DNA of 64,000 bases from an uncultured Chloroflexia bacterium (GTDB lineage: Bacteria; Chloroflexota; Chloroflexia; QHBQ01; JADMIH01), in assembly GCA_963797095.1 (NCBI GenBank), contig CAWCNY010000002.1, positions 32,001-96,000 of the forward strand, given 5' to 3'. A program made the position numbers and the translations under genes. A model generated the notes under the pieces. That model was not told the DNA's origin. It saw nothing but the letters and a program-made list of their open reading frames with translations, and did not search any database. Numbering within the stretch: the stretch's first letter is position 1; the number at the start of each line of letters is the position of its first letter. Shown piece by piece: positions 1-64,000 of this stretch.

Positions 1-16
1 GGCTATCGAGGACCGC

Positions 17-520
17 GTGGGCGTAGTAACCACCGGCGAGGAGTTGCTCCAGTCCGAGGTTGACCGGGTAGAGAAGCAGTCTAACGAGCAGTACCTTCTC
101 CAACAGGAGCGGCTTGAAACAGTGCGCGTCCAATTGGAAGCTCAGCTTGGCGAAATGCGCTCCGTCAACGATCAGCGTATGGACCGCATCATGTCGCGCT
201 TCAACAGCACAGACGACCGCCTGCGAGCTATCGAGCAGACCCTGGCCGAGATGCCCAGCCGCTTCGAAGCTCTCGAAAGGCGCGACGAGGTCCTGGGCAG
301 CGAAGCCGACACGATAGAGGAATGGCTGGTTGTGCGGCAATTGCAGGCTCTCGAAGCTATGCTCGACGATGTTCGCAAACGCCGAACCGACCGCGCACCC
401 ACCTTCAACCCTAAGGCCCTACCCGAACCCCCTCCCGGCTCAGTGTACAATCCTGCCGGTTTGATCAAAAGTGTTCGCGACGCCAAGCCGCCCACCGGCA
501 AGGACGAGGATTTAGACTGA
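17..520 (+). CDS. Hypothetical coiled-coil protein, probably 5'-truncated by the window edge
   Basis: Open frame continues to the window start; E/Q/R/L-rich heptad-like sequence; stops 11 nt before rsmA. Confidence 0.6.
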   Translation: MGVVTTGEELLQSEVDRVEKQSNEQYLLQQERLETVRVQLEAQLGEMRSVNDQRMDRIMSRFNSTDDRLRAIEQTLAEMPSRFEALERRDEVLGSEADTIEEWLVVRQLQALEAMLDDVRKRRTDRAPTFNPKALPEPPPGSVYNPAGLIKSVRDAKPPTGKDEDLD

Positions 521-531
521 TATAAACGTAG

Positions 532-1383
532 ATGGCAGACCACAACCGGAGCGGAAGCGGCCCCAACCTCGGCCCCAAGAAGCGCCTTGGACAGCACTTC
601 CTGCGCGACCGCTCTGTACCGCCGCGAATAGCAGACGCAGCAAATCTTCAACCTGCTGACCAAGTGATTGAGATCGGTCCCGGCCTCGGCATCCTCACCG
701 AAGAGCTTGCCCGCAAACTCGACCCGGATCGAGGCAAGCTAGTAGCGGTCGAACTGGACCAGGACCTCCTCCCCTCCCTGCGAGAGCGCTTTGCAGGCCA
801 ACCGCACGTGAGCTTCGTCCAGGCCGACGTGCTGGAAACCTCACCCACCGATCTGAGTGAGAGCCAACCTTACAAGGTGGTCGCCAACCTACCTTACTAC
901 ATCACATCGGCGATCTTGCGCCACTTCCTCGATGCCGAACACAAGCCGATTTCACTTACCGTCATGGTGCAACGCGAAGTCGCCGACCGCATGGTCGCCC
1001 AACCGCCCAATATGAGCCTCCTCGCCGTAGCGGTCCAGTTCTACGGCAAGCCGCGCACCGTATTTCGCGTTCCACCCGGTGCATTTCGTCCACCTCCCAA
1101 AGTCGATTCGGCAGTGGTCCATATAGAGGTCTATAATCAGGAGCAGAGGCCAATACACCCCTCCGGTGAGCGCCATTTCTTCCGGGTGGTCCAGGCAGGT
1201 TTCAGCCAGAAGCGCAAGCAATTAGCGAATACCATCTCCTCAGGCCTCTCAATACCGAAGGAAACCGCCAGGCAAATGCTCCTATCCGCCAACATCAGCC
1301 CCGACAGGCGCGCCGAAACGCTAACGCTGCAAGAATGGGCGAGACTGGAGGAGGCAGTAACGACGAACGACGAAGGAAGATAG
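532..1383 (+). CDS. rsmA: 16S rRNA (adenine1518/1519-N6)-dimethyltransferase
   Basis: KKRLGQHFL, IEIGPGLG SAM motif, VANLPYYIT, PPPKVDSAVV, FSQKRKQL. Confidence 0.97.
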   Translation: MADHNRSGSGPNLGPKKRLGQHFLRDRSVPPRIADAANLQPADQVIEIGPGLGILTEELARKLDPDRGKLVAVELDQDLLPSLRERFAGQPHVSFVQADVLETSPTDLSESQPYKVVANLPYYITSAILRHFLDAEHKPISLTVMVQREVADRMVAQPPNMSLLAVAVQFYGKPRTVFRVPPGAFRPPPKVDSAVVHIEVYNQEQRPIHPSGERHFFRVVQAGFSQKRKQLANTISSGLSIPKETARQMLLSANISPDRRAETLTLQEWARLEEAVTTNDEGR

Positions 1384-1452
1384 ACGAAATACGCAGTACG
1401 AAATACGCAGTACGAAATACGCAGTACGAAATACGCAGTACGAAATACGCAC
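1384..1452. repeat. Heptamer-based tandem repeat (ACGAAAT/ACGCAGT alternating)
   Basis: About five 14-nt units directly after the rsmA stop; the 7-nt periodicity starts in the last codons of rsmA. Confidence 0.95.
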
Positions 1453-1466
1453 TATAAACTTCCCAC

Positions 1467-2378
1467 ATGACCACTCCACCCACCACAACCCATACCCGCC
1501 AGGCGTTCGCCAAGCTCAATCTCTGTTTGGAGATCATCGGGCGGCGCGAGGACAATTACCATGAGATCACTTCCGTAATACAGGCAATAGATCTGTCTGA
1601 CACTCTCACATTCGCGCCTGCCGAAGACGGAGTGCTCACCCTTGACTGCGACGACCCGGCCCTGGCATCTGAGGGCGAATCCAACCTTGCGCTTAAAGCT
1701 GCCCGCCTTCTGCAACAAGCCGCAGGCATAACCCTGGGGGCGCATATCACCCTCCAAAAGTGCATACCCCTGGCGGCCGGGCTAGGTGGCGGCAGCAGTG
1801 ACGCAGCGGCTACACTCCTCGGCCTGTCCGACCTCTGGGGTCTCCGCATGGGCAAGCGCGACCTCCTCGACATGGCTTCCACTCTTGGCTCCGATGTGCC
1901 CTTCTTCCTCGAAGGTCCAACAGCCCTCGTCGAGGGCCGAGGCGAGCGCGTCACCCGCATCCCTCCCCCTCCTCCCGGCTGGGCCGTCCTCGTTTGCCCC
2001 CAATACGATCTCAAAGACAAGACCAAGCGCCTCTACTCATCCCTCACGCGCGCCGACCTCAGCGAAGGAATAGTCACACACAGGCTACTTGCCGCCCTGG
2101 TGGCTGGGACCTTTCCCGACTCCACTCTCCTCTATAACGCCTTCGAGCGCGTTGCCTACGATATCTTCGACAACCTTGCCACCACCCGCCAGACCATGAT
2201 CCGAGCAGGCGGGCGCGACGTCCACCTCTCAGGCAGCGGCCCCACCCTCTACACCCTCTACCCGGCCTCCCAGCAAACCCACGCCAGGGACCTCCACACC
2301 GCCCTGCAAACAGCCAACCTCCCAGCCTACCTCGCACAACTAATAACGACCTCCAGCAAGCGCACAAATACAAAGTAA
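1467..2378 (+). CDS. ispE: 4-(cytidine 5'-diphospho)-2-C-methyl-D-erythritol kinase
   Basis: AKLNLCLEIIGRREDNYHEI, IPLAAGLGGGSSDAAA, LGSDVPFF, LSGSGPT; rsmA-ispE synteny. Confidence 0.97.
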   Translation: MTTPPTTTHTRQAFAKLNLCLEIIGRREDNYHEITSVIQAIDLSDTLTFAPAEDGVLTLDCDDPALASEGESNLALKAARLLQQAAGITLGAHITLQKCIPLAAGLGGGSSDAAATLLGLSDLWGLRMGKRDLLDMASTLGSDVPFFLEGPTALVEGRGERVTRIPPPPPGWAVLVCPQYDLKDKTKRLYSSLTRADLSEGIVTHRLLAALVAGTFPDSTLLYNAFERVAYDIFDNLATTRQTMIRAGGRDVHLSGSGPTLYTLYPASQQTHARDLHTALQTANLPAYLAQLITTSSKRTNTK

Positions 2379-2399
2379 GCAGTACGCAGTACCCGTCCC

Positions 2400-3131
2400 A
2401 TGCCCCTCATAATCAACCAGCGTAGACCATACCATCTGTATATTGAAGCCGGAAGCGGAGGGGCCATGGCCCACATCGCCGAGTTGCCGGGCTGCTTCTC
2501 CGTAGGCTCGACCGCAGCCCAGGTCGCAGCCGCCGCGCCGGGCGCCATCACCCGCTTTCTAACTTGGCTCAAGTCGCACCGCGAGCCTATCGTGCCTGAA
2601 GCGTATGTGTTGCGCCCCTCTATGCTCGACATCTCGGTGGCCGAAGTGCGCGAAGAAGGCGCGCCCCTGACAGCGGGCAGCCGCGCCGCCCTCTTCTCTT
2701 TCGATCAGGAACCCTGGGACGATTACAAGCTGGAGCGCACCCTCCGCTGGCTCGACTACAGCCGCACCGATCTCCTGTCGAAGATCGCCGGTCTGAGCGA
2801 GGACGACCTGAAAAGCAGGCGCATAGCCCCCGCCCGCACACTCTGGCGCACCCTCCAGCACGTCGCCAACGCCGAATTCGGCTACATAATCAGGATAGTA
2901 GGCTGGTTGGACGACAAAGAACCTGTCACCGACGACCAACCCGCAGACGTGCGCGAGCGCCTGTCGGCCATACGCGAGATATTCACGCGCTATGCGCGCT
3001 CGATCCGGCCCGACAGGCGCGCCGAGGTCATCTACCCAACCTGGACAAGTAGCCCCGATGAACCCTGGACCCTGACCAAATCGATCCGCCGCGCCCTGGA
3101 ACACGAGCGCGAACATCTGGCTGAACTATAG
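2400..3131 (+). CDS. HicB-like N-terminal domain plus DinB/YfiT-like four-helix domain protein
   Basis: AHIAELPGCFSVG (HicB-like); LQHVANAE and RRALEHEREH (DinB metal-binding His motifs). Confidence 0.65.
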   Translation: MPLIINQRRPYHLYIEAGSGGAMAHIAELPGCFSVGSTAAQVAAAAPGAITRFLTWLKSHREPIVPEAYVLRPSMLDISVAEVREEGAPLTAGSRAALFSFDQEPWDDYKLERTLRWLDYSRTDLLSKIAGLSEDDLKSRRIAPARTLWRTLQHVANAEFGYIIRIVGWLDDKEPVTDDQPADVRERLSAIREIFTRYARSIRPDRRAEVIYPTWTSSPDEPWTLTKSIRRALEHEREHLAEL

Positions 3132-3234
3132 TTCCAAGTTCCAAGTTTGGAATTCCCCACTTCAATTATCAACTACCGACTACCGGGAACTCGGAACTCG
3201 GAACTCGGAACTCGGAACTCGGAACTCGGAACTT
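3131..3234. repeat. Heptamer-periodic tract (GTTCCAA x2, CTACCGA, GGAACTC x6-7) between convergent genes
   Basis: Direct reading; fills the intergenic gap. Confidence 0.92.
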
Positions 3235-3235
3235 C

Positions 3236-4318
3236 CTACTTCGGCGGCAACTGCACGAACTGATTAGTAAACATCTGTGTCACGTCGCCTTTCTTGGTGA
3301 TCAGATTGGCTTCCATCAGCAAGTCCTGTGTGGAGTTCCACACCCCTTCATCCGTCCAACCTGGGTAAGGCACAGGCGCTTTGGCCGTGGGATCGTTGGG
3401 GTTCGCCTGGAACAACTTGATCGTCTCCTGCAATATCTGCATCTGGAGCGTTTCATTCGCGCCGCCTGCGTCCGGCACCTGCTTGAGAGTCTCCTTGAAC
3501 GCTTCCGATGGGTCCGCGATAGTGTCCTGGATGCCCCTCAGCGTGGCGCGCACAACCTTCCCCACCAGAGCAGGGTTTTCTGAGAAGGTCTTATTGTTGG
3601 TGGCAAGCCCGTTCGAAGCCAACTGCACGTAGTCTGCCACCTTCAGTGTGCTGACCTTCACTCCCTGGCTCGCCAACTGCACAGGCTCATTGGCCGCATA
3701 CACCATCGCCACATCAACCTGCCCCGCCGTAAGGCTTGCCACCTGCGTAAAGCCTATGCTGTCCATCTGGATATCGGTCTGACTCAGGCCCCCGGCCTTT
3801 AAGAGCGCCAGCAATCCGGTGTATGTTGAGCCATAAGGCCCAGGCACACCCACAGTATGCCCCTTCAAATCAGCGGGCGATGTGAGGGTCGGCCCTTTGC
3901 CCTCTATCGATGCAGCGGCTACAGGGTACTGCCTGTACCACGTCATAACATACTTCACGGGCACGCCTTGCAGCCATGCCGGGATGATCTCGTCCCCCGA
4001 CACCACAGCGAAATTCACCCCGTCCGTGCCCTGCCCTAGCTGCGTGATAAGGTCGGTCACGAGGCCGTTTTGCAGGGTAACGTCTAGCCCTTCGTCTTTG
4101 TAATACCCCTTGTTGAGCGCAAGATAGAAAGGCGCGAATTGCACGTCAGGTATATACCCCAACGTAATCGTAACTTTGGTCAACTCCGCACTGGGCGAGG
4201 TTGGCGTTGGCACCCCACCCACAGGCGTAGGCGTAGTAGGCGACACATTGTCGCACCCCGCTATCAGCATGGCAACCACAACGCTCAGGCCCAGCAACCT
4301 ATAAAGCTTCCCTCTCAT
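3236..4318 (-). CDS. ribY: Riboflavin ABC transporter substrate-binding lipoprotein (NMT1/THI5-like, RibY)
   Basis: Lipobox LIAGC; LGYIPDVQFAPFY...KGYY; AGGAGG RBS before ATG 4318; downstream of FMN riboswitch. Confidence 0.85.
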   Translation of the reverse strand: MRGKLYRLLGLSVVVAMLIAGCDNVSPTTPTPVGGVPTPTSPSAELTKVTITLGYIPDVQFAPFYLALNKGYYKDEGLDVTLQNGLVTDLITQLGQGTDGVNFAVVSGDEIIPAWLQGVPVKYVMTWYRQYPVAAASIEGKGPTLTSPADLKGHTVGVPGPYGSTYTGLLALLKAGGLSQTDIQMDSIGFTQVASLTAGQVDVAMVYAANEPVQLASQGVKVSTLKVADYVQLASNGLATNNKTFSENPALVGKVVRATLRGIQDTIADPSEAFKETLKQVPDAGGANETLQMQILQETIKLFQANPNDPTAKAPVPYPGWTDEGVWNSTQDLLMEANLITKKGDVTQMFTNQFVQLPPK

Positions 4319-4386
4319 CCCAACTCCTCCTATGGTGTCCAAAATAAGCAATACGCAGTACGAAGCACATAGCTTGCGTACACGCC

Positions 4387-5331
4387 CTACTCCCAATCAA
4401 TAACTATCCTCTCAAACAGGCTCACTCCGAGATACGAAACCAGAGTGAGCAAAGCCAGTGACACCAACCCAACGAAGGTGCGCGATGTATCGAACAGGCC
4501 ACGCCCCTCCATGAGCAAGAAACCCAATCCCGAATTCGACGACACAAACTCGCCCACTACCGCACCTGTAATCGACAGCGTAAGACCTAGCTTGATGCCG
4601 CCCAGCAACCCGCGCAATGACAAGGGCAGTTCAACATACCTGATCGTCTGAAAGAGGTTCGCTCCTGATATGCGCGCTACCTCCAGCATAGAGCGATCGA
4701 TACTCCGCAAGCCCACAATCGTGTTTACCAGGATCGGGAAGAAGACGATCAGGGCCACGATCACAACCTTACGCGCCAGATCGTCCGAGATCCACAGCAC
4801 AAGGAGCGGAGCAAGCGCGACCACGGGCAAGCCCTGGCTGACCGCCAGGTAAGGGCTGATGATACGCTCAAGCAGGCGCGAATGCGCTATGGGGTAGCCG
4901 AGGCCCACGCCGAGCACCAGCGCCACCAGGAAGCCCAACCCGGCCTCCAACACCGTCGTCCTGAAATGGAGCAGCAGCGTGCCATTAAGGAGCATGGTCC
5001 AGGCGAGCGAGGCCACATCGGCGGGCGTGGGCAGCAGATATGTCGGATAATTGCCGATCACCGCCACCAGCCACCACACTACGAGCAGCACCACCAGCGT
5101 GATCAACACTCCAAGCGTCTTGCGTAAGCCCTGCCTGCCAAGCCGCACAACCGGCTCAAGCAACACCCATAGCGCCGAACGAAATATGCGCTCAGTGCGA
5201 TGAGGGACTATTGAGCGCTCTTTACCCTCACTCGCGGGCGATTGCTGGCTCAGGCTTCTCTGATCTGTCGACTGTAGGTCCGCGTCATTTGCAACGCGCT
5301 TTGCGTGTACTTTCATATCCTTAACCAACAA
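4387..5331 (-). CDS. ribX: ABC transporter permease (SsuC/TauC-like, RibX); start uncertain
   Basis: LLPTPADV, FFPILVNTIVGL, EAA-like loop EVARISGA, GAVVGEFV; first gene after FMN riboswitch. Confidence 0.85.
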   Translation of the reverse strand: MLVKDMKVHAKRVANDADLQSTDQRSLSQQSPASEGKERSIVPHRTERIFRSALWVLLEPVVRLGRQGLRKTLGVLITLVVLLVVWWLVAVIGNYPTYLLPTPADVASLAWTMLLNGTLLLHFRTTVLEAGLGFLVALVLGVGLGYPIAHSRLLERIISPYLAVSQGLPVVALAPLLVLWISDDLARKVVIVALIVFFPILVNTIVGLRSIDRSMLEVARISGANLFQTIRYVELPLSLRGLLGGIKLGLTLSITGAVVGEFVSSNSGLGFLLMEGRGLFDTSRTFVGLVSLALLTLVSYLGVSLFERIVIDWE

Positions 5332-5483
5332 GAAACCCCGGTTGCACGAGGCTTCCAGGGGTCAGATGATGTAGCAGAGTGGAGACGTGGCGGGGCCATG
5401 CCTCAATGCCTTTGGAGAGCCTGACGCGTAGCCCATCCCTCAATGGGGAGTGAGTGCTGTGTCGTGGTCTCACGCGGCTCTGC

Positions 5484-5611
5484 TGGACTTTCTTCCATCC
5501 GGACTATACCGTCGGCCCCGGCTTCCCACCGGATCCTACCTTGCGGCTCGCGGGCTTGGCCTTTTATGCCTTACCGCCGATCGGGAATTTCACCCTGCCC
5601 TGAAAGTCTGC
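5484..5611 (-). promoter_or_regulatory. FMN riboswitch (RFN element)
   Basis: Minus strand reads AGGGCAGGGTGAAATTCCCGATCGGCGGT...AGCCCGCGAG...GATCCGGTG...CCGGGGCCGACGGT..AGTCCGGATGGAAGAA, matching the RFN consensus. Confidence 0.96.
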
Positions 5612-5771
5612 TATATTCTATTAGCCTAAGTATAAAGATTCAGGGCGTAAAATTCAAGGTCCTCAGAGGCACTTGTTTTTATCTAAATGGAGTCGGATGA
5701 TTCGTCAAAGTTCCGGCAAGTCGCAATATTGGGTTGTCAAATGACTCCCCCTTATGCACGGAACTTGGCGA

Positions 5772-5817
5772 TGGCGCGCCCGGAGTGATTCAAACCCCCG
5801 ACCCTCCGATTCCGAAG
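5772..5817 (-). repeat. Degenerate 3'-half copy of tRNA-Arg(TCG); att scar
   Basis: tggcgcgcccggagtgattcaaacccccgaccctccgattccgaag is a near match to the tRNA 3' half beginning at 15498. Confidence 0.9.
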
Positions 5818-5966
5818 CTATCCACGCCTAAACGCTGGGCTTCACACGTCAATTGTGCCACATTTTAGCCGGAGTTATCGGGTGTAATTAGAGCCTCTGA
5901 TAGAACAAGGAATTCATTAATATGTGTACGAGCATCAACCGTCCGGTTATGATGTCTAGAAGAAGA

Positions 5967-8900
5967 CTAGCCTTCCGAGTTGAGAAGACGTATCTTCTCA
6001 ACTACGACTACCGGGTGCATCTTCAACGCCACCGCGTCTGCCAGCTGTAGGTCGGAAGGCGGTTGTACTCCTATTGCACGGCCCTTCCCTGTGATTTGTG
6101 CTCGCCCACTTACCAAGTAAGGGCCGTTGCCTCCTTTGGCTAGCACTTCAATATGAGCCTTGTAAGCATCGGGGAACAGCACAGTCTCTATCAGGCCGTA
6201 GCGGTCTTGCAGAGTGAGGAAGAGCATCACGCTACCGTCTTTGCACGTGTGCCTGTGACCTGCCGCCGCTATCCCCGCCACCTTTACTTCGCGTTCCGCA
6301 TACCTGTGTAGCTCCTTTGAGGGCACAGCTTCAGGCACTTCTATTAGCTCCATCTCGTTGCACGTCAGCGAGAAGCCTACCACTTCCTGTTCCAACCTCA
6401 GCTTCTCAATCGCAGTGTACTCTTCAACATGTGGCATTTCGATGCGCAAGGTGTCGTCCCCTAGAATTCTTGGACTGGCGCTGTCCTGCCTTTGCAGGAT
6501 ATCCCCCATCACACCTTGCATTCCCAGACCTACGGCTCCCTCTGAGCCGGTCGCTACAGACAGATGGGTCAGGCTATTTCGATTGGCCTGCCTTGCTGGC
6601 TTACGAGCAAACAGGAGTTGCGGGAGGAGGGCCATCATCTGTCTCCGATTCATTGAGGACAACGAGTGCGGCGAATAGACAGCTCCTATTGGCTCGCCCA
6701 TCTCACCAGGCAAGGGAGCAATTGAAGCAACAGAGGAGATAGAAGGGATAGAGGGAAGTGGAAACGGCACAGAGGAGCCTAAGTCGTCACAAGCGCCAAC
6801 CTTCACCAACGCTGTGATCTCGGTCGGGCTCATCTGTACCCTGGACATCAAATCGAGCACGGAGCGGAAATGCCCTCCACTTCGCCGCTCCGTGAGCAGG
6901 GCCGATATGGTCTTCTCCGACACCCCTTTCACGAACTGTAGGCCGAACCTTATGCTTCGAGTAGCGGGTGGCACTTCACACCAAGCGCCACTCTCGTTGA
7001 TATGAGGTAATAGCAGGCGAACGCGCAATCGCCTCGCGTCCTCCACGTACACCGATGGGCCGTAGTAGCCTCCCTGGTTGTTGAGCATGGCTGCAATATA
7101 TTCGGCTGGATAGTGAGCTTTCACATAGGCCGAACGGTAGGCTGTGAGGGCGTAGGTGTGGGCATGGGCGGCGCAGAAGCCGAACCCGCTGTAGCCTGAC
7201 ACTATCTCCCACACCTTCTCGGCCCGTAGCTGGTCGATGCCGCGCTCGATTGCGCCTGCCACGAACCGGCTGCCCAGCCTGGCGCGCTCCTCGGCTGAGC
7301 CTGCTTTGCCCAGGGCTTTGCGTAGCTGCTCGGCTTCCCCCAGCCCTAACCCGGCAAGCTGATGCACCAACTTCAAGAATTGCTCTTGATACAGGATCAC
7401 TCCGTTCGTCTCTTTGAGCAAAGGTTCCATAGATGGGTGCGGGTAGGTGACCGGCGCTTGCCCCAGGTGGCGGCGCATGAATGTTTCGAGGAAGCCTCCC
7501 TCCAATGGGCCTGGTCGGAAAAGGGACACTGCCATCGCAAGCTCGCCCAAACTGTGGGGTCTGAGCCACTTTACGAGGCCGCGCATACCTGGCGATTCCA
7601 GTTGGAAGCAGCCAAGGGTGTCGCCGTTAGCAATCATGCGGTAGGTGCGCTCATCGTCAAAGGGGATAGCTTCCAGAGCCTGCCCCACGCTATCGCTCCC
7701 TTTAGCCAGCCCTGACGCCCTGAGCGCATCCACGAGGGTGGTGAGGGCACGGCTCCCCAGCAAGTCCATCTTCACAAGGCCCAGGGCCTCTATGGCGTCC
7801 TTTTCGTACTGAGTGATGCTCATGCTCGGATCGCGAGCGGCTCGTTGGAGAGGTACGAGGTCGGCCAGGGGGATGTGAGAGGGGGTTATCACCACCCCGG
7901 CGCAGTGCATACCGGCATGGCGGGGCAGGCCCTGTATGGCGCGGGCAAGTTCGAAAGCTCGTTGTTCGTGTTCACCGCTTAGTCTGGGGGCAGAAGCTTC
8001 TTCGGAGTAGGTATCTGCTGCTTCCGTGCCGGGTTCATCTATGCCATCTATACCATCCATGCTTTCCAACCCGGTCTCTGCTTCGGCCTCCTCGTCGCGC
8101 TCCTGTTGGGAGATATGGGACAGGCGGTTTGCTATGTAGCTTATTCGCCCAGGGGTGACACCCATTGCCTTCGCCATCTCGCGCCAGGCCGAGCGCAGGC
8201 GGAAGGTGATATGAGTGCCTACTATAGCGGCGTGGTCGCGTCCGTACCGCTCGTAGACGTAGTGCAGCACCTCGTCCCGCCTGCGCCAGCACAGGTCGAG
8301 GTCTATGTCGGGTAACTCAAACTCGGCACGCTCTCGGCTCAGGAACCGCTCGAAGAGGAGGTCATGCTGGAGAGGGTCTATCTGGGTGATGCCAAGCACA
8401 TAGGCCACCAGACTATCGGCAGCAGACCCACGCGCCATGATCGGGATGTCGCGGGAATGGGCGAAATGCACGATGTCATACACGACAAGGAAGTAGGGAG
8501 AGAAGCCGAGAGACTCTATCACTTCCAGCTCGTATTTCAGGCGAGCTATCACATCCTGGGTAAGGGGACGGTAACGACGAGTGGCCCCCGCAAAACAGAG
8601 CTTCCAGAGCCTGGAAAAGGGAGTTTCACTACCTTGAAGATCTACCGACGGAAAGAGGGGTTTATGAAGAGGCAATTCGAGGTTACACTGGTCGGCTATG
8701 AACTGGGTGTTGGCTATGGCCTGCGCACCCTGTGGGTAGGCGCTGAATAGCTCTACCATCTCCTCCGCCGATTTGAAGTAGCGCTCGGTGCCCACCTCAT
8801 CTGTAAGGGAATTGCCTTCCTGGTATTGTCCATGTGCGGTCTCGAATATGTCGGGTGCATCCAGGGAGGCGCGACCCCTGGCTCCTATCCTGGCAGAGGC

Positions 8901-9689
8901 AAGAGCCAGGGCGGTATTGGCATCTTCCCGCGCCAGGTAGAGCACATCGTTGGTGGCGACGACTGGAATGCTCAGGTTATTGGCAAGCGCAATCAAGGCT
9001 GGGATAGCTGCTGTATCGTCCCGACCAAGAGCGGTAAGCTCGATAAAGAAGTTGCCCTCACCGAAGGCCGACAGGAACATACCGGCTACCTTCGCCGCTC
9101 TTTGGGACTTACCTTGCATCACCAGCGAGTTGACCAGACCGCGCCTCCCACCTGACAAAGCAATCAATCCCCTGACATGGCGTCCTGAGAGGATCATCTC
9201 TCGTGGCAGACGCACTGCTTTGAGAGGGCGGTGAGCAAGCTGTGTGCTTTGGGGAGGCGGTTTACCGGGGCGAGGTGTGAAGCCGAGCACAGGCACCCCC
9301 CATACGCCGGGTTCCCACGCCGGAATCTCGCCGCCATATTCAGTATCCTCATCGTCGTCATCGAAGCCAGCAGGAGTGAAAGCTTCGGGGTCTGAGTTGA
9401 GGCGTAGGACAGTAGAGAGGTGACATAGGTTGCGATAGCCGTCCATATTGCGAGCCAACAAGACTACGCTGGAGCCATCGTCCAGGTCAACGGACATGCC
9501 GATTATCGGTTTTATGCCAGCTTTTTGGGCGTGTATGTAGAAGGATACCGCACCATAGAGGTTATTACGGTCGGTGAGACTCAGCGCGGGCATATGTAGC
9601 TTCTTTGCTGAGCCTATCAGGTTTGGGGGCGTGGCAGTGCCTTCCAGTAGGGAGAATGCGGAATGGCAATGCAGATGGACGAACCCCAT
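5967..9689 (-). CDS. dnaE2: DNA polymerase III alpha-family (C-family) polymerase, probably error-prone DnaE2-type
   Basis: PHP HLHCHSAFSLLEG, RGSAADS, catalytic PDIDLD and KMDLLG, FQLES, C-terminal OB fold; SOS box upstream. Confidence 0.85.
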   Translation of the reverse strand: MGFVHLHCHSAFSLLEGTATPPNLIGSAKKLHMPALSLTDRNNLYGAVSFYIHAQKAGIKPIIGMSVDLDDGSSVVLLARNMDGYRNLCHLSTVLRLNSDPEAFTPAGFDDDDEDTEYGGEIPAWEPGVWGVPVLGFTPRPGKPPPQSTQLAHRPLKAVRLPREMILSGRHVRGLIALSGGRRGLVNSLVMQGKSQRAAKVAGMFLSAFGEGNFFIELTALGRDDTAAIPALIALANNLSIPVVATNDVLYLAREDANTALALASARIGARGRASLDAPDIFETAHGQYQEGNSLTDEVGTERYFKSAEEMVELFSAYPQGAQAIANTQFIADQCNLELPLHKPLFPSVDLQGSETPFSRLWKLCFAGATRRYRPLTQDVIARLKYELEVIESLGFSPYFLVVYDIVHFAHSRDIPIMARGSAADSLVAYVLGITQIDPLQHDLLFERFLSRERAEFELPDIDLDLCWRRRDEVLHYVYERYGRDHAAIVGTHITFRLRSAWREMAKAMGVTPGRISYIANRLSHISQQERDEEAEAETGLESMDGIDGIDEPGTEAADTYSEEASAPRLSGEHEQRAFELARAIQGLPRHAGMHCAGVVITPSHIPLADLVPLQRAARDPSMSITQYEKDAIEALGLVKMDLLGSRALTTLVDALRASGLAKGSDSVGQALEAIPFDDERTYRMIANGDTLGCFQLESPGMRGLVKWLRPHSLGELAMAVSLFRPGPLEGGFLETFMRRHLGQAPVTYPHPSMEPLLKETNGVILYQEQFLKLVHQLAGLGLGEAEQLRKALGKAGSAEERARLGSRFVAGAIERGIDQLRAEKVWEIVSGYSGFGFCAAHAHTYALTAYRSAYVKAHYPAEYIAAMLNNQGGYYGPSVYVEDARRLRVRLLLPHINESGAWCEVPPATRSIRFGLQFVKGVSEKTISALLTERRSGGHFRSVLDLMSRVQMSPTEITALVKVGACDDLGSSVPFPLPSIPSISSVASIAPLPGEMGEPIGAVYSPHSLSSMNRRQMMALLPQLLFARKPARQANRNSLTHLSVATGSEGAVGLGMQGVMGDILQRQDSASPRILGDDTLRIEMPHVEEYTAIEKLRLEQEVVGFSLTCNEMELIEVPEAVPSKELHRYAEREVKVAGIAAAGHRHTCKDGSVMLFLTLQDRYGLIETVLFPDAYKAHIEVLAKGGNGPYLVSGRAQITGKGRAIGVQPPSDLQLADAVALKMHPVVVVEKIRLLNSEG

Positions 9690-9773
9690 GCAGGCTTCTC
9701 CAACACACCTTGTTGAGGTAGCTCATTAGTGTTGACAGAGGGAGCGTAAATACTCTCAACTAGATACATATCA

Positions 9774-9789
9774 TAGAACATATGTGCTA
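9774..9789. promoter_or_regulatory. Putative LexA (SOS) box
   Basis: TAGAACATATGTGCTA is GAAC-N4-GTTC with one mismatch, 85 nt upstream of the polymerase start. Confidence 0.7.
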
Positions 9790-9949
9790 GTCAATAGGTG
9801 GGGCTTTGATTCGTGGAATATTGCCTGGCTGCCTTAAATCGCAAAATCGCCAAGTCATCAACTGAATCAACGTGGTGCAATCGTGAATAGTCAGGAAAAA
9901 TCGGGGAGAATCGGAATTATCGTCTGTATTTACGCACAAAACTTGGCTT

Positions 9950-9996
9950 TGGCGCGCCCGGAGGGATTCAAGCCCCCGACCCTCTGATCCGAAGTC
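9950..9996 (-). repeat. 3'-half copy of tRNA-Arg(TCG); att site
   Basis: 47 nt, one mismatch versus 15498-15544; ends just past the anticodon loop. Confidence 0.95.
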
Positions 9997-10130
9997 CGCC
10001 AGATGGGTCATTTCAGCTAATAGCAGTATGCAGAATTGTATAATTGCATGGAGTTTTGTGCTTCAAGCCGACTGTTTCAGCTAATGATTGTACCAGGCTG
10101 GATGGGGCTATACAGGGCTATGTAATTCCC

Positions 10131-10155
10131 GTTGCTACACCTGTTGCTACACCTG
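10131..10155 (+). repeat. Tandem GTTGCTACACCT x2, arm-type-like integrase sites
   Basis: Same motif occurs at 15399-15422 and inverted at 16097-16116. Confidence 0.75.
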
Positions 10156-10266
10156 CGGACTTATCTGAGGGACTCGATTCTGTCGTACCCACTGCCTTGC
10201 TGCTTCGTGGTGCTCGTCATCTGGAATAGCATAGGCGAATAAAGCGCCGGTGTCGACAAAGATCAT
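10147..10266 (-). pseudogene. Truncated VapC/PIN toxin (39 aa)
   Basis: MIFVDTGALFAYAIPDDEHHEAARQW is a VapC-like N-terminus; ATG overlaps the antitoxin stop; frame ends inside the GTTGCTACAC repeat. Confidence 0.75.
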
Positions 10267-10565
10267 GGTTTCATTTCGTGCTTAGGGTAGAGGATATCAT
10301 CGTGATGCGCTGATATTTCTGTTCGCCCATCAGGATGCGGAATATAAGGAAGAGCTGCGATTTGATCCAGAACCGCAGCCAATTCCTCGCCCACCAGCAG
10401 GTTTCTGCCGCTTGTGCCCTTTACTCCCCTCTTGGTCGTCGCCCCTTGACCGGCAGCTGGGATTTGTTGAACAACAATCATCTCCACCCTCGCGCCTTCC
10501 GGCAACTCAATCGGGCCGAGCGGGCGGAAAACACCATTCTCGTAAACTGCTCTGATCGATACCAT
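10263..10565 (-). CDS. Antitoxin, AF2212/DUF104-like
   Basis: IRAVYENGVFRPLGPIELPEGARVEM signature; GGAGG RBS. Confidence 0.8.
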   Translation of the reverse strand: MVSIRAVYENGVFRPLGPIELPEGARVEMIVVQQIPAAGQGATTKRGVKGTSGRNLLVGEELAAVLDQIAALPYIPHPDGRTEISAHHDDILYPKHEMKP

Positions 10566-10809
10566 CGGAATGCCTCCTGGTAGCGTTTCGGCGGTTGTCT
10601 GCACTCCACGCTTGTACACCATTCTGTTCCGATTATATCACAGCCCAGGCAGGAGATGACATTATGTCTCACACCTTTTACAGGTACAACCGCCTGTATT
10701 GCTCAAATCGCACCAGCCTCTCATTCTCAATGACCACTATCGGGGTCACTGTCTTGATCCCCGTCTGTGAAGTGATATGTTCAGTTCGGATGGGTTTACC
10801 TCTTGCAGG

Positions 10810-11427
10810 TTATTCAGCATCGAGCACATCATCGACCCGCATTGAGAAATCAGCCAGGAGAGCGGAAGTTGCACGCTCACCGTGATGAAACACTCCGTGT
10901 TCCGTATACTTTGCGCCATTCAGCTTCAGGATAGTGACGGTGCCATTCATAGGATCGACGATCCAATATTCGTTAATATGCGCCTCGGCGTAGTCGACGC
11001 GTTTTACTCGAATGTCTCGCGCCGGATCATCGGGACTGACGATCTCCACTACCAAATCGGCACCGAGCCAATAGACTTCCTGATTGCGGGGATCATGAAC
11101 GTCGCACAGGATGAGGAGATCCGGTTCGCGGAATTTGCCAGGACGGATCTGCAACCGCAATGGTGCATAGAAGACTGTGCCACCGCGCGGTTGCACGAAG
11201 GCCAGCAAAGCCAGGAAAAGAAACCGAGAGATCGCCTGATGTTTGCGAGTCGGCATCGGCAATACCTCAATCACTCCATCCGTGAACTCGATGAGGCGCT
11301 TTGTTTGCTGGGTCAGGCGTAGATACTGCTCCTCGCTCCACAATCCTTGCAGTGAGTCGAGATCGATCTCTGTGGGTTCGCCAGCCAGCAGCATCTGCAT
11401 CATGGGAGCCTGCAAATTGGTAGCCAT
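10810..11427 (-). CDS. Uma2 family (DUF820) endonuclease
   Basis: PTRKHQ, REPDL, LVVEIVSP, KRVDYA, EYWIVDP. Confidence 0.92.
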   Translation of the reverse strand: MATNLQAPMMQMLLAGEPTEIDLDSLQGLWSEEQYLRLTQQTKRLIEFTDGVIEVLPMPTRKHQAISRFLFLALLAFVQPRGGTVFYAPLRLQIRPGKFREPDLLILCDVHDPRNQEVYWLGADLVVEIVSPDDPARDIRVKRVDYAEAHINEYWIVDPMNGTVTILKLNGAKYTEHGVFHHGERATSALLADFSMRVDDVLDAE

Positions 11428-11543
11428 TAGTACTCCTCATCATACTCAAGTATCATTACGGTTGGCATTATTATGCTTTTCGGTCTGTTAGTATAATAAC
11501 GTGGACCGCTGCCCTCTCCAGGTGGGTGGTCACTACCCTCCTG

Positions 11544-12161
11544 CTACACACTCCCTGCTTCCCCTGCTGCGTCCAGGTCTTGCCAGTTTCTGCCCCTCAG
11601 TTGTTCCAGATCGTCGCCGGTCCAACCCAATGCCTCGCGCAAGAACGTGCCTGAAAGCAGCACCCTCAAGCGCTTGCGCAACTCCTCGGTGGTCTCGTCC
11701 TGGACGGTGAGGTCCTTATCCTCGCTCACCAGGTAATCGACCTTCGCGTTGATGGCCACCAAAGCTACAGGCACGTTGGTGACATCCCGCACAAGGTCGG
11801 CGCGAGCAGACACTTCGTCCGGCGTTGGGTCGGCAGCGATCTCGATCTCCGTGCGGGCGACAAACTGCTCGAACCGCTGAAGATGTTCCGGAAAGCTCTT
11901 TGCTAGGATTCTGCGAGCCTGAGCGAGCACATATGGGCTAAGCACGATCTGTATCTCTCCCCTCGATCTGGCTAACAGCACTTCGCGGGGCCAGCGCGAC
12001 CAGCCACTGCCGGCCACAAGCACCGTAGTGTCGAGCATTACCCTGATCCGCCCTGTTCCCTCTCCTTGCTCCGGTTCTCCTCGATCTTCCCGCGCTCCCA
12101 GTCCTTCCCTATCTGATGGAGGCGGGTTAGGTGAGTCAGGTGAGTTAGCGTCGACTGCCAT
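11544..12161 (-). CDS. PIN-domain putative toxin
   Basis: VMLDTTVLVAG ... DYLVSEDKDL; overlaps the upstream antitoxin. Confidence 0.8.
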   Translation of the reverse strand: MAVDANSPDSPNPPPSDREGLGAREDRGEPEQGEGTGRIRVMLDTTVLVAGSGWSRWPREVLLARSRGEIQIVLSPYVLAQARRILAKSFPEHLQRFEQFVARTEIEIAADPTPDEVSARADLVRDVTNVPVALVAINAKVDYLVSEDKDLTVQDETTEELRKRLRVLLSGTFLREALGWTGDDLEQLRGRNWQDLDAAGEAGSV

Positions 12162-12447
12162 ATTGCTTGTCGAAGACCTCGCGCTTAGCCTCTTCCAGGT
12201 CCGCCATCAACTCCTCTTCGCTTATGCCTCTTTCTTCAAGTTCCTTACCAAAGGCTCGGCTGAACCTGTCGAACGCGGCGACAGCTTGCTCACGCCTCAA
12301 TTTCTCGTACTCCTGGTAAGACAATATCACGGCCACCGGGTAGCCGTCGCGCTCCACGATCAGGTGCTCGTCCGACCGAAACACCCGCCTGAGCAGCTTG
12401 CCAAACGACCTGTGACCCTCCGAAGCTTTTACTATCGCTTGTCGCAT
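12145..12447 (-). CDS. Phd/YefM-family antitoxin
   Basis: ASEGHRSFGKLLRRV...LIVERDGYPVAVILSYQEYEKL. Confidence 0.85.
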   Translation of the reverse strand: MRQAIVKASEGHRSFGKLLRRVFRSDEHLIVERDGYPVAVILSYQEYEKLRREQAVAAFDRFSRAFGKELEERGISEEELMADLEEAKREVFDKQYGSRR

Positions 12448-12540
12448 GTAACCACCTTCCTGCGCAATCCTGTTCGTATCCATACGTATCGTTACATATT
12501 ATAACACTACTTGCTTCGTCCTGCTTCTCTGCCTTTTCCC

Positions 12541-12825
12541 CTAAAGCAGGTCCCGATAGGGGTCAATATCCTCCATCTGGAGGTCCTCAAGCGGGATGCC
12601 GAACGCCCGCGCCTGCTCCTGCATCAGCGCGATCACCTCGAAATACGCTAGTAGCCTTATACTGTGGAACTCCCTCCACCCCGCGTCTTCCGGACCCCCA
12701 CCCAACTCCTTCTCCGCTCTCGCGTCGAGCGCCCGCTCTTTCACCAGCCTTCCCAGGTCCGCCAGGTAGTACTTACAAGCGCTACCATTCGAGCTACGCC
12801 TCATGCCCGCTCCCCTCGCTTCCAT
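12541..12825 (-). CDS. Hypothetical protein, small and helical, immunity-protein-like
   Basis: Protein-like composition; C-terminal QQA-x-AFGIPLEDL...DIDP-like pattern. Confidence 0.5.
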   Translation of the reverse strand: MEARGAGMRRSSNGSACKYYLADLGRLVKERALDARAEKELGGGPEDAGWREFHSIRLLAYFEVIALMQEQARAFGIPLEDLQMEDIDPYRDLL

Positions 12826-12898
12826 CTGCCCCTCCTCTTACCCGTAGACCCTTTCCATTTCCTCAGGAACGCTATCCGCATGTCAATCAGCCTGCGCC

Positions 12899-13303
12899 CT
12901 AGCCCGAACCGGACCCACTTCTCAAAGTCGCCCAGGCCCACCTGCCTGTATCCAAAAGCCTCCACCCGTACTCCCGCGCTTCTTCCAGTACCTTCTCTAG
13001 CGCGTCCAGCAGCGTCTCCCTCGATATGTGGCTGACCACCAGTAGCCCCAACTCCACCCAGGCGATTTCACCTTCACGCTCCAACTGCTCCTTGATGTAC
13101 TCCGGCGTTCGTGCCGCGAACCCATAGCCTCGCCCATCCTTCATAGTCACCAGGAAAGTGTAGTAGCGGTAGTCCGGGACGTACACTCCCTCTTCTATAT
13201 CCCGTAGAACCTCCGGATGCTCCTCCTCGCGGGAAAATGCGTAGTATAACCTGACCTCAGCGATTTGCTCGTTGATCAGCTTATATTTCGCCAGATCTCC
13301 CAC
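12899..13303 (-). CDS. Hypothetical protein; start uncertain
   Basis: The C-terminal ~130 aa of the ORF is protein-like; GAGG precedes the GTG. Confidence 0.45.
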   Translation of the reverse strand: MGDLAKYKLINEQIAEVRLYYAFSREEEHPEVLRDIEEGVYVPDYRYYTFLVTMKDGRGYGFAARTPEYIKEQLEREGEIAWVELGLLVVSHISRETLLDALEKVLEEAREYGWRLLDTGRWAWATLRSGSGSG

Positions 13304-13574
13304 CTCAGCCTCACCATCTCTTCGGGCACGTCCAGCACCCTGGCCACGTACCCCACCTCCATCCCCTCCATCTCTCCCAGCGCCCTCAGCGGCACCAGCA
13401 AATACGCCGCCGCATAGTCGCACTGCCTATCCTGCACCCTCTCCACCAACTCGGCGAACGTGCTCTGCAACGCCCACCCTCACATCTCATCCTCTTCAAC
13501 TCCAGGTCACCCCTATGGTGGCCCATCAGCAGATGCGCCATCTCGTGCGCTATCACATACTGCCGTCGTGCCAA
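13276..13574 (-). pseudogene. Frameshifted ImmA/IrrE-family metallopeptidase fragment
   Basis: RRQYVIAHEMAHLL (HExxH) in one frame and QCDYAAAYLLVP...VARVLDVP in another. Confidence 0.7.
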
Positions 13575-13657
13575 TTCCTCGACCTCTCTCAGTCGTGAAA
13601 TAGAAGTGTTACAGAAACGGGACTGTATGAGCCATTCACGGGAATCTCCAGGTTTGA

Positions 13658-15052
13658 TTACGGCTCATTGCCCCACCGGTAGCCTTCCGGCGGCAGGCTT
13701 ATATTGACTGCCACTCGGTCGGCCCTGGCTTTGGCTTCACCGACGTGGGCTGTATAGCTGAGCCTACCGGCCAACATCAACGGATAAAGCCCCATCTCCG
13801 GATAATCGAGCAGGGTACGGTGGGCGCTGAAGAACTGGTTGAGAGCCTCGATTGCCAGCGTTAACGCCCTGACCTCCCGCTCGCTTGGCCTTATCGGTTC
13901 ACTATGCGCCACCAGCCTGTGGAATGAAGGCACGGCTTCTCGCGATGGGTATTTCAGCTTTCGCTCGGCCAGCCAGCTCAGATAGGTCGGATCGCTCTCT
14001 TCTTCGGGGTCGAAATAGAGCAGCAGGCTGTCCTCAATGGCTTCCAGGTATTCTTCTTTGTCCATAGATTCGTCCGCTTCTTCGCCTACTTCGTCGTCTG
14101 TAGCGATGCCTTGAGCCTCCATCATCGTAGATAGCATCTCACGCAGGGCCTCCGGTGGTACTTCATCCACCGGCGCACCCAACTGCCGCATCAACTCTAT
14201 CAACTCGCCTACTCTCTGATCCGCTTTCTCAATCGGCTTATCTATTGATGCTTCTGCATCTACCGCTGTTTCTGCCACTTCGCGCTCCATGCGCGCCTCA
14301 CCGCGCTGTAAGATGCGCTCGAAAGCCTCAAGGGAATAGTAGAAAGCCACGCCGTATACTTCACCGGCGTTGCCGAGAACAACAGCGTAGAGGGTTTCTA
14401 CATCCTGTTGGGGTCCGTGTCGACCCAGTTCAATGGCGATCGGTAGATCACTGCCCATGTATTCCCACGGGGCACGACGCCAATAGCTGGCCGCCGCCTT
14501 GTAGAGAGGTGGTAGTAGTACTTCAGCAATAATCCACTCAAAAGGCTCAGGCGGATCCTTCCCGGCGTCCCCATTGGCGCCCAGTGCTGCGGACAGGTCG
14601 CGAAATGCTTCTTCATAGTCCGGCAAGTGTTCTGCATATTCAATGGGTATGCCGAGAGGAGCAAGCAAATGGCGCGCGGCCTCGGCCAGCACTGGATCGT
14701 TGATTATTATCCTCGTGGGAAGGCCAGGTTCGGGTGAGGGGAAGGGAATTGCAACAGGGGTAGCCACCGGCCTGGCAAGAGCCTCTACAAGTAGTTGAAG
14801 CGATTCGGTGATTCCGTCATCGCTGCTTTCGGCGGGGTTGATCAGCTGAACAGCACGGACGAAGCCGCTATCCGCCTCCACCCACAACGCTATCTGCGGT
14901 TGAACGGCCTGCTTATTTTCATAGATGTATACCCCCAATGGCCGCTTTCCACCCTGGATCACTAAACCGCTACGGCGCGGCAAGGTCGCCAATTGCGCAA
15001 TGATCGCTTGCAATCCGGTTGGATTGAGAACTTTCCGCTTAGTTCTTGCCAT
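13658..15052 (-). CDS. Conserved hypothetical acidic protein
   Basis: 464-aa ORF; YWRRAPW, VVLGNAGEVYGVAFY; purine-rich RBS. Confidence 0.75.
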   Translation of the reverse strand: MARTKRKVLNPTGLQAIIAQLATLPRRSGLVIQGGKRPLGVYIYENKQAVQPQIALWVEADSGFVRAVQLINPAESSDDGITESLQLLVEALARPVATPVAIPFPSPEPGLPTRIIINDPVLAEAARHLLAPLGIPIEYAEHLPDYEEAFRDLSAALGANGDAGKDPPEPFEWIIAEVLLPPLYKAAASYWRRAPWEYMGSDLPIAIELGRHGPQQDVETLYAVVLGNAGEVYGVAFYYSLEAFERILQRGEARMEREVAETAVDAEASIDKPIEKADQRVGELIELMRQLGAPVDEVPPEALREMLSTMMEAQGIATDDEVGEEADESMDKEEYLEAIEDSLLLYFDPEEESDPTYLSWLAERKLKYPSREAVPSFHRLVAHSEPIRPSEREVRALTLAIEALNQFFSAHRTLLDYPEMGLYPLMLAGRLSYTAHVGEAKARADRVAVNISLPPEGYRWGNEP

Positions 15053-15398
15053 GGCCGGCGGCCCCCCTTTCACGCTGTGCTCGGTTACCAGATTATTCTA
15101 CACTTCATCGATTGCATTGCCCAATATCACAATATCATACGAGACCTGAGCCAGATTCCTGGATTGCTCGCCGGTGGGATTACTCCGATTTAGATTATTC
15201 ATGACTTGATACGAAATGGACTATTTCGAACATCGCCGGGCTGGCGTCGCCGAGAGTTGAATTACAGCGCTGGCGATTGTACCACACTTCGATTTACTCG
15301 AACATCGACTATTTTCTCACCTGAGCTCCTGCAATCCCATTATCCACCTCGATCGTCTATCTTGGAGCCTAGCACGCATAACCCCGCACTTTTATCCG

Positions 15399-15438
15399 GT
15401 TGCTACACTTGTTGCTACACCTGGACCTGAATTGCTAC
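15399..15438 (+). repeat. GTTGCTACAC x2 plus TTGCTACA, arm-type-like sites
   Basis: Same orientation as 10131-10155; 60-100 nt from the tRNA 3' end. Confidence 0.75.
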
Positions 15439-15467
15439 AAAAATACGCCGGAACAGCGTTCCGGCGT
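15439..15467 (-). terminator. Intrinsic terminator of tRNA-Arg
   Basis: Minus strand ACGCCGGAAC-GCT-GTTCCGGCGT followed by ATTTTT. Confidence 0.8.
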
Positions 15468-15497
15468 CGCTTTTCGTGCGTAAATCTGCTACCAAAA

Positions 15498-15574
15498 TGG
15501 CGCGCCCGGAGGGATTCAAACCCCCGACCCTCTGATCCGAAGTCAGATGCTCTAGTTCGCTGAGCTACGGGCGC
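15498..15574 (-). tRNA. tRNA-Arg(TCG)
   Basis: GCGCCCG acceptor stem, TCTGA-CTTCGGA-TCAGA anticodon arm, GGGGG-TTTGAAT-CCCTC T arm, encoded CCA; 77 nt. Confidence 0.96.
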
Positions 15575-15699
15575 AGGACTACACAGACTTTTAGCTTTTC
15601 TAGGCGTAAAACGAGGGTCAAGAAGGTGCTACTGCTCTCGAAATTAGCCGATGGTTTGACATGCTCAATCTGATTAGATGCTGTGTCAAACCACTATTT

Positions 15700-15728
15700 A
15701 GCTTACTAAACTAGCTCATTTGTGTCAA
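15700..15728 (-). promoter_or_regulatory. Sigma70-type promoter for the intact tRNA-Arg, inside element C
   Basis: TTGACA-17-TAAGCT; homologous to 27375-27403. Confidence 0.7.
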
Positions 15729-15730
15729 GA

Positions 15731-15812
15731 CGCCCGGAGCATCTGAATCGTCTGAGGGCAAGCTCGAAGTATCTCGCTTGGCTAGGGGTCGGGGGTTTGA
15801 ATCCCTCCGGGC
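15731..15812 (+). pseudogene. Inverted degenerate tRNA-Arg-like sequence
   Basis: 15786-15812 is identical to 27 nt of the tRNA variable loop, T arm and acceptor 3' strand; GCCCGGAG at 15732 can pair with CTCCGGGC. Confidence 0.6.
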
Positions 15813-16647
15813 AGCCTTTAGTGACCGTACAGCTATCAATCTCCCAAAATCGGTCGGCTGGACTTCGATGCGGGCCTACAGCCCGCAAGTAATAGGATGT
15901 GGCCCCCCCCGGGGTTGGGGCCCCTCAAATCTGTCTGCACCGACCCTGTGGAAAAGTCGGATGCGCTTGACATAGTGTCGTAACATGCATCCAGCACAAA
16001 GAGCCAGGACGGGCTTTGGCGGGCAAGCCCTGGCTCTGAGTGCGGGTTGCGACTTTCGTCGCTTCTCTTACATACGTGCGGCTGAGGAGCACGCAGGCAA
16101 CAGGTGTTGCAACGGGGAGTATAACACAGTAGACATGAGCTAACAATGTGGAAAAGGTGGAAAACTCGAACCTGTGACATCACTTGCGTGTTCTGACGCC
16201 GCTAGCTGAACGGAGAAGAAGCATGAAAATAAGGTTTGAGACGGAGTACAGAATTGGGGGCCGCAAGGTATCGCAACGCGAATGGTTGGACCATATGCTA
16301 AGCAAGCAGCCGAACGGATTGCCCGGAACTGTGAGGCAAGAATTAGGTGCCCGGAGCATGGGAAGCCGCCCAAGGTGACATATCTTGGGGGGAGGTTCCA
16401 TATCGAGGGGTGCTGTGAGAAGGTAGTTGAGTTGACGAAACGTGCGCTGAGTCGTTGATATTGCCAGTGGGCAGAACTAGGGAGAGCAGGACCGCCACCT
16501 GCTCCCTTTGGTCTGCATACAACAACTAGTGTTGGTTTGTAGTATATTATTGTAGCGATGCACATCCTTGTGGCGAAGTTGCAGTGACAAAGGATTTCCC
16601 GGTACTTTTCGGCGTTCGTGTGGCGGGCGCTGTTCTACGAGGTACAC

Positions 16648-17856
16648 ATGACTCACCAAAGTATTATCAGCTTGGATGACATTCTTGCTCTTGTGGGCAA
16701 GCTAGACGATACGCCCGGCCTAGACGCGCCCAGGGAGCGTTTTCGTAATCACCTACAGAAGATAGTGGAAGTAGGGCAGCTTCGCGACTATGTTGAAACT
16801 TGCTTGAGGGCTTCAGGGGAGCAGTACGCACGCGCTCTCCAAGACTTAGTGAACTATGCAGGCAACTTCTTTGGTTTCCATGTGACCTATGGTAGGTACC
16901 AAGGAATATCTGGCGAACATAACTTTGATGGACGCTGGGAGGCTCCCGGCGGCCTCCATATAGTCATTGAGACCAAAACCACGGAAATCTACCCAATCAA
17001 AACGAGCAAACTTCTAAACTACATCAACGAACTGGTTGCTGCTGGGCAAATCCCCAAACAAGAGGATGCCTTGGGTCTGTATGTGGTAGGCCATCCGGAC
17101 CCTGAGATACAGCAACTAGAAAACGCAATTGTGGTGCAAAAGCCGATTCCGAATTTGCGAATTGTGTCGGCCCTATCCTTGCTGTCGCTGGCTGAGATGC
17201 GACAAGCCTATGGGCTCAATGATGATGACGTGTTAAGCATCCTCCTGCCCTCAGGGCCACGAATTGACCCACTCATAATGCTTATTGACCGCCTGGTGGC
17301 TGAAAGAGAAGCGGAAGCAACGATGGCGAGTGAGCAGAAGGTAATAAGGACAACAGTCGAAAAACTGGGGCTGCCGGAACCTACTTTACAAGCCTCCAAG
17401 TTTGTCATTCCCGATACAGGCACCATCACCTTCTGGATTACCCCGGTTAGAGACGATGAAGGGGAGACTGCAGAACAGACCATTCAGAGGCTGGTGGGCG
17501 AAGAGCATATTTACGCTTTCGGAGAGAAAACGCCCGGTCGTAGGAAGATAAAGTCGGGCGACGTGATTTGTTTCTATGCTGCGGGGCGTGGTGTCATTGC
17601 AGATGCTAGAGTAACATCGCCCCCAATAAAGAGGCCACACCCGCGGGTCAAGCAACCGGACAAGTATCCGTGGGTGTTTCGCATAAAGGATACACACCTC
17701 TATTTGGAAAACCCGGTTGTCATTGACGGGGCACTAAGGAGTCAACTTGACAGGTTCCAAGGGCGCGACCCAAACGGGCCTTGGGCATGGTTTGTTCAGG
17801 CTACACACGATGTTTCACAGCACGATTTTGAACTTCTAACACGACAGAAAGGCTGA
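16648..17856 (+). CDS. PD-(D/E)xK nuclease-like N-terminus plus EVE/PUA-like C-terminal domain protein
   Basis: FDGRW...IVIETKT; FWITP...IKSGDVICFYAAGRGVIADARV...YPW; stop 2 nt before the R-M gene. Confidence 0.7.
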   Translation: MTHQSIISLDDILALVGKLDDTPGLDAPRERFRNHLQKIVEVGQLRDYVETCLRASGEQYARALQDLVNYAGNFFGFHVTYGRYQGISGEHNFDGRWEAPGGLHIVIETKTTEIYPIKTSKLLNYINELVAAGQIPKQEDALGLYVVGHPDPEIQQLENAIVVQKPIPNLRIVSALSLLSLAEMRQAYGLNDDDVLSILLPSGPRIDPLIMLIDRLVAEREAEATMASEQKVIRTTVEKLGLPEPTLQASKFVIPDTGTITFWITPVRDDEGETAEQTIQRLVGEEHIYAFGEKTPGRRKIKSGDVICFYAAGRGVIADARVTSPPIKRPHPRVKQPDKYPWVFRIKDTHLYLENPVVIDGALRSQLDRFQGRDPNGPWAWFVQATHDVSQHDFELLTRQKG

Positions 17857-17858
17857 TT

Positions 17859-20800
17859 ATGCCGGCGCCACAATCCATCCTTTCCCACATTGAGCGCTTC
17901 GACAATGACCGACAAGCCTACAAATCCGGCGTCTATAATGAGGCGCAGGTTCGGCGCGAGTTCCTGGACCCCTTCTTCAAGGAGCTAGGCTGGGATGTAG
18001 AGAATGAAGGTGGTGCGGCGGTTGCCTACAGAGACGTAATTCATGAAGACACGTTGAAAATCGGTGAGACTACGAAAGCCCCGGACTACTCATTCCGCAT
18101 AGGCGGCACTCGAAAGTTCTTTGTTGAGGCCAAAAAGCCGTCTGTCAACTTGGATACGGACCCTAGACCAGCTTACCAACTGCGGCGCTATGCCTGGTCT
18201 GCAAGCCTACCCCTAAGCATCCTCACCGATTTCGAGGAGTTCCTGGTTTATGATTGTCGAATAAAGCCGGACGCCTACGACGGTGCGCGGGTGGCCCGCG
18301 CCATGTATCTCAAATACACGGAATATGCGGATAAGTGGGACGACATTGCCGCGCTCTTCTCTCGCGAGGCCGTGCTCGCCGGGTCGCTTGACAAATATAC
18401 CGAATTGCTTAAGGCCAAGACAGGCTCGTCCACTGTTGATGCTGATTTCCTAAAGGAGATTTCAGTCTGGCGCGAGATGCTAGCACAAGACTTGGCAGCG
18501 CGGAATCCGCACCTAACTCAACGCGACCTCAATTATGCTGTGCAGATGACTATCGACCGTATTATTTTCCTGCGTATTAGCGAAGACCGGGGCATTGAGC
18601 CATATGGCAGATTGCTGGAAGCACAACAGGGAGAAAGAGTGTATGCGCGGCTGTGTCGGCTCTTCGAAGCTGCCGACGACCGCTACAATTCGGGCCTGTT
18701 CCACTTCCGCGACGAGAAGGGCCACAACGAGCCGCACGATGAGCTAACCCCGGCACTGACTATACACGACGACACACTCCGGCGTATCATCACCCGCCTT
18801 TACTACCCCGATTCGCCCTATGCCTTTTCAGTCATGCCGATTGAAATTCTGGGGCAGGTTTACGAGCAGTTCCTGGGCAAGGTTATTCGCCTGGACGAAT
18901 CTCGTAATGTTGAGGTTGAGGAGAAGCCAGAAGTACGCAAGGCGGGCGGCATCTACTATACGCCCACATACATCGTGGATTACATCGTAAAACAAACTGT
19001 CGGCAAACTCCTGGAAGGCAAGACGCCGAAGCAAGCCGTCGACTTTCGTATTGTGGACCCCGCGTGCGGCTCCGGTTCATTTCTCATCGGCGCATACCAA
19101 TACCTTCTCAACTGGCATCGCGACTGGTATGTGGCTGACGGCACACAGAAGCACAAGAAGGAGCTTTATGAGGCTTCAGGAGGCGAGTGGCGACTAACTA
19201 CGAATGAGCGCAAAAGGATACTACTAAATAACATTTATGGCGTGGATATCGACCCCCAGGCGGTAGAGGTCACAAAGCTCTCACTCCTGCTTAGAGTGCT
19301 TGAGGGAGAAACCGGACAAACCTTGGCAACGCAGCTGCGGATGTTCTACGAGCGGGCGCTGCCGGACCTGAGCAGCAATATTAAGTGCGGTAATTCCTTA
19401 ATAGGTTATGATTTCTACAGCGCGACACAGGCCAGCTTTCTGTCGCCGGAGGAACACAGCCGCATCAACGTGTTCAACTGGCACGAGGCTTTTCCCCAGG
19501 TGTTCAAGCGCGACAGCTCTGGATTTGATGCTGTGATTGGCAACCCGCCGTACATTCGTATCCAGACTATGCAGGAGTGGGCTCCCGTAGAAGTCGCACA
19601 CTACAAGCGACGATATGTTTCGGCCAGCAAAGGCAACTACGACGTGTATGTTGTGTTTGTGGAGAAGGGACTTTACCTGCTCAATAAGGGCGGACAACTT
19701 GGCTTCATCCTGCCCCACAAGTTTTTCAATGCTCAGTATGGCGAGCCGCTGCGCGCCCTGTTGGCACAGGGGCACCACTTAGCTGAAGTGGTGCATTTTG
19801 GCGACCAACAGGTGTTTTCAGGCGCGACGACCTATACCTGCTTGCTCTTCCTTGAAAAACGCGGCTCCTCTGAAGTGCAGATTGCCATGGTTGAGAATCT
19901 GGACCAGTGGCGCAGGAAGTCCCAGGCTGTGTACGGAACGGTTCCAGCAGAAGCTATTGCACCTTCTGACTGGAATTTCTATGTCGGAGAGGGTGCTGAC
20001 TTGTTTGGCAAGCTAAGACAGGTGCCAACAAAACTGGGTGCTATCGCGGAACGCATTTCGCAGGGGATTCGTACAAGCGCCAATGAGGTGTACGTGCTCA
20101 ACATCGTGGACCAAGCGACCGATGTACTAATCGTCCATTCACAGTCGTTGGGTAAGCAGGTGGAGGTCGAGCGGGCCGCGGTGACACCCTTCCTTCAAGG
20201 CCGCGAAATCAAGTCATATAGGGTACTTCCTTCCGGTAAGGTGGTGATTATCCCTTATCACCTGGCGAATGGCCGCGCAAAGCTCGTTCCCGAGGATGAA
20301 ATGAAGACTCGTTTCCCGCTCACTTTGGCCTATCTTGTTGCAAATAGGGCATACCTAGAGGAACGGGAACGGGGCAGGATGCATGGCTCGTCCTGGTATG
20401 CCTTCGTCTATCCAAAAAACATCGAATTGATGAAGTCGGCCAAGATTCTTGTGCCGGACATTGCCGATAGAGCAGCATTTGCACTAGATGAAGCCGGCGA
20501 ATACGCCTTCACAAGCGGTTATGGCATTACATTGAGACCTGATGTTAGCTTGTCGCCCAACTATGTTTTGGGCCTACTGAACAGCAAAGTCCTGGACTTC
20601 TACCTAAAGCGTGTCAGCACGACTATGCGCGGCGGCTTTTTCCGATACTTCACACAGTACGTTGAGCAATTGCCGATGCGTGCTATCAATTTCGCTGACC
20701 AGGCCGACAAAGCCCGACACGACCACATGGTATCACTTGTAGCACGGATGGTAGACTTTTACAGACAATCAGCCGTTGCCAAGACACCGCACGACAAGAC

Positions 20801-20909
20801 TGCAATCCAGCGCCAGATAGACGCCGCCGACGGGCAGATAAACTCCCTTGTGTACGAGCTTTATGGGCTGACAGATGAGGAAATCCGAATTGTTGAGTCG
20901 GATAAATAG
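17859..20909 (+). CDS. Type IIG restriction-modification enzyme (Eco57I-like fusion, N6-adenine methyltransferase)
   Basis: NEAQVR...PDY...VEAK nuclease motif; DPACGSGSFL motif I; IGNPPY motif IV; TaqI-C-like TRD. Confidence 0.92.
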   Translation: MPAPQSILSHIERFDNDRQAYKSGVYNEAQVRREFLDPFFKELGWDVENEGGAAVAYRDVIHEDTLKIGETTKAPDYSFRIGGTRKFFVEAKKPSVNLDTDPRPAYQLRRYAWSASLPLSILTDFEEFLVYDCRIKPDAYDGARVARAMYLKYTEYADKWDDIAALFSREAVLAGSLDKYTELLKAKTGSSTVDADFLKEISVWREMLAQDLAARNPHLTQRDLNYAVQMTIDRIIFLRISEDRGIEPYGRLLEAQQGERVYARLCRLFEAADDRYNSGLFHFRDEKGHNEPHDELTPALTIHDDTLRRIITRLYYPDSPYAFSVMPIEILGQVYEQFLGKVIRLDESRNVEVEEKPEVRKAGGIYYTPTYIVDYIVKQTVGKLLEGKTPKQAVDFRIVDPACGSGSFLIGAYQYLLNWHRDWYVADGTQKHKKELYEASGGEWRLTTNERKRILLNNIYGVDIDPQAVEVTKLSLLLRVLEGETGQTLATQLRMFYERALPDLSSNIKCGNSLIGYDFYSATQASFLSPEEHSRINVFNWHEAFPQVFKRDSSGFDAVIGNPPYIRIQTMQEWAPVEVAHYKRRYVSASKGNYDVYVVFVEKGLYLLNKGGQLGFILPHKFFNAQYGEPLRALLAQGHHLAEVVHFGDQQVFSGATTYTCLLFLEKRGSSEVQIAMVENLDQWRRKSQAVYGTVPAEAIAPSDWNFYVGEGADLFGKLRQVPTKLGAIAERISQGIRTSANEVYVLNIVDQATDVLIVHSQSLGKQVEVERAAVTPFLQGREIKSYRVLPSGKVVIIPYHLANGRAKLVPEDEMKTRFPLTLAYLVANRAYLEERERGRMHGSSWYAFVYPKNIELMKSAKILVPDIADRAAFALDEAGEYAFTSGYGITLRPDVSLSPNYVLGLLNSKVLDFYLKRVSTTMRGGFFRYFTQYVEQLPMRAINFADQADKARHDHMVSLVARMVDFYRQSAVAKTPHDKTAIQRQIDAADGQINSLVYELYGLTDEEIRIVESDK

Positions 20910-21201
20910 CCGGGGGTCAGAGACCAAGACCATCAACACCAGAACGAAAGCCCAAGAGAATCAAACGCAGCCTATATAGCTCTATGGTATGAGGTGTTGT
21001 GAGTTCACGACGTGGAACATTGCCTCAATGTCATTGTCAGCGCCCGCCTCCTTGAATAAGGCAATTGCCTCATCCGGCGTGCATAGGCCGTATTCTCGAA
21101 AGAAGGCGGTCGTAAAGTGCCAATCAGAAGGGCCAGATTTTTCGCCGTATTTCGTCTTGCGCCCCACAACATCGGCGAAAGCAACAAGGTCGCATAGCTC
21201 A

Positions 21202-21558
21202 CTAAGCCGCTTTAGCGCAGGATGAAGAACGCGGGGCGTTTTTGTAGGTATAGGCACGCTGCTTGTGTCGGCTCCAGGTCTTGTGTCGTTTCTTATGGCA
21301 TTTTGTACAAAGAGTACGAAGGTTGTCAAGCTCATTGTTGCCTCCCAAGCACAACGGGATAAGATGGTGGACCTCAAGGCGGCAGTTGCGCTTCTTGCAA
21401 TCCCTGCAAGTGAAGTGGTCGCGCAGGAGTGCCAAGCGGCGGATGGCGCGCCAATTGCGGCCTCGTGCAGCACGCCTACACTTGTCGGAGCAATATGCGT
21501 GAATATGGCTCTTCGGTGAGAAATCGGTTCCGCAACTTCGACATTTCTTGGTATTCAT
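21202..21558 (-). CDS. Small HNH endonuclease with N-terminal zinc finger
   Basis: CxxC...YCSDKC; RDHFTCRDC...EVHH...GG.N...NL.TLC..CH. Confidence 0.88.
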   Translation of the reverse strand: MNTKKCRSCGTDFSPKSHIHAYCSDKCRRAARGRNWRAIRRLALLRDHFTCRDCKKRNCRLEVHHLIPLCLGGNNELDNLRTLCTKCHKKRHKTWSRHKQRAYTYKNAPRSSSCAKAA

Positions 21559-21584
21559 CGTGCCGCCTCCTCATTTGTACCTGT

Positions 21585-21613
21585 ATTATACCAGTACAAA
21601 ACGTACTTGTCAA
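21585..21613 (-). promoter_or_regulatory. Perfect-consensus sigma70 promoter for the HNH gene
   Basis: TTGACA-17-TATAAT on the minus strand. Confidence 0.85.
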
Positions 21614-21691
21614 GGGGTTTGCGCAATATTGCTCGAAATTGGTCGGTCATAGTTTGGCAGCATGACGAGCAAAGCTAAATGTAAGAGCCTC

Positions 21692-21720
21692 TTGACAATT
21701 TAGTTTCTTACCTGTATAAT
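21692..21720 (+). promoter_or_regulatory. Perfect-consensus sigma70 promoter for the RHH-like gene
   Basis: TTGACA-17-TATAAT. Confidence 0.85.
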
Positions 21721-21752
21721 ACCTGCATGATATATTTGAGGAGGCATGACAA

Positions 21753-21953
21753 GTGGTAGAAAAGAACCCCAATAAGGGCGGCAGACCTCGCAAGGACACA
21801 CATGCAAGGCAGTTCCCCCTTTACATCTACATGATGGACGAGGAGAGCCTGCAGCAGGTCAAAGAAGCAGCAGAGCGACAAGGGCTTAGCTTCAGCACCT
21901 GGGCACGGACCGTACTGGTAAGAGAGGCACGGCGCATCTTGAGCGGCGAGTAA
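21753..21953 (+). CDS. Small ribbon-helix-helix-like DNA-binding protein
   Basis: GGRPRK, then VKEAAERQGLSFSTWARTVL; GGAGG RBS; paralogue at 27577. Confidence 0.72.
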   Translation: MVEKNPNKGGRPRKDTHARQFPLYIYMMDEESLQQVKEAAERQGLSFSTWARTVLVREARRILSGE

Positions 21954-22120
21954 TTGCCCAAATCGCCCCGCATATTGTAGAGACCCCCCGGTAACTTTCC
22001 ATTTGCCTTTCGGCAATTGTGTGGCCCCCCGGTTCTCTACTTGCCGCTACGCGTGTGACGCGACCCCAAAGCGGCCAACATAAGCACAACACGGAGGGAA
22101 ATGGTTATTAGTGCGGAGAT

Positions 22121-22402
22121 GTGCCCCTGGCGCTTATCCAGTCGTCAAGAGGAGGTAGTTTGTTGGAAACTTTGGAAGCAACGCCTGAAGTATGTGAGTC
22201 GCTCATATTCGATGCGCGTAACCGGCTAATGCTGGCCTATCTAGCTCGTGAAGATGGTGTTTCGGGCGCTTACGAGCGCTTGGAGGTCGAGCGTTGGCGG
22301 GTCAACCTGATGGAAAGCGAGATGGGGCGCCCCTGCCTCCCTGTGCTGACTGAGTTACGCGCATCGGGACAGCAGATTTATCTATTGGACCTTGACGATT
22401 GA
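22121..22402 (+). CDS. Hypothetical protein; likely start about 22162
   Basis: GGAGG RBS precedes an in-frame TTG. Confidence 0.4.
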   Translation: MPLALIQSSRGGSLLETLEATPEVCESLIFDARNRLMLAYLAREDGVSGAYERLEVERWRVNLMESEMGRPCLPVLTELRASGQQIYLLDLDD

Positions 22403-22987
22403 GCGCAGCGCCCCGCAGACCTGTGCGATAATGGGCACCGGGTCGGGGTAGCCATACTTACGCCGGGCGATTATGCAGTTATCGGGGAGCGTGTCAAGAG
22501 CAAATACCCTGAAAGATGATTGCTCCCCCCGATTGAAGCGTAGCCGCCCCGGCTCCGTTCCTGAACGCTGAACATAGTCTGCATGCCAGGCAGCGAAAAG
22601 CCTGAGGTCTATTATCGTCCAGGCTACGAGGCCGCTCTCATCAGGCGACTTGAACCCGTAGAACATCACATCACCTTCGCCATCAAGTATCTTGCCAAGC
22701 TCTGTTCGCCTTCCGCTTGGCACACTGGCGCGCAGAGTGATTTCACCTACATATCTCAGGTAGTCGTAAGCGCGTAGCCTAACTGCGATTCTCCGGTGGG
22801 GAAGGATTGCGTCGGTGTTCTTGTGTCGGTCAATATGAAGGGGCGCGCGTTGGATAGTGTACCGCCCGACAAGCGCGCCGATTTCCGGAAGTAGCATGTC
22901 GTCGCGAGACTGCTCAACGCGGCGGTCAACGTCGGCAACTTGATACAGTAACTGTCTTTGGAGCGTGGGTAATTCGGTGTCAATCAT
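22382..22987 (-). CDS. Phage-type hypothetical protein, possibly restriction-endonuclease-like fold
   Basis: SGRRTELGKILDG.GD..FYGF pattern, recalled from phage proteins; follows the primase-polymerase. Confidence 0.6.
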   Translation of the reverse strand: MIDTELPTLQRQLLYQVADVDRRVEQSRDDMLLPEIGALVGRYTIQRAPLHIDRHKNTDAILPHRRIAVRLRAYDYLRYVGEITLRASVPSGRRTELGKILDGEGDVMFYGFKSPDESGLVAWTIIDLRLFAAWHADYVQRSGTEPGRLRFNRGEQSSFRVFALDTLPDNCIIARRKYGYPDPVPIIAQVCGALRSIVKVQ

Positions 22988-23103
22988 ACTTAGTTCCTCA
23001 GTTCGATATGTGGGGCATAGTTAAGCCCCTAGTTGTAGTTCTAGGGGCAGCCAGCGAGCGGAATCCATTACTTGCTTCTAGTATTCATTACTTGCTTCCG
23101 CCC

Positions 23104-24618
23104 CTATACTCTATAAGGAGAATCCATCGGGGCATATTGCCTGTAATTACCGGGAAGGAAAAGCTTTGTTCGTCTCCCTCTGCCTGCAGCGACATCAAGC
23201 TGCTTGCCACTCGCATCACGAGCGTAGGCAACTATCCGCTTGAGCAGCAGGTTCTTCATAGCTTCTTGACAACGCTTCTGGGGAAGGGCGCACCAGGCCT
23301 CTAGGAATTGCCAGCTAAGGGGGGCCGGGTCACCATAGGTGTGGAGCCACCGCGCTTGGAAGAGAAGGTTGAGCTTGTCATAGACTATGCGGGTGTCTGC
23401 CTCGTCCAGCTCGTATGGCAGGGCTGGAAGTTGGACGCGAGCCGGTTGCACATACCCTGTCTCGACCATGAGGCGCAGATGCCATGTGACGGACCCTGAT
23501 TTGCTGGGACGCACCTCCTCAGGTGAGCGTGGGCGACGCAATGCAAGGGCATACGCGACTTCCGACATGAGAAGCGCCGGGCTTGCATCTGGCCGCACAT
23601 GGAAGTCTCTATAGACATAGACGCCATTCTGGCCGGGATAGATGCTTGCGGATGGACCATTCTCCTCGTGGCCCGGCAAGACACAAAGGAACGTCTTTCC
23701 GAAGGGCACATCAGGGATACCCATAAGCCTACATGCCGCCCGGATGAAGTCCTGGTCGCGGCTAGCATCTGTGAGGTACTCACCAACTAGGCCCCCCTCA
23801 GTTCGGGCGCACTCTGCTATGCGCTGTAGCGCAGCCTTGCGCTCCTGGAGCAAGTTGGGCATGATGAGGCTCTTCTGTGACTGCCTCCTGTTGGCATCGC
23901 TGCGGCCTGTGCTTGGCACTCTTGACCTACCTTCGGCCTGCATCAGCTTCTCAGCGAGCCAGTCGGGTAGACAAAGGGGCGGGCGCTCGTGAGGCCCGAA
24001 ACTTGCAAGCCAGGTGTACCGCCTGCCGGACTGGTGAAGGGAAGGCGGCAGTACCAGATAGCCGCCAACGCCGCGCACATCTACTCCGGGAGCCACTTTG
24101 CCGTTTGAAGCGCTAATGTATCGCCCCCCAGTCGAGAAGAAGAGATGCTCACCCCAACCTTCGCGACCGCTGCGGGCCTTTACGGTCTCTGTGAAGGCCG
24201 GGCCATGCTTCGCTATCCAGTCGTTCAAGGCCTCTATGCCTTCTTCTCCGTCCAGGTCTATTGCGACAAGATTAGCCCTTGCAGGTACGCACCCGATGCC
24301 GGCGTGCGCCCATCGCGTCCACCATTTGCTTATGACTTCACGGTTTGTGGAGGCATTTTTCAGGTAGTCTTTGATAAGGGGCTTTTTGTTGACGCTGTCC
24401 ACCGGGAATACTGGTATTCCGGCTTGGGCGTATGCGAGTGCCCACTCTAGCATATCAGGTGATTCGGTCTGGGTAGGGAGATAAGGAATTGGCTTCGTCT
24501 GCGTTATATTGGGTGCCGCCCCTGTCTTCACCGGAGCATAAGGGCGAACTCTTGGGCGGGTTGGTCGTGTAGTAATTGCGAGTGTCATTTGGCCCCCTAT
24601 TGTGGGCAGGTGCTCCAA
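23104..24618 (-). CDS. Bifunctional DNA primase/polymerase (Prim-Pol) replication protein
   Basis: ALAYAQAGIPVFP, WW..W..AGIG, AIDLD, GEHLFF, GVDVRG.GGYLVLPPS.H.SG..Y.W. Confidence 0.9.
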   Translation of the reverse strand: MEHLPTIGGQMTLAITTRPTRPRVRPYAPVKTGAAPNITQTKPIPYLPTQTESPDMLEWALAYAQAGIPVFPVDSVNKKPLIKDYLKNASTNREVISKWWTRWAHAGIGCVPARANLVAIDLDGEEGIEALNDWIAKHGPAFTETVKARSGREGWGEHLFFSTGGRYISASNGKVAPGVDVRGVGGYLVLPPSLHQSGRRYTWLASFGPHERPPLCLPDWLAEKLMQAEGRSRVPSTGRSDANRRQSQKSLIMPNLLQERKAALQRIAECARTEGGLVGEYLTDASRDQDFIRAACRLMGIPDVPFGKTFLCVLPGHEENGPSASIYPGQNGVYVYRDFHVRPDASPALLMSEVAYALALRRPRSPEEVRPSKSGSVTWHLRLMVETGYVQPARVQLPALPYELDEADTRIVYDKLNLLFQARWLHTYGDPAPLSWQFLEAWCALPQKRCQEAMKNLLLKRIVAYARDASGKQLDVAAGRGRRTKLFLPGNYRQYAPMDSPYRV

Positions 24619-24669
24619 ACGCGCCTGCCCTTCAGTGCTTTAAATCTGCAGTACGGCGAACTTTTCGCT

Positions 24670-24879
24670 TTAGCGCTTGTGGTCGATATAGGCTTCAGCA
24701 GCTTTCGCGGCTTCGGTGGGGTCGTTGAAAACCCCTGGAATAGCGCGACGCCCCGCCCCATAGATAGGGGTTATGCTTGCGCGGTATCGATACAGACGAC
24801 CTGCGGCCCTGCGAACTTCGATGGTGTAGTCCTTATACTGATATGCGTCTACCAGATTTACCCTTGTTCCAGCTTTCAC
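24670..24879 (-). CDS. Small hypothetical protein
   Basis: Coupled (ATGA/GTGA-type overlap) to the upstream ORF; GGAGG RBS. Confidence 0.55.
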   Translation of the reverse strand: MKAGTRVNLVDAYQYKDYTIEVRRAAGRLYRYRASITPIYGAGRRAIPGVFNDPTEAAKAAEAYIDHKR

Positions 24880-25079
24880 TTTGTATCACCTCCCTGGCTC
24901 TGAGTTGTTGCCCATTCTTGGGCTAAGGCGTATAAGAGGCGGCTAATGCAGCCGCGCTCTGTGATTCTTCCCGGTCCGCGTTTGTGGAGAAGTCCTCGTG
25001 CTCTGGCCATAGAGCGAAGGAGTTCTTCCGTCCGGGGTGTAACGGTAAGTAACAACTGCTTTTCCTTAGTCTGCTTCAC
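24876..25079 (-). CDS. Small basic putative DNA-binding protein
   Basis: GGAGGA RBS before GTG; first gene of the replication operon. Confidence 0.55.
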   Translation of the reverse strand: MKQTKEKQLLLTVTPRTEELLRSMARARGLLHKRGPGRITERGCISRLLYALAQEWATTQSQGGDTK

Positions 25080-25096
25080 TGCGTCCTCCTAATTCT

Positions 25097-25193
25097 GTAA
25101 CTGGATACCTATATTTATCCCCTCTACTTAATCAAGCAGGTTCGTATTCGTAACTGGATACCTATGTTTCCCCCTTCTACTTAATCAAGCAGG
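25097..25193. repeat. Two 44-bp imperfect direct repeats between divergent genes
   Basis: GTAACTGGATACCTAT...TCTACTTAATCAAGCAGG at 25097 and 25150. Confidence 0.9.
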
Positions 25194-25233
25194 CAGGTTT
25201 CTTATTCTGAAAGTTATCGGGTAGACTGTACAT

Positions 25234-25665
25234 ATGCTTTCTGCCCGACTTATCTTCGCGCACCCGGAACTATGTCAACCGCTAACCGGGCTATCGCCGG
25301 CTGACTTCCGTGCAACCGCCAAGGGAATCGGAGAGTACTACATAGACGAACGTGAAGCGCGGCTCAGTAGCCGCCCTCGCATCCGGGAAATTGGAGGCGG
25401 CTCGAAGCCGCTCTTGCCAGCAGACGTCATATTGCTGGGCATGATATGGCTACGCTGCCGCCCCACACAAAAGGCATTAGCGGCGCTATTTGGCAGAAGC
25501 GTGCCAACAGTTGGTCGTTACAAGCAGCTAGTAGAGCCAATACTGCTAGAAACGCCTTATGCCTTCCTTGCCACCCCAGACCCCGGACGGAAGCGCAGGC
25601 GCGATTTGGGTGAGTTGCGGGCGGACATTCCGGAGCTAGATAAGTTGTGGCGTCAGTGCCGCTAG
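25234..25665 (+). CDS. Stand-alone transposase-type HTH protein (HTH_Tnp_4-like), no DDE domain
   Basis: LTGLSPADF...GGG.K..L....ILLGMIWLR..PTQ.ALA.LFG.S..TV.R. Confidence 0.7.
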   Translation: MLSARLIFAHPELCQPLTGLSPADFRATAKGIGEYYIDEREARLSSRPRIREIGGGSKPLLPADVILLGMIWLRCRPTQKALAALFGRSVPTVGRYKQLVEPILLETPYAFLATPDPGRKRRRDLGELRADIPELDKLWRQCR

Positions 25666-25932
25666 TTCCTGCAACTTCATGCAAGATTTCCTGCAAGAAT
25701 TGCCTTTCGAATGAAGTCGGTTGAGGCCTGTTTTGAGCACGCTACCCATTCCCGTTGCGCTTGTCGCGCTGTATTTGTACGGGCTACGCGCCGCCCTGAT
25801 ACACGCACAGGCGATAGTGGGTAAGGCAATTGTTGGCGCTGCCTTACGCTCTCGCTTGCCCACAAATGAAAAGGGCCGCCCCTATAGGGCGGTTCTCGAT
25901 GGTTAACGTGCTTGCAGGGTCGGGGAGCCAAG

Positions 25933-27168
25933 CTAAGGAATCAGGCCGGCCTTCTTCAACCTCTTTCTGACACCCATATCAGACATCTGATACTTACGAG
26001 CTACTGCACGATAGTTGCTCTGCGCTACCTCCCTGGCAAGTACCTCAGCAGGAGGCAACTCCTTGGGAACTGCGTTCTTGCTTCGGGTGCCGCTGCCGTC
26101 TTCCAGGTGCAACTCGTGGCGCAGGTGGTCAAGGGGCCCGTATTTGGCATGTTCAGCCAGCAGGTCCTCTTTGCTGATGTTCAGGTAGTATCTGCGGGTC
26201 GTGTCGAACTGCTCATGTCCCAGCGCTTCTTGCAGCGTAGCGCCCCTCATGCCGTTCCGGTGAGCCTGGGTTGCAAATGTGTGCCTGCAAACGTGGGGAT
26301 GGACAGGCACCCGCGTGATGCCCGACAACTTACTCAGTCGCGTGAATACCAAGCGCAACCCTGCATAAGTCAGGGGAGCACCCTGATGGCTGACCCACAA
26401 TTCCTGAAAGGGCGTGCTCATCTTCAATCGGAAGCGGTGGAGGTATGCCCATAGCTCTCGCCTAGCGAAGTTGCCCACCACTACCTGCCTCTCCCTGTTG
26501 CGCTTCCCACGCACTGTAAATAGCCCCTCGCCTGGGTTGATGTCGCCCACTTTGAGGCTTAGAAGTTCTCCGGCCCGGATACCGCTATCCAGCAAGACAG
26601 CAAGTATGCAGCGGTTGCGCTGCACGGTGAAGGGTAGGCCGAAGTTCTCACAGGCAGCGAATAACTGGGCAATCTCTTCGTCGGTAAACACAGTCACCTG
26701 CCAGCGATTAGGCAGGGACGGCATATCCACCAGGCTGAATGGGTTGCGTGGGAGGTCCGCTTCCTTCGTCGCCCAACGAAAAAAGGCGCGCAGGCTTCGG
26801 GCGAAGCCATGCACGCTGGCAGGGGTTAATGGTTTGCGGCTGCTGGGGCGGCACACACCCCACCGGCCACTGTCGCCTGGGTCCTCCTGCAAATAGACCA
26901 GGAAGGCCCGTATGTACAAGGGGGAAATACTAGAGAGGTTAGTTGGATACCCCTCTTCCTTTAGAAACCATCGGAAGCGCTCCAGATTCCACTGATAGAA
27001 TTGGATTGTTCGGGGGCTGTGTCGCTGCGAGCGATGCTTCAGCAGGAACCCTTGAACATAGAAGTTGAAGTCGTCCGCCGATTCTTGAGTAGACTGTTGG
27101 GGGTACAAGCCGCTGCCGGGCGCTTTGAGGTTTGAGTAGCGATTCCGAATTAGATGCTCGTTTGACAT
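25933..27168 (-). CDS. Tyrosine recombinase/integrase with a C-terminal HTH-like extension
   Basis: SAM-like N-terminal domain; GIRAGE (R), GK, HVCRH, LGH and RRYY catalytic set intact. Confidence 0.95.
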   Translation of the reverse strand: MSNEHLIRNRYSNLKAPGSGLYPQQSTQESADDFNFYVQGFLLKHRSQRHSPRTIQFYQWNLERFRWFLKEEGYPTNLSSISPLYIRAFLVYLQEDPGDSGRWGVCRPSSRKPLTPASVHGFARSLRAFFRWATKEADLPRNPFSLVDMPSLPNRWQVTVFTDEEIAQLFAACENFGLPFTVQRNRCILAVLLDSGIRAGELLSLKVGDINPGEGLFTVRGKRNRERQVVVGNFARRELWAYLHRFRLKMSTPFQELWVSHQGAPLTYAGLRLVFTRLSKLSGITRVPVHPHVCRHTFATQAHRNGMRGATLQEALGHEQFDTTRRYYLNISKEDLLAEHAKYGPLDHLRHELHLEDGSGTRSKNAVPKELPPAEVLAREVAQSNYRAVARKYQMSDMGVRKRLKKAGLIP

Positions 27169-27285
27169 GGGTGTTGTCTCCTATTATAGGAGAGCAATAA
27201 CCCCTCAGCTACTCAATTCACGCCTGAAATCGCTGTCTGGCTAGGTTCTAGGCCCGCAACGAGGTGTAATAAGGTCAAACTCGCA

Positions 27286-27326
27286 ATCCGAAGTCAGATG
27301 CTCTAGTTCGCTGAGCTACGGGCGCA
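27286..27326 (-). repeat. 5'-half of tRNA-Arg(TCG); att site
   Basis: 41-bp identity with 15535-15575; ends just past the anticodon loop. Confidence 0.95.
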
Positions 27327-27374
27327 AATATCATGAACCGCTGGCTCGTCCAGATAAAGCAAACTATCGTAGTT

Positions 27375-27403
27375 AGCTTACTTCAACAGCTTATTAGTGT
27401 CAA
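27375..27403 (-). promoter_or_regulatory. Sigma70-type promoter reading into the tRNA 5' half and the integrase
   Basis: TTGACA-17-TAAGCT, 50 nt upstream of the half-tRNA. Confidence 0.7.
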
Positions 27404-27576
27404 GAAAGCTTGAAATAATGGGTGCACAGAAGCGATGCGCTGGCCTTGTACAACATTCAGATCAAGAAATCCAAGAATACATCAATAGACCATCGACCTT
27501 GCCAACAACACCGTAACCAGCGTATAATTAGTAGTGGTATGATAATATACCGAATCATTGTCTGGAGAGAGCGCCT

Positions 27577-27795
27577 ATGACCAATGGGATGGATGCAGAA
27601 ATGCCTGCACGTAGACGGCCCGGCCGCCCACCCAAAGAAGTCCGCATGAAAGAATTCCCGGTGCATTTTTATATGCAATCGCGGGATAGCTTGGACAGAT
27701 TGAAAAGAGCAGCCGAGACCGAAGGTATGTCTCTTAGCACCTGGGCGCGTACCGTATTACTCAGAGAAGCGCGACATATTCTGCACGATGAATAG
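27577..27795 (+). CDS. RHH-like protein, paralogue of 21753-21953
   Basis: PGRPPK...FP...M...SL...K.AAE..G.S.STWARTVL.REAR.IL shared with the paralogue. Confidence 0.72.
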   Translation: MTNGMDAEMPARRRPGRPPKEVRMKEFPVHFYMQSRDSLDRLKRAAETEGMSLSTWARTVLLREARHILHDE

Positions 27796-27860
27796 AAGCA
27801 TGAGAGCGTGCACAAGCAGGGTCATGTAAGAGTGTTAGAGCAAATGAAAGGAGACAGAAA

Positions 27861-28130
27861 TTGGCTAGTGTGACGAATCCTGATCACCGTATGATTAGTA
27901 AGACCCCCCTGAACCAGGTGGAGACAAGGCGAGGCAATATTATGCAATCGCCCTACATGTTCAGGAATCTGCCTGGAGAATTGCGTCGTTTGCAGGCATT
28001 CGTACAAGATGTGCGCGTTATGTTGGGCGAGGATGTGCCCGCCCTTATTACGGAAGTGAAGCACCTGCGCCAGGAGAACAAGCGGCTGGAAGCAAGGTTA
28101 GAAGCACTAGAGAACCATAATCAGCAATAA
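27861..28130 (+). CDS. Hypothetical protein with C-terminal coiled coil
   Basis: EVKHLRQENKRLEARLEALE; AAGGAG RBS. Confidence 0.5.
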   Translation: MASVTNPDHRMISKTPLNQVETRRGNIMQSPYMFRNLPGELRRLQAFVQDVRVMLGEDVPALITEVKHLRQENKRLEARLEALENHNQQ

Positions 28131-28178
28131 TCTTAGCAATCTCTCTCCTAACCCCTGATAACCTATATTTTCTGAATC

Positions 28179-31100
28179 TTAGATGGCACCCACGGCCAGC
28201 AGAGTCACGATGGTCGCGGCAAAGAGGAAAACCGCCAGCCACAGCGGGGCATTCCTCCTGTATAAGGTCCATCCATCCGCCGGTGGCTCGGAAACCGATG
28301 TGAACGCCAGCACCAGCATAGTAGCGAACAGGCCGAGTCGCATGCTGGGCCAACCCATAAGCCAATAGATAACCCCAAAGACCACGGCCAGCGCCAGGTT
28401 AGCCAGCGTGCCCGCAAACATGATGCGCGCCGCCGGGCTGAGGTTGAACCAACCGCTCCCACGCACAGAAACCACGCTTGAGGAGCCAACAGGAACCGCT
28501 TCGAGCGCCGGTGCATCGCCCGTATCGGCTGCCGCTTCGGTCTGCACCTCATATAGAAGGTCGCTCTCTTCGGCGGTGCGTGCTTTCCTGATATTGCCGC
28601 CGCCCTCAGTTGCTTGCATGCCGCCGTCTGCTGTGGTCAGGCGCGTGACGTTCTGCCAGCCGTACATGAAGCCGAATGGTATGCTCACGATACCGAGCAA
28701 TATACCCATAGGCCAGATATGGTGGAGGGTGGATGCACCTGCCTTCCCTGCCACCCAGCGCTGGGCAGCCTCATTCACGCCGAAGGCCAGCAGAGCCATC
28801 ACGAAGGCTACTGGAAGGAACACCAGTGCTACCTCCCACGAACCATGCCCGGCGGCCCAGGCCAACCCTAACATCCCTATCACAGCGGGTATCAGGATCG
28901 AAGTCAGCAAGGCGTTTCTTGTCGCACTGCCCGGCGACACAAGGCGTGGGAAGACAGTCTTGAGCCTGACATCCAGGAGCACGGCCAGGCGGCCTATTAC
29001 CCCCCTTGTCGGGATCAACCCCATGCGATTGGTCATACGGTCGTTGCCGACCAGGGTGTGGAGGAGAAGTAACAACAGGATCGGAAGCGCTCCTGCCTTC
29101 ACCCAGAAATCGAGCGCAGGCGCGTCGGAGGCGGGCAGAATGTCGCGCTCGTCGTAACGCAGGTTGTAGCCCCAGCGCAGGCTGTCCGGGCCGATAGCCT
29201 TGATAGCAGAGGCCTGGGCATCTTCGGCCGTAAAAAAGTTGCCGATACCTGCTTTGTAAGCAGCCGCGGCCAGGTTGTGATCTCCCAGCACGTAAGCCGG
29301 GCTGGCTTTGCCCGCAAGCTCAAGATAAGCCTGGGCTGCCGGATTACCCATCTGCGAATAGAGCACACCCAGGTTGTTCCAGGCCGGGGCCAGCGCCGGG
29401 GAGAGAAGATAAGCTTGCTTGTAGCGGAAAACAGCTTGCGAAAGGTCGCCGCCGGGGGCGCGCCGTAATGCATCGCCTGTTCGGAGAGCTATAATAGCCG
29501 GAACCGGCGTGCCATTGCCCATCCAAAGTGGGCGTCCCACACCGCTGAAGTTCTCGGCATCTTGCAGGTTGAGGATTATGCCTGCCACGCGGTATGCATT
29601 GGCGGCTTCCTTCTCCTGGCCGCCCGCTTCAAGGAGGAGAGCGCCCTGGTATAGCAGTTCTCCGGCGTCCACGTCGTTCGACACGGTGGGCGAGATGGTT
29701 ACCGGGTCATATCCTCCCGCCTTCAAGACATTGATGCCGTCAGTGGTGGTCTTACCGGATGCGAGCGCCGATGCGCGTGCCTGGCCCGCCAGGGCGGCCG
29801 CACGACCGGGTTGCCCGGCACCCAGGCCGTCCAGCAGAGCCCATGCCTTGCCGTAAGTATCGGCGGCTTTCGAATAAAGGGCAGCGGAAGCGTCGCCCGT
29901 AACGGCCTGGGCAGCCGCCTCGTATGCGTAACCGCCATACAGGTAGAGCAGTCCGCCCACTGCGGCGGGTTGGCTGTCAGCACCGGCAGTGATATTGGTC
30001 ACGAGGCTATCGATCAGGTCGGACTTATTCTGCTTGCTCCATGCCATAGCGCGCACAAGATGGGCGTCCATGGTTTCCTGGGCAGCATCGCGGGCCGCTA
30101 GAGAGGCAGTGGTGGTGAGAACGGTGTTTGCCACGCTCACCATATCACCAGCAGAGAGGTCTTTTGCCAGGATACGAAGGGCGGTCTCGGATTGGGCCAG
30201 CGCGCCATCTGTATCGCCACGGGCGAGGAGAGATTGCGAGTAGGAAATGAGAAGAGGCGCGTCGTCCTGGCCGTTGATCGAGAGGGCCGTCTGGTACTCA
30301 CTCTGAGCTTCCGATTCGCGGCCCAGGAAACTCAATAGGCGCCCGCGGTCGTGGTGGATGCGCCCTTGAAAATCTTTGGCAAGCCCGCCGGAGGAAGCCA
30401 GGGCAGCCATATCGCTCAGCATGCGCTCGTAGGCGTGCTGCTCAAGGCCCAGGCGGAGCCATTTGCGATAAAGGTTGTAGGTGGCCTTGCCGGAGAAGAG
30501 AGCGTCGTAGTAGGTCTTGTAGGCGGTGGCCGGGTCGCGCCGTGCCCACTGTGCGTCGCCTAGAGCTTCCTGTGCCAGGTCTCGCGCTTCGTAAAAGGAG
30601 TTCGCCACGTTCTCAGCCGCATCGGGTGCCAGCTGCGCCGTAACGACCTGGTTGAGAAGCGTTATCGCCTCATCAGGCTCGCCCATCCTGAGGGCAGAGA
30701 GCCCCATCCAGAACCGGATAAGCGCGAAATCCTTGGTTTCATCCTTGTCAACCACGGTGCGCATAGCTTCGTAAGCCGACAGGTAGTTGCCCGTAAGGAA
30801 GTTGGCGAGACCCCAGTTATAGGTGTACTGCCATACATCCGGGTTGTCGTTCGCGGCCTGCTGGAAGCCTAAGACCGCCTCACGCTCGCGATTGTATCGG
30901 ATCTCAAGCGTGCTTGATGTGAGCGATACAAGCATGCTCAGCATAGCAAGGCCATTTTGGGCCTTATCGGTGTCATCCATATCCTGATACGTTATCGCCA
31001 GCGAATTTAGCTTGGTACGGTCGGGGTTGGCCTCAAGACCCGAGTTTTTCACTCGGATTTCCAGGCTACCCGTGCTTGAGGCAAATACCTGGCCGACGAT

Positions 31101-31538
31101 AGCACGGCGTGCTTCCTGGCTGGAAGGCTCGAAGTTGAGCACATCGCTCACATCGGGCCATGCCAATTCGAGGTTCTCCTGGTTGCGCTCAATCACCGTC
31201 TTATAAGGAAAGATCATGCTCTCCAGGTCTTTGCTCGTAACCCCTGTGATAACCGAGTTGGTGCCATCCACTCGCGGGGTGAGCAAAGGGGTCGGGTTGG
31301 AAGCCTGGGTAGATAATGGAGCAAAGAGAGTCAGCAGTATCAGGAGCACAAGACCCCCCGACGCCACCATGCGATGCGACTCGATGAAGGATTTCGCTAG
31401 CCTCGAACCGCGGGCCGTCTGAGAGGTCCTGCTTTGGGCAGTGATATTGGCCCCTTGTTTCTTGCCGTCCGCAGGCTGCTTGCCTGCGGATGTTGTTCGT
31501 CCGGCGGTGGGGCGTCGTTGAGTATTAGGTCTGGACAT
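28179..31538 (-). CDS. Large TPR-repeat membrane protein with a C-terminal degenerate M50-like domain
   Basis: N-terminal TM segment; TPR-like motifs (AWNNLGVLYSQMG, YNWGLANF); multi-TM C-terminus. Confidence 0.8.
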   Translation of the reverse strand: MSRPNTQRRPTAGRTTSAGKQPADGKKQGANITAQSRTSQTARGSRLAKSFIESHRMVASGGLVLLILLTLFAPLSTQASNPTPLLTPRVDGTNSVITGVTSKDLESMIFPYKTVIERNQENLELAWPDVSDVLNFEPSSQEARRAIVGQVFASSTGSLEIRVKNSGLEANPDRTKLNSLAITYQDMDDTDKAQNGLAMLSMLVSLTSSTLEIRYNREREAVLGFQQAANDNPDVWQYTYNWGLANFLTGNYLSAYEAMRTVVDKDETKDFALIRFWMGLSALRMGEPDEAITLLNQVVTAQLAPDAAENVANSFYEARDLAQEALGDAQWARRDPATAYKTYYDALFSGKATYNLYRKWLRLGLEQHAYERMLSDMAALASSGGLAKDFQGRIHHDRGRLLSFLGRESEAQSEYQTALSINGQDDAPLLISYSQSLLARGDTDGALAQSETALRILAKDLSAGDMVSVANTVLTTTASLAARDAAQETMDAHLVRAMAWSKQNKSDLIDSLVTNITAGADSQPAAVGGLLYLYGGYAYEAAAQAVTGDASAALYSKAADTYGKAWALLDGLGAGQPGRAAALAGQARASALASGKTTTDGINVLKAGGYDPVTISPTVSNDVDAGELLYQGALLLEAGGQEKEAANAYRVAGIILNLQDAENFSGVGRPLWMGNGTPVPAIIALRTGDALRRAPGGDLSQAVFRYKQAYLLSPALAPAWNNLGVLYSQMGNPAAQAYLELAGKASPAYVLGDHNLAAAAYKAGIGNFFTAEDAQASAIKAIGPDSLRWGYNLRYDERDILPASDAPALDFWVKAGALPILLLLLLHTLVGNDRMTNRMGLIPTRGVIGRLAVLLDVRLKTVFPRLVSPGSATRNALLTSILIPAVIGMLGLAWAAGHGSWEVALVFLPVAFVMALLAFGVNEAAQRWVAGKAGASTLHHIWPMGILLGIVSIPFGFMYGWQNVTRLTTADGGMQATEGGGNIRKARTAEESDLLYEVQTEAAADTGDAPALEAVPVGSSSVVSVRGSGWFNLSPAARIMFAGTLANLALAVVFGVIYWLMGWPSMRLGLFATMLVLAFTSVSEPPADGWTLYRRNAPLWLAVFLFAATIVTLLAVGAI

Positions 31539-32476
31539 TATGGAGTCTCCACCGGAATGTATTTAGAGCCGTCCCAGCGCCAGGTCTGTACACCTGCCAC
31601 ATTATCAGCAATGACCTCCCACTTGCCGTCCTCGTCAAGGTCGGCCATATTCACATCCAGGTCGGCATCGAAGACCGCGTCCTGCTCAGGGCCGCCACCT
31701 GCGGGAACCATGCGAAGTGGCTCACCTGCGTGGGTATCTTTGTTCCACTTGAATAGTTGGAGATGGGCCGCTCCATCGAGGGTGGTAGTGCGAAGCGCTA
31801 GAACACGGTCAGAGGTGCCAAGAAGCGTGTTGCCGTTCCACCCTCCGGGTTGGTTGGCCGATGGAATCAGGCGCGCTACACCTGAGATTGGCACCGATTG
31901 CCAGGCAAGGTTCCACTCCCGATAAACAGGGTCCCAGGAGCCAACACCCAGGGCGCTGGTGACTTCTTCCGTTAATGGGTGAGTCACTCCCAGGCGCGAC
32001 TCTGTGATGGTGAGCAGGACATTGTCAACCGCCGCGCCATCCAGGGGTAGTTTATCGCTCTTGGCTACAAGGTTGCCCGCTGTGACGAAGCCAAAGATGG
32101 TCAGGTTGGCATATGGGTCGGCAGGCGGCGGGCCTGTAGGCGTGGGACGGGGTGTGGGCGTCCCAGGTGTTTCCGTGGGAACGGTCGTTCCCGTGGTAAC
32201 CTCGGTGGCGCTGACCGGCTCCTCGCCGCTCACGGTGGCAGTCATGATGGGAGTGCCGATAATTGCCGTGGCGGTAGTGGTGGGTTGAGCATCGGTTGAA
32301 GTGGTAGATGTAGGCTCAACCTGGGCCTGCATCGAAGCCGGGGCAGATTGCGGCGAACAGGCCGCAATCACAAGAGGCAAGGCAAACAGTAAAGCGCACA
32401 GCGTCATCAGGAGCCATAGAGGGCGGGTTCCGTGCGCCTTTTTAGTATGTGACATATTAGAGTCGCTCTGCTCCAA
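31538..32476 (-). CDS. Lipoprotein with Thr/Pro-rich linker and a DxDxDG motif
   Basis: Lipobox IAAC; T/P-rich tract; DLDEDGKWEVI. Confidence 0.75.
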   Translation of the reverse strand: MEQSDSNMSHTKKAHGTRPLWLLMTLCALLFALPLVIAACSPQSAPASMQAQVEPTSTTSTDAQPTTTATAIIGTPIMTATVSGEEPVSATEVTTGTTVPTETPGTPTPRPTPTGPPPADPYANLTIFGFVTAGNLVAKSDKLPLDGAAVDNVLLTITESRLGVTHPLTEEVTSALGVGSWDPVYREWNLAWQSVPISGVARLIPSANQPGGWNGNTLLGTSDRVLALRTTTLDGAAHLQLFKWNKDTHAGEPLRMVPAGGGPEQDAVFDADLDVNMADLDEDGKWEVIADNVAGVQTWRWDGSKYIPVETP

Positions 32477-32604
32477 TCAGGTGATATTCCAGGCAGTTCG
32501 GTAGCGAGTACAATCGGACCATTGTACCATGCCTGCGTCGGGGCGTGCAAGGCAACGCCGACTGCGCAATCAATGCGGTCGCTATTCAAGTATCTTATCT
32601 AGTG

Positions 32605-34203
32605 TTAAGTACCCACCGTCAGCGGTTGCGGTTCAATCAGTAGGCGGCGGGCGGCCAGTGTCATGCCTGCGGTCAGCCAGAGTAGAGCGGCCATGTGGGG
32701 GAATTCTATATTGAAGTAGTAGTGGTCTACCAGGCCAACGACCAGTGCCCCCAGGATCGCAGCAGTGCCGCCCAGCAGGGCCATATCGAGAATGGACCAA
32801 TCCGTTAGTCGATGTGTCGTCTGTGGGGTATCTACTCTGCCAGGGCTGCCGTCTTCCGGTGCGTCCTGTGGTCCGGTAGCGATGCGACGCCCTTTTGCAG
32901 CAGAGTGGCTTATTGCGGGAATGGTAGCCAGGAAGAAAGCAATAATGACCGCGATGAACAGGGCCAGGGCGAGGAGACCTGCGCGCTCGGCTATAGTGAG
33001 GTAAATGCTTGAAACGCCCGTGGTCAGATCAAGCTCGCCCGCAGTGCCGAAACCCACCCCGAAGGCAGGGTAGCGCCCGATGATATCGAGCGCGTTGCGG
33101 TATTCGGCCAGGCGCATAAGGCTTGCCTGGTCTTCGAATTGTAAGCCCAGCAACAGGCGGGCGAAATAGCCGCTGCCCAGGCCAAAGATGAGGAGGGCCG
33201 CGCCAAAGGCAATACCCCAGCCCCACAACCGTCGATAGCGCAGAGTAGCGACCAGCATTCCGGCTGCCACCACGCCTATGAGAGCCGAGCGGGAATTGGT
33301 AAGGACCAGCGCGATTATGTCAACCAACAGGAGTCCGCCCAGCAGCCACCTGGGTAGAGGGGGCTTGCGTGAGAGGAGAGCCACGCCCGTCAAGACGGTG
33401 ATCACCACCAACAGACCCCCAAATGAGTTGGGGTCAACCTGGGTTCCAACGGCCCGCTCGCCAAGGGCGGGGTTGTCTTCTATGTAACGCACCACTCGGT
33501 CGGTGGGGTAGCCGATCACGCTCAAGCGAGATAGCAGGGAGGTAGCGAGGGCATCGGGGAGCCGCCACAGCACAACACCCATCGCGGCCTGCAACCCTCC
33601 TGATAGGATGAGGGCGCGCAAGACCAGGGTGATTGAGCCGGTATCGCGCAATAGATTGGTGGCAGCAAAGAAGATCCCTATGGCAAGCAGCAGCTTGACG
33701 TAGTTATGAACCACATCCGTACCGGCATCGCGCTCCAGGCCCAGCACAAAGGCGAAGGCAGTGGCTCCCAAAAAGAGGATGAGCAATAGATCGAGCGGGG
33801 TGCGCACCATGCCCGTACCCTCTTCTGCCTGTGTGCCGGAAAGGGCGCGCAGGAGCCACGCCATGTAGAGCAGCAGAAGGGCAACTTCCAGGAGAGTGGG
33901 GGTGAATACCGCCAGGCGTACCGGAAGAGCGGCATAGGGCAAGAGTGTTACAGTTCCTGCCACCAGAAGAATATCGGCTTGAGGACGGGTAGCAAGCCAG
34001 GGCAACGCGACAAGAGCCAGCACGACCACAAACGGGATGAGCGGGTTGCCCGCGACAATCGCTAACCCACCCGCAATGCCCAGGCCTATAGCAAGAAGCG
34101 CCAGCGCGAGTTGCCGGAAGAGAGTATTGTCCTGCAAACGTGAATTCTGTATCATAGTGAGTAGAGACACTATCAGTTTAGCATAAGACGAAGTACCGGG
34201 CAT
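32605..34203 (-). CDS. O-antigen ligase/Wzy-like family membrane protein
   Basis: Many TM segments; DPNSFG, LTNSRSA, R....R.AL..I..YP.FGVGFG. Confidence 0.8.
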   Translation of the reverse strand: MPGTSSYAKLIVSLLTMIQNSRLQDNTLFRQLALALLAIGLGIAGGLAIVAGNPLIPFVVVLALVALPWLATRPQADILLVAGTVTLLPYAALPVRLAVFTPTLLEVALLLLYMAWLLRALSGTQAEEGTGMVRTPLDLLLILFLGATAFAFVLGLERDAGTDVVHNYVKLLLAIGIFFAATNLLRDTGSITLVLRALILSGGLQAAMGVVLWRLPDALATSLLSRLSVIGYPTDRVVRYIEDNPALGERAVGTQVDPNSFGGLLVVITVLTGVALLSRKPPLPRWLLGGLLLVDIIALVLTNSRSALIGVVAAGMLVATLRYRRLWGWGIAFGAALLIFGLGSGYFARLLLGLQFEDQASLMRLAEYRNALDIIGRYPAFGVGFGTAGELDLTTGVSSIYLTIAERAGLLALALFIAVIIAFFLATIPAISHSAAKGRRIATGPQDAPEDGSPGRVDTPQTTHRLTDWSILDMALLGGTAAILGALVVGLVDHYYFNIEFPHMAALLWLTAGMTLAARRLLIEPQPLTVGT

Positions 34204-34309
34204 CAGATGTCAAGTACCGAGTGTTCTATTCGAACTTCGCCCTTCAAACCTTGTAGCCCGTATTCAGCACCTGGTAACCCGGTCCCCGATATTCACGACT
34301 CAGTGGGAG

Positions 34310-34846
34310 GTGCATCTTATGAACGGCACAGCACCGGCAAGCGCTGCCAACACCACCCCCATTAAGATTGGAGCGGTGGTTCGGGTAGAAAGCAGCCTTG
34401 CGGAGATCCAGATGCTTGATGGGCAGATTGTAGCCGCCGAGGCCCTTGGCCCAGGAGTAGTGCAAGAAGTAGGGCCAGACGGATCAGTCCGTGTCCACTG
34501 GGCAGGAGCCGACCTCAATTCGTGGGCCAGGCAAGAGGATTTACTCCTGCTCGGTGATACTGCCCGGCTATTGACCGTGCGTGTTTTCGACAAGCTCGGC
34601 AGAGGCGAGCGTGTGCGCCATCGCGTGGTCAAGGGAGCGGGGCTTCGCTACAACTGGGTCGTTGAGTGGCGTCCCAAGAACATCATCCGCACCGTGCGCC
34701 CCGACGGTGCTACTTGGACCTTCGATTGGAATCCTTTGTTCCGGGAAGTAAATCCCATACACACCTTGCTGTCAGAAGGCTACCAACTCGACGATGACCA
34801 GGCCGAAGCCATAACGGTTGCGGAGCTTGCCGCCAACGCGAAGTGA
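34310..34846 (+). CDS. Hypothetical protein
   Basis: GGAGG RBS before ATG 34319; 178-aa ORF. Confidence 0.65.
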   Translation: MHLMNGTAPASAANTTPIKIGAVVRVESSLAEIQMLDGQIVAAEALGPGVVQEVGPDGSVRVHWAGADLNSWARQEDLLLLGDTARLLTVRVFDKLGRGERVRHRVVKGAGLRYNWVVEWRPKNIIRTVRPDGATWTFDWNPLFREVNPIHTLLSEGYQLDDDQAEAITVAELAANAK

Positions 34847-34870
34847 TACTGGCCTACTACATACTCCAAA

Positions 34871-34914
34871 ACTCGTCACTCGTCACTCGTCACTCGTCAC
34901 TCGTCACTCGTCAC
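34871..34914. repeat. (ACTCGTC)x6 heptamer repeat
   Basis: Direct reading. Confidence 0.95.
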
Positions 34915-35055
34915 CCGATATTCACCTCTTGTTACCCATTCTGCAACCAGGGGAAGCGATAATGAAGAGGTGAGCAACAGGCATCGAATGGAATGCCCTG
35001 CAGCACATAGCTATATAGTGTCGCTGAGAGCGCAGGGCATAGCCATCGAGTGAAC

Positions 35056-35089
35056 AAGCGCCGTACAAGACATGTCTTGTACGGCGCTT
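35056..35089. terminator. 34-bp perfect palindrome between convergent genes
   Basis: AAGCGCCGTACAAGACATGTCTTGTACGGCGCTT. Confidence 0.6.
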
Positions 35090-35597
35090 CCTGCGACAAC
35101 TGGTATAAGCACAGGTTGGTGCACTTACATGCTAACGCTGTTTAGCCTCCCGCAAGGCAGCGGCAAAGCCGGGCAGCGCGCGCTCGATCATGTCATCGTT
35201 GGCGGTAAGCGAGATGCGGAAGTGTCCCGGCGCTTCCACGATAGTACCCGGCAAGCAGAGTATATTGTGTGAAGCCAGCAGATCGATAAAAGCGTTGTCG
35301 TCTTCCAACGGCGAGCGCACCAGCAGGTAAAAGGTGCCTTCCGGCACGTGCAGGCTGTAGCCCATATCGCGCAAGGCTCCGACCAGCCAGTCGCGCTTGT
35401 GTTGCAAATGCACTATATCTATCGAGAGCTTTTCCAGGTCGGGCAAGGCGTGCTGAAGGAGTGCATTGGGGAAAGCATAGCCTGTTACCATCTGCGCCGA
35501 GAAGATGGCCTGGCCTATCACATCGCGCTGAGACATGGATGGTGACAGGGCGATGTAGCCGATGCGCTGGCCGGGGGTGAGAAGCGTCTTGGCGTAA

Positions 35598-36896
35598 GGG
35601 ACTCTCAAGAAATTAACAAGCCTGGGAGTAGAGTGGAGCAGGAGTGATGTCGAGAAACCATTTGCCCAACGTTTTATGGCGTATGAGTTGCCCTTCTACT
35701 GCCTTCATCGCCTCTTTGCTCAGTTTCACCCCACTGGCATACCTTGTTGTCACCAGTTCCACTGCCGGTCGGCGCCCCTTCCAGGTCATCGTCCCCGCAT
35801 ACGCAATTACTGCCTCTATGGAGTTGAGTAATGCACCGTTCCAATGGTTTTCCAGGATGCCCCAACAGCGCTCAACCGCATTGTACTTGCTGTGGTACGG
35901 TGGGTAGTAAGCCAGCCGCACCTTTATCCCGTAGTCCGATGCGAAATTCAGCAGTCGCTGCACGAATTGGGTGCGCCGACTGTGGTTCTCCGGTCCATTA
36001 TCCAGATTGATCACCAGCGTCCTGATTGTGGCGAAGCGACTGCGCACGCTCTGCCACCACTGCTCCAGACAATCGACCAGGCAGTCACTCGTCACTTTGG
36101 AAGTAATGCCATATAGAAACAATTCGTTCGACTGGGGTAGCATAATCCCCACTGGCGTCACCTTTGCCAGCGCTTCAAAGTCGTGGTCAGCGGCTGCGGT
36201 CGGCACACGAGACTTACCACCACGGGAGAATGGCCCGACTAAAACAGCCGCTTTGGCGTCCATAGAAATGCGCAATTCCCTCTCATTAGCATCGGCTGCG
36301 CGATTGACCGCATTTACTTGCTCGAAGATGGCATCAGTTTGGGGGACTTTTTTTGGGGTTGCGACTTGGCAACCTTCTTGGGGTAGTAGCCCAGGTCATT
36401 CAACTTGCCCCCGATGGTTTCTGGGGTAGGCAACTGCGGGTCGGTGTAGCCCTTTTGCGCGATCAACTGACGGCGCACTTCGGCGGCAGAGAGGCGGGTA
36501 TAGAGGCGGTTAGTACGAAACTGAGGATCAGCCTGGCTCTGGCTATCGACTATAGCTTGCAGATCCGGTAATAGGTTGGGCAGATGAACTTCTGACCGCT
36601 TGCGGCCACGCGCAGCGAAAGCATCGACACATCTGATGCCAGTGTCAAGTTCATGGATACCTTTGCGAATAGTCATGCGGCCCCAGTGCAGTTCACGGGC
36701 TGCGAGAGCTTGACCACCAGGACCGAGTTCTTTGACGGTACGGGCCATAAACAAGCGGCGGTCACTGCCTTTGAGGGACTTAGCGGTCTCGATTAGCATT
36801 GTCTTGAGAGAGTTGGTTAGTTCCATCAACATACCTCCAGAGTGTGATCACTGGAGTATAACACCAGAAGAGGCTAGTTTATTCATCGAGAGTCCC
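35598..36896 (-). mobile_element. ISAzo13-family insertion sequence, 1299 bp
   Basis: 25-bp imperfect IRs starting GGGACTCTC; TAA direct repeats at 35595-35597 and 36897-36899; transposase motifs ISMDAK, DNGPEN, YHSKYN.VER. Confidence 0.93.
35613..36832 (-). CDS. ISAzo13-family transposase split into two ORFs, joined by a probable -1 frameshift
   Basis: ORFs 36314-36832 and 35613-36275; slippery A AAA AAG at about 36347-36354. Confidence 0.85.
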
Positions 36897-37651
36897 TAAG
36901 TGTAAAGAAGGAACGACTCGGGGTAGAAGGCCACGGGGCTTGGGTAGTCGCGACCATCGAACACAATACGACTGTAAGCCTCGTCCGACAGCAGGTAGAT
37001 AGTGCGCCCGTTGCGCTTGCTAGCCTCTGTCAGCAATTCGCCGAGCCGCGCAAGGGTGGAAGCAGGGTATATCTTGCCCGTGGGGTTGTTGGGCGAATTT
37101 ACCAGGATCGCCCTGGTGCGGTCGGTTATAGTGGCGGCTATCGCGTCAAGGTCGAGGTCGAAAGTATCTGGGTCCATCTTTACGCGCACAGGCTTGCCGC
37201 CGTAGGAGACGATCATCGCCTCATAGAAGAACCAGGGCGGGCTGATAAAGATAACCTCATCGCCTGGGTCAACCAGGGCGCTCAAGGTTACGCTAATGGC
37301 CGCGAAAGCCCCGTTGGTGAGGAAGATATCGCTCTCTTCGAAAGGCAGGCCACGCAGGTCGCGCAGAGCGGAGGCCACCACGGAGCGCGAATGCGGCTCG
37401 TTGTTCTTGTAGGCAAACCAATCTTTGTTCTGCGGAACACTCCAGCGCTCCAGCGCCTCGACGAAGCCTGGTAGAGGCATCTCCTGAGGATTGCCGAAGG
37501 CGAAGTCGCTTACTGTTGGGTCGCCGACCTTCTTTGCCCAGGAAGACTGCGTGAAGAAACGCCAGATGTGCGCGACTGTACTATTGACAGCCGTTATGCG
37601 TTGCGATATCGGTGCGGATTCCATTAGAAGCCATTGAGCAAGCTGTTGGGC

Positions 37652-37699
37652 GCTTGCTATTTCAATATTATAACAGCTTGCTATTTCAATATTATAACA
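37652..37699. repeat. 24-bp exact tandem duplication in the aminotransferase promoter
   Basis: GCTTGCTATTTCAATATTATAACA x2; each copy reads TGTTATAAT on the minus strand. Confidence 0.9.
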
Positions 37700-37834
37700 C
37701 CGGTACGCACCTCCGGCACCGGCCCAAGTTTCGACCGGCACAAAGGCAGGGGGGACTATGCACCCACCCCGAATTAGGACCTATTACGCATTTACCGGAC
37801 AGAATCTGTGCTGTATCGTCTTAGTGTTGGCTAG

Positions 37835-37890
37835 CGACGAGTGACGCGTGACGAGTGAATACGCAATACGCAGTACGCAGTACGCAATAC
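37835..37890. repeat. Heptamer tract (GTGACGA-type then ACGCAGT/ACGCAAT-type)
   Basis: Direct reading. Confidence 0.85.
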
Positions 37891-37913
37891 CCACCACCCA
37901 CCAGGAAACAAGC

Positions 37914-38189
37914 ATGACCAGGGAAAAGGGCGCAACTAGCAAGAAGCAGGAAAGCAAGTGGACCGGGCCTGAGCGCAGGTCTGAGCCACGCGTGCCCAAG
38001 CGCGATATAGGCCGCTTCAAGCGCGCAATCGCGTCGGCAGCCCTGGTCGTCACTGTAGGTGGATGGCTGGCATTCGCGGCTGCACAGCCCTTCACCGATA
38101 GCTCCACGCCCGCTAACCCACCTGCTAGCGTTAAATCGACGAGCACTCCAATGCCCATCCCACAAGAACCTGTAAGTTTCGAGCGTTGA
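37914..38189 (+). CDS. Small single-TM hypothetical protein
   Basis: Basic N-terminus, TM segment ASAALVVTVGGWLAFAA, P/T-rich tail. Confidence 0.55.
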   Translation: MTREKGATSKKQESKWTGPERRSEPRVPKRDIGRFKRAIASAALVVTVGGWLAFAAAQPFTDSSTPANPPASVKSTSTPMPIPQEPVSFER

Positions 38190-38228
38190 GCTTGAAGGGA
38201 AAACGACCGGACGGAGCATACAAGGGTC

Positions 38229-39050
38229 ATGAGTAGCTACTCGTACAGCCACAATCACAACAGACAGGGCTATAACCCTCGCAGATACAGCGTATATCAG
38301 GTAGCAAGCGTAGAAGCCCAGGTACGTCAGTACCGCAAGAAGGCCGAAGTGCTGCTGGCAATCTTCTGGGTCATCCTATGCGTGGGAGTGGGTGGCGGTC
38401 TGGCATGGCTGCTCAAGCCGTGGCTCGATTCGCTTGGCCCTATCCTTGACAGACAGTTCGGCGCGACGCCGCAGGTCTACCGCGATATATCGCGCGCCTC
38501 CGGGCTGGCCGCCTATGGGCTGCTGTGGCTTTCGATGGCCTTCGGCATCCTGATCAGCGGCAAGATTTCACGCCTCTGGCCTGGAGCCCTCGAAGCGTTC
38601 GAGCTACACCGCTTCTGCTCGCTGCTGGCGCTTGGCGCGACCCTGCTGCACATTTTGATACTCATAGGCGATCCGCGCCTGGGTAGCGATCCCGTGCCTC
38701 TGCTGGCATTCGGGATGCTGGCAGCGAAAGCTCCCTGGGCATGGCTGGGCCAGCTATCGCTCTACGCGATGGCTATAGTGGTGGGCAGCTTCTACGTGCG
38801 CAAGTGGATAGGCAAGCAGGCATGGCGGCTGATACACGCCGCCACATTCGCGCTCTATTTGACCGCGCTCGCGCACTCGGTGGGCGCAACCACCGATAGC
38901 TCGATCCCAACGCTGGCGGCCTTCTACTGGGCGACTGTGGGCGGGCTGGGGGTGCTCTCTATCGCCCGCATCGTAGCTACACTTCGTGCAAAGCGCAAGA
39001 AGAAGCGCAAAGTAATATCCGCACATGCACCTGCACCTGCGCGTGCGTGA
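38229..39050 (+). CDS. Ferric-reductase-like transmembrane (MsrQ-like) protein
   Basis: RASGLAAY, LHR, LLHI, WRLIH, LAH heme-ligand His pattern. Confidence 0.8.
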   Translation: MSSYSYSHNHNRQGYNPRRYSVYQVASVEAQVRQYRKKAEVLLAIFWVILCVGVGGGLAWLLKPWLDSLGPILDRQFGATPQVYRDISRASGLAAYGLLWLSMAFGILISGKISRLWPGALEAFELHRFCSLLALGATLLHILILIGDPRLGSDPVPLLAFGMLAAKAPWAWLGQLSLYAMAIVVGSFYVRKWIGKQAWRLIHAATFALYLTALAHSVGATTDSSIPTLAAFYWATVGGLGVLSIARIVATLRAKRKKKRKVISAHAPAPARA

Positions 39051-39137
39051 TATACTTGAGCAACGCCGTTGCCCTCACGGCCCACAGTCGGATCATTTAT
39101 CAGGCGACCAACGGCGACAGGACCACCTGGATGGAAA

Positions 39138-41633
39138 ATGCTCAACACGACTATTGATTCATCTTCAGTTGGCCTGACAACCGCAGAGGCTGACGCCCGC
39201 CTGTCGCAGTTCGGCCCGAATCTGCCGGCCCGCAAGCGGCGCTCCAGCACCCTCACCCTGCTGCTGAGCCAGTTCAACAGCCCCATAGTCCTCCTGCTCC
39301 TCTTTTCAGCTGGGTTGTCCTTCTTTTTGGGCGAGTCGGTCGATGCCTCGATCATCCTTGTGATCGTGCTGTTGAGTGGATTCCTCAGCTTCTGGGAGGA
39401 ACGCGGGGCGGCCAACGCCGTCGATAAGCTCCTTGCCGCCGTGCAGGTCAAGGCCACGGTGCTCCGCGATGGCAAGCCTGTTGACCTGCCTGTAGAGCAG
39501 GTCGTGCCGGGCGACATCGTGCTGCTGGATGCGGGGGATGTTGTGCCCGCCGACTGCTCGATAATCGAGGCAAAAGATCTCTACGTGGACGAAGCCACGC
39601 TAACGGGCGAGACCTATCCGGTGGCTAAAGCACCGGGAAGCGTGAGCGAAGATGCACCACTGGCGCAGCGCACCAACGCCCTGTTTATGGGCACGCACGT
39701 GGTCAGCGGCACCGCCAGGGCAACTGTGGCGCATACGGGCAAGGACACGGAGTTCGGAGCGATCTCAGAGCGGCTTAAACTGAGGTCGCCTGAGACCGAG
39801 TTCGAGCGCGGCCTCAGGCGCTTCGGCTACCTGCTTGTAGAAGTTACCCTGATCCTGGTGCTCGCTATCTTCGCGATCAACGTCTATTTCGCCCGCCCTG
39901 TGATCAACTCTCTCCTTTTCGCGCTGGCCCTGGCTGTCGGGTTGACACCACAGCTTCTGCCCGCCATCGTCGCTATCAACCTGTCGCATGGGGCCAAGCG
40001 GATGGCCGCCGAGAAGGTGATCGTCAAGAGGCTGGCGTCCATCGAGAACTTCGGCAGCATGGATGTGCTCTGCTCGGACAAGACGGGCACGATCACCGAG
40101 GGGATAGTGCGTATTCATAGCGCCCTCGACGCGAACGGGCAAAGGAGCGAGCGCGTGCTTAAATACGCATATATCAACGCCTCGTTCGAGAGCGGGTTCA
40201 CCAACCCTATCGACCAGGCAATTTGCGCGCACACGAAAATCGACCTTTCAACCTATAAGAAGCTGGACGAGGTGCCGTACGACTTCATACGCAAACGGCT
40301 CAGCGTGCTGGTCCAGGCGAGCGATGGCTCTTGCTTCATGGTGACCAAGGGTGCTATAGCCGAGGTGCTGGCTGTGTGCGCCTCGGTGGAGGTGGGGCCG
40401 GGCCGCACGATTGGTATAGATGGGGCTAAGGAGGGCATCCTCAAGCAATGCCAGGAGATAAGCAACGAGGGCTACCGCACCATCGCTATTGCCTACCGGG
40501 ACTTCCAGCCTGGATCCAACCCGAGTATCTCCAAGCAAGATGAAGTCGGGATGACTTTCCTGGGCCTGCTGGCGTTGAACGATCCGCCCAAGGAGGGGGT
40601 CGAGGCGACCATAGCGCACCTTAAAGCGTTGGGCGTCACGCTCAAAATAATCACAGGCGACAACCACATGGTGGCGGCTCACGTCGCGCAGCAGGTAGGC
40701 CTCGACGTGTCTCGCGTGCTGTCGGGTGACGACCTGCGCACCATGAGCGACGAAGCCCTCATCAAGCAGGTGACCGAGGTGAGCGTGTTCGCGGAGGTGG
40801 AGCCTAACCAGAAGGAGCGCATCCTCCTTGCATTGAGGAAGGCGGGAAGGGTGGTCGGCTACCTGGGCGACGGCATCAACGACGCCACCGCCCTGCACGC
40901 CGCCGACGTAGGTATATCGGTGGACAGCGCGGTGGACGTGGCGAAGGAGGCCGCCGATATCGTGCTCCTCGATAGGGACCTGGGCGTGCTCGCCACGGGC
41001 GTGGCAGAGGGGCGCAAGACCTTCGCTAACACGCTCAAGTACGTGTTCATCACTACCAGCGCCAACTTCGGCAACATGATCAGCATGGCGAGCATCTCGC
41101 TCTTCCTTCCCTTCCTGCCTCTGCTGCCCAAGCAAATCCTGTTCAACAACTTCCTGACCGATTTCCCCACCATCGGCATCGCCACCGACAGCGTAGACCC
41201 CGAAATGGTGGAGAAGCCGAGACGCTGGAACGTCAAGCTAATACGGAACTTCATGGTGGTGTTCGGTCTCCACAGCTCCATCTTCGATTTCATCACTTTC
41301 GGCACGCTGCTCCTCCTCTTGCACGCCTCGGTAGACCAGTTCCGCACAGGTTGGTTCGTGGTCTCCGCCGTATCGGAGGTGCTTATCCTGCTCGTAATCA
41401 GAACACAAAGGGTCTTTCTAAAGAGCCGCCCCGGCAGATACCTGCTGATGGGCAGCCTGGTAGCCTCCGTGGTAGCGCTGGTGCTCCCATACACGCCACT
41501 AGGAACGCTGATCGGGTTCATCCCCCTACCGTGGCCTATGCTACTCTGCATGGGGGCGATCCTCGTGCTCTACGTGGTGACTGGCGAAGCACTGAAGCGT
41601 GGCTACTTCCGGTTCTCAGGATTCATCGGTTGA
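39138..41633 (+). CDS. mgtA: Magnesium-translocating P-type ATPase
   Basis: LTGE, ALAVGLTPQLLP, DKTGT, PYDFIRKR, TGDN, GDGINDA, SANFGN. Confidence 0.9.
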   Translation: MLNTTIDSSSVGLTTAEADARLSQFGPNLPARKRRSSTLTLLLSQFNSPIVLLLLFSAGLSFFLGESVDASIILVIVLLSGFLSFWEERGAANAVDKLLAAVQVKATVLRDGKPVDLPVEQVVPGDIVLLDAGDVVPADCSIIEAKDLYVDEATLTGETYPVAKAPGSVSEDAPLAQRTNALFMGTHVVSGTARATVAHTGKDTEFGAISERLKLRSPETEFERGLRRFGYLLVEVTLILVLAIFAINVYFARPVINSLLFALALAVGLTPQLLPAIVAINLSHGAKRMAAEKVIVKRLASIENFGSMDVLCSDKTGTITEGIVRIHSALDANGQRSERVLKYAYINASFESGFTNPIDQAICAHTKIDLSTYKKLDEVPYDFIRKRLSVLVQASDGSCFMVTKGAIAEVLAVCASVEVGPGRTIGIDGAKEGILKQCQEISNEGYRTIAIAYRDFQPGSNPSISKQDEVGMTFLGLLALNDPPKEGVEATIAHLKALGVTLKIITGDNHMVAAHVAQQVGLDVSRVLSGDDLRTMSDEALIKQVTEVSVFAEVEPNQKERILLALRKAGRVVGYLGDGINDATALHAADVGISVDSAVDVAKEAADIVLLDRDLGVLATGVAEGRKTFANTLKYVFITTSANFGNMISMASISLFLPFLPLLPKQILFNNFLTDFPTIGIATDSVDPEMVEKPRRWNVKLIRNFMVVFGLHSSIFDFITFGTLLLLLHASVDQFRTGWFVVSAVSEVLILLVIRTQRVFLKSRPGRYLLMGSLVASVVALVLPYTPLGTLIGFIPLPWPMLLCMGAILVLYVVTGEALKRGYFRFSGFIG

Positions 41634-41865
41634 ATTTCATAGGGCGAAAAAATACGTATGATCAGGTTAGTCCCGTTAATAGTCCAACGGGCAACGCCAG
41701 ACCCAGACTTGGCGAGGCATTCCAAATACTGTCGCTCAAGAAGAATGTAAAGTGGGGTACCCACAAGGCAATGTCGTCGAATAAAGATGCAGATTGTAGG
41801 GGTGTCTCTAGTAGGTGCCTCGATGGATTGCCACCCAGGCCAAGTCTCGAAGGGATGTAAGAGCG

Positions 41866-41971
41866 TAGTAAGCCCTGTGGATGACGTGCCCCCATGCCAA
41901 GTCCCGTAGGGACGTATGAGTATAGCATAGCGCTTACGCCCTGGGCTACTCTCTACCGTCCCTTCGGGACT
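41866..41971. repeat. REP-like palindromic element
   Basis: GTCCCGTAGGGAC and GTCCCTTCGGGAC hairpins plus CTTACGCCCTGGGCTAC. Confidence 0.55.
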
Positions 41972-42081
41972 ACCAGGAATGGCGTACGAGCAGGACACCT
42001 GCCAGTGGTGCCCACACAGGGGCTACCTTCGTGGGTTCTATGCGCCAGCATCGCCCACAAGGGGTGCCTCTATGTCACATC

Positions 42082-42197
42082 CCAAAAACCACCCGAAAGT
42101 ACACCCCAAAACCTGTCCCGTTTTGCCCCACCAATGCCATTAAGTTAACGAGGGCAAGACTAAACACCTTCCCATCAACCCACCAAAATCCCGATCA
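42082..42197 (+). repeat. Dispersed ~115-bp intergenic repeat, copy 1
   Basis: AAAACCACCCGAAAGTACACCCCAAAACCTGTCC...CCCCACCAATGCC...GTTAACGAGGGCAAGAC also occurs near 62427. Confidence 0.88.
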
Positions 42198-42319
42198 CCG
42201 GCTATACCAAAGTACGCAAAGCACGCATCTTTATCCCGATCTTGGAGGCAGACCACCAATGTCATCTATGCTATAATGTGCTTCACCCGCCATACACCGG
42301 GCCATCGGGAGGACTAAAT

Positions 42320-43702
42320 ATGGCTGCATCTCCGGCTGCCGCTCAGGTGGTTGCACCGCAGACGGTGGTTATCGAGGCACGCGACACGCAGGAGCGCATA
42401 CCGTTCCTGGCGGTGGGGTCATGGGCGTTGTACGACTTCGCGAACACGATCTTTTCGCTCAACATCATCAGCACTTATTTCCCGCAATATATCGTGGACG
42501 ATAAGAAGCTGAACGACGCGGTATATGCCTACCCGCAATCGTTCGCGCTTCTGCTGGTTGCGCTGATCATGCCCTTGTTGGGCGCGCTCTCCGATAGGGC
42601 AGGGCGTCGCATCCCCTGGTTGGCGGGCTTTACCTTCCTCTGCATCGCCATGAACCTCGTAATGGGCCTGACGGACAACGTGTGGATCGTCATCGCGGGC
42701 TACGTGGTGGCAAGCATAGGCTACCAGACCGCCCTGGTCTTCTACGATGCGCTCCTGCCGTCGGTAAGCACCACCCTCAACTGGGGAAAGGTATCGGGAC
42801 TGGGCGTGGGGCTTGGCTATGTAGGAGCGCTCTTCGGTGGTCTGGCCGTGACCCTGCTGATCGGTTCGGACGGCAAGAACCACGATGGCTTCATCCCATC
42901 GGCGCTTCTCTTCCTGGTGTTCGCCCTCCCCTGCTTCTTCTTTGTCAAGGAACGGCGAAAGACGAAGGACGAAGGACGAAGGACGGTAACAGTAATAGAG
43001 GAAAGCACACAAGGAACAGAAGCTCACGTATCGCGTATCACGCACCAGGAGCCTTCCGAGCCGATTTCGTGGCGCAACGCCACCACCCAGATATGGCACA
43101 CCATCCAGGACGCCAGGCAGGTGCCGGGCCTTATTCGCTTCCTGGTGGCTAACTTCTTCTATTCGGACGCGCTCAACACCGTGATCATAGCGATGGGTGT
43201 CTATGCAACTCAGGTAATCGGCTTCAAGAGCGCATTTACCGTGCTGGCCCCGGCCATCGTGACGGCGGTGATCGGGTCGTGGTTGTTCGGGCTGGTCACC
43301 GACCGCATCACGTCGAAGCAAAGCCTGATCATCGCGCTGGCATTATGGATAGTAGTGCTGATAGCGGCGATATTCATCACCGATCAGGTGATCTTCCAGT
43401 GGGGCATCGCTACCCTGGCCGGGGTGGCGCTCGGCGGCACCTGGACCGCTGCCCGCACCATGATGGTGGAGCTAAGCCCGCGAGACAAGCTGGGCGAGTT
43501 CATGGGCATCTACAACCTCACGGGCAAGTTCTCGGCGGTGCTGGGGCCGGCCCTGTGGGGCACCACTCTGCTCCTTCTCGACCCCAAGATATATGGGCAT
43601 TTCGCCTACGGCATAGGCATAGGCACGCTTATGCTGATGGTGGTGGTAGGGCTGGCGATCCACCTCGGCACGCCCAATGTGCGCAGGGTGAAGGGACGTT
43701 AG
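42320..43702 (+). CDS. MFS transporter (UMF1/ATG22-like)
   Basis: WALYDFAN, GALSDRAGRR, FYDALLP, SGLG.GLGY.G, GEFMGIY. Confidence 0.88.
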   Translation: MAASPAAAQVVAPQTVVIEARDTQERIPFLAVGSWALYDFANTIFSLNIISTYFPQYIVDDKKLNDAVYAYPQSFALLLVALIMPLLGALSDRAGRRIPWLAGFTFLCIAMNLVMGLTDNVWIVIAGYVVASIGYQTALVFYDALLPSVSTTLNWGKVSGLGVGLGYVGALFGGLAVTLLIGSDGKNHDGFIPSALLFLVFALPCFFFVKERRKTKDEGRRTVTVIEESTQGTEAHVSRITHQEPSEPISWRNATTQIWHTIQDARQVPGLIRFLVANFFYSDALNTVIIAMGVYATQVIGFKSAFTVLAPAIVTAVIGSWLFGLVTDRITSKQSLIIALALWIVVLIAAIFITDQVIFQWGIATLAGVALGGTWTAARTMMVELSPRDKLGEFMGIYNLTGKFSAVLGPALWGTTLLLLDPKIYGHFAYGIGIGTLMLMVVVGLAIHLGTPNVRRVKGR

Positions 43703-43777
43703 TAGGAGGTCAACGCGCTATAGTGGTTCCCGGTTCTGACAACTGGCTCTGACTGCCGAGATTCGACATCCAGCATC

Positions 43778-43806
43778 TTGACAACCCCCCTCCCTTCCGC
43801 TATCAT
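43778..43806 (+). promoter_or_regulatory. Sigma70 promoter of the T-box/ser operon
   Basis: TTGACA-17-TATCAT. Confidence 0.75.
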
Positions 43807-43827
43807 AAACACATCAGCCGGATAAAC

Positions 43828-44080
43828 AAGAGGCGTTTACTCCGAACATTCCCTCGGAGGAGCCGCGCTTCGGAAACGTGTAACCGCAGACGCAAAGACG
43901 CAGGCGGTAGGCACGACTAAGTTGCGCCGGGAGTTCCCGTTACAGGACTGGGGTATGTCAGCACAGGCGACGAAGCCAGGCAGGAGTACCCGACGAGGCC
44001 GCGATGGCAACTGCGCGGCGAACTGGGGTGGCACCACGAGTATTTTGCTCGTCCTCACATAGAGGGCGGGCGTTTTTGTT
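43828..44080 (+). promoter_or_regulatory. T-box riboswitch leader, presumably serine-responsive
   Basis: AGTTCC-CGTTA stem IIA/B; T-box AACTGGGGTGGCACCACG; terminator GCTCGTCCTC..GAGGGCGGGC-TTTTT. Specifier codon not resolved. Confidence 0.9.
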
Positions 44081-44116
44081 AACCCGACGAAAGAAGACAA
44101 GTAGTAAGCGATTGAA

Positions 44117-44168
44117 TAAGCAATACGCAGTACGAAATACGCAGTACGAAATACGCAGTACGAAATAA
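44117..44168. repeat. TACGCAG/TACGAAA heptamer tract
   Basis: Same unit as 1384-1452. Confidence 0.92.
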
Positions 44169-44196
44169 CTTTCGCCCTTCGTCACGGAGATAAACT

Positions 44197-45981
44197 ATGC
44201 ACAAGATACTGATAACCGAGCCTTTACACGAAGCGGGCGTGAAAGCCCTGGAGCGTGAGTTCGCGGTCGAGATCAAGATGGGGCTGTCCCAGGACGCACT
44301 TGCCCAGATCATCGGGGGCTATGACGGTGTAATCACGCGGTCGGGCACGGCTGTGCGAGCCGATCTCCTGGAAGCAGGGGTGCGCGACGGCGGGCGGCTG
44401 CGCGTGGTTGGTAGGGCAGGCATCGGCGTGGACAATATCGAAATCCAGGCAGCCACCGCCCGAAGCGTGGCCGTCGTAAACGCTCCGATGGGCAACGTGC
44501 GGGCTGCTGCCGAGCACACCATCGCGCTCATGTTCGCCCTTTCCCGCAACATACCCCAGGCACACAACCTCCTGCACGAAGGCGTTTGGGGCAAGAACCA
44601 TTTCATGGGGACCGAGGTGGCCGACAAGACGCTCGGCATCTTCGGGCTTGGCAAGGTGGGCACTCAGGTAGCCCGACGGGGTCTTGCCCTCGATATGCGC
44701 GTGCTGGCTTACGACCCCTTCGTGACGCAGGGGATGGAGGGCGTGGAACTGGTAGCCTTCGATGATCTGCTCCGCCAGGCCGACTACGTAACCCTCCATG
44801 TACCTCTCACCCCTCTCACCACCAACATGATTGGCGAAAGAGAACTTGGCTTGATGAAGCGGACGGCATTCCTCATCAATTGCGCCCGCGGCAAGGCCGT
44901 GGACGAAAAGGCCGTATACGAGGCTTGTAAGTCGGGCGACATCAAGGGCGCGGCCCTTGATGTGTTCGCTTCGGAGCCGCTGAAGGCAAGCCCCCTTCTT
45001 GAGCTGGAAAATGTGATCACGACGCCTCACCTGGGAGGCACAACCCAGGAAGCGATGAGGGCCTCGGCCCTGGAGGTCGCCGGGCAGGTGCGCGCCGTGC
45101 TGCTCGGCGAGTACCCGGCCCACATCCTGAACCCCGAGGTGTTGCTGCCTGTCGCGCCTATTATGCCTTCCACGCTGAATGTGTGGGAAAGCTTCCGCCG
45201 CGTGGTATTCGACTGCAACTCGACCCTCACCCGCATCGAGGGGATAGACGAATTGGCGGCCATGAACGACGTGCCCCACGAGATAGCCGAGATGACGCGC
45301 CGCGCAATGGACGGCGAGATCGCCTTCGAGGAGATATTCGCCCGCAGGCTCGATATCATCAAACCCACGCGCAGGCAGCTATCCGGCATAGGCAAGTTTT
45401 ACGTATCGACGCTGGTGGCTGATGCGGGCGCTGTAACCGAGGCGCTCGAAGCGCTCGGCATCGAAGTGCACATAGTATCGGGCGGCTACAGAGATGCCCT
45501 GCTGCCTGTTGCAGAAAAACTGAAGGTTCCCCAGGAAAGAGTGCACGCCAACGATCTCTACTTCAATGAAAGGGGCGAGTACACCGGTTTTGACCAGGAG
45601 AACCCCCTGTGCAAATCGGGTGGGAAAGCAGAGATAATTAAGCGCTTGCCGAGAGAGCCACGCACAATGCTGATCGGGGATGGAGCCTCGGACGCGGAGG
45701 TAGGGGCGCACGTCGAACTATTCGTGGGTTTCGGAGGCGTAGAAAAAAGGGATGCCGTGCGCAACGTAGCCCCCGTATACCTGAATGGCGAGAGCCTGGC
45801 CCCTCTCCTTGTGATGGCCGCAGGCATGGAGGGCACTTGCACCCTGCTCTCTGACCACCATTACAGGCCGCTGGCGGTAAAGGGCTTATCCATCCTGATG
45901 CGCGAAGGTGAAACCGACTATCGCCCAGAATACAGGCCCTTCTTCGACAGGATAAGGAAGTTTTGCCTGGAAGGAGTGTAA
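44197..45981 (+). CDS. serA: D-3-phosphoglycerate dehydrogenase fused to a C-terminal HAD phosphoserine phosphatase (SerA-SerB)
   Basis: GRAGIGVDNI, AEH, GLGKVG, INCARG, DVF..EP, TPHLG; then FDCNST..EGIDELA, T.RAMDG, VSGG, K, IGDGASD. Confidence 0.92.
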   Translation: MHKILITEPLHEAGVKALEREFAVEIKMGLSQDALAQIIGGYDGVITRSGTAVRADLLEAGVRDGGRLRVVGRAGIGVDNIEIQAATARSVAVVNAPMGNVRAAAEHTIALMFALSRNIPQAHNLLHEGVWGKNHFMGTEVADKTLGIFGLGKVGTQVARRGLALDMRVLAYDPFVTQGMEGVELVAFDDLLRQADYVTLHVPLTPLTTNMIGERELGLMKRTAFLINCARGKAVDEKAVYEACKSGDIKGAALDVFASEPLKASPLLELENVITTPHLGGTTQEAMRASALEVAGQVRAVLLGEYPAHILNPEVLLPVAPIMPSTLNVWESFRRVVFDCNSTLTRIEGIDELAAMNDVPHEIAEMTRRAMDGEIAFEEIFARRLDIIKPTRRQLSGIGKFYVSTLVADAGAVTEALEALGIEVHIVSGGYRDALLPVAEKLKVPQERVHANDLYFNERGEYTGFDQENPLCKSGGKAEIIKRLPREPRTMLIGDGASDAEVGAHVELFVGFGGVEKRDAVRNVAPVYLNGESLAPLLVMAAGMEGTCTLLSDHHYRPLAVKGLSILMREGETDYRPEYRPFFDRIRKFCLEGV

Positions 45982-45986
45982 TAACA

Positions 45987-46103
45987 AGTGACGAGTGACG
46001 AGTGATAAGAAGCCAACAAATCGCTACTCGCTACTCGTCACTCGCTACTCGTCACTCGCTACTCGCTACTCGCTACTCGCTACTCGCTACTCGTCACTCG
46101 CCA
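45987..46103. repeat. AGTGACG x2-3 followed by TCG(C/T)(T/C)AC x12; partly self-complementary heptamer tract
   Basis: Direct reading. Confidence 0.93.
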
Positions 46104-46120
46104 CCAAAGAGAGGTAAAGC

Positions 46121-47227
46121 ATGCAACTAAGAATACCCGGCCCCACACCGCTGCCTGACGAAGTGCTGGACGCCATGCACAGGCCCATGATTTCGCACCG
46201 TGGGGCCGAATTCCACGATTTGATGAGAGACGTTACCGAGCGCCTCCAATACTGCTTCGGCACTAAGGGCGATGTGCTCATCTTCCCTGGGGCAGGCACA
46301 GGCGGGCTTGAAGCTGCGATTGCCAACCTCTTTTCGCCTGGAGACAAAGTGCTCTCCGTCACAGTAGGCGCGTTCGGTGAGCGATTCGCCGAGGTCGCGG
46401 AGAGATTCGGGCTTGAAGTCATAAAAGTGGAGTCCCAGTGGGGTAAGCCAGCCGACCTGCCAGGCCTGCGGAAAGCCCTCGAGGCGAGTGGAAATGTGGC
46501 GGGCGTGCTCATGACCCACAATGAGACCTCCACAGGCGTACAAAACGACGTGGAAAGCGTATCACAAATAATAAGGGAACATGGGGCGAATAAAGGATCG
46601 CGACCCCTGCTGGTGGTGGACGCGATTTCCTCGCTTGGCGCGGTGGATATCCCTGTCGATAAGTGGGAAATAGACGTAATAGTCACTGCCTCACAAAAGG
46701 CGTGGATGGCTCCTCCTGGCCTCACAATGCTGTCGGCAAGCGAAAGGGCCTGGCAAGCCAACAAGATAGCGAAACTACCACGTTTCTACTGGGACTTTGG
46801 CGAAGCGAAACGCTTTCTGGCAAAGTGGGAGACACCCTACACTCCCGCCGTATCGCTCCTGTACGGCCTGCAAGCCTCCCTACACCTCATCATGAAGGAG
46901 GGCCTGCAAAACGTCTTCGCCAGGCACAAGCGATTGCGCGACATAGTCAGGGATGGCGCGCGCCGGCTTGGATTCGACACATTTGCCGCAGACGAAGTAG
47001 CCTCTCGCACTGTGACCGCGCTACTACCCCCCGACGGAGTAGCGGCCAAAGAAATAGTGCGCTCGTTGAAAGAGCGCGATATCATAATCACGGGCGGACA
47101 GGGCGCTTACGAAAGCAAAATCATCCGCATAGGACACATGGGCTTCGCCCGCGAAGAAGATATGCAAGAGGTTCTGTCCGCCCTCGGCAATGTCGTGGAT
47201 TCGCTGCGAACTGCGACGGTGGGATAG
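46121..47227 (+). CDS. Class V PLP aminotransferase (AGT/serine-pyruvate family), likely the phosphoserine aminotransferase step
   Basis: IPGPTP, HNETSTG, VDAISS, ASQKAW, RIGHMG; in operon with serA. Confidence 0.88.
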   Translation: MQLRIPGPTPLPDEVLDAMHRPMISHRGAEFHDLMRDVTERLQYCFGTKGDVLIFPGAGTGGLEAAIANLFSPGDKVLSVTVGAFGERFAEVAERFGLEVIKVESQWGKPADLPGLRKALEASGNVAGVLMTHNETSTGVQNDVESVSQIIREHGANKGSRPLLVVDAISSLGAVDIPVDKWEIDVIVTASQKAWMAPPGLTMLSASERAWQANKIAKLPRFYWDFGEAKRFLAKWETPYTPAVSLLYGLQASLHLIMKEGLQNVFARHKRLRDIVRDGARRLGFDTFAADEVASRTVTALLPPDGVAAKEIVRSLKERDIIITGGQGAYESKIIRIGHMGFAREEDMQEVLSALGNVVDSLRTATVG

Positions 47228-47233
47228 TCCCGC

Positions 47234-47758
47234 TCAGCTAATAGAGAACATCGCCCCTTCAAGCTCCAGCAGGCGGCGCTTCATATCCAACCCACCGCCG
47301 TAGCCCGTCAAACTGCCGTCGCTGCCGATTATCCTGTGGCATGGCACGATAATCGGCACAGGGTTCGCGCCATTGGCCGCGCCCACCGCCCGGACCGCAC
47401 TCGGCTGCCCGATCGCGTTGGCTATATCGCGGTAGCTACGCACCTGGGCATAACCAACCCCATACACCTCGTTCCACACCCTCAGCTGAAAAGGCGTACC
47501 CCGCATATCTAATGGCACATCGAACTCCTGCACCTCCCCCGCGAAATAACCCGAAAGCTCCTGCTCCAACCGCGCCACGCGTGGGTCGCCTTCGCCGGAC
47601 GAAATATGCGCCTGCGGTTCCCATTTGCGCGCCCACAACAGGCATTCCCTATGATCATCTTTCGGGAAAAGAAGCAAGGACAATCCCCCATCAGTGAAGA
47701 CCGCCCCGAATTCACCTGCGGGCGTGCCGACCTTGCACACAGTTACTTCCTCTGCCAT
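47234..47758 (-). CDS. ogt: Methylated-DNA--protein-cysteine methyltransferase
   Basis: GTPFQ, RAVGAANGANP, IVPCHR, LTGYGGG. Confidence 0.95.
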   Translation of the reverse strand: MAEEVTVCKVGTPAGEFGAVFTDGGLSLLLFPKDDHRECLLWARKWEPQAHISSGEGDPRVARLEQELSGYFAGEVQEFDVPLDMRGTPFQLRVWNEVYGVGYAQVRSYRDIANAIGQPSAVRAVGAANGANPVPIIVPCHRIIGSDGSLTGYGGGLDMKRRLLELEGAMFSIS

Positions 47759-47972
47759 CTTATCTCTCCTGCAACAATATCTATCAGTATTAAACAGCAT
47801 AATGGATCGAGGTGCCAGTACGCGAACAAAATACAACCCATGCTACACGAGACAATAAGCACCACCTGGGGCACAGCAATTGGAACGATCCTACAGCCCA
47901 CGCCGTTACAAACTCGCTTATCGGTGCAATTTGCTCCTGGGACAACCTTGAGCCTTTAGCACGACTATGCGC

Positions 47973-48506
47973 TTAGTGCCCATCTGTGTCGTTTTCCGCC
48001 GGGCCTGCTTCGCCTTCCAACCCTACGGCGATCAAGTAGCCTCGCGCACGCTCGGTCAACGGGTAGCGGGCCACCAGCTTCCAGAAGGCAGGCGAATGAT
48101 TAGGCTCAATAAGATGGGCTAGTTCGTGGACAAGCACATAGTCAAGCACCCATAGCGGCATTGCCGCCACGCGGTCGGAAACGCGGATAGTAGCGGTGGA
48201 GGGCGTGCAGGAACCGTAGCGGTGGCGCTGGTTCGTCACCCACTTGATCTCATTGAACCTCAGCTTGTCTCCAAAATGGATGCGATTGAGGGCGGCGGCA
48301 CGCTTCCAGAGATCGGGCAGCTTTCCCTCGGCGCTCCGTACCTTGTGCAGCACCCTCTGGGCCAGGCTATCGACCAGCCTGTGCTCCTCAGAGGCGCTCA
48401 ACCCTTCGGGAACTCGCACAACAAGTGTACCATCTACCATGCGGGCTGACGCTGTTTTGGTGCGGTTTGGCGAGCGTATTATCTCTATTGGCGGCTTATC
48501 ATCCAT
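47973..48506 (-). CDS. YgjP/SprT-like zinc metallopeptidase (DUF45)
   Basis: RYGSCT, DYVLVHELAHL.EPNHS..FW. Confidence 0.88.
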   Translation of the reverse strand: MDDKPPIEIIRSPNRTKTASARMVDGTLVVRVPEGLSASEEHRLVDSLAQRVLHKVRSAEGKLPDLWKRAAALNRIHFGDKLRFNEIKWVTNQRHRYGSCTPSTATIRVSDRVAAMPLWVLDYVLVHELAHLIEPNHSPAFWKLVARYPLTERARGYLIAVGLEGEAGPAENDTDGH

Positions 48507-48529
48507 ATATCGGCATACACATCTATCTG

Positions 48530-49597
48530 TTAAGCAAGGATTGCGACCTTCACCTCATCGATTCTCTGTCGAAGCTGCGCAATATCGCGGGCCGAGATGT
48601 TCTGTTGGATCTGGTCCCCTTCGTACATACGGTGCTTGCGGAACGCCAGTTCGGTGGCGAGGTCGAAGAAACGCCCTAATTGCCGCCAACGCCTGACACC
48701 CAACGAGAAAAGCACCGACCACCGTAGAGTCCAGCGCCGGAAGCCCGATATAAGTGTATCGTACTCATCCTTGGTGAAGCGTCCCAGCGATACATCCTCG
48801 ATAAGCGTTTCACGTATAACCTGCGTCTCCCTGATGCCTGATACAAAGGCGACTACTATAATGAATAGTATCCCACCGTAGTCGCTTGCGAGAATGATGA
48901 AACAGGTGCCGATAATACGGTCGGGGGTCTGCTGGTCGGGATCAAGGGTACCAAGCGTGGTAGTAAGGAAATTGTGAACCCCATGGAATATCATGGCAGC
49001 CCCAAGCCCGAGAGCCGGGATGAATCCTCGCTGCCAGCCGCTCTTGAGTGACCGCGCGTATCCCAGGGCCGCACCCGTAAACGCCGTAAACATGCTATGA
49101 TTGAGGCCGAACAGCCCAGCTCGCAAAATCCACAGGCTGAACATACCCCCGATTTGCGGAGCGCTACCATTGGGCACGCCATCATACGCAGCGCTGACCA
49201 GATATAGCACGTTCTCCACGCACGCAAATCCCAGTCCGACCATGGCCCCATAGACCACCCCATCCAGTACGTTATCGAACTCACGCTTATACGCAAGAAA
49301 AAGGATAACCAGGATGATCGCCTTCACACATTCTTCCACAATAGGAGCAACGAGACTGGCGGTGGTGATTTCGCGTGCCTGGTCTGTAGCAAGGATCAAG
49401 TCGATAGGGAAGCCGACCGCTATCTCCAGGACGAGCGCGAGAATCACAGCGGGAATAGCGCCCCATATGAAAGCCACCAACAATAGTGGCAGTGGCTCTT
49501 TCTCATGCCGGTCCAGCCACCACACCAACAACGCATAGATCAGCGTAGGCACAAGCGCGAGGATGGCAGCAATTATTACAACCGAAACAATGTCCAT
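48530..49597 (-). CDS. PrsW-family intramembrane metalloprotease
   Basis: APIVEECVK, GLGFACVEN, FHGVHN. Confidence 0.9.
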   Translation of the reverse strand: MDIVSVVIIAAILALVPTLIYALLVWWLDRHEKEPLPLLLVAFIWGAIPAVILALVLEIAVGFPIDLILATDQAREITTASLVAPIVEECVKAIILVILFLAYKREFDNVLDGVVYGAMVGLGFACVENVLYLVSAAYDGVPNGSAPQIGGMFSLWILRAGLFGLNHSMFTAFTGAALGYARSLKSGWQRGFIPALGLGAAMIFHGVHNFLTTTLGTLDPDQQTPDRIIGTCFIILASDYGGILFIIVVAFVSGIRETQVIRETLIEDVSLGRFTKDEYDTLISGFRRWTLRWSVLFSLGVRRWRQLGRFFDLATELAFRKHRMYEGDQIQQNISARDIAQLRQRIDEVKVAILA

Positions 49598-49770
49598 TAC
49601 AGAATTCGGCTTACAAAAGTACGAAAATGACGGAATCCATTGCGCGTTTCTCTACATGGAGATACTAGAGGATTGTACAATGAGTGCGAACGACCGCGCA
49701 AGAAGGCGAGAATCTTGCATGACTGGCACTCTCTTTGCTATATAAAAGCCGGGAGATGTATAATTTAGCT

Positions 49771-50629
49771 ATGTTAGATATTGATCAAAACAGCAGGCTC
49801 CAGACCGCGGCAGAAACTGGTAGCGCGCCTGTAGTTGCAACTTACGCGCTGAGAAAGCTTTTTGGCGACTTTGCAGCAGTAGACGGGATCGATTTGAGGG
49901 TGCAGCCCGGAGAGGTGTTTGGACTGCTTGGACCGAACGGCGCAGGCAAAACCACCACCATCAAAATGCTTGTGACGCTCCTGACGCCAAGCGAGGGGCG
50001 GGCTACCGTCGACGGGTACGATGTGGTGCGCGAGGCACACGATGTTCGACGCTCAATAGGATACGTTCCGCAGGCGCTCTCGGCGGACGGTAGCCTGACC
50101 GGTATAGAAAATCTCATGGTCTTCGCCAAGCTGTACGACGTACCTCGCAACGAACAAAGGCATCGCGTGAACGAAGCCCTTGAGTTTATGGGACTAACCG
50201 ACGCGGCAGGCCGTATGGTCTACACCTACTCAGGGGGCATGATCCGCAGGCTTGAGATCGCCCAGACTTCTCATCCACAGGCCGCGCGTGCTCTTTCTCG
50301 ATGAGCCGACTATCGGCCTGGACCCCGTGGCCAGGCGTACCGTGTGGAACCACCTCGAAGATATGCGAGAGCAATACGGAACGACCCTCTTTGTGACGAC
50401 CCATTATATGGAAGAAGCGGAGGCTCTTTGCAACCGAATCGCTATCATGAATCGGGGCAAGGTGGCCGCGCTCGATACACCGGTGGGCCTTATAGCCCAG
50501 GTCGGCAAGGAAGACGCCACCTTGGAAGATGCCTTCGCACACTTCACCGGCTCCTATCTGGATTCTGAAACGGGGGGCGGTTGGCGCGAGGCCCGCAGAG
50601 TGCGCAGAACAGCGAACAGGCTTCGGTAG
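49771..50629 (+). pseudogene. ABC transporter ATP-binding protein (DrrA-like) with a frameshift
   Basis: Walker A GPNGAGKTT and YSGGM in one frame, LFLDEPT in the next; one extra T at about 50268. Confidence 0.85.
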
Positions 50630-50636
50630 CCCACCA

Positions 50637-50743
50637 TCACTCGCCACTCGCCACTCGCCACTCGCCACTCGCTACTCGCCACTCGCCACTCGCCACTCGC
50701 CACTCGCTACTCGCCACTCGCCACTCGCTACTCGCTACTCGTC
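50637..50743. repeat. TCGCCAC/TCGCTAC heptamer tract, about 15 units
   Basis: Direct reading; fills the ATPase-permease gap. Confidence 0.95.
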
Positions 50744-50761
50744 AAGAAAGGCACATAACTT

Positions 50762-51607
50762 ATGACAATGCTCGCCGACAGGACAGGAGAGGTCGGAAGA
50801 CGGACCGCAATGAAGCCTGGGTTCAACCCTGGGCGAGTTGTGCAGTATGCAAAGAAAGTAGTTGCCATCTCACAAATGGAAGTGCAGAAGCTCTTGCACG
50901 ACCAGTGGGACATAGTCACCCGATCCGCGCAGCCCGTATTATGGCTTCTGCTCTTCGGTGGCGTATTCGGCAAGCTCCGTGTGCTACCCGAAGGTATGGG
51001 CAGCTATCTTGATTTCGTAGCGCCTGGCATACTGGCCCAATCGGTGCTTACTATCGCAATCTTTCAAGGGATCACCGCTATCTGGGAGCGAGATCAGGGC
51101 ACGCTCCAAAAATACCTTGTGAGTCCCATGCCCCGGTCGGCTCTGGTGCTGGGCAAGGGATTGGGGTCAGGGGTGCGTGGCATCGTCCAGGCGCTCACTA
51201 TCTCTGTGCTGTCGCTGTTATTGGGCGTGCATCTCCAGTGGAACCCGCTCTCCTGGCTGGGCGCGCTCGTGTTCGTTATGTTGGGTGCTGTATGCTTCGC
51301 CACTATCTCGCTCGTGATCGCGGCCCTTGTGCGCAACAGAGAGCGCGTGCAGGGCCTGGGGCAATTGATCTTGATGCCGTTATTCTTCGCATCTAATGCT
51401 CTTTACCCTATAACACTAATGCCACCCTACGTGGCAGTCCTATCAACACTCAACCCGCTAAGTTACATGGTAGACGCCCTCCGCTCCCTCATGATCGAAG
51501 GCGGCATCACCCATTATGGAATCGTTATTGACATGGTCGTGCTGCTCGTGGTCGATGTGGCTCTCGTATGGCTCGCCGCCAGGCTCTATCCACGAGTTGT
51601 GCAATAG
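50762..51607 (+). CDS. ABC-2 type permease
   Basis: QPVLWLLLFG, FVAPGILA, ERDQG.L...LVSP, NPLSY.VDALR. Confidence 0.9.
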   Translation: MTMLADRTGEVGRRTAMKPGFNPGRVVQYAKKVVAISQMEVQKLLHDQWDIVTRSAQPVLWLLLFGGVFGKLRVLPEGMGSYLDFVAPGILAQSVLTIAIFQGITAIWERDQGTLQKYLVSPMPRSALVLGKGLGSGVRGIVQALTISVLSLLLGVHLQWNPLSWLGALVFVMLGAVCFATISLVIAALVRNRERVQGLGQLILMPLFFASNALYPITLMPPYVAVLSTLNPLSYMVDALRSLMIEGGITHYGIVIDMVVLLVVDVALVWLAARLYPRVVQ

Positions 51608-52261
51608 TGTGGATTCGTGGAATTACTCCGCGAAGGACCTGTTTCGTAACCCCAGGTGTGTAAAAGTGGATGTTTTTCGGGGATAAAGTGCGGAGAGTGT
51701 GGATAATGGATGTGCGCAGGATGTGAACGTGCCCTTGCTTCACATCCTTGGATGTGCAGGAGCGTGTGGACGGAATCGTGTAAAAAGTGGCGGCTTTGCA
51801 CATCCACAATTCGTATGATGTGCATAGTTCACCGCCGTTGAGGAAAACCCTGCCCTATTTTACACTGGCCTTACATGCTCAAAACGGTCGATCCGCGCAC
51901 AAATAACACCGGTATCCACGATTCCACATCCCCTACTAAATACGGCTACTCATCCCTCTATATCTATTATGAAATTAAGGGAACCTCTGACCCGATTAAG
52001 GCTCACAGTGTGGAGAAATCTTCCCGGCGAAAATTGTGTTGGATCGAATAGAGTTTAAAGTGGGCACAAACATTCGCCTCCTGGTCGCTTCCCAACCTCC
52101 ATATGACATTTCGCCAGTAGCAATACCCAGGGGTTATCAACCTTATCCACAGGATTGTGTATCTGCTGTTCTGCGTGGGGCAGCCATGATATAATGCCCA
52201 TAACTCAGCGAAACTACGTTGCAAACGGCTATGGCCGGCAGATGCCAGGAGAGACGGTCGA
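51608..52261. other. Probable chromosomal replication origin (oriC)
   Basis: Perfect DnaA boxes at 51698-51706 and 52143-52151, several near-boxes, a box pair plus CTA-trio-like tract at 51912-51950, AT-rich stretch; adjacent to dnaN and parS. Confidence 0.85.
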
Positions 52262-53410
52262 ATGAAGGTATCATGCTTGCAGGAAAACCTGCACCGGGGA
52301 TTACAAACGGTCGGCAAGGCGGTGGCCAGCAAAACTACACTGCCTGTTTTGAATAACATTCTTATCTCCACCGATGGTGGGCGGCTCAAACTAACTGCCA
52401 CCAACCTGGAGGTAGGGATCACCAACTGGATCGGCTGCCAGGTAGAGGATGAAGGCGCTATCACGGTTCCTGCCAAGCTCCTGATAGACTTTGTCTCCTC
52501 TTTGCCGAACGACACGATCCGAATGTCTTTGGATGAGAAGACGCGCACCCTCCACCTCAAGTGCGCCCGCTTCGAGGCCAATATCAAGGGCATTTCCGCC
52601 GAAGAGTTCCCTATTATCCCGGAAGTAACCGAGAAGCCTGCCGCGCGCATACCCGCCCCCCTCCTTAAGGAGATGATAGGCCAGGTTGCCTTCGCGGCTT
52701 CGGGCGACGAAAGCCGACCGCAACTTGCCGGTGTCTACGTCCATATCGAGGGGCGCGAGATGATCATGGCTGCTGCCGATGGCTTCCGTCTTTCCAAGCG
52801 CATAACCAGCCTCGACGCGCCCGCCGATACAGCCATAAAGCTGATCATTCCTGCGCGTTCGATGGCCGAGCTGGCGCGTGTGCTTCCCGATGCCGATGGC
52901 GAGGATGCCGAGCCTGTGAGTTTGGTGCTTACTCCCGGCCGGAATCAGGTGCTCTTCCGGCACGATAGCCTGGAGGTCACGTCGCGCCTTGTCGAAGGCA
53001 ATTACGTCGATATCAATCGCGTAATCCCCGCCGATTGGGCTTCGCGCACTGTGGTGTCAACCGCCGATCTGTTGAAGGCTGTGCGCATGGCCTCTATCTT
53101 TGCCAAGGATTCGGCCAACATCGTGCGCGTTCAGGTAGACGCCGGTGGCGATATGCTTCCCGGCGTGATCACCGTTTCCGCCAACGCCGCCGAGGTTGGC
53201 GATAATATCAGCCAGCTTGATTGCATGGTGGACGGTGAGGGTGGGCAAGTGGCTCTGAACGGCAAGTTCCTGATCGATGTGCTTGGCGTAGTCAAGACTT
53301 CGCAGGTTGCTATTGAAACTAAGACATACCAGTCTCCTGCGGTTCTCAAGCCCGTAGGCGAGGACGAATTCTTGCACGTGATCATGCCCATGTATCTGCC
53401 AAACAGATAA
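52262..53410 (+). CDS. dnaN: DNA polymerase III beta sliding clamp
   Basis: TLPVLNNIL, ATNLE, SRPQLAG, ADGFRL, SRLVEGNY, VIMPM. Confidence 0.97.
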   Translation: MKVSCLQENLHRGLQTVGKAVASKTTLPVLNNILISTDGGRLKLTATNLEVGITNWIGCQVEDEGAITVPAKLLIDFVSSLPNDTIRMSLDEKTRTLHLKCARFEANIKGISAEEFPIIPEVTEKPAARIPAPLLKEMIGQVAFAASGDESRPQLAGVYVHIEGREMIMAAADGFRLSKRITSLDAPADTAIKLIIPARSMAELARVLPDADGEDAEPVSLVLTPGRNQVLFRHDSLEVTSRLVEGNYVDINRVIPADWASRTVVSTADLLKAVRMASIFAKDSANIVRVQVDAGGDMLPGVITVSANAAEVGDNISQLDCMVDGEGGQVALNGKFLIDVLGVVKTSQVAIETKTYQSPAVLKPVGEDEFLHVIMPMYLPNR

Positions 53411-53441
53411 CTGTGCAGTTGCCCGATCTTCACGAAGGGGA

Positions 53442-53457
53442 TGTTTCACGTGAAACA
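53442..53457. promoter_or_regulatory. parS site
   Basis: TGTTTCACGTGAAACA consensus, centred in a 36-bp palindrome (53432-53467). Confidence 0.92.
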
Positions 53458-53472
53458 TCCCCTTCGTATTGA

Positions 53473-53488
53473 CGTTTCACGTGAAACA
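53473..53488. promoter_or_regulatory. Second parS site
   Basis: CGTTTCACGTGAAACA. Confidence 0.88.
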
Positions 53489-53626
53489 TTCAACAACACC
53501 ATCCAGCTCCACCAATGCATCTCTTGTTACACGCAAAGCCTTCGGCTATAATGTGAATACATTGAGCCGCAGACCCGAAGGCTAACTGCGTGCGTGCCTG
53601 CGACACACTACCGTAGGAGGAGTTCT

Positions 53627-54226
53627 ATGATCCGCAATCTAGTGCGCTGGCTCGTGCGCTTATTCTTCTTCGCTCTAATCGTCGGTGCGGTGGGATTTGT
53701 AATTACCCGCTTGATGGGAGGTGAAGATGAGGACTTCGATGACTTCGAAGACCTCGAAGCTAGCTTTGAATTCAACGAAACTCCCGTTGAGATAGACGTT
53801 TCAGGACCGGCCACCACCAGCGAGGCCCAGGCCGCGATGCCAGGCGAAATGTCGAGTGAAATGCCGGCAGAAACAGACGCAGAAATGGGACCTGCGGAAA
53901 ACGCCGAAGAAAGCGCACCCCCTTCATCCCATCCAAGCGCGGACACGATTGCCCTAGATGATCGCCTTCTCGACAACGAAGACACATCAAGCTCGATGAA
54001 CGCCAGCACAAATGGCTCCGCAGCCGGGTCCAGGCTCATTGATATAAAGGGCATAGGGCCAAATTATGAAACGCGGCTCCGAGCCATCGGCATCAACAAT
54101 ATGAACGATCTGCTCAACGCCGATTCCCATCACATAGCCGAACAGGTGGGCGTGATAGGCGGTGCAAGCCAGGTCGACGACTGGAAGGAACAGGCACGCT
54201 CCATGATGTCCGGGGGCAATGCATAA
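53627..54226 (+). CDS. Membrane-anchored protein with acidic linker and C-terminal helix-hairpin-helix domain
   Basis: N-terminal TM segment; IKGIGPNYETRL..IGI; AGGAGG RBS. Confidence 0.75.
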   Translation: MIRNLVRWLVRLFFFALIVGAVGFVITRLMGGEDEDFDDFEDLEASFEFNETPVEIDVSGPATTSEAQAAMPGEMSSEMPAETDAEMGPAENAEESAPPSSHPSADTIALDDRLLDNEDTSSSMNASTNGSAAGSRLIDIKGIGPNYETRLRAIGINNMNDLLNADSHHIAEQVGVIGGASQVDDWKEQARSMMSGGNA

Positions 54227-54280
54227 CCTGCTGCCCAGCATGTTGCGCGATATGAAGCGAGCTAGCAAGATGCCCCATCC

Positions 54281-55231
54281 ATGACAAACATAGAAGGTCA
54301 GAACAAGTACGACGCTACTTCGCGCCCGCGAGGTATGAGAACACGTATGATGAAGCTGGCCCGCGTCTTTATCGCTCGCCTTCCCCCACCCCTCGGCCAA
54401 CTAATAGCCGCAGTGCTGGGGGAATTGGTTTACCGCTTCGCTCGCCGTTCCCGCCGGGCAGTCATAAGCAATCTCGGTCATGCTCTCGGCCCCATCCCAA
54501 AACGCACCCTCAAGAAGTCAGTCCGGCATGTATTTCATAACCTCATGCGCAACTACTACGAGCTATGTCGCGCTCCCAATATGACCGACGCCGACATTGA
54601 CCGCATGATAGACTTCGATGAGAAGGGCTGGCAGCGAATTGTAGACATCCACAACAGCGGGCGCGGTGTCCTGATGGTCAGCGCTCATTATGGCTCCTTT
54701 GATATGGTAACTCAGGTGCTGGCGCGCCACGGTCTACCGGTGACCGCCCTGGTAGCCCAATTCAAGCCCGCCTGGCTCTCCGATTTCATAACCGATATGC
54801 GCGCCGTGCGCGGACTTGACCTCCTCCTCGTCGATGAGGAAGAGGGTAGCGGCGTCAATCTGAGCGCCCTCAAGCGCTGCATCACTATACTGAAGAACAA
54901 CGGCCTCGTCGGCGCTGTGGTTGATCGCAACATGGAGCAGCGTGGCGTTAAGATCAAGTTCTTCGGCCACGATACGGTGGTAGCCGCAGGCGTCGCCAAG
55001 ATGGCGCTCAGGACGCGCACCCCGGTCGTGCTGGGGATCGCTCGCAGGCTCAACAACTACCGGTTCACCCTAACTTTCGAGGAACCTATCGAACCTGTAG
55101 GCTCAGCCTCCAACGAAGAAGACGTCCGAGCCTTGCTCACTCAGGTATTCTCCCGCCTGGAATACCACATATCTCAAAACCCCGAGCAGTGGGTGCTCCT
55201 GCAATGTGTATGGCCGGAACGAGAAGCGTGA
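54281..55231 (+). CDS. Lysophospholipid acyltransferase (LpxL/PatA family)
   Basis: SAHYGSFD (H-x4-D), DR, FFG, PEQW. Confidence 0.85.
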   Translation: MTNIEGQNKYDATSRPRGMRTRMMKLARVFIARLPPPLGQLIAAVLGELVYRFARRSRRAVISNLGHALGPIPKRTLKKSVRHVFHNLMRNYYELCRAPNMTDADIDRMIDFDEKGWQRIVDIHNSGRGVLMVSAHYGSFDMVTQVLARHGLPVTALVAQFKPAWLSDFITDMRAVRGLDLLLVDEEEGSGVNLSALKRCITILKNNGLVGAVVDRNMEQRGVKIKFFGHDTVVAAGVAKMALRTRTPVVLGIARRLNNYRFTLTFEEPIEPVGSASNEEDVRALLTQVFSRLEYHISQNPEQWVLLQCVWPEREA

Positions 55232-55320
55232 TACGTGATGCGTGATGCGTGATGCCTGACCATCCCATACTGAACACTCGTCACTGGTCACTCGTCATCT
55301 TCCGTCGCTATCACGTATCA
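55227..55320. repeat. Heptamer tract (CGTGATG, ACTCGTC and TCACGTA variants)
   Basis: Direct reading; the two ends are complementary. Confidence 0.85.
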
Positions 55321-55331
55321 AGAAGGATCTA

Positions 55332-55982
55332 ATGGCTAATCTGATAACGCTGGCGCGGGTAGTGCTGCTATTCATTACCATAGGCTTTATCTACCTGGGA
55401 TGGCCGGGCAACGGCCTGCCCGGCGATGCCCTGATCCTGCTGATCGCTACTTTTCTCACCCTCATAGTCTTTCTAGGAGATGCCTTCGACGGCGTAATTG
55501 CCCGCGCACGCGGAGAAGTCGGCAACTTCGGCGCTGTCGTCGACATTGCCGGCGACCGCATAGTGGAGAACGCCTACTGGATCGTCTTCGCGCACCTGGG
55601 CCTGATTTCGGTCTGGTTCCCTCTCTTGCAGATGGCCCGCTCGTTCACCGTCGACGCCGTGCGCTCCCTCGCCCTCGCCGAAGGTAAGACCGCTTTCGGC
55701 GAAAAGACCATGATGCAGTCTAAGTTCGGCTTGTGGCTCGCTGCCTCACGCTTCCATCGCGGTCTATACGGCTCCGCCAAAGTCGTGACTTTCCTCTGGC
55801 TGCTGCTGCAAATGGCCCTCACCGTGCAGGTTACCCGCTACCCCGACTGGGCCCAGAACTACGGAAACCTCCTGAGCTTTATGCGGACCGTCGGCATAAT
55901 CCTGGCAGTCTTCACCATCCTCTACTCTCTATTGCGTGGTGCAGTCGTAGTGTGGGACAGCCGCCGCTACTTCCTCAAATGA
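55332..55982 (+). CDS. CDP-alcohol phosphatidyltransferase
   Basis: NLITLAR; DAFDGVIAR...G...D...D motif. Confidence 0.92.
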   Translation: MANLITLARVVLLFITIGFIYLGWPGNGLPGDALILLIATFLTLIVFLGDAFDGVIARARGEVGNFGAVVDIAGDRIVENAYWIVFAHLGLISVWFPLLQMARSFTVDAVRSLALAEGKTAFGEKTMMQSKFGLWLAASRFHRGLYGSAKVVTFLWLLLQMALTVQVTRYPDWAQNYGNLLSFMRTVGIILAVFTILYSLLRGAVVVWDSRRYFLK

Positions 55983-56659
55983 CCAACAATTCGCAACCTG
56001 AACCAACACTCGTTGCCGCAGTCTTCGACGTAGACCGCACCCTGGTCCCTGTCACCACCACTGAGCGCATTTTCATACGCTACCTCCTTCGCAAGCACGT
56101 GATCGGCCTGGGCGTCGCCGCCCGCACCGCCATCTTTCTTCTGAAGCAGCTCCGGCATGCCTCGCCCTTCGAGGCCATTCGCCGCCAACGGGCCTATCTG
56201 CAGGGCCAACCCTACTCCAAAATGGAAAGAGTGGCCCGCGACTGCTTTGAAACCGACATCAAGCCCCGGCTGTCCGAGGCTGGCCTCGCCGCCATACGCG
56301 ATCACAAAGCGCAAGGTCACACTATAGTCCTCCTATCCGGCTCCCTCGATTTCCTCCTGCGCCCGCTCGCAGAATACGTGCAGGCCGACCACCTGATCGC
56401 CACCCACATGGAGGTCGTCGACGGCAATCTAACCGGACGCATCGTAGGCAACTACCCTTTCGGAAGCTATAAGGCCATGCTAATCCAGCACTTCGCCACC
56501 GAACACGGCCTGGACTTCTCCCAATCCTACGCTTACGCCGACCACCACACCGACCATGAGCTACTTCGGCTCTTCGGCACGCCCGTTGTGGTGAACCCCA
56601 AATCCAAAATGCAAGAGATCGCCAGGCGCGAAGGCTGGACGGTCAAGGAGTTCAGATAA
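55979..56659 (+). CDS. HAD-IB family hydrolase
   Basis: FDVDRTL, LLSGS, K, AYADHHTD, VVNP; ATGA overlap with the upstream gene. Confidence 0.88.
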   Translation: MTNNSQPEPTLVAAVFDVDRTLVPVTTTERIFIRYLLRKHVIGLGVAARTAIFLLKQLRHASPFEAIRRQRAYLQGQPYSKMERVARDCFETDIKPRLSEAGLAAIRDHKAQGHTIVLLSGSLDFLLRPLAEYVQADHLIATHMEVVDGNLTGRIVGNYPFGSYKAMLIQHFATEHGLDFSQSYAYADHHTDHELLRLFGTPVVVNPKSKMQEIARREGWTVKEFR

Positions 56660-57399
56660 TGGAGCGTGCTACAAGGCCAATGCTCATAGCCCACCGGGGC
56701 GGCTCACTGGAGGCCCCGGAAAACACCCTGGCCGCTTTCCGCCACGCGGTCTCCGTCGGCGCGAAATATGTAGAGCTTGACGTACAAATGTCCAGCGATG
56801 GTGCCCTGGTGATTATCCACGACGACACCCTGGATCGCACAACCACCGGCAGCGGCCCCGTAGGTGACCGCACGTTCGAGGAGCTAAGGCAACTCGATGC
56901 AGGCTCGCATTTCGCACCCGAATACGCCGGGGAGCGCATTCCCACCCTCCGCGAGGTACTCGACCTCTGCCTTGATGCTGATGTGGGCGTGGTCATCGAG
57001 CTGAAATCACCGCCCCTTTACCCCGGTATGGTGGAGAAGGTCGCCGCTCTCCTGGGCGAGATGTGGCTACGGGGCGCCGAAAACCTCTGGTGTATCTCGT
57101 TCGATCATTACGCGATCCGCCAACTGCGTGCCCTCGATCAGACTATCCCCCTCGGCTACCTGTACGAGCCGCACGAGCAGCAGTTCGTCCATCCCGACGA
57201 CACTGTTCAAGCCTACTGCCCCTACTACCGCACCGCCCTCGCCCATCCCGATCAGGTCCAGCGCGCCCATGAGCTTGGCAAACTCGTCTTTGTCTATACA
57301 GTCGACGATGCAGACGATGTACGCCGCTTGACAATGGCCGGAGTTGATGGTATGGTGACTGACAGGCCGGAAGCTCTTATAAAGCTCTCCCATTCTTGA
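56659..57399 (+). CDS. Glycerophosphodiester phosphodiesterase
   Basis: IAHRGG..APENT, ELDV, HD.TL.RTT, IELK, YTVD, TDRP. Confidence 0.93.
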   Translation: MERATRPMLIAHRGGSLEAPENTLAAFRHAVSVGAKYVELDVQMSSDGALVIIHDDTLDRTTTGSGPVGDRTFEELRQLDAGSHFAPEYAGERIPTLREVLDLCLDADVGVVIELKSPPLYPGMVEKVAALLGEMWLRGAENLWCISFDHYAIRQLRALDQTIPLGYLYEPHEQQFVHPDDTVQAYCPYYRTALAHPDQVQRAHELGKLVFVYTVDDADDVRRLTMAGVDGMVTDRPEALIKLSHS

Positions 57400-57658
57400 T
57401 TCTATGCAGCCGGAGTTATTCCAGCACTCGCCATATGCGCCTTGATGTGCTACCTGACTCTCCACTCCCACTTCCTCGTCAACTCAGGTCAGATATGCTC
57501 TTCAGCCCGGAATGAGCAACAACTGAGCAGTAAATGGCCTCGCGAATGAGCAGGGCGAGCCTGCATAATACTGTCGTGGGGCGTCCGCGATGGCTACCCC
57601 GTCGTGGACGCCACCTATTCACACAATGCGATGGGAGCAGGTAACAGAGGGCTGATAC

Positions 57659-58090
57659 ATGACCGAAGCGGAAAAGATGGCCGTTGTACGGCGCTATTTC
57701 AAAGAGTTGTGGAACAAGGGCAATCTCGAAGTCGCCGATGAGATCCTCGCGCCCGGTTTTGCCGGGCAGGACGGCGGGATGTCAGGCCCCGATGCGGCCC
57801 GGCTATACGTTTCAAGCTACAGGAACGCCTTCCCCAACATCCATTTCACCCTCCTCTCTCTCCTCTGCCAGGGCGATCTCGTGATAGCAAGCTGGGTGGG
57901 CACAGGCGCTCACGAGGGCTCCGTGGCCTGCCCCGATGCCGCCACGCCGGGCAAAGAGCGAGCCATCACCGGCTTGAGCGTCTACAGGCTTGAGAAGGGC
58001 AAAATCGCCGATATGTGGATTGGCGCAGAGGCCATCCACCAGGTTCAGAAAAAAGACAAAGAGAAGCAATTAGCGCACCGCCGCAACTAA
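57659..58090 (+). CDS. SnoaL-like ester cyclase
   Basis: ELWNKGNLEVADEI...AFP...GD.V...GKI. Confidence 0.82.
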   Translation: MTEAEKMAVVRRYFKELWNKGNLEVADEILAPGFAGQDGGMSGPDAARLYVSSYRNAFPNIHFTLLSLLCQGDLVIASWVGTGAHEGSVACPDAATPGKERAITGLSVYRLEKGKIADMWIGAEAIHQVQKKDKEKQLAHRRN

Positions 58091-58093
58091 CCC

Positions 58094-58561
58094 CTACCTT
58101 CGCGCCTCCAATATCCCCACCAGTTGCCTGAGCGCGGCCATCATCTGCTGCATCTGCTTCTTGCCGATCAGCTTGCCCCACTCCTCCTCAAGCCCCAGCA
58201 CCACGCGCCGGGCGACCTCCATCACCTCGTTCCCGCGCCCCGTCAAGCGCACCAGTATGGCGCGTCCATCGGCCGGGTCCGGCACGCGCCCCACATACCC
58301 ATGTTCTTCCAGGTAATCCACCAGGTAGCCCATCGATTGCTTGGTCATCTGAGCTTCTTCGGCCAGGTCGGTGAGCCTCGAACCGCGCTCCTGGTCTATA
58401 TGCCGCCACACCGCCAGGTGCGCTATCCGTATATCCTCGAACCCCGCCTCCAGCACCCCCTTATATATGCTATCCACAACCTTCAGAAAGGGCACGCGCA
58501 ACAGCGCTCCAATGAGCCTGTGCGACTGATCGTGGCCGTTATTGCTGCCGCTTTGATCCAT
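58094..58561 (-). CDS. MarR family transcriptional regulator
   Basis: DLA...MTKQSM..LVD.LE..GYV.R.PDP.DGRA..VRLT..G. Confidence 0.92.
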   Translation of the reverse strand: MDQSGSNNGHDQSHRLIGALLRVPFLKVVDSIYKGVLEAGFEDIRIAHLAVWRHIDQERGSRLTDLAEEAQMTKQSMGYLVDYLEEHGYVGRVPDPADGRAILVRLTGRGNEVMEVARRVVLGLEEEWGKLIGKKQMQQMMAALRQLVGILEARR

Positions 58562-58703
58562 GGGCTACCCCCAGGAAAATTGATCAGAGAATCTGACGAA
58601 AACCTATTGACAAATTAGTCAAAATCTCTTACTATTATGGTCAGAATAACTTACTAACTCATTCTAACCCAGACCAGGCAAGAATGCAACCCTTTTCACC
58701 ATA

Positions 58704-59171
58704 ATGGAGGAAACTGAAATGCCAACCCATACTATGGAGGCGACAATGACCACCCTTGAACAGAACAAGGCCCTCATACGCAGGTTCGTAACAGAAGACT
58801 TGAATACTGACAATCGCGATGTCGCCGACGAGTTGGTGAGTGAGGATTTCGTTGACCACACCAACCCGCCCCATCTCAAATATGGGCTGGATGGTCACAA
58901 AGGGATCGTACGGATCTTCCGCTTGGCCTTCCCAGACCTGGAATTCATCATCGAGGATATGGTCGCTGAGGGCGACAAAGTGGTTGTGCGCATGCCCTTC
59001 AAGGCCACCCATCTCGGCGACTTCTTCGGCATCCCCGCCACCGGCAAGCAAGTCTACGTCGAAGGCGTGCATATCCTCCGCATCGCCGACGGCAAGGTAG
59101 CCGAGCACTGGGGCAGCAACGACGACCTGGGCCTCATGCGCCAGCTAGGCGTCCTACCGGAAGGTATGTAG
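58704..59171 (+). CDS. SnoaL-like ester cyclase, divergent from MarR
   Basis: NKALIRRF, AFPDL, AEGDKVV, THLGDFFGIPATGK, DGKVAEHW. Confidence 0.9.
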   Translation: MEETEMPTHTMEATMTTLEQNKALIRRFVTEDLNTDNRDVADELVSEDFVDHTNPPHLKYGLDGHKGIVRIFRLAFPDLEFIIEDMVAEGDKVVVRMPFKATHLGDFFGIPATGKQVYVEGVHILRIADGKVAEHWGSNDDLGLMRQLGVLPEGM

Positions 59172-59173
59172 TG

Positions 59174-60607
59174 CTACCTGACCTTGCCCCACAGGTCATA
59201 CTCTGTGCTCTCGGTAATCAGCGCCTGCACCACGTTCCCCTGCTGTAGCTCCACACCCTTCGGCGCTTTCAAGAACACCATCCCGTCCACTTCCGGGGCC
59301 TGCCTGTAAGTCCGCCCAGCATAGATCGGCACAGTGCGCCCTTTCCCATCTTCCAGGGTGCCTGTGCCGTCTATCAGTACCTGCATAGTCTTCCCCACCA
59401 ATCGGCGGTTCTTGGCCGCGCTGATCTTCTGCTGGCGCAGCATCGCCTCACGGTAGCGCTTCATCTTCAGCTTCTCAGGCACCTGGTTCGGCATATCCGC
59501 CGCCGGCGTCCCCTTCTCCGGCGAATAAGTGAACATCCCCACGTTGTCGAACTTCATTTCGTCAATGAAGTCCAGCAGTCCCTTGAACTCCTCGTCGGTC
59601 TCGCCGGGGAACCCCACAATAAACGTGGTGCGGATCGCTATATCGGGCATGGCCTCTCTCAACTGCCCGATCAACCGCCTGTTGCGCTCCACGTCGTTAG
59701 GTCGCTTCATCCTCCTGAGCATCTCCGGGTGCCCATGCTGAAGCGGTATGTCTATATAGCGGGCCACCTGTGGGTGCCGCGCCATAGTCTCGATCATCAG
59801 TGGCGTTAGCTGAGTTGGATAAGCGTACATCAACCGCACCCACATAATATCGGGCGCTGTCTCCGCTATCCGGTCAAACAGGTGCGCCAGCCCATCGCGC
59901 AGCCCCAGGTCAATACCGTAATAAGTGCTGTCCTGCGCGATCAACACCACCTCGCGCACGCCCTGCTCGGCAAGCTCGGCCACTTCGCCCGCGATCTCAT
60001 CTATCGGACGCGACACATGCTTCCCCCTGATCGCCGGGATAATACAGAAGCCGCACTTGTGGTCGCACCCCTCGCTGATCTTCACATACGCGCTGGGCCC
60101 CTTCGCCTTGCGCCGGAAGCGCTTCAGTTGCGCTGTCGGCTGCACAGGTGCGATAGGGGCCCAGGCCACCGACTGAGGCCCACCGATCTCGGTCTCTTTC
60201 CTCAATGGCGCGATTGTCAGCAATCCAGGGTCTTCACCCACAACCCCTCGCTCCCGCAATCCGCGCAGGTTCTCAACGAAAGGCACGATCTCAGGCCACG
60301 TGCGTGTCGACAGTACGCCGTCCACGCCCGCCACCCACTCAGGCACATCAGCCGCGTAACGCTGGCTCATGCACCCTGCCGATATCAGCAATTGCCCGTC
60401 GCGCTTGCTCTCGGCCAGCGTGCGCAATTCCCCAACCGACTCGTCCACCGCAGCTTGCAGGAACGCGCAGGTGTTCACAATAAGCACGTCCGAATCTTGC
60501 GGCGTGGCGCTCTGCTCGTACCCGGCCTCAGTCAGAAGGGCGCTCATCCCCTCGCTGTCCACGTTATTCTTCTCACACCCGAGCGTTACTATATTGAATT
60601 TAGGCAT
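59174..60607 (-). CDS. rimO: Ribosomal protein S12 methylthiotransferase
   Basis: TLGCEKNNVDSE, NTCAF, YVKISEGCDHKCGFC, W.RLMYAYP, APEVDG TRAM domain. Confidence 0.95.
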   Translation of the reverse strand: MPKFNIVTLGCEKNNVDSEGMSALLTEAGYEQSATPQDSDVLIVNTCAFLQAAVDESVGELRTLAESKRDGQLLISAGCMSQRYAADVPEWVAGVDGVLSTRTWPEIVPFVENLRGLRERGVVGEDPGLLTIAPLRKETEIGGPQSVAWAPIAPVQPTAQLKRFRRKAKGPSAYVKISEGCDHKCGFCIIPAIRGKHVSRPIDEIAGEVAELAEQGVREVVLIAQDSTYYGIDLGLRDGLAHLFDRIAETAPDIMWVRLMYAYPTQLTPLMIETMARHPQVARYIDIPLQHGHPEMLRRMKRPNDVERNRRLIGQLREAMPDIAIRTTFIVGFPGETDEEFKGLLDFIDEMKFDNVGMFTYSPEKGTPAADMPNQVPEKLKMKRYREAMLRQQKISAAKNRRLVGKTMQVLIDGTGTLEDGKGRTVPIYAGRTYRQAPEVDGMVFLKAPKGVELQQGNVVQALITESTEYDLWGKVR

Positions 60608-60620
60608 ATATCTTCTAATA

Positions 60621-61118
60621 TTATCTGTAATTGATGAATTGCAAGGCCACAGGCAGATCGTCCGCCTTGCCGCGCAGGTGCTGAATTACACGTTGCAACT
60701 CGTCCTTGCTCTTCGACATAATTCGCAGCGACTCGCCCTGTATCTGTGGCTGCACCTTCGGGAAACTGCTCCTGATATCTTTGCTGAGCGACTTGGCAAG
60801 CTCCTCGTTCAGCCCGCGTTGCAAATCAACCACTTGCCGGTATCGGCCGCCCGAAGCAGGCTCCACGTTCCCAAACTTGAATATCTTGAGCGACAGCCCG
60901 CGCTTGATCGCCTTGCTCTGCAAAATATCCTTGATAGCCGCCAGGTGGAACTCGCTATCCGTATTGATCGTGATCTTATTCCCCTCAAGGTCGATCTCAG
61001 TCTTGCTATCCTTCAGATCGTACCGCGTGCGCACCTCGCGCAGCGTCTGGTCAACAGTATTGACCATCTCCTGCCGCTCGAAATCGCTAACCACATCAAA
61101 TGAAAATGTATCTGGCAT
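60621..61118 (-). CDS. yajQ: YajQ family nucleotide-binding protein
   Basis: SFDVVS, RYDLK, KVQ.QIQGE.LR...KSKD.LQ, QF.NYR. Confidence 0.95.
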
Positions 61119-61136
61119 AAACTCTCCTCACCAATT

Positions 61137-61286
61137 CCGACTACCGACTACCGACTACCGACTACCGACTACCGACTACCGACTACCGACTACCGACTAC
61201 CGACTACCGACTACCGACTACCGACTACCGACTACCGACTACCGACTACCAACTACCGACTACCGACTACCGACTACCGACTACCA
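61137..61286. repeat. (CCGACTA) x ~21 heptamer repeat
   Basis: Near-perfect array with one CCAACTA variant. Confidence 0.97.
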
Positions 61287-61311
61287 GCAACCAGGAACTT
61301 GGAACGAGCAA

Positions 61312-62265
61312 CTAAGGCTGAATCACCTGCTCATTCCCCGCCTTATCCCACTTCTTCTCCACAATCAGATTGTCAGGCGTGCCCATAATCCCCCGGTCCG
61401 CGCCATTCACATACACGCGCACCGAGTCCGCACGCCCTACCCTCAATTGAATTGTATTCTTGCCCGTCCATTGGCGAGATGTGCCTATAGCAAGCGTGCC
61501 CGCGAATTGCTGCACGCCGTCTATGCGAACGCTGATCCACGACTCGTGCCCGCTTATCACCACCTTGAGCGTAATAGACGCTGCTGCCGGAATAGACACC
61601 GTAGCGGTAGAAGGATTCGTACCCGTGATAGTCCCCGCCACCCCTGTGCCTGGGATAGTCGCCACGGGCGAGCTGCTGGACGGCGTCGGCGGCACCAGCA
61701 CGGTGGGCGTGTTGAACGCTCCTCCATTGGGATTACTGGCTATGGCAGTCACACTTCCAACGGGAGCCGCCGTTATCGTAGGAGGGCGCGCCGATATAGG
61801 CGGGGTGGGTGGTGGTTGGCTTTGCGGCCCTGCGTAAGCACTGTATATGAAGTAGAACACTATCAGCAATGGGATCGCCAGCAGCGAGAGCGCGATGTAC
61901 TGGCTACCATACCTTACTCGCGTATCGATCCGCTCATTGCTCAGCGGTTGGATGCTGATCTTATCCTGGTCCGGCCGTATTGCTGTCTTACTGGGCGGCT
62001 CTCCCCGCGCGGCTTTGATCCGCTCGCGTGTCGGCTGGCTTTGCGCGTCGTAAAGAGCCAGCGCCTGGTCGGCGTCGATCTCCAGGTAGGATGCATAGTT
62101 GCGAACGAAACCCCGCGCGTACACCGGCCCGGGCAGCGCTGCCGTATTGTCGTCCTCCAGCGCGAGCAGGTACTTCTGACGTATTCTAGTGCCGATCTCT
62201 GCGTCGGCTAGCGACAGGCCCCTTGCCTCTCGTGCCGTGCGCAGCACCTCTCCTAATGATGCCAA
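61312..62265 (-). CDS. rodZ: RodZ-like protein (HTH, TM segment, DUF4115)
   Basis: LGEVLR.ARE.RGLSL, LPG.VYARGFVRNYA.YL, TM segment, SWISVRIDG. Confidence 0.85.
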   Translation of the reverse strand: MASLGEVLRTAREARGLSLADAEIGTRIRQKYLLALEDDNTAALPGPVYARGFVRNYASYLEIDADQALALYDAQSQPTRERIKAARGEPPSKTAIRPDQDKISIQPLSNERIDTRVRYGSQYIALSLLAIPLLIVFYFIYSAYAGPQSQPPPTPPISARPPTITAAPVGSVTAIASNPNGGAFNTPTVLVPPTPSSSSPVATIPGTGVAGTITGTNPSTATVSIPAAASITLKVVISGHESWISVRIDGVQQFAGTLAIGTSRQWTGKNTIQLRVGRADSVRVYVNGADRGIMGTPDNLIVEKKWDKAGNEQVIQP

Positions 62266-62426
62266 ACATCTTCTCCCATGGTACGTGATGCATATTGAGT
62301 GGCGGGTGATATGTATCTGTAACTCGTTCTTATAGGTTCAAGCAATGAGTGCCCGTTCCGAGTGTTTCACCCCTTAACATAACGTGCTGGCATAGGTTCC
62401 GTCAAGTTTCCGCCAACGCAATCTGC

Positions 62427-62541
62427 CCAAAACCACCCGAAAGTACACCCCAAAACCTGTCCAGATTTGCCCCACCAATGCCTTATTGTTAACGAGGGCA
62501 AGACCAACCATGTAACCCCACAAACACCAGAATCCCGATCA
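62427..62541 (+). repeat. Dispersed ~115-bp intergenic repeat, copy 2
   Basis: Homologous to 42082-42197. Confidence 0.88.
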
Positions 62542-62587
62542 ACCACTGCCCAAAGGTCCACATCCGCTAATCAGCAGTCCGAACCGG

Positions 62588-62671
62588 CCACTCGTCACTC
62601 GCCACTCGCCACTCGTCACTCGCCACTCGCCACTCGTCACTCGCCACTCGCCACTCATCACTCGTCACTCG
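62588..62671. repeat. CCACTCG/TCACTCG heptamer tract
   Basis: Direct reading. Confidence 0.93.
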
Positions 62672-62690
62672 CTTGTTCCGGGGTGATAGA

Positions 62691-63992
62691 TCAGCGTAAG
62701 CGCGGGCGCGCATCCTCAAGTGCCGCCAGTGGCTGCAACTCCTCCGCCTGAGCCAGTAGCCGCGTACCCACCTCTTGATCCGCTGGTGCGGAGCTATTCT
62801 GCATATAGCTGCTGATCAGTTGCAAAGATGGCGGGTAAAGAGCGATTATCGCAGACTCGATCTCGTCGAGCGGAACCTTCTCGCTGGTGATCCCTCGGAG
62901 GTCGAACTGCGGGTCCTGCGCCGCCATATCGCCTCCTCCCGTAGCTATGCGGTAGCCAAACCCGTCGGGTACAAGCCGGTCCTTGTGGTTCTCAAGCAGT
63001 ATCTGCGCCTCCTGCTGCCCTTGCAGATCGCCGGTGGCGACCACAAAGTCGGCATACACAGGCCGCTCCCCAAGATTGCTGTCTATAAACCCGTTGAGCG
63101 TATCCATGTAGGAGGCCTGCAAGCGCTGCGGGACTATCCCCGTATTGATCCACTGCTGGAGCAGCACCTTGTATTCCGCGAGCGGCCCTGCATTCTTGCT
63201 CACCACGTCAGGGTAGTTGCGCTCCAGGTAATCTATATAGAAAGGCTGGCGCAGCATCTCCTTATCTATTACCACCACGTCAGGACGTTCATTCAGCACG
63301 TGCTGCAAGTAGAAACTTGCCGATGTGATATCCCAGTAGTCGGTAAGCACCACCGCATTCGGGCGATAATTCTTGAATGCGTTGCGGATGAATAGCTCCG
63401 CGGTGTAGTTATCGCGATGCCCTGCTGCTCCCCAGTTGATAAGCAGGGCAACCACAGGCAAGATCGCCCCGCCAACCAATGCGCCCGCGACCTTACGCGT
63501 CAGCACTCCCCTATCCTGCACCCGGTCGCGTATCCAGAGCGCTCCCTGGGCTATACCCAGCCCAGCCAACCACAGGGCTATGATATAGAACGGCACATAG
63601 TAGGTCGCGATCTCTCTGATGCTGTAGTTGAGTGCGGCCAGCAAATCTACAAGGGCTATCGCTCCTGTGGCGGCCAGCAACCCTCGATCCTTCCGCCACA
63701 GGTAAAGCACCCCGGCTCCAATCGGCACCAGCAGAATAATACCCAGCCATATACCGAACTGATTTGCGATGAAAATGAAGGCATCGGTCACATGGTTGCC
63801 GAAATCGCCGCTTCCAAAGAGACCCTGGTAGTTCTGGGCCGTCACAAGCCTCCAGAAGTTGTTCCAGCTATCGGGCGATCCCCAATCGATCAATGGGTCC
63901 ATGCTCGAACAAATCGGCAGGTAAAGGAATAGCAACAGCGGCACAAGCCCGGCGCTGATCAGCCTCCCCAAGTGCCGGAAGATTCGGCGCAC
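62691..63992 (-). CDS. DUF2723-like (GT-C type) membrane protein, 5'-truncated by the window edge
   Basis: YLP......P..DWG.P..W..FW..V...Y; YLQ.V...RPDV. Confidence 0.72.
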   Translation of the reverse strand: MRRIFRHLGRLISAGLVPLLLFLYLPICSSMDPLIDWGSPDSWNNFWRLVTAQNYQGLFGSGDFGNHVTDAFIFIANQFGIWLGIILLVPIGAGVLYLWRKDRGLLAATGAIALVDLLAALNYSIREIATYYVPFYIIALWLAGLGIAQGALWIRDRVQDRGVLTRKVAGALVGGAILPVVALLINWGAAGHRDNYTAELFIRNAFKNYRPNAVVLTDYWDITSASFYLQHVLNERPDVVVIDKEMLRQPFYIDYLERNYPDVVSKNAGPLAEYKVLLQQWINTGIVPQRLQASYMDTLNGFIDSNLGERPVYADFVVATGDLQGQQEAQILLENHKDRLVPDGFGYRIATGGGDMAAQDPQFDLRGITSEKVPLDEIESAIIALYPPSLQLISSYMQNSSAPADQEVGTRLLAQAEELQPLAALEDARPRLR

Positions 63993-64000
63993 TATCTCAC

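Follow-up and report, generated by a model that had tools for sequence, protein, structure and literature searches.

The locus studied here raises the question of which promoter serves a tRNA gene when an integrative element has placed its own DNA upstream of that gene. A sequence-only reading of the window (the whole stretch of DNA analysed, 64,000 nt) had described such an element, element C, and had proposed that its integration swaps promoters, the host's own tRNA promoter being handed over to the integrase while the element supplies a matching copy. We followed up both the element and the proposed swap.

The element and its tRNA target

The window contains a single called tRNA, a tRNA-Arg(tcg) (ARAGORN; Rfam, 63.9 bits), the sequence of which is 100% identical in three related species. 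A repeat search of the window yielded an exact direct repeat of 41 nt, of which there are only two copies in the whole genome when up to three mismatches are allowed. Aligned to tRNA-Arg(UCG), the repeat spans nt -1 to 40, i.e. the 5' half of the gene through the anticodon loop. The intact tRNA is located at the integrase-distal end of the element, and a co-oriented, displaced 5' fragment bounds the other end, adjoining the integrase gene (int). The identity of the repeat and the assignment to the element of the DNA upstream of the intact tRNA, as put forward in the sequence-only reading, both stand. Element C measures about 11.7 kb (the repeat-to-repeat period is 11,751 nt) and is a 5'-regenerating tRNA island, with the 5' part of the gene on its attP. 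The tRNA and repeat calls place the 5' fragment upstream of the tRNA gene, an arrangement that the configuration filter of Islander allows (PMC4383910).

Downstream of this tRNA, two 3' fragments of the gene were found (Table 1). With the 5' block extending to nt 40 and the downstream 3' blocks starting at nt 31 or 33, the only part common to the 5'- and 3'-type blocks is nt 31-40, which contains the 7-nt anticodon loop. We infer from these blocks that element C crosses over within nt 31-40 of tRNA-Arg; the end of the identity block at nt 40, next to the loop (nt 33-39), puts it in the anticodon loop sublocation class. The element also contains an inverted, identical copy of the T arm of the tRNA, which is not a tRNA gene.

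Table 1. Features at the tRNA-Arg locus (positions in the window)
Feature	Position	Strand	Basis or remark
Second 3' fragment of tRNA-Arg, nt 33-77	5772..5817	-	more decayed
3' fragment of tRNA-Arg, nt 31-77, 98%	9950..9996	-	marks classical 3'-type island downstream
Terminator-like hairpin and T-run, immediately downstream of tRNA	15445..15467	-	promoter/terminator scan
Regenerated tRNA-Arg(UCG)	15498..15574	-	element-derived 5' part, resident 3' part; ARAGORN, Rfam
Direct repeat copy 1, tRNA nt 40 to -1	15535..15575		repeat search, tRNA alignment
Body of integrative element C	15576..27285		repeat search, gene content
Candidate promoter P3, TTGACC-17-AAAGCT, -10 box at -24..-19	15593..15621	-	unflagged by scanner
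Inverted GTTTGAC pair, candidate protein-binding (arm/accessory) sites	15654..15691		15654-15660 plus, 15685-15691 minus
Candidate promoter P2, TTGACA-17-GAGCAT, -35 box start at -115	15661..15689	-	read from sequence
Candidate promoter P1, TTGACA-17-TAAGCT, within 36-nt repeat	15700..15728	-	that of the sequence-only reading; unflagged by scanner
Inverted copy (27 nt, 100% identical) of the tRNA T arm, nt 45-71	15786..15812	+	sequence match
ORF, 412 aa, no family match	16618..17856	+
Type IIG restriction-modification enzyme (Eco57I/MmeI-like)	17859..20909	+	Pfam; PADLOC PDLC03604, E 2e-265
HNH endonuclease	21202..21558	-	domain search, PHROGs
ORF, 66 aa, read as ribbon-helix-helix (RHH)-like, no family match	21753..21953	+	paralogue of flank ORF
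PrimPol-type replication protein	23104..24618	-	PF09250, E 1e-36
143-aa protein, weak helix-turn-helix match	25234..25665	+	below Pfam cut-off
Tyrosine integrase, Xer-like	25933..27168	-	PF00589, E 6e-29
Int-proximal arm with two GTTTGAC motifs	27160..27280
Direct repeat copy 2, displaced 5' tRNA fragment	27286..27326		repeat search, tRNA alignment
Non-ancestral flank (putative stump), 48.5% GC (low)	27327..28178		holds outside 36-mer and two ORFs
Outside promoter-like box	27375-27403	-	within 36-mer 27370-27405
RHH-like ORF in flank	27577-27795	+
Coiled-coil ORF in flank	27861-28130	+
TPR protein gene, ancestral upstream neighbour of tRNA-Arg	28179..31538	-	comparison with relatives

Gene content and relatives of the integrase

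PHROGs matched only the integrase, the primase-polymerase and the HNH endonuclease, and no virion or packaging genes among the 14 ORFs, which argues against a prophage or phage satellite; an integrative plasmid-like element fits better. The integrase does not score as a chromosome-dimer resolvase, remaining under the NCBIfam equivalog cut-offs of both XerC (149.8 bits, cut-off 335) and XerD (132.2, cut-off 329.6). Its catalytic set (R198, K222, H292, R295, H318 and Y328) is invariant across seven aligned sequences, and its C-terminal extension is shared with the homologue in genome G004. A domain search detected a SAM-like and a catalytic domain and no lambda-type N-terminal arm-binding domain, by which a lambda-type heterobivalent integrase was rejected; accessory sites may be bound by some other part of the protein. 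The ATG of int (at 27168) lies 118 nt downstream of the half-tRNA, in the same orientation.

A full, co-oriented tRNA directly upstream of int was present at 13 of the 20 integrase-homologue loci examined, and we came across only two 5'-type cases among the relatives of the integrase. The closest homologue found (52-54% identical) is encoded in G028, a genome of another family of the same order, behind a 5' fragment of tRNA-Phe, with the full tRNA-Phe 4.8 kb away; the exact repeat of this element is 57 nt long (tRNA-Phe -5 to 52), and its PrimPol is 37% identical over the whole length to that of element C. A suggested check was whether integrase homologues share 5'-fragment att sites plus a promoter copy. 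The G028 element has a 5'-fragment repeat, but its inside and outside promoters have nothing in common beyond the consensus hexamers; the element of G037, the integrase of which is a 52%-identical relative, appears to be 3'-type.

Candidate promoters and motifs at the element ends

Upstream of both copies of the tRNA 5' half lies a similar stretch of 36 nt (15695-15730 and 27370-27405; 29/36 identical, which is 27/33 over the sub-range of the sequence-only reading). Re-reading of the minus strand reproduced TTGACA, a 17-nt spacer and TAAGCT in the inside copy (15728-15723 and 15705-15700) as well as in the outside copy (27403-27398 and 27380-27375). The likeness exceeds chance: blastn gave E = 6.8e-5 in a space of 852 x 1425 nt, the ungapped score of 22 was reached in 0/3000 shuffles and in 2/3000 random genome window pairs, and the score of a gapped alignment of the two arms (22.5 over 46 columns) in 0/2000 shuffles. 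The promoter scanner flags neither site because TAAGCT matches TATAAT at only three of six positions.

The rebuilt tRNA is preceded by element DNA alone and its transcription must therefore begin inside element C, in line with the proposed reliance of tRNA-Arg(UCG) expression on the element. Three sigma-70-like candidates (P1, P2 and P3) are found within 155 nt upstream of the rebuilt tRNA, all with weak -10 boxes and none flagged by the scanner. The -10 box of P3, itself weak, lies at the distance typical of native tRNA promoters. The -35 box of P2 has a counterpart in G028, where the strong predicted promoter TTGACA-17-TAAAAT begins at -113 and, together with TTGACA-18-TATATT, forms a near-consensus set upstream of the rebuilt tRNA-Phe; beyond the TTGACA boxes the arms of G028 and of this genome (G000) share no alignable sequence. 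As to the outside box, which had been proposed to read through the half-tRNA toward int, the geometry is as claimed and a scan found no terminator-like site between the box or the 5' fragment and int, but the box is among those that the scanner passes over. The accompanying claim that int transcription depends on the integration state is weakened, because a similar promoter-like box would be present upstream of int both in the circle and in the integrated state.

We also found a second kind of signal in the arms. Of the six copies of GTTTGAC in the window, four are found no more than about 130 nt from the two ends of the element, as two inverted pairs; one (27160-27166) overlaps the int start codon and another (27274-27280) sits 6 nt from the repeat. 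GTCAAA occurs on or close to the start codon of int in G000, G028, G037 and G004, and the outside arm retains a decayed GTTTG beside the 36-mer. With the weak -10 boxes and the negative scans, these motifs suggest that the 36-mer and the other TTGAC boxes could be mainly recombination or regulator binding sites, the tRNA being driven from elsewhere, for instance from P3 or by read-through. We consider this possible but rather unlikely, since the integrase has no recognised arm-binding N-domain and the TTGACA of G028 at the same position (-113) precedes a near-consensus TGGTAAAAT, which makes it a good candidate promoter; furthermore, the outside copy would be left unexplained unless the flank also derives from an earlier element. 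Promoter and binding-site roles of the TTGAC boxes are compatible with each other.

The outside flank and the fate of the host promoter

The DNA that carries the outside box is foreign to the host lineage. In eight related species (other species, not the one to which this genome belongs) the TPR orthologue ends 61-121 nt upstream of the intact tRNA, versus 853 nt here, and 27327-28200 had no match in the 40 relatives searched. In this comparison with relatives, of the kind suggested for defining attB, the eight species show an intact tRNA beside the TPR gene, and the flank in the present genome is not ancestral. The motif TA[TA]A[AC]T was found within 50 nt upstream of the tRNA in 19/23 relatives, and was absent from that distance upstream of both 5'-half copies here. 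These TATAAT-type boxes lie 15-43 nt upstream of tRNA-Arg and bear no likeness to the 36-mer; the majority of the 71 tRNAs in this genome likewise have such a box close to the gene. Two of the loci, L010 (G022) and L012 (G021), belong to genomes that are unpublished; without them the counts are 17/21 and seven relatives.

The flank starts exactly at the tRNA fragment, and its sole DNA-level match to the element is the arm preceding the tRNA half. Its RHH-like protein has a single paralogue in the 6-Mb genome (two copies in total), which is encoded within element C (31/59 identical, 53%, E 6e-23), 6 kb from the tRNA end of the element, a position that does not match that in the flank. Because the flank is foreign and a paralogue of its RHH gene lies inside the element, the outside promoter-like box is probably part of the stump of an earlier, decayed and related 5'-type element, and not host DNA. 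A comparable short stump, a 5' fragment of tRNA-Met (nt 1-32) 1.1 kb upstream of the full gene, is present in G004.

No integrase remnant or outer 5' tRNA fragment was found in or beyond the flank, and homologues of the coiled-coil ORF occur at loci without a nearby tRNA or integrase. Both observations would suit an unrelated small insertion (an RHH and coiled-coil module) that came to resemble the element by gene conversion or exchange with it. This we judge improbable in view of the exact start at the tRNA fragment and of the restriction of the DNA-level match to the arm ahead of the tRNA half; recent conversion is moreover disfavoured because the RHH identity is just 53%.

The promoter swap itself, in which the outside TTGACA-17-TAAGCT would be native to the host tRNA gene and have passed on to int, while the element copy would preserve tRNA expression, accounts for the high identity of the two boxes, for their position upstream of a tRNA 5' half and for the geometry toward int. 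It is nevertheless very improbable: the outside copy sits in the 853 nt that are missing from the TPR/tRNA junction of the eight relatives and unmatched in the 40, native promoters are TATAAT-type boxes at a short distance from the tRNA, a gene of the flank is paralogous to one in the element, and the two promoters of G028 are unlike each other. It is hardly credible that misassembly, or a chance partial duplication without site-specific integration, produced the two repeat copies: one boundary of the repeat coincides exactly with the 5' end of the tRNA and the other falls in the anticodon loop, an integrase-PrimPol gene set lies between the copies, and the layout is repeated in a genome of another family (G028).

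Proposed history of the locus

We therefore think it likely that element C is a 5'-type integrase-PrimPol-RM element at the anticodon loop and that the DNA outside it is the stump left by a related 5'-type element that had integrated before it. The earlier element would have left its tRNA-proximal part (27327-28178), and a later deletion would have removed its integrase end, along with the native tRNA promoter and the 5' fragment that was displaced first; this deletion is an assumption, required because the stump contains neither an integrase remnant nor an outer 5' fragment. Element C, with its tyrosine integrase, PrimPol replicase and restriction-modification cargo, would have entered tRNA-Arg(UCG) by recombination in the anticodon loop. 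Its attP presumably carried the 5' part of the tRNA (nt -1 to 40), unlike that of most tRNA islands, and integration would therefore have moved the resident 5' half and its upstream DNA to the integrase end, while the gene would have been rebuilt at the far end from the 5' half of the element joined to the 3' half already in place. Transcription of the rebuilt tRNA would start within the element, at one of P1, P2 and P3, the 36-nt match would reflect shared ancestry of two element arms, and read-through from the displaced fragment into int is predicted. The integrase would have retained the placement typical of its family, behind a tRNA piece and in the same orientation, just the tRNA half on attP having changed.

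A wider reading, about which we are more doubtful than confident, is that serial 5'-type integrations permanently replaced the host tRNA promoter, and that 3'- and 5'-restoring attP alternate within one integrase clade, with the same anticodon-loop crossover and int orientation. If so, the native TATAAT-type promoter would be lost and the tRNA would depend on mobile-element promoters even after excision of element C, and the 3'/5' switch would simply follow from the tRNA half that an element keeps.

A 5'-regenerating island cuts the host gene off from its promoter, a problem that the usual 3' kind avoids. If the stump reading is true, the lasting legacy, or cost, is a host promoter lost and replaced by mobile-element DNA. 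Element C and the G028 element are two related bacterial cases, in both of which the upstream DNA supplied by the element is directly readable. For island-finding software, they indicate that 5' fragments found ahead of tRNA genes are signs of genuine islands.

Comparison with known systems

Islands of the 5' type in tRNA genes are rare but already published, and element C is a further example. A tRNA element in reverse orientation was reportedly described by Zhao and Williams in 2002 (J Bacteriol 184:859). The archaeal pTN3/TKV4 of Thermococcales resembles element C in its 41-bp att site in a tRNA (tRNA-Leu), anticodon included, but has its attP within an integrase gene that integration splits, whereas the int ORF of element C is whole and 118 nt from the repeat (PMC5495485). 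In Klebsiella, the islands described as arg2A-VII and integrase clade I.d are, like element C, integrated upstream of tRNA-Arg, all others being downstream; their reported sublocation is the D-loop and not the anticodon loop, and integrase lineage and host differ (10.1101/2020.11.02.365908). The dusA-specific integrases (PMC4482086) belong to another integrase family and have a protein-coding target, whereas element C targets a tRNA. The classical 3'-type islands of G004 and G037 share with element C the integrase family (40-52% identity), the position of int (downstream and co-oriented) and repeat blocks that extend to the anticodon loop. They differ in the half that is carried, nt 31-77 in G004 and nt 21-75 in G037 against nt -1 to 40 in element C, and because they carry the 3' part, the full tRNA remains beside int with its own promoter. 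Such 3'-type relatives of the same integrase clade, and the 3'-type islands downstream of tRNA-Arg itself, provide direct material for comparison with element C.

An island that rebuilds the 5' half of a tRNA

The tRNA-Arg(UCG) gene (15498-15574, minus strand) is the sole tRNA gene of the 64-kb window. Its nucleotides -1 to 40, i.e. the 5' half up to and including the anticodon loop, form an exact 41-nt direct repeat (15535-15575 and 27286-27326) of which the 6.0-Mb genome has two copies only, and which bounds element C, an 11.7-kb integrative island. The intact tRNA lies at the integrase-distal end; the integrase gene (int) has the orientation of the half-tRNA and begins 118 nt beyond it. The repeat and the position of the intact gene had been described from the sequence alone and were borne out; element C is a new bacterial example of a known but uncommon kind of tRNA island. 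No virion genes were found among 14 ORFs. The integrase is Xer-like, yet its score is far under the XerC/XerD cut-offs. A C-terminal extension of ~50 residues (25933-26090; ELPPA...RKRLK..GL), common to the homologue of genome G004 (same genus) and to none of the five further relatives in the alignment, may act as a tail that binds DNA. The island's tRNA-Arg(UCG) is not the sole isoacceptor copy: a second one lies outside the window in a tRNA array on genome contig 2, where ~27 tRNA genes with repetitive spacers occupy 1272514-1283690.

Features of element C and candidate promoters in its tRNA-proximal arm
Feature	Position	Strand	Remarks
Tyrosine integrase	25933-27168	minus	PF00589; 6/6 catalytic residues conserved
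PrimPol-type replication protein	23104-24618		
HNH nuclease	within element C		
Type IIG restriction-modification enzyme	17859-20909		
Several ORFs without family match	between the two repeat copies		
P1 candidate promoter	15728-15700	minus	TTGACA-17-TAAGCT; site noticed in the sequence-only reading
P2 candidate promoter	15689-15661	minus	TTGACA-17-GAGCAT; -35 begins at -115
P3 candidate promoter	15621-15593	minus	TTGACC-17-AAAGCT; -10 at the usual tRNA-promoter distance

Candidate promoters and binding sites in the element arm

With the 5' half of the tRNA coming from the element, the DNA upstream of the rebuilt gene is all element-derived. None of its three sigma-70-like candidates (P1, P2 and P3) was flagged by the promoter scanner; their use as promoters in this genome is inferred. 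The hexamers of P1 belong to a 36-nt stretch (15695-15730) that recurs outside the element (27370-27405). This second repeat, likewise proposed earlier, exceeds chance: the copies are identical at 29 of 36 positions, each with TTGACA-17-TAAGCT, and their score was reached in 0/3000 shuffles and 2/3000 random genome window pairs (gapped alignment: 0/2000 shuffles). A third TTGACA-N17-TAAGCT in the genome (contig 2, 767665) was rejected as a further copy because it has the hexamers alone in common. In the closest related element, found at tRNA-Phe in genome G028, the corresponding arm has TTGACA at -113 followed by TGGTAAAAT, and a second box, TTGACA-18-TATATT, farther upstream; with these -35 and -10 motifs that element clearly supplies what would be good promoters. 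Alignment of the two arms revealed no homology past TTGACA.

The TTGAC boxes may also be protein-binding sites, in addition to or in place of promoters. In line with this, four of the six occurrences of GTTTGAC in the window sit at one or other end of the element, and each of the four clade members has GTCAAA at the int start codon or close to it.

Inside the element, separated from the rebuilt tRNA by 211 nt on its upstream side, is a 27-nt inverted copy of the tRNA T arm (15786-15812, plus strand; nt 45-71, 100% identical); together with the T arm it makes a 27-bp inverted repeat flanking the 5' part of the tRNA and the promoter region. It is absent from G028, and it was dismissed as a hidden tRNA-like gene, with no tRNA match at E up to 10 and a fold like that of shuffles (z = 0.21).

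Origin of the DNA outside the element

The sequence-only reading took the outside TTGACA-17-TAAGCT to be the host's own tRNA promoter, and this was not upheld. The comparison with related genomes that it proposed was answered in part: in 8 related species the gene upstream of the tRNA is, by tblastx, orthologous to the TPR gene of this genome (28179-31538), with a tail resembling IVTLLAVGAI of this genome and a stop 61-121 nt before the tRNA, versus 853 nt from the displaced tRNA fragment here. In 19/23 relatives the tRNA is preceded at 15-43 nt by a TA[TA]A[AC]T box, often TGGTATAAT (17/21, and 7 rather than 8 relatives with the TPR gene, without the unpublished genomes G022 and G021, loci L010 and L012). 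Most of the 71 tRNAs in this genome have a like box upstream; it was not found upstream of either tRNA copy here.

The intervening DNA (27327-28178) has 48.5% GC, against ~57% in its surroundings, and no match among 40 relatives. It holds a 72-aa ORF, taken to be ribbon-helix-helix-like, which shares 53% identity (E 6e-23) with an ORF of element C, the two being the only copies in the genome. At the DNA level this stretch matches the element only in the 36-nt repeat, located in the arm preceding the tRNA half and, in the outside copy, adjoined by a decayed GTTTG. We read this DNA as a stump, probably the tRNA-proximal remainder of an earlier and related 5'-type element, i.e. one whose attP carries the 5' part of the tRNA; an assumed deletion would have removed the native promoter and the first displaced fragment along with that element's integrase end. 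The same DNA holds a coiled-coil ORF (27861-28130, plus strand), which has homologues at loci L063 and L034; no tRNA was found close to either. A parallel to such a stump occurs in G004 at L058/L060 (contig 2, 87301-88552): the full tRNA-Met gene is preceded, 1.1 kb away, by a 5' fragment (nt 1-32), and small membrane ORFs and the remains of a transposase occupy the 1.1 kb between. It is likely that mobile-element DNA replaced the host tRNA promoter at this locus. A narrow literature search, without supplements, retrieved nothing on host tRNA promoter loss after serial 5'-type integration.

Transcription toward the integrase gene

The outside promoter-like site indeed faces int through the half-tRNA, as had been noted, and no terminator-like site was found between the half-tRNA and int. 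An excised circle would run P1-P3, half-tRNA, int, placing a similar box before int whether the element is excised or integrated, so that a switch of int transcription by integration state, as the outside promoter had suggested, would not be implied here. Integration into a naive host would bring the native tRNA promoter to face int, and likewise in the classical (3'-type) relatives int sits behind the tRNA, facing the native promoter. An imperfect palindrome CTCCTATAATAGGAG (27172-27190, minus strand), with TATAAT within it, spans the int ribosome-binding site; it could serve as an operator, act as a weak promoter or form a hairpin that sequesters the RBS. The fold of the half-tRNA/int leader has a predicted hairpin over the ribosome-binding site (z = -1.78; 13/200 shuffles fold equally well).

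Integrase relatives and the crossover site

The loci of 20 integrase homologues (31-54% identity) were examined, drawn from 401 class, 40 order and 401 phylum genomes and one metagenome contig; the count of tRNA layouts leaves out L039-L041, L065 and L079-L082. At 13/20 loci int follows closely on a full tRNA in the same orientation, the classical layout; one locus has a 3' tRNA fragment in that place, one an opposite-strand tRNA and four no tRNA (two of which have <200 nt of upstream sequence). The remaining locus, G028 (52-54% identical), has a tRNA-Phe 5' fragment upstream of int, a full tRNA-Phe 4.8 kb off at the integrase-distal end and an exact 57-nt repeat (-5 to 52), and the 5'-type layout is thus seen a second time, in a related element from another family of the order. 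Its PrimPol is 37% identical to that of element C, and PrimPol as bait recovered it once more. The elements of G004 (integrase 40% identical; full tRNA-Met adjoining int, 3' fragment nt 31-77 located 77 kb downstream) and G037 (52% over the 157 residues available; full tRNA-Gly adjoining int, 3' fragment nt 21-75 on a different contig) look classical. In all four elements int lies downstream of, and co-oriented with, a tRNA piece; the difference is the tRNA half carried.

Further scans found distant integrase loci only (23-34% identical; three in genome contigs, two in metagenomes, four viral). The PrimPol bait also retrieved a G002 contig (type IIG RM, PrimPol, Replic_Relax), rejected as a relative with an integrase just 19% identical and no tRNA upstream, and a G319 locus at which neither tRNA nor integrase was seen. 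Seven CRISPR-like direct repeats (sub-threshold Rfam matches) adjoin the integrase homologue L048 (G104 contig 25).

Downstream of the intact tRNA-Arg lie two 3' fragments of the same tRNA (nt 31-77 at 9950-9996 and nt 33-77 at 5772-5817), which are relics of classical islands. The 5' block extends as far as nt 40, the 3' blocks start at nt 31 or 33, and the sole overlap is nt 31-40 with the 7-nt anticodon loop; we infer that 5'-type and 3'-type elements would both cross over in this loop. The sequences following the two fragments (GCCAAGTT..GTGC.TAA) are alike and resemble the native downstream flank in relative L004. A gene for a DnaE-type DNA polymerase III alpha subunit (1240 aa, 5967-9689, minus strand) lies between them, and an FMN riboswitch (5483-5611, minus strand, 111.6 bits) precedes NMT1-like and ABC-permease genes. 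Adjoining the tRNA 3' end is an island remnant (9997-15497) with AF2212-like, Uma2, PIN and Phd-type antitoxin genes, a DUF7309/DUF6930 protein, three TTGCTACA repeats (15395-15445) and a transposase-like fragment (~15175-15309) that matches one in G004. No integrase was found in 5772-9996 or in the remnant.

Comparison with published islands

In the description of the Islander method, a 5' fragment upstream of the tRNA gene counts as a valid island configuration (PMC4383910). What this locus usefully adds is a second related 5'-type example with classical relatives within the same integrase clade, and islands on either side of one tRNA. A Klebsiella preprint (10.1101/2020.11.02.365908) describes islands upstream of a tRNA-Arg gene; the sublocation given there is the D-loop, whereas the repeat of element C ends in the anticodon loop.
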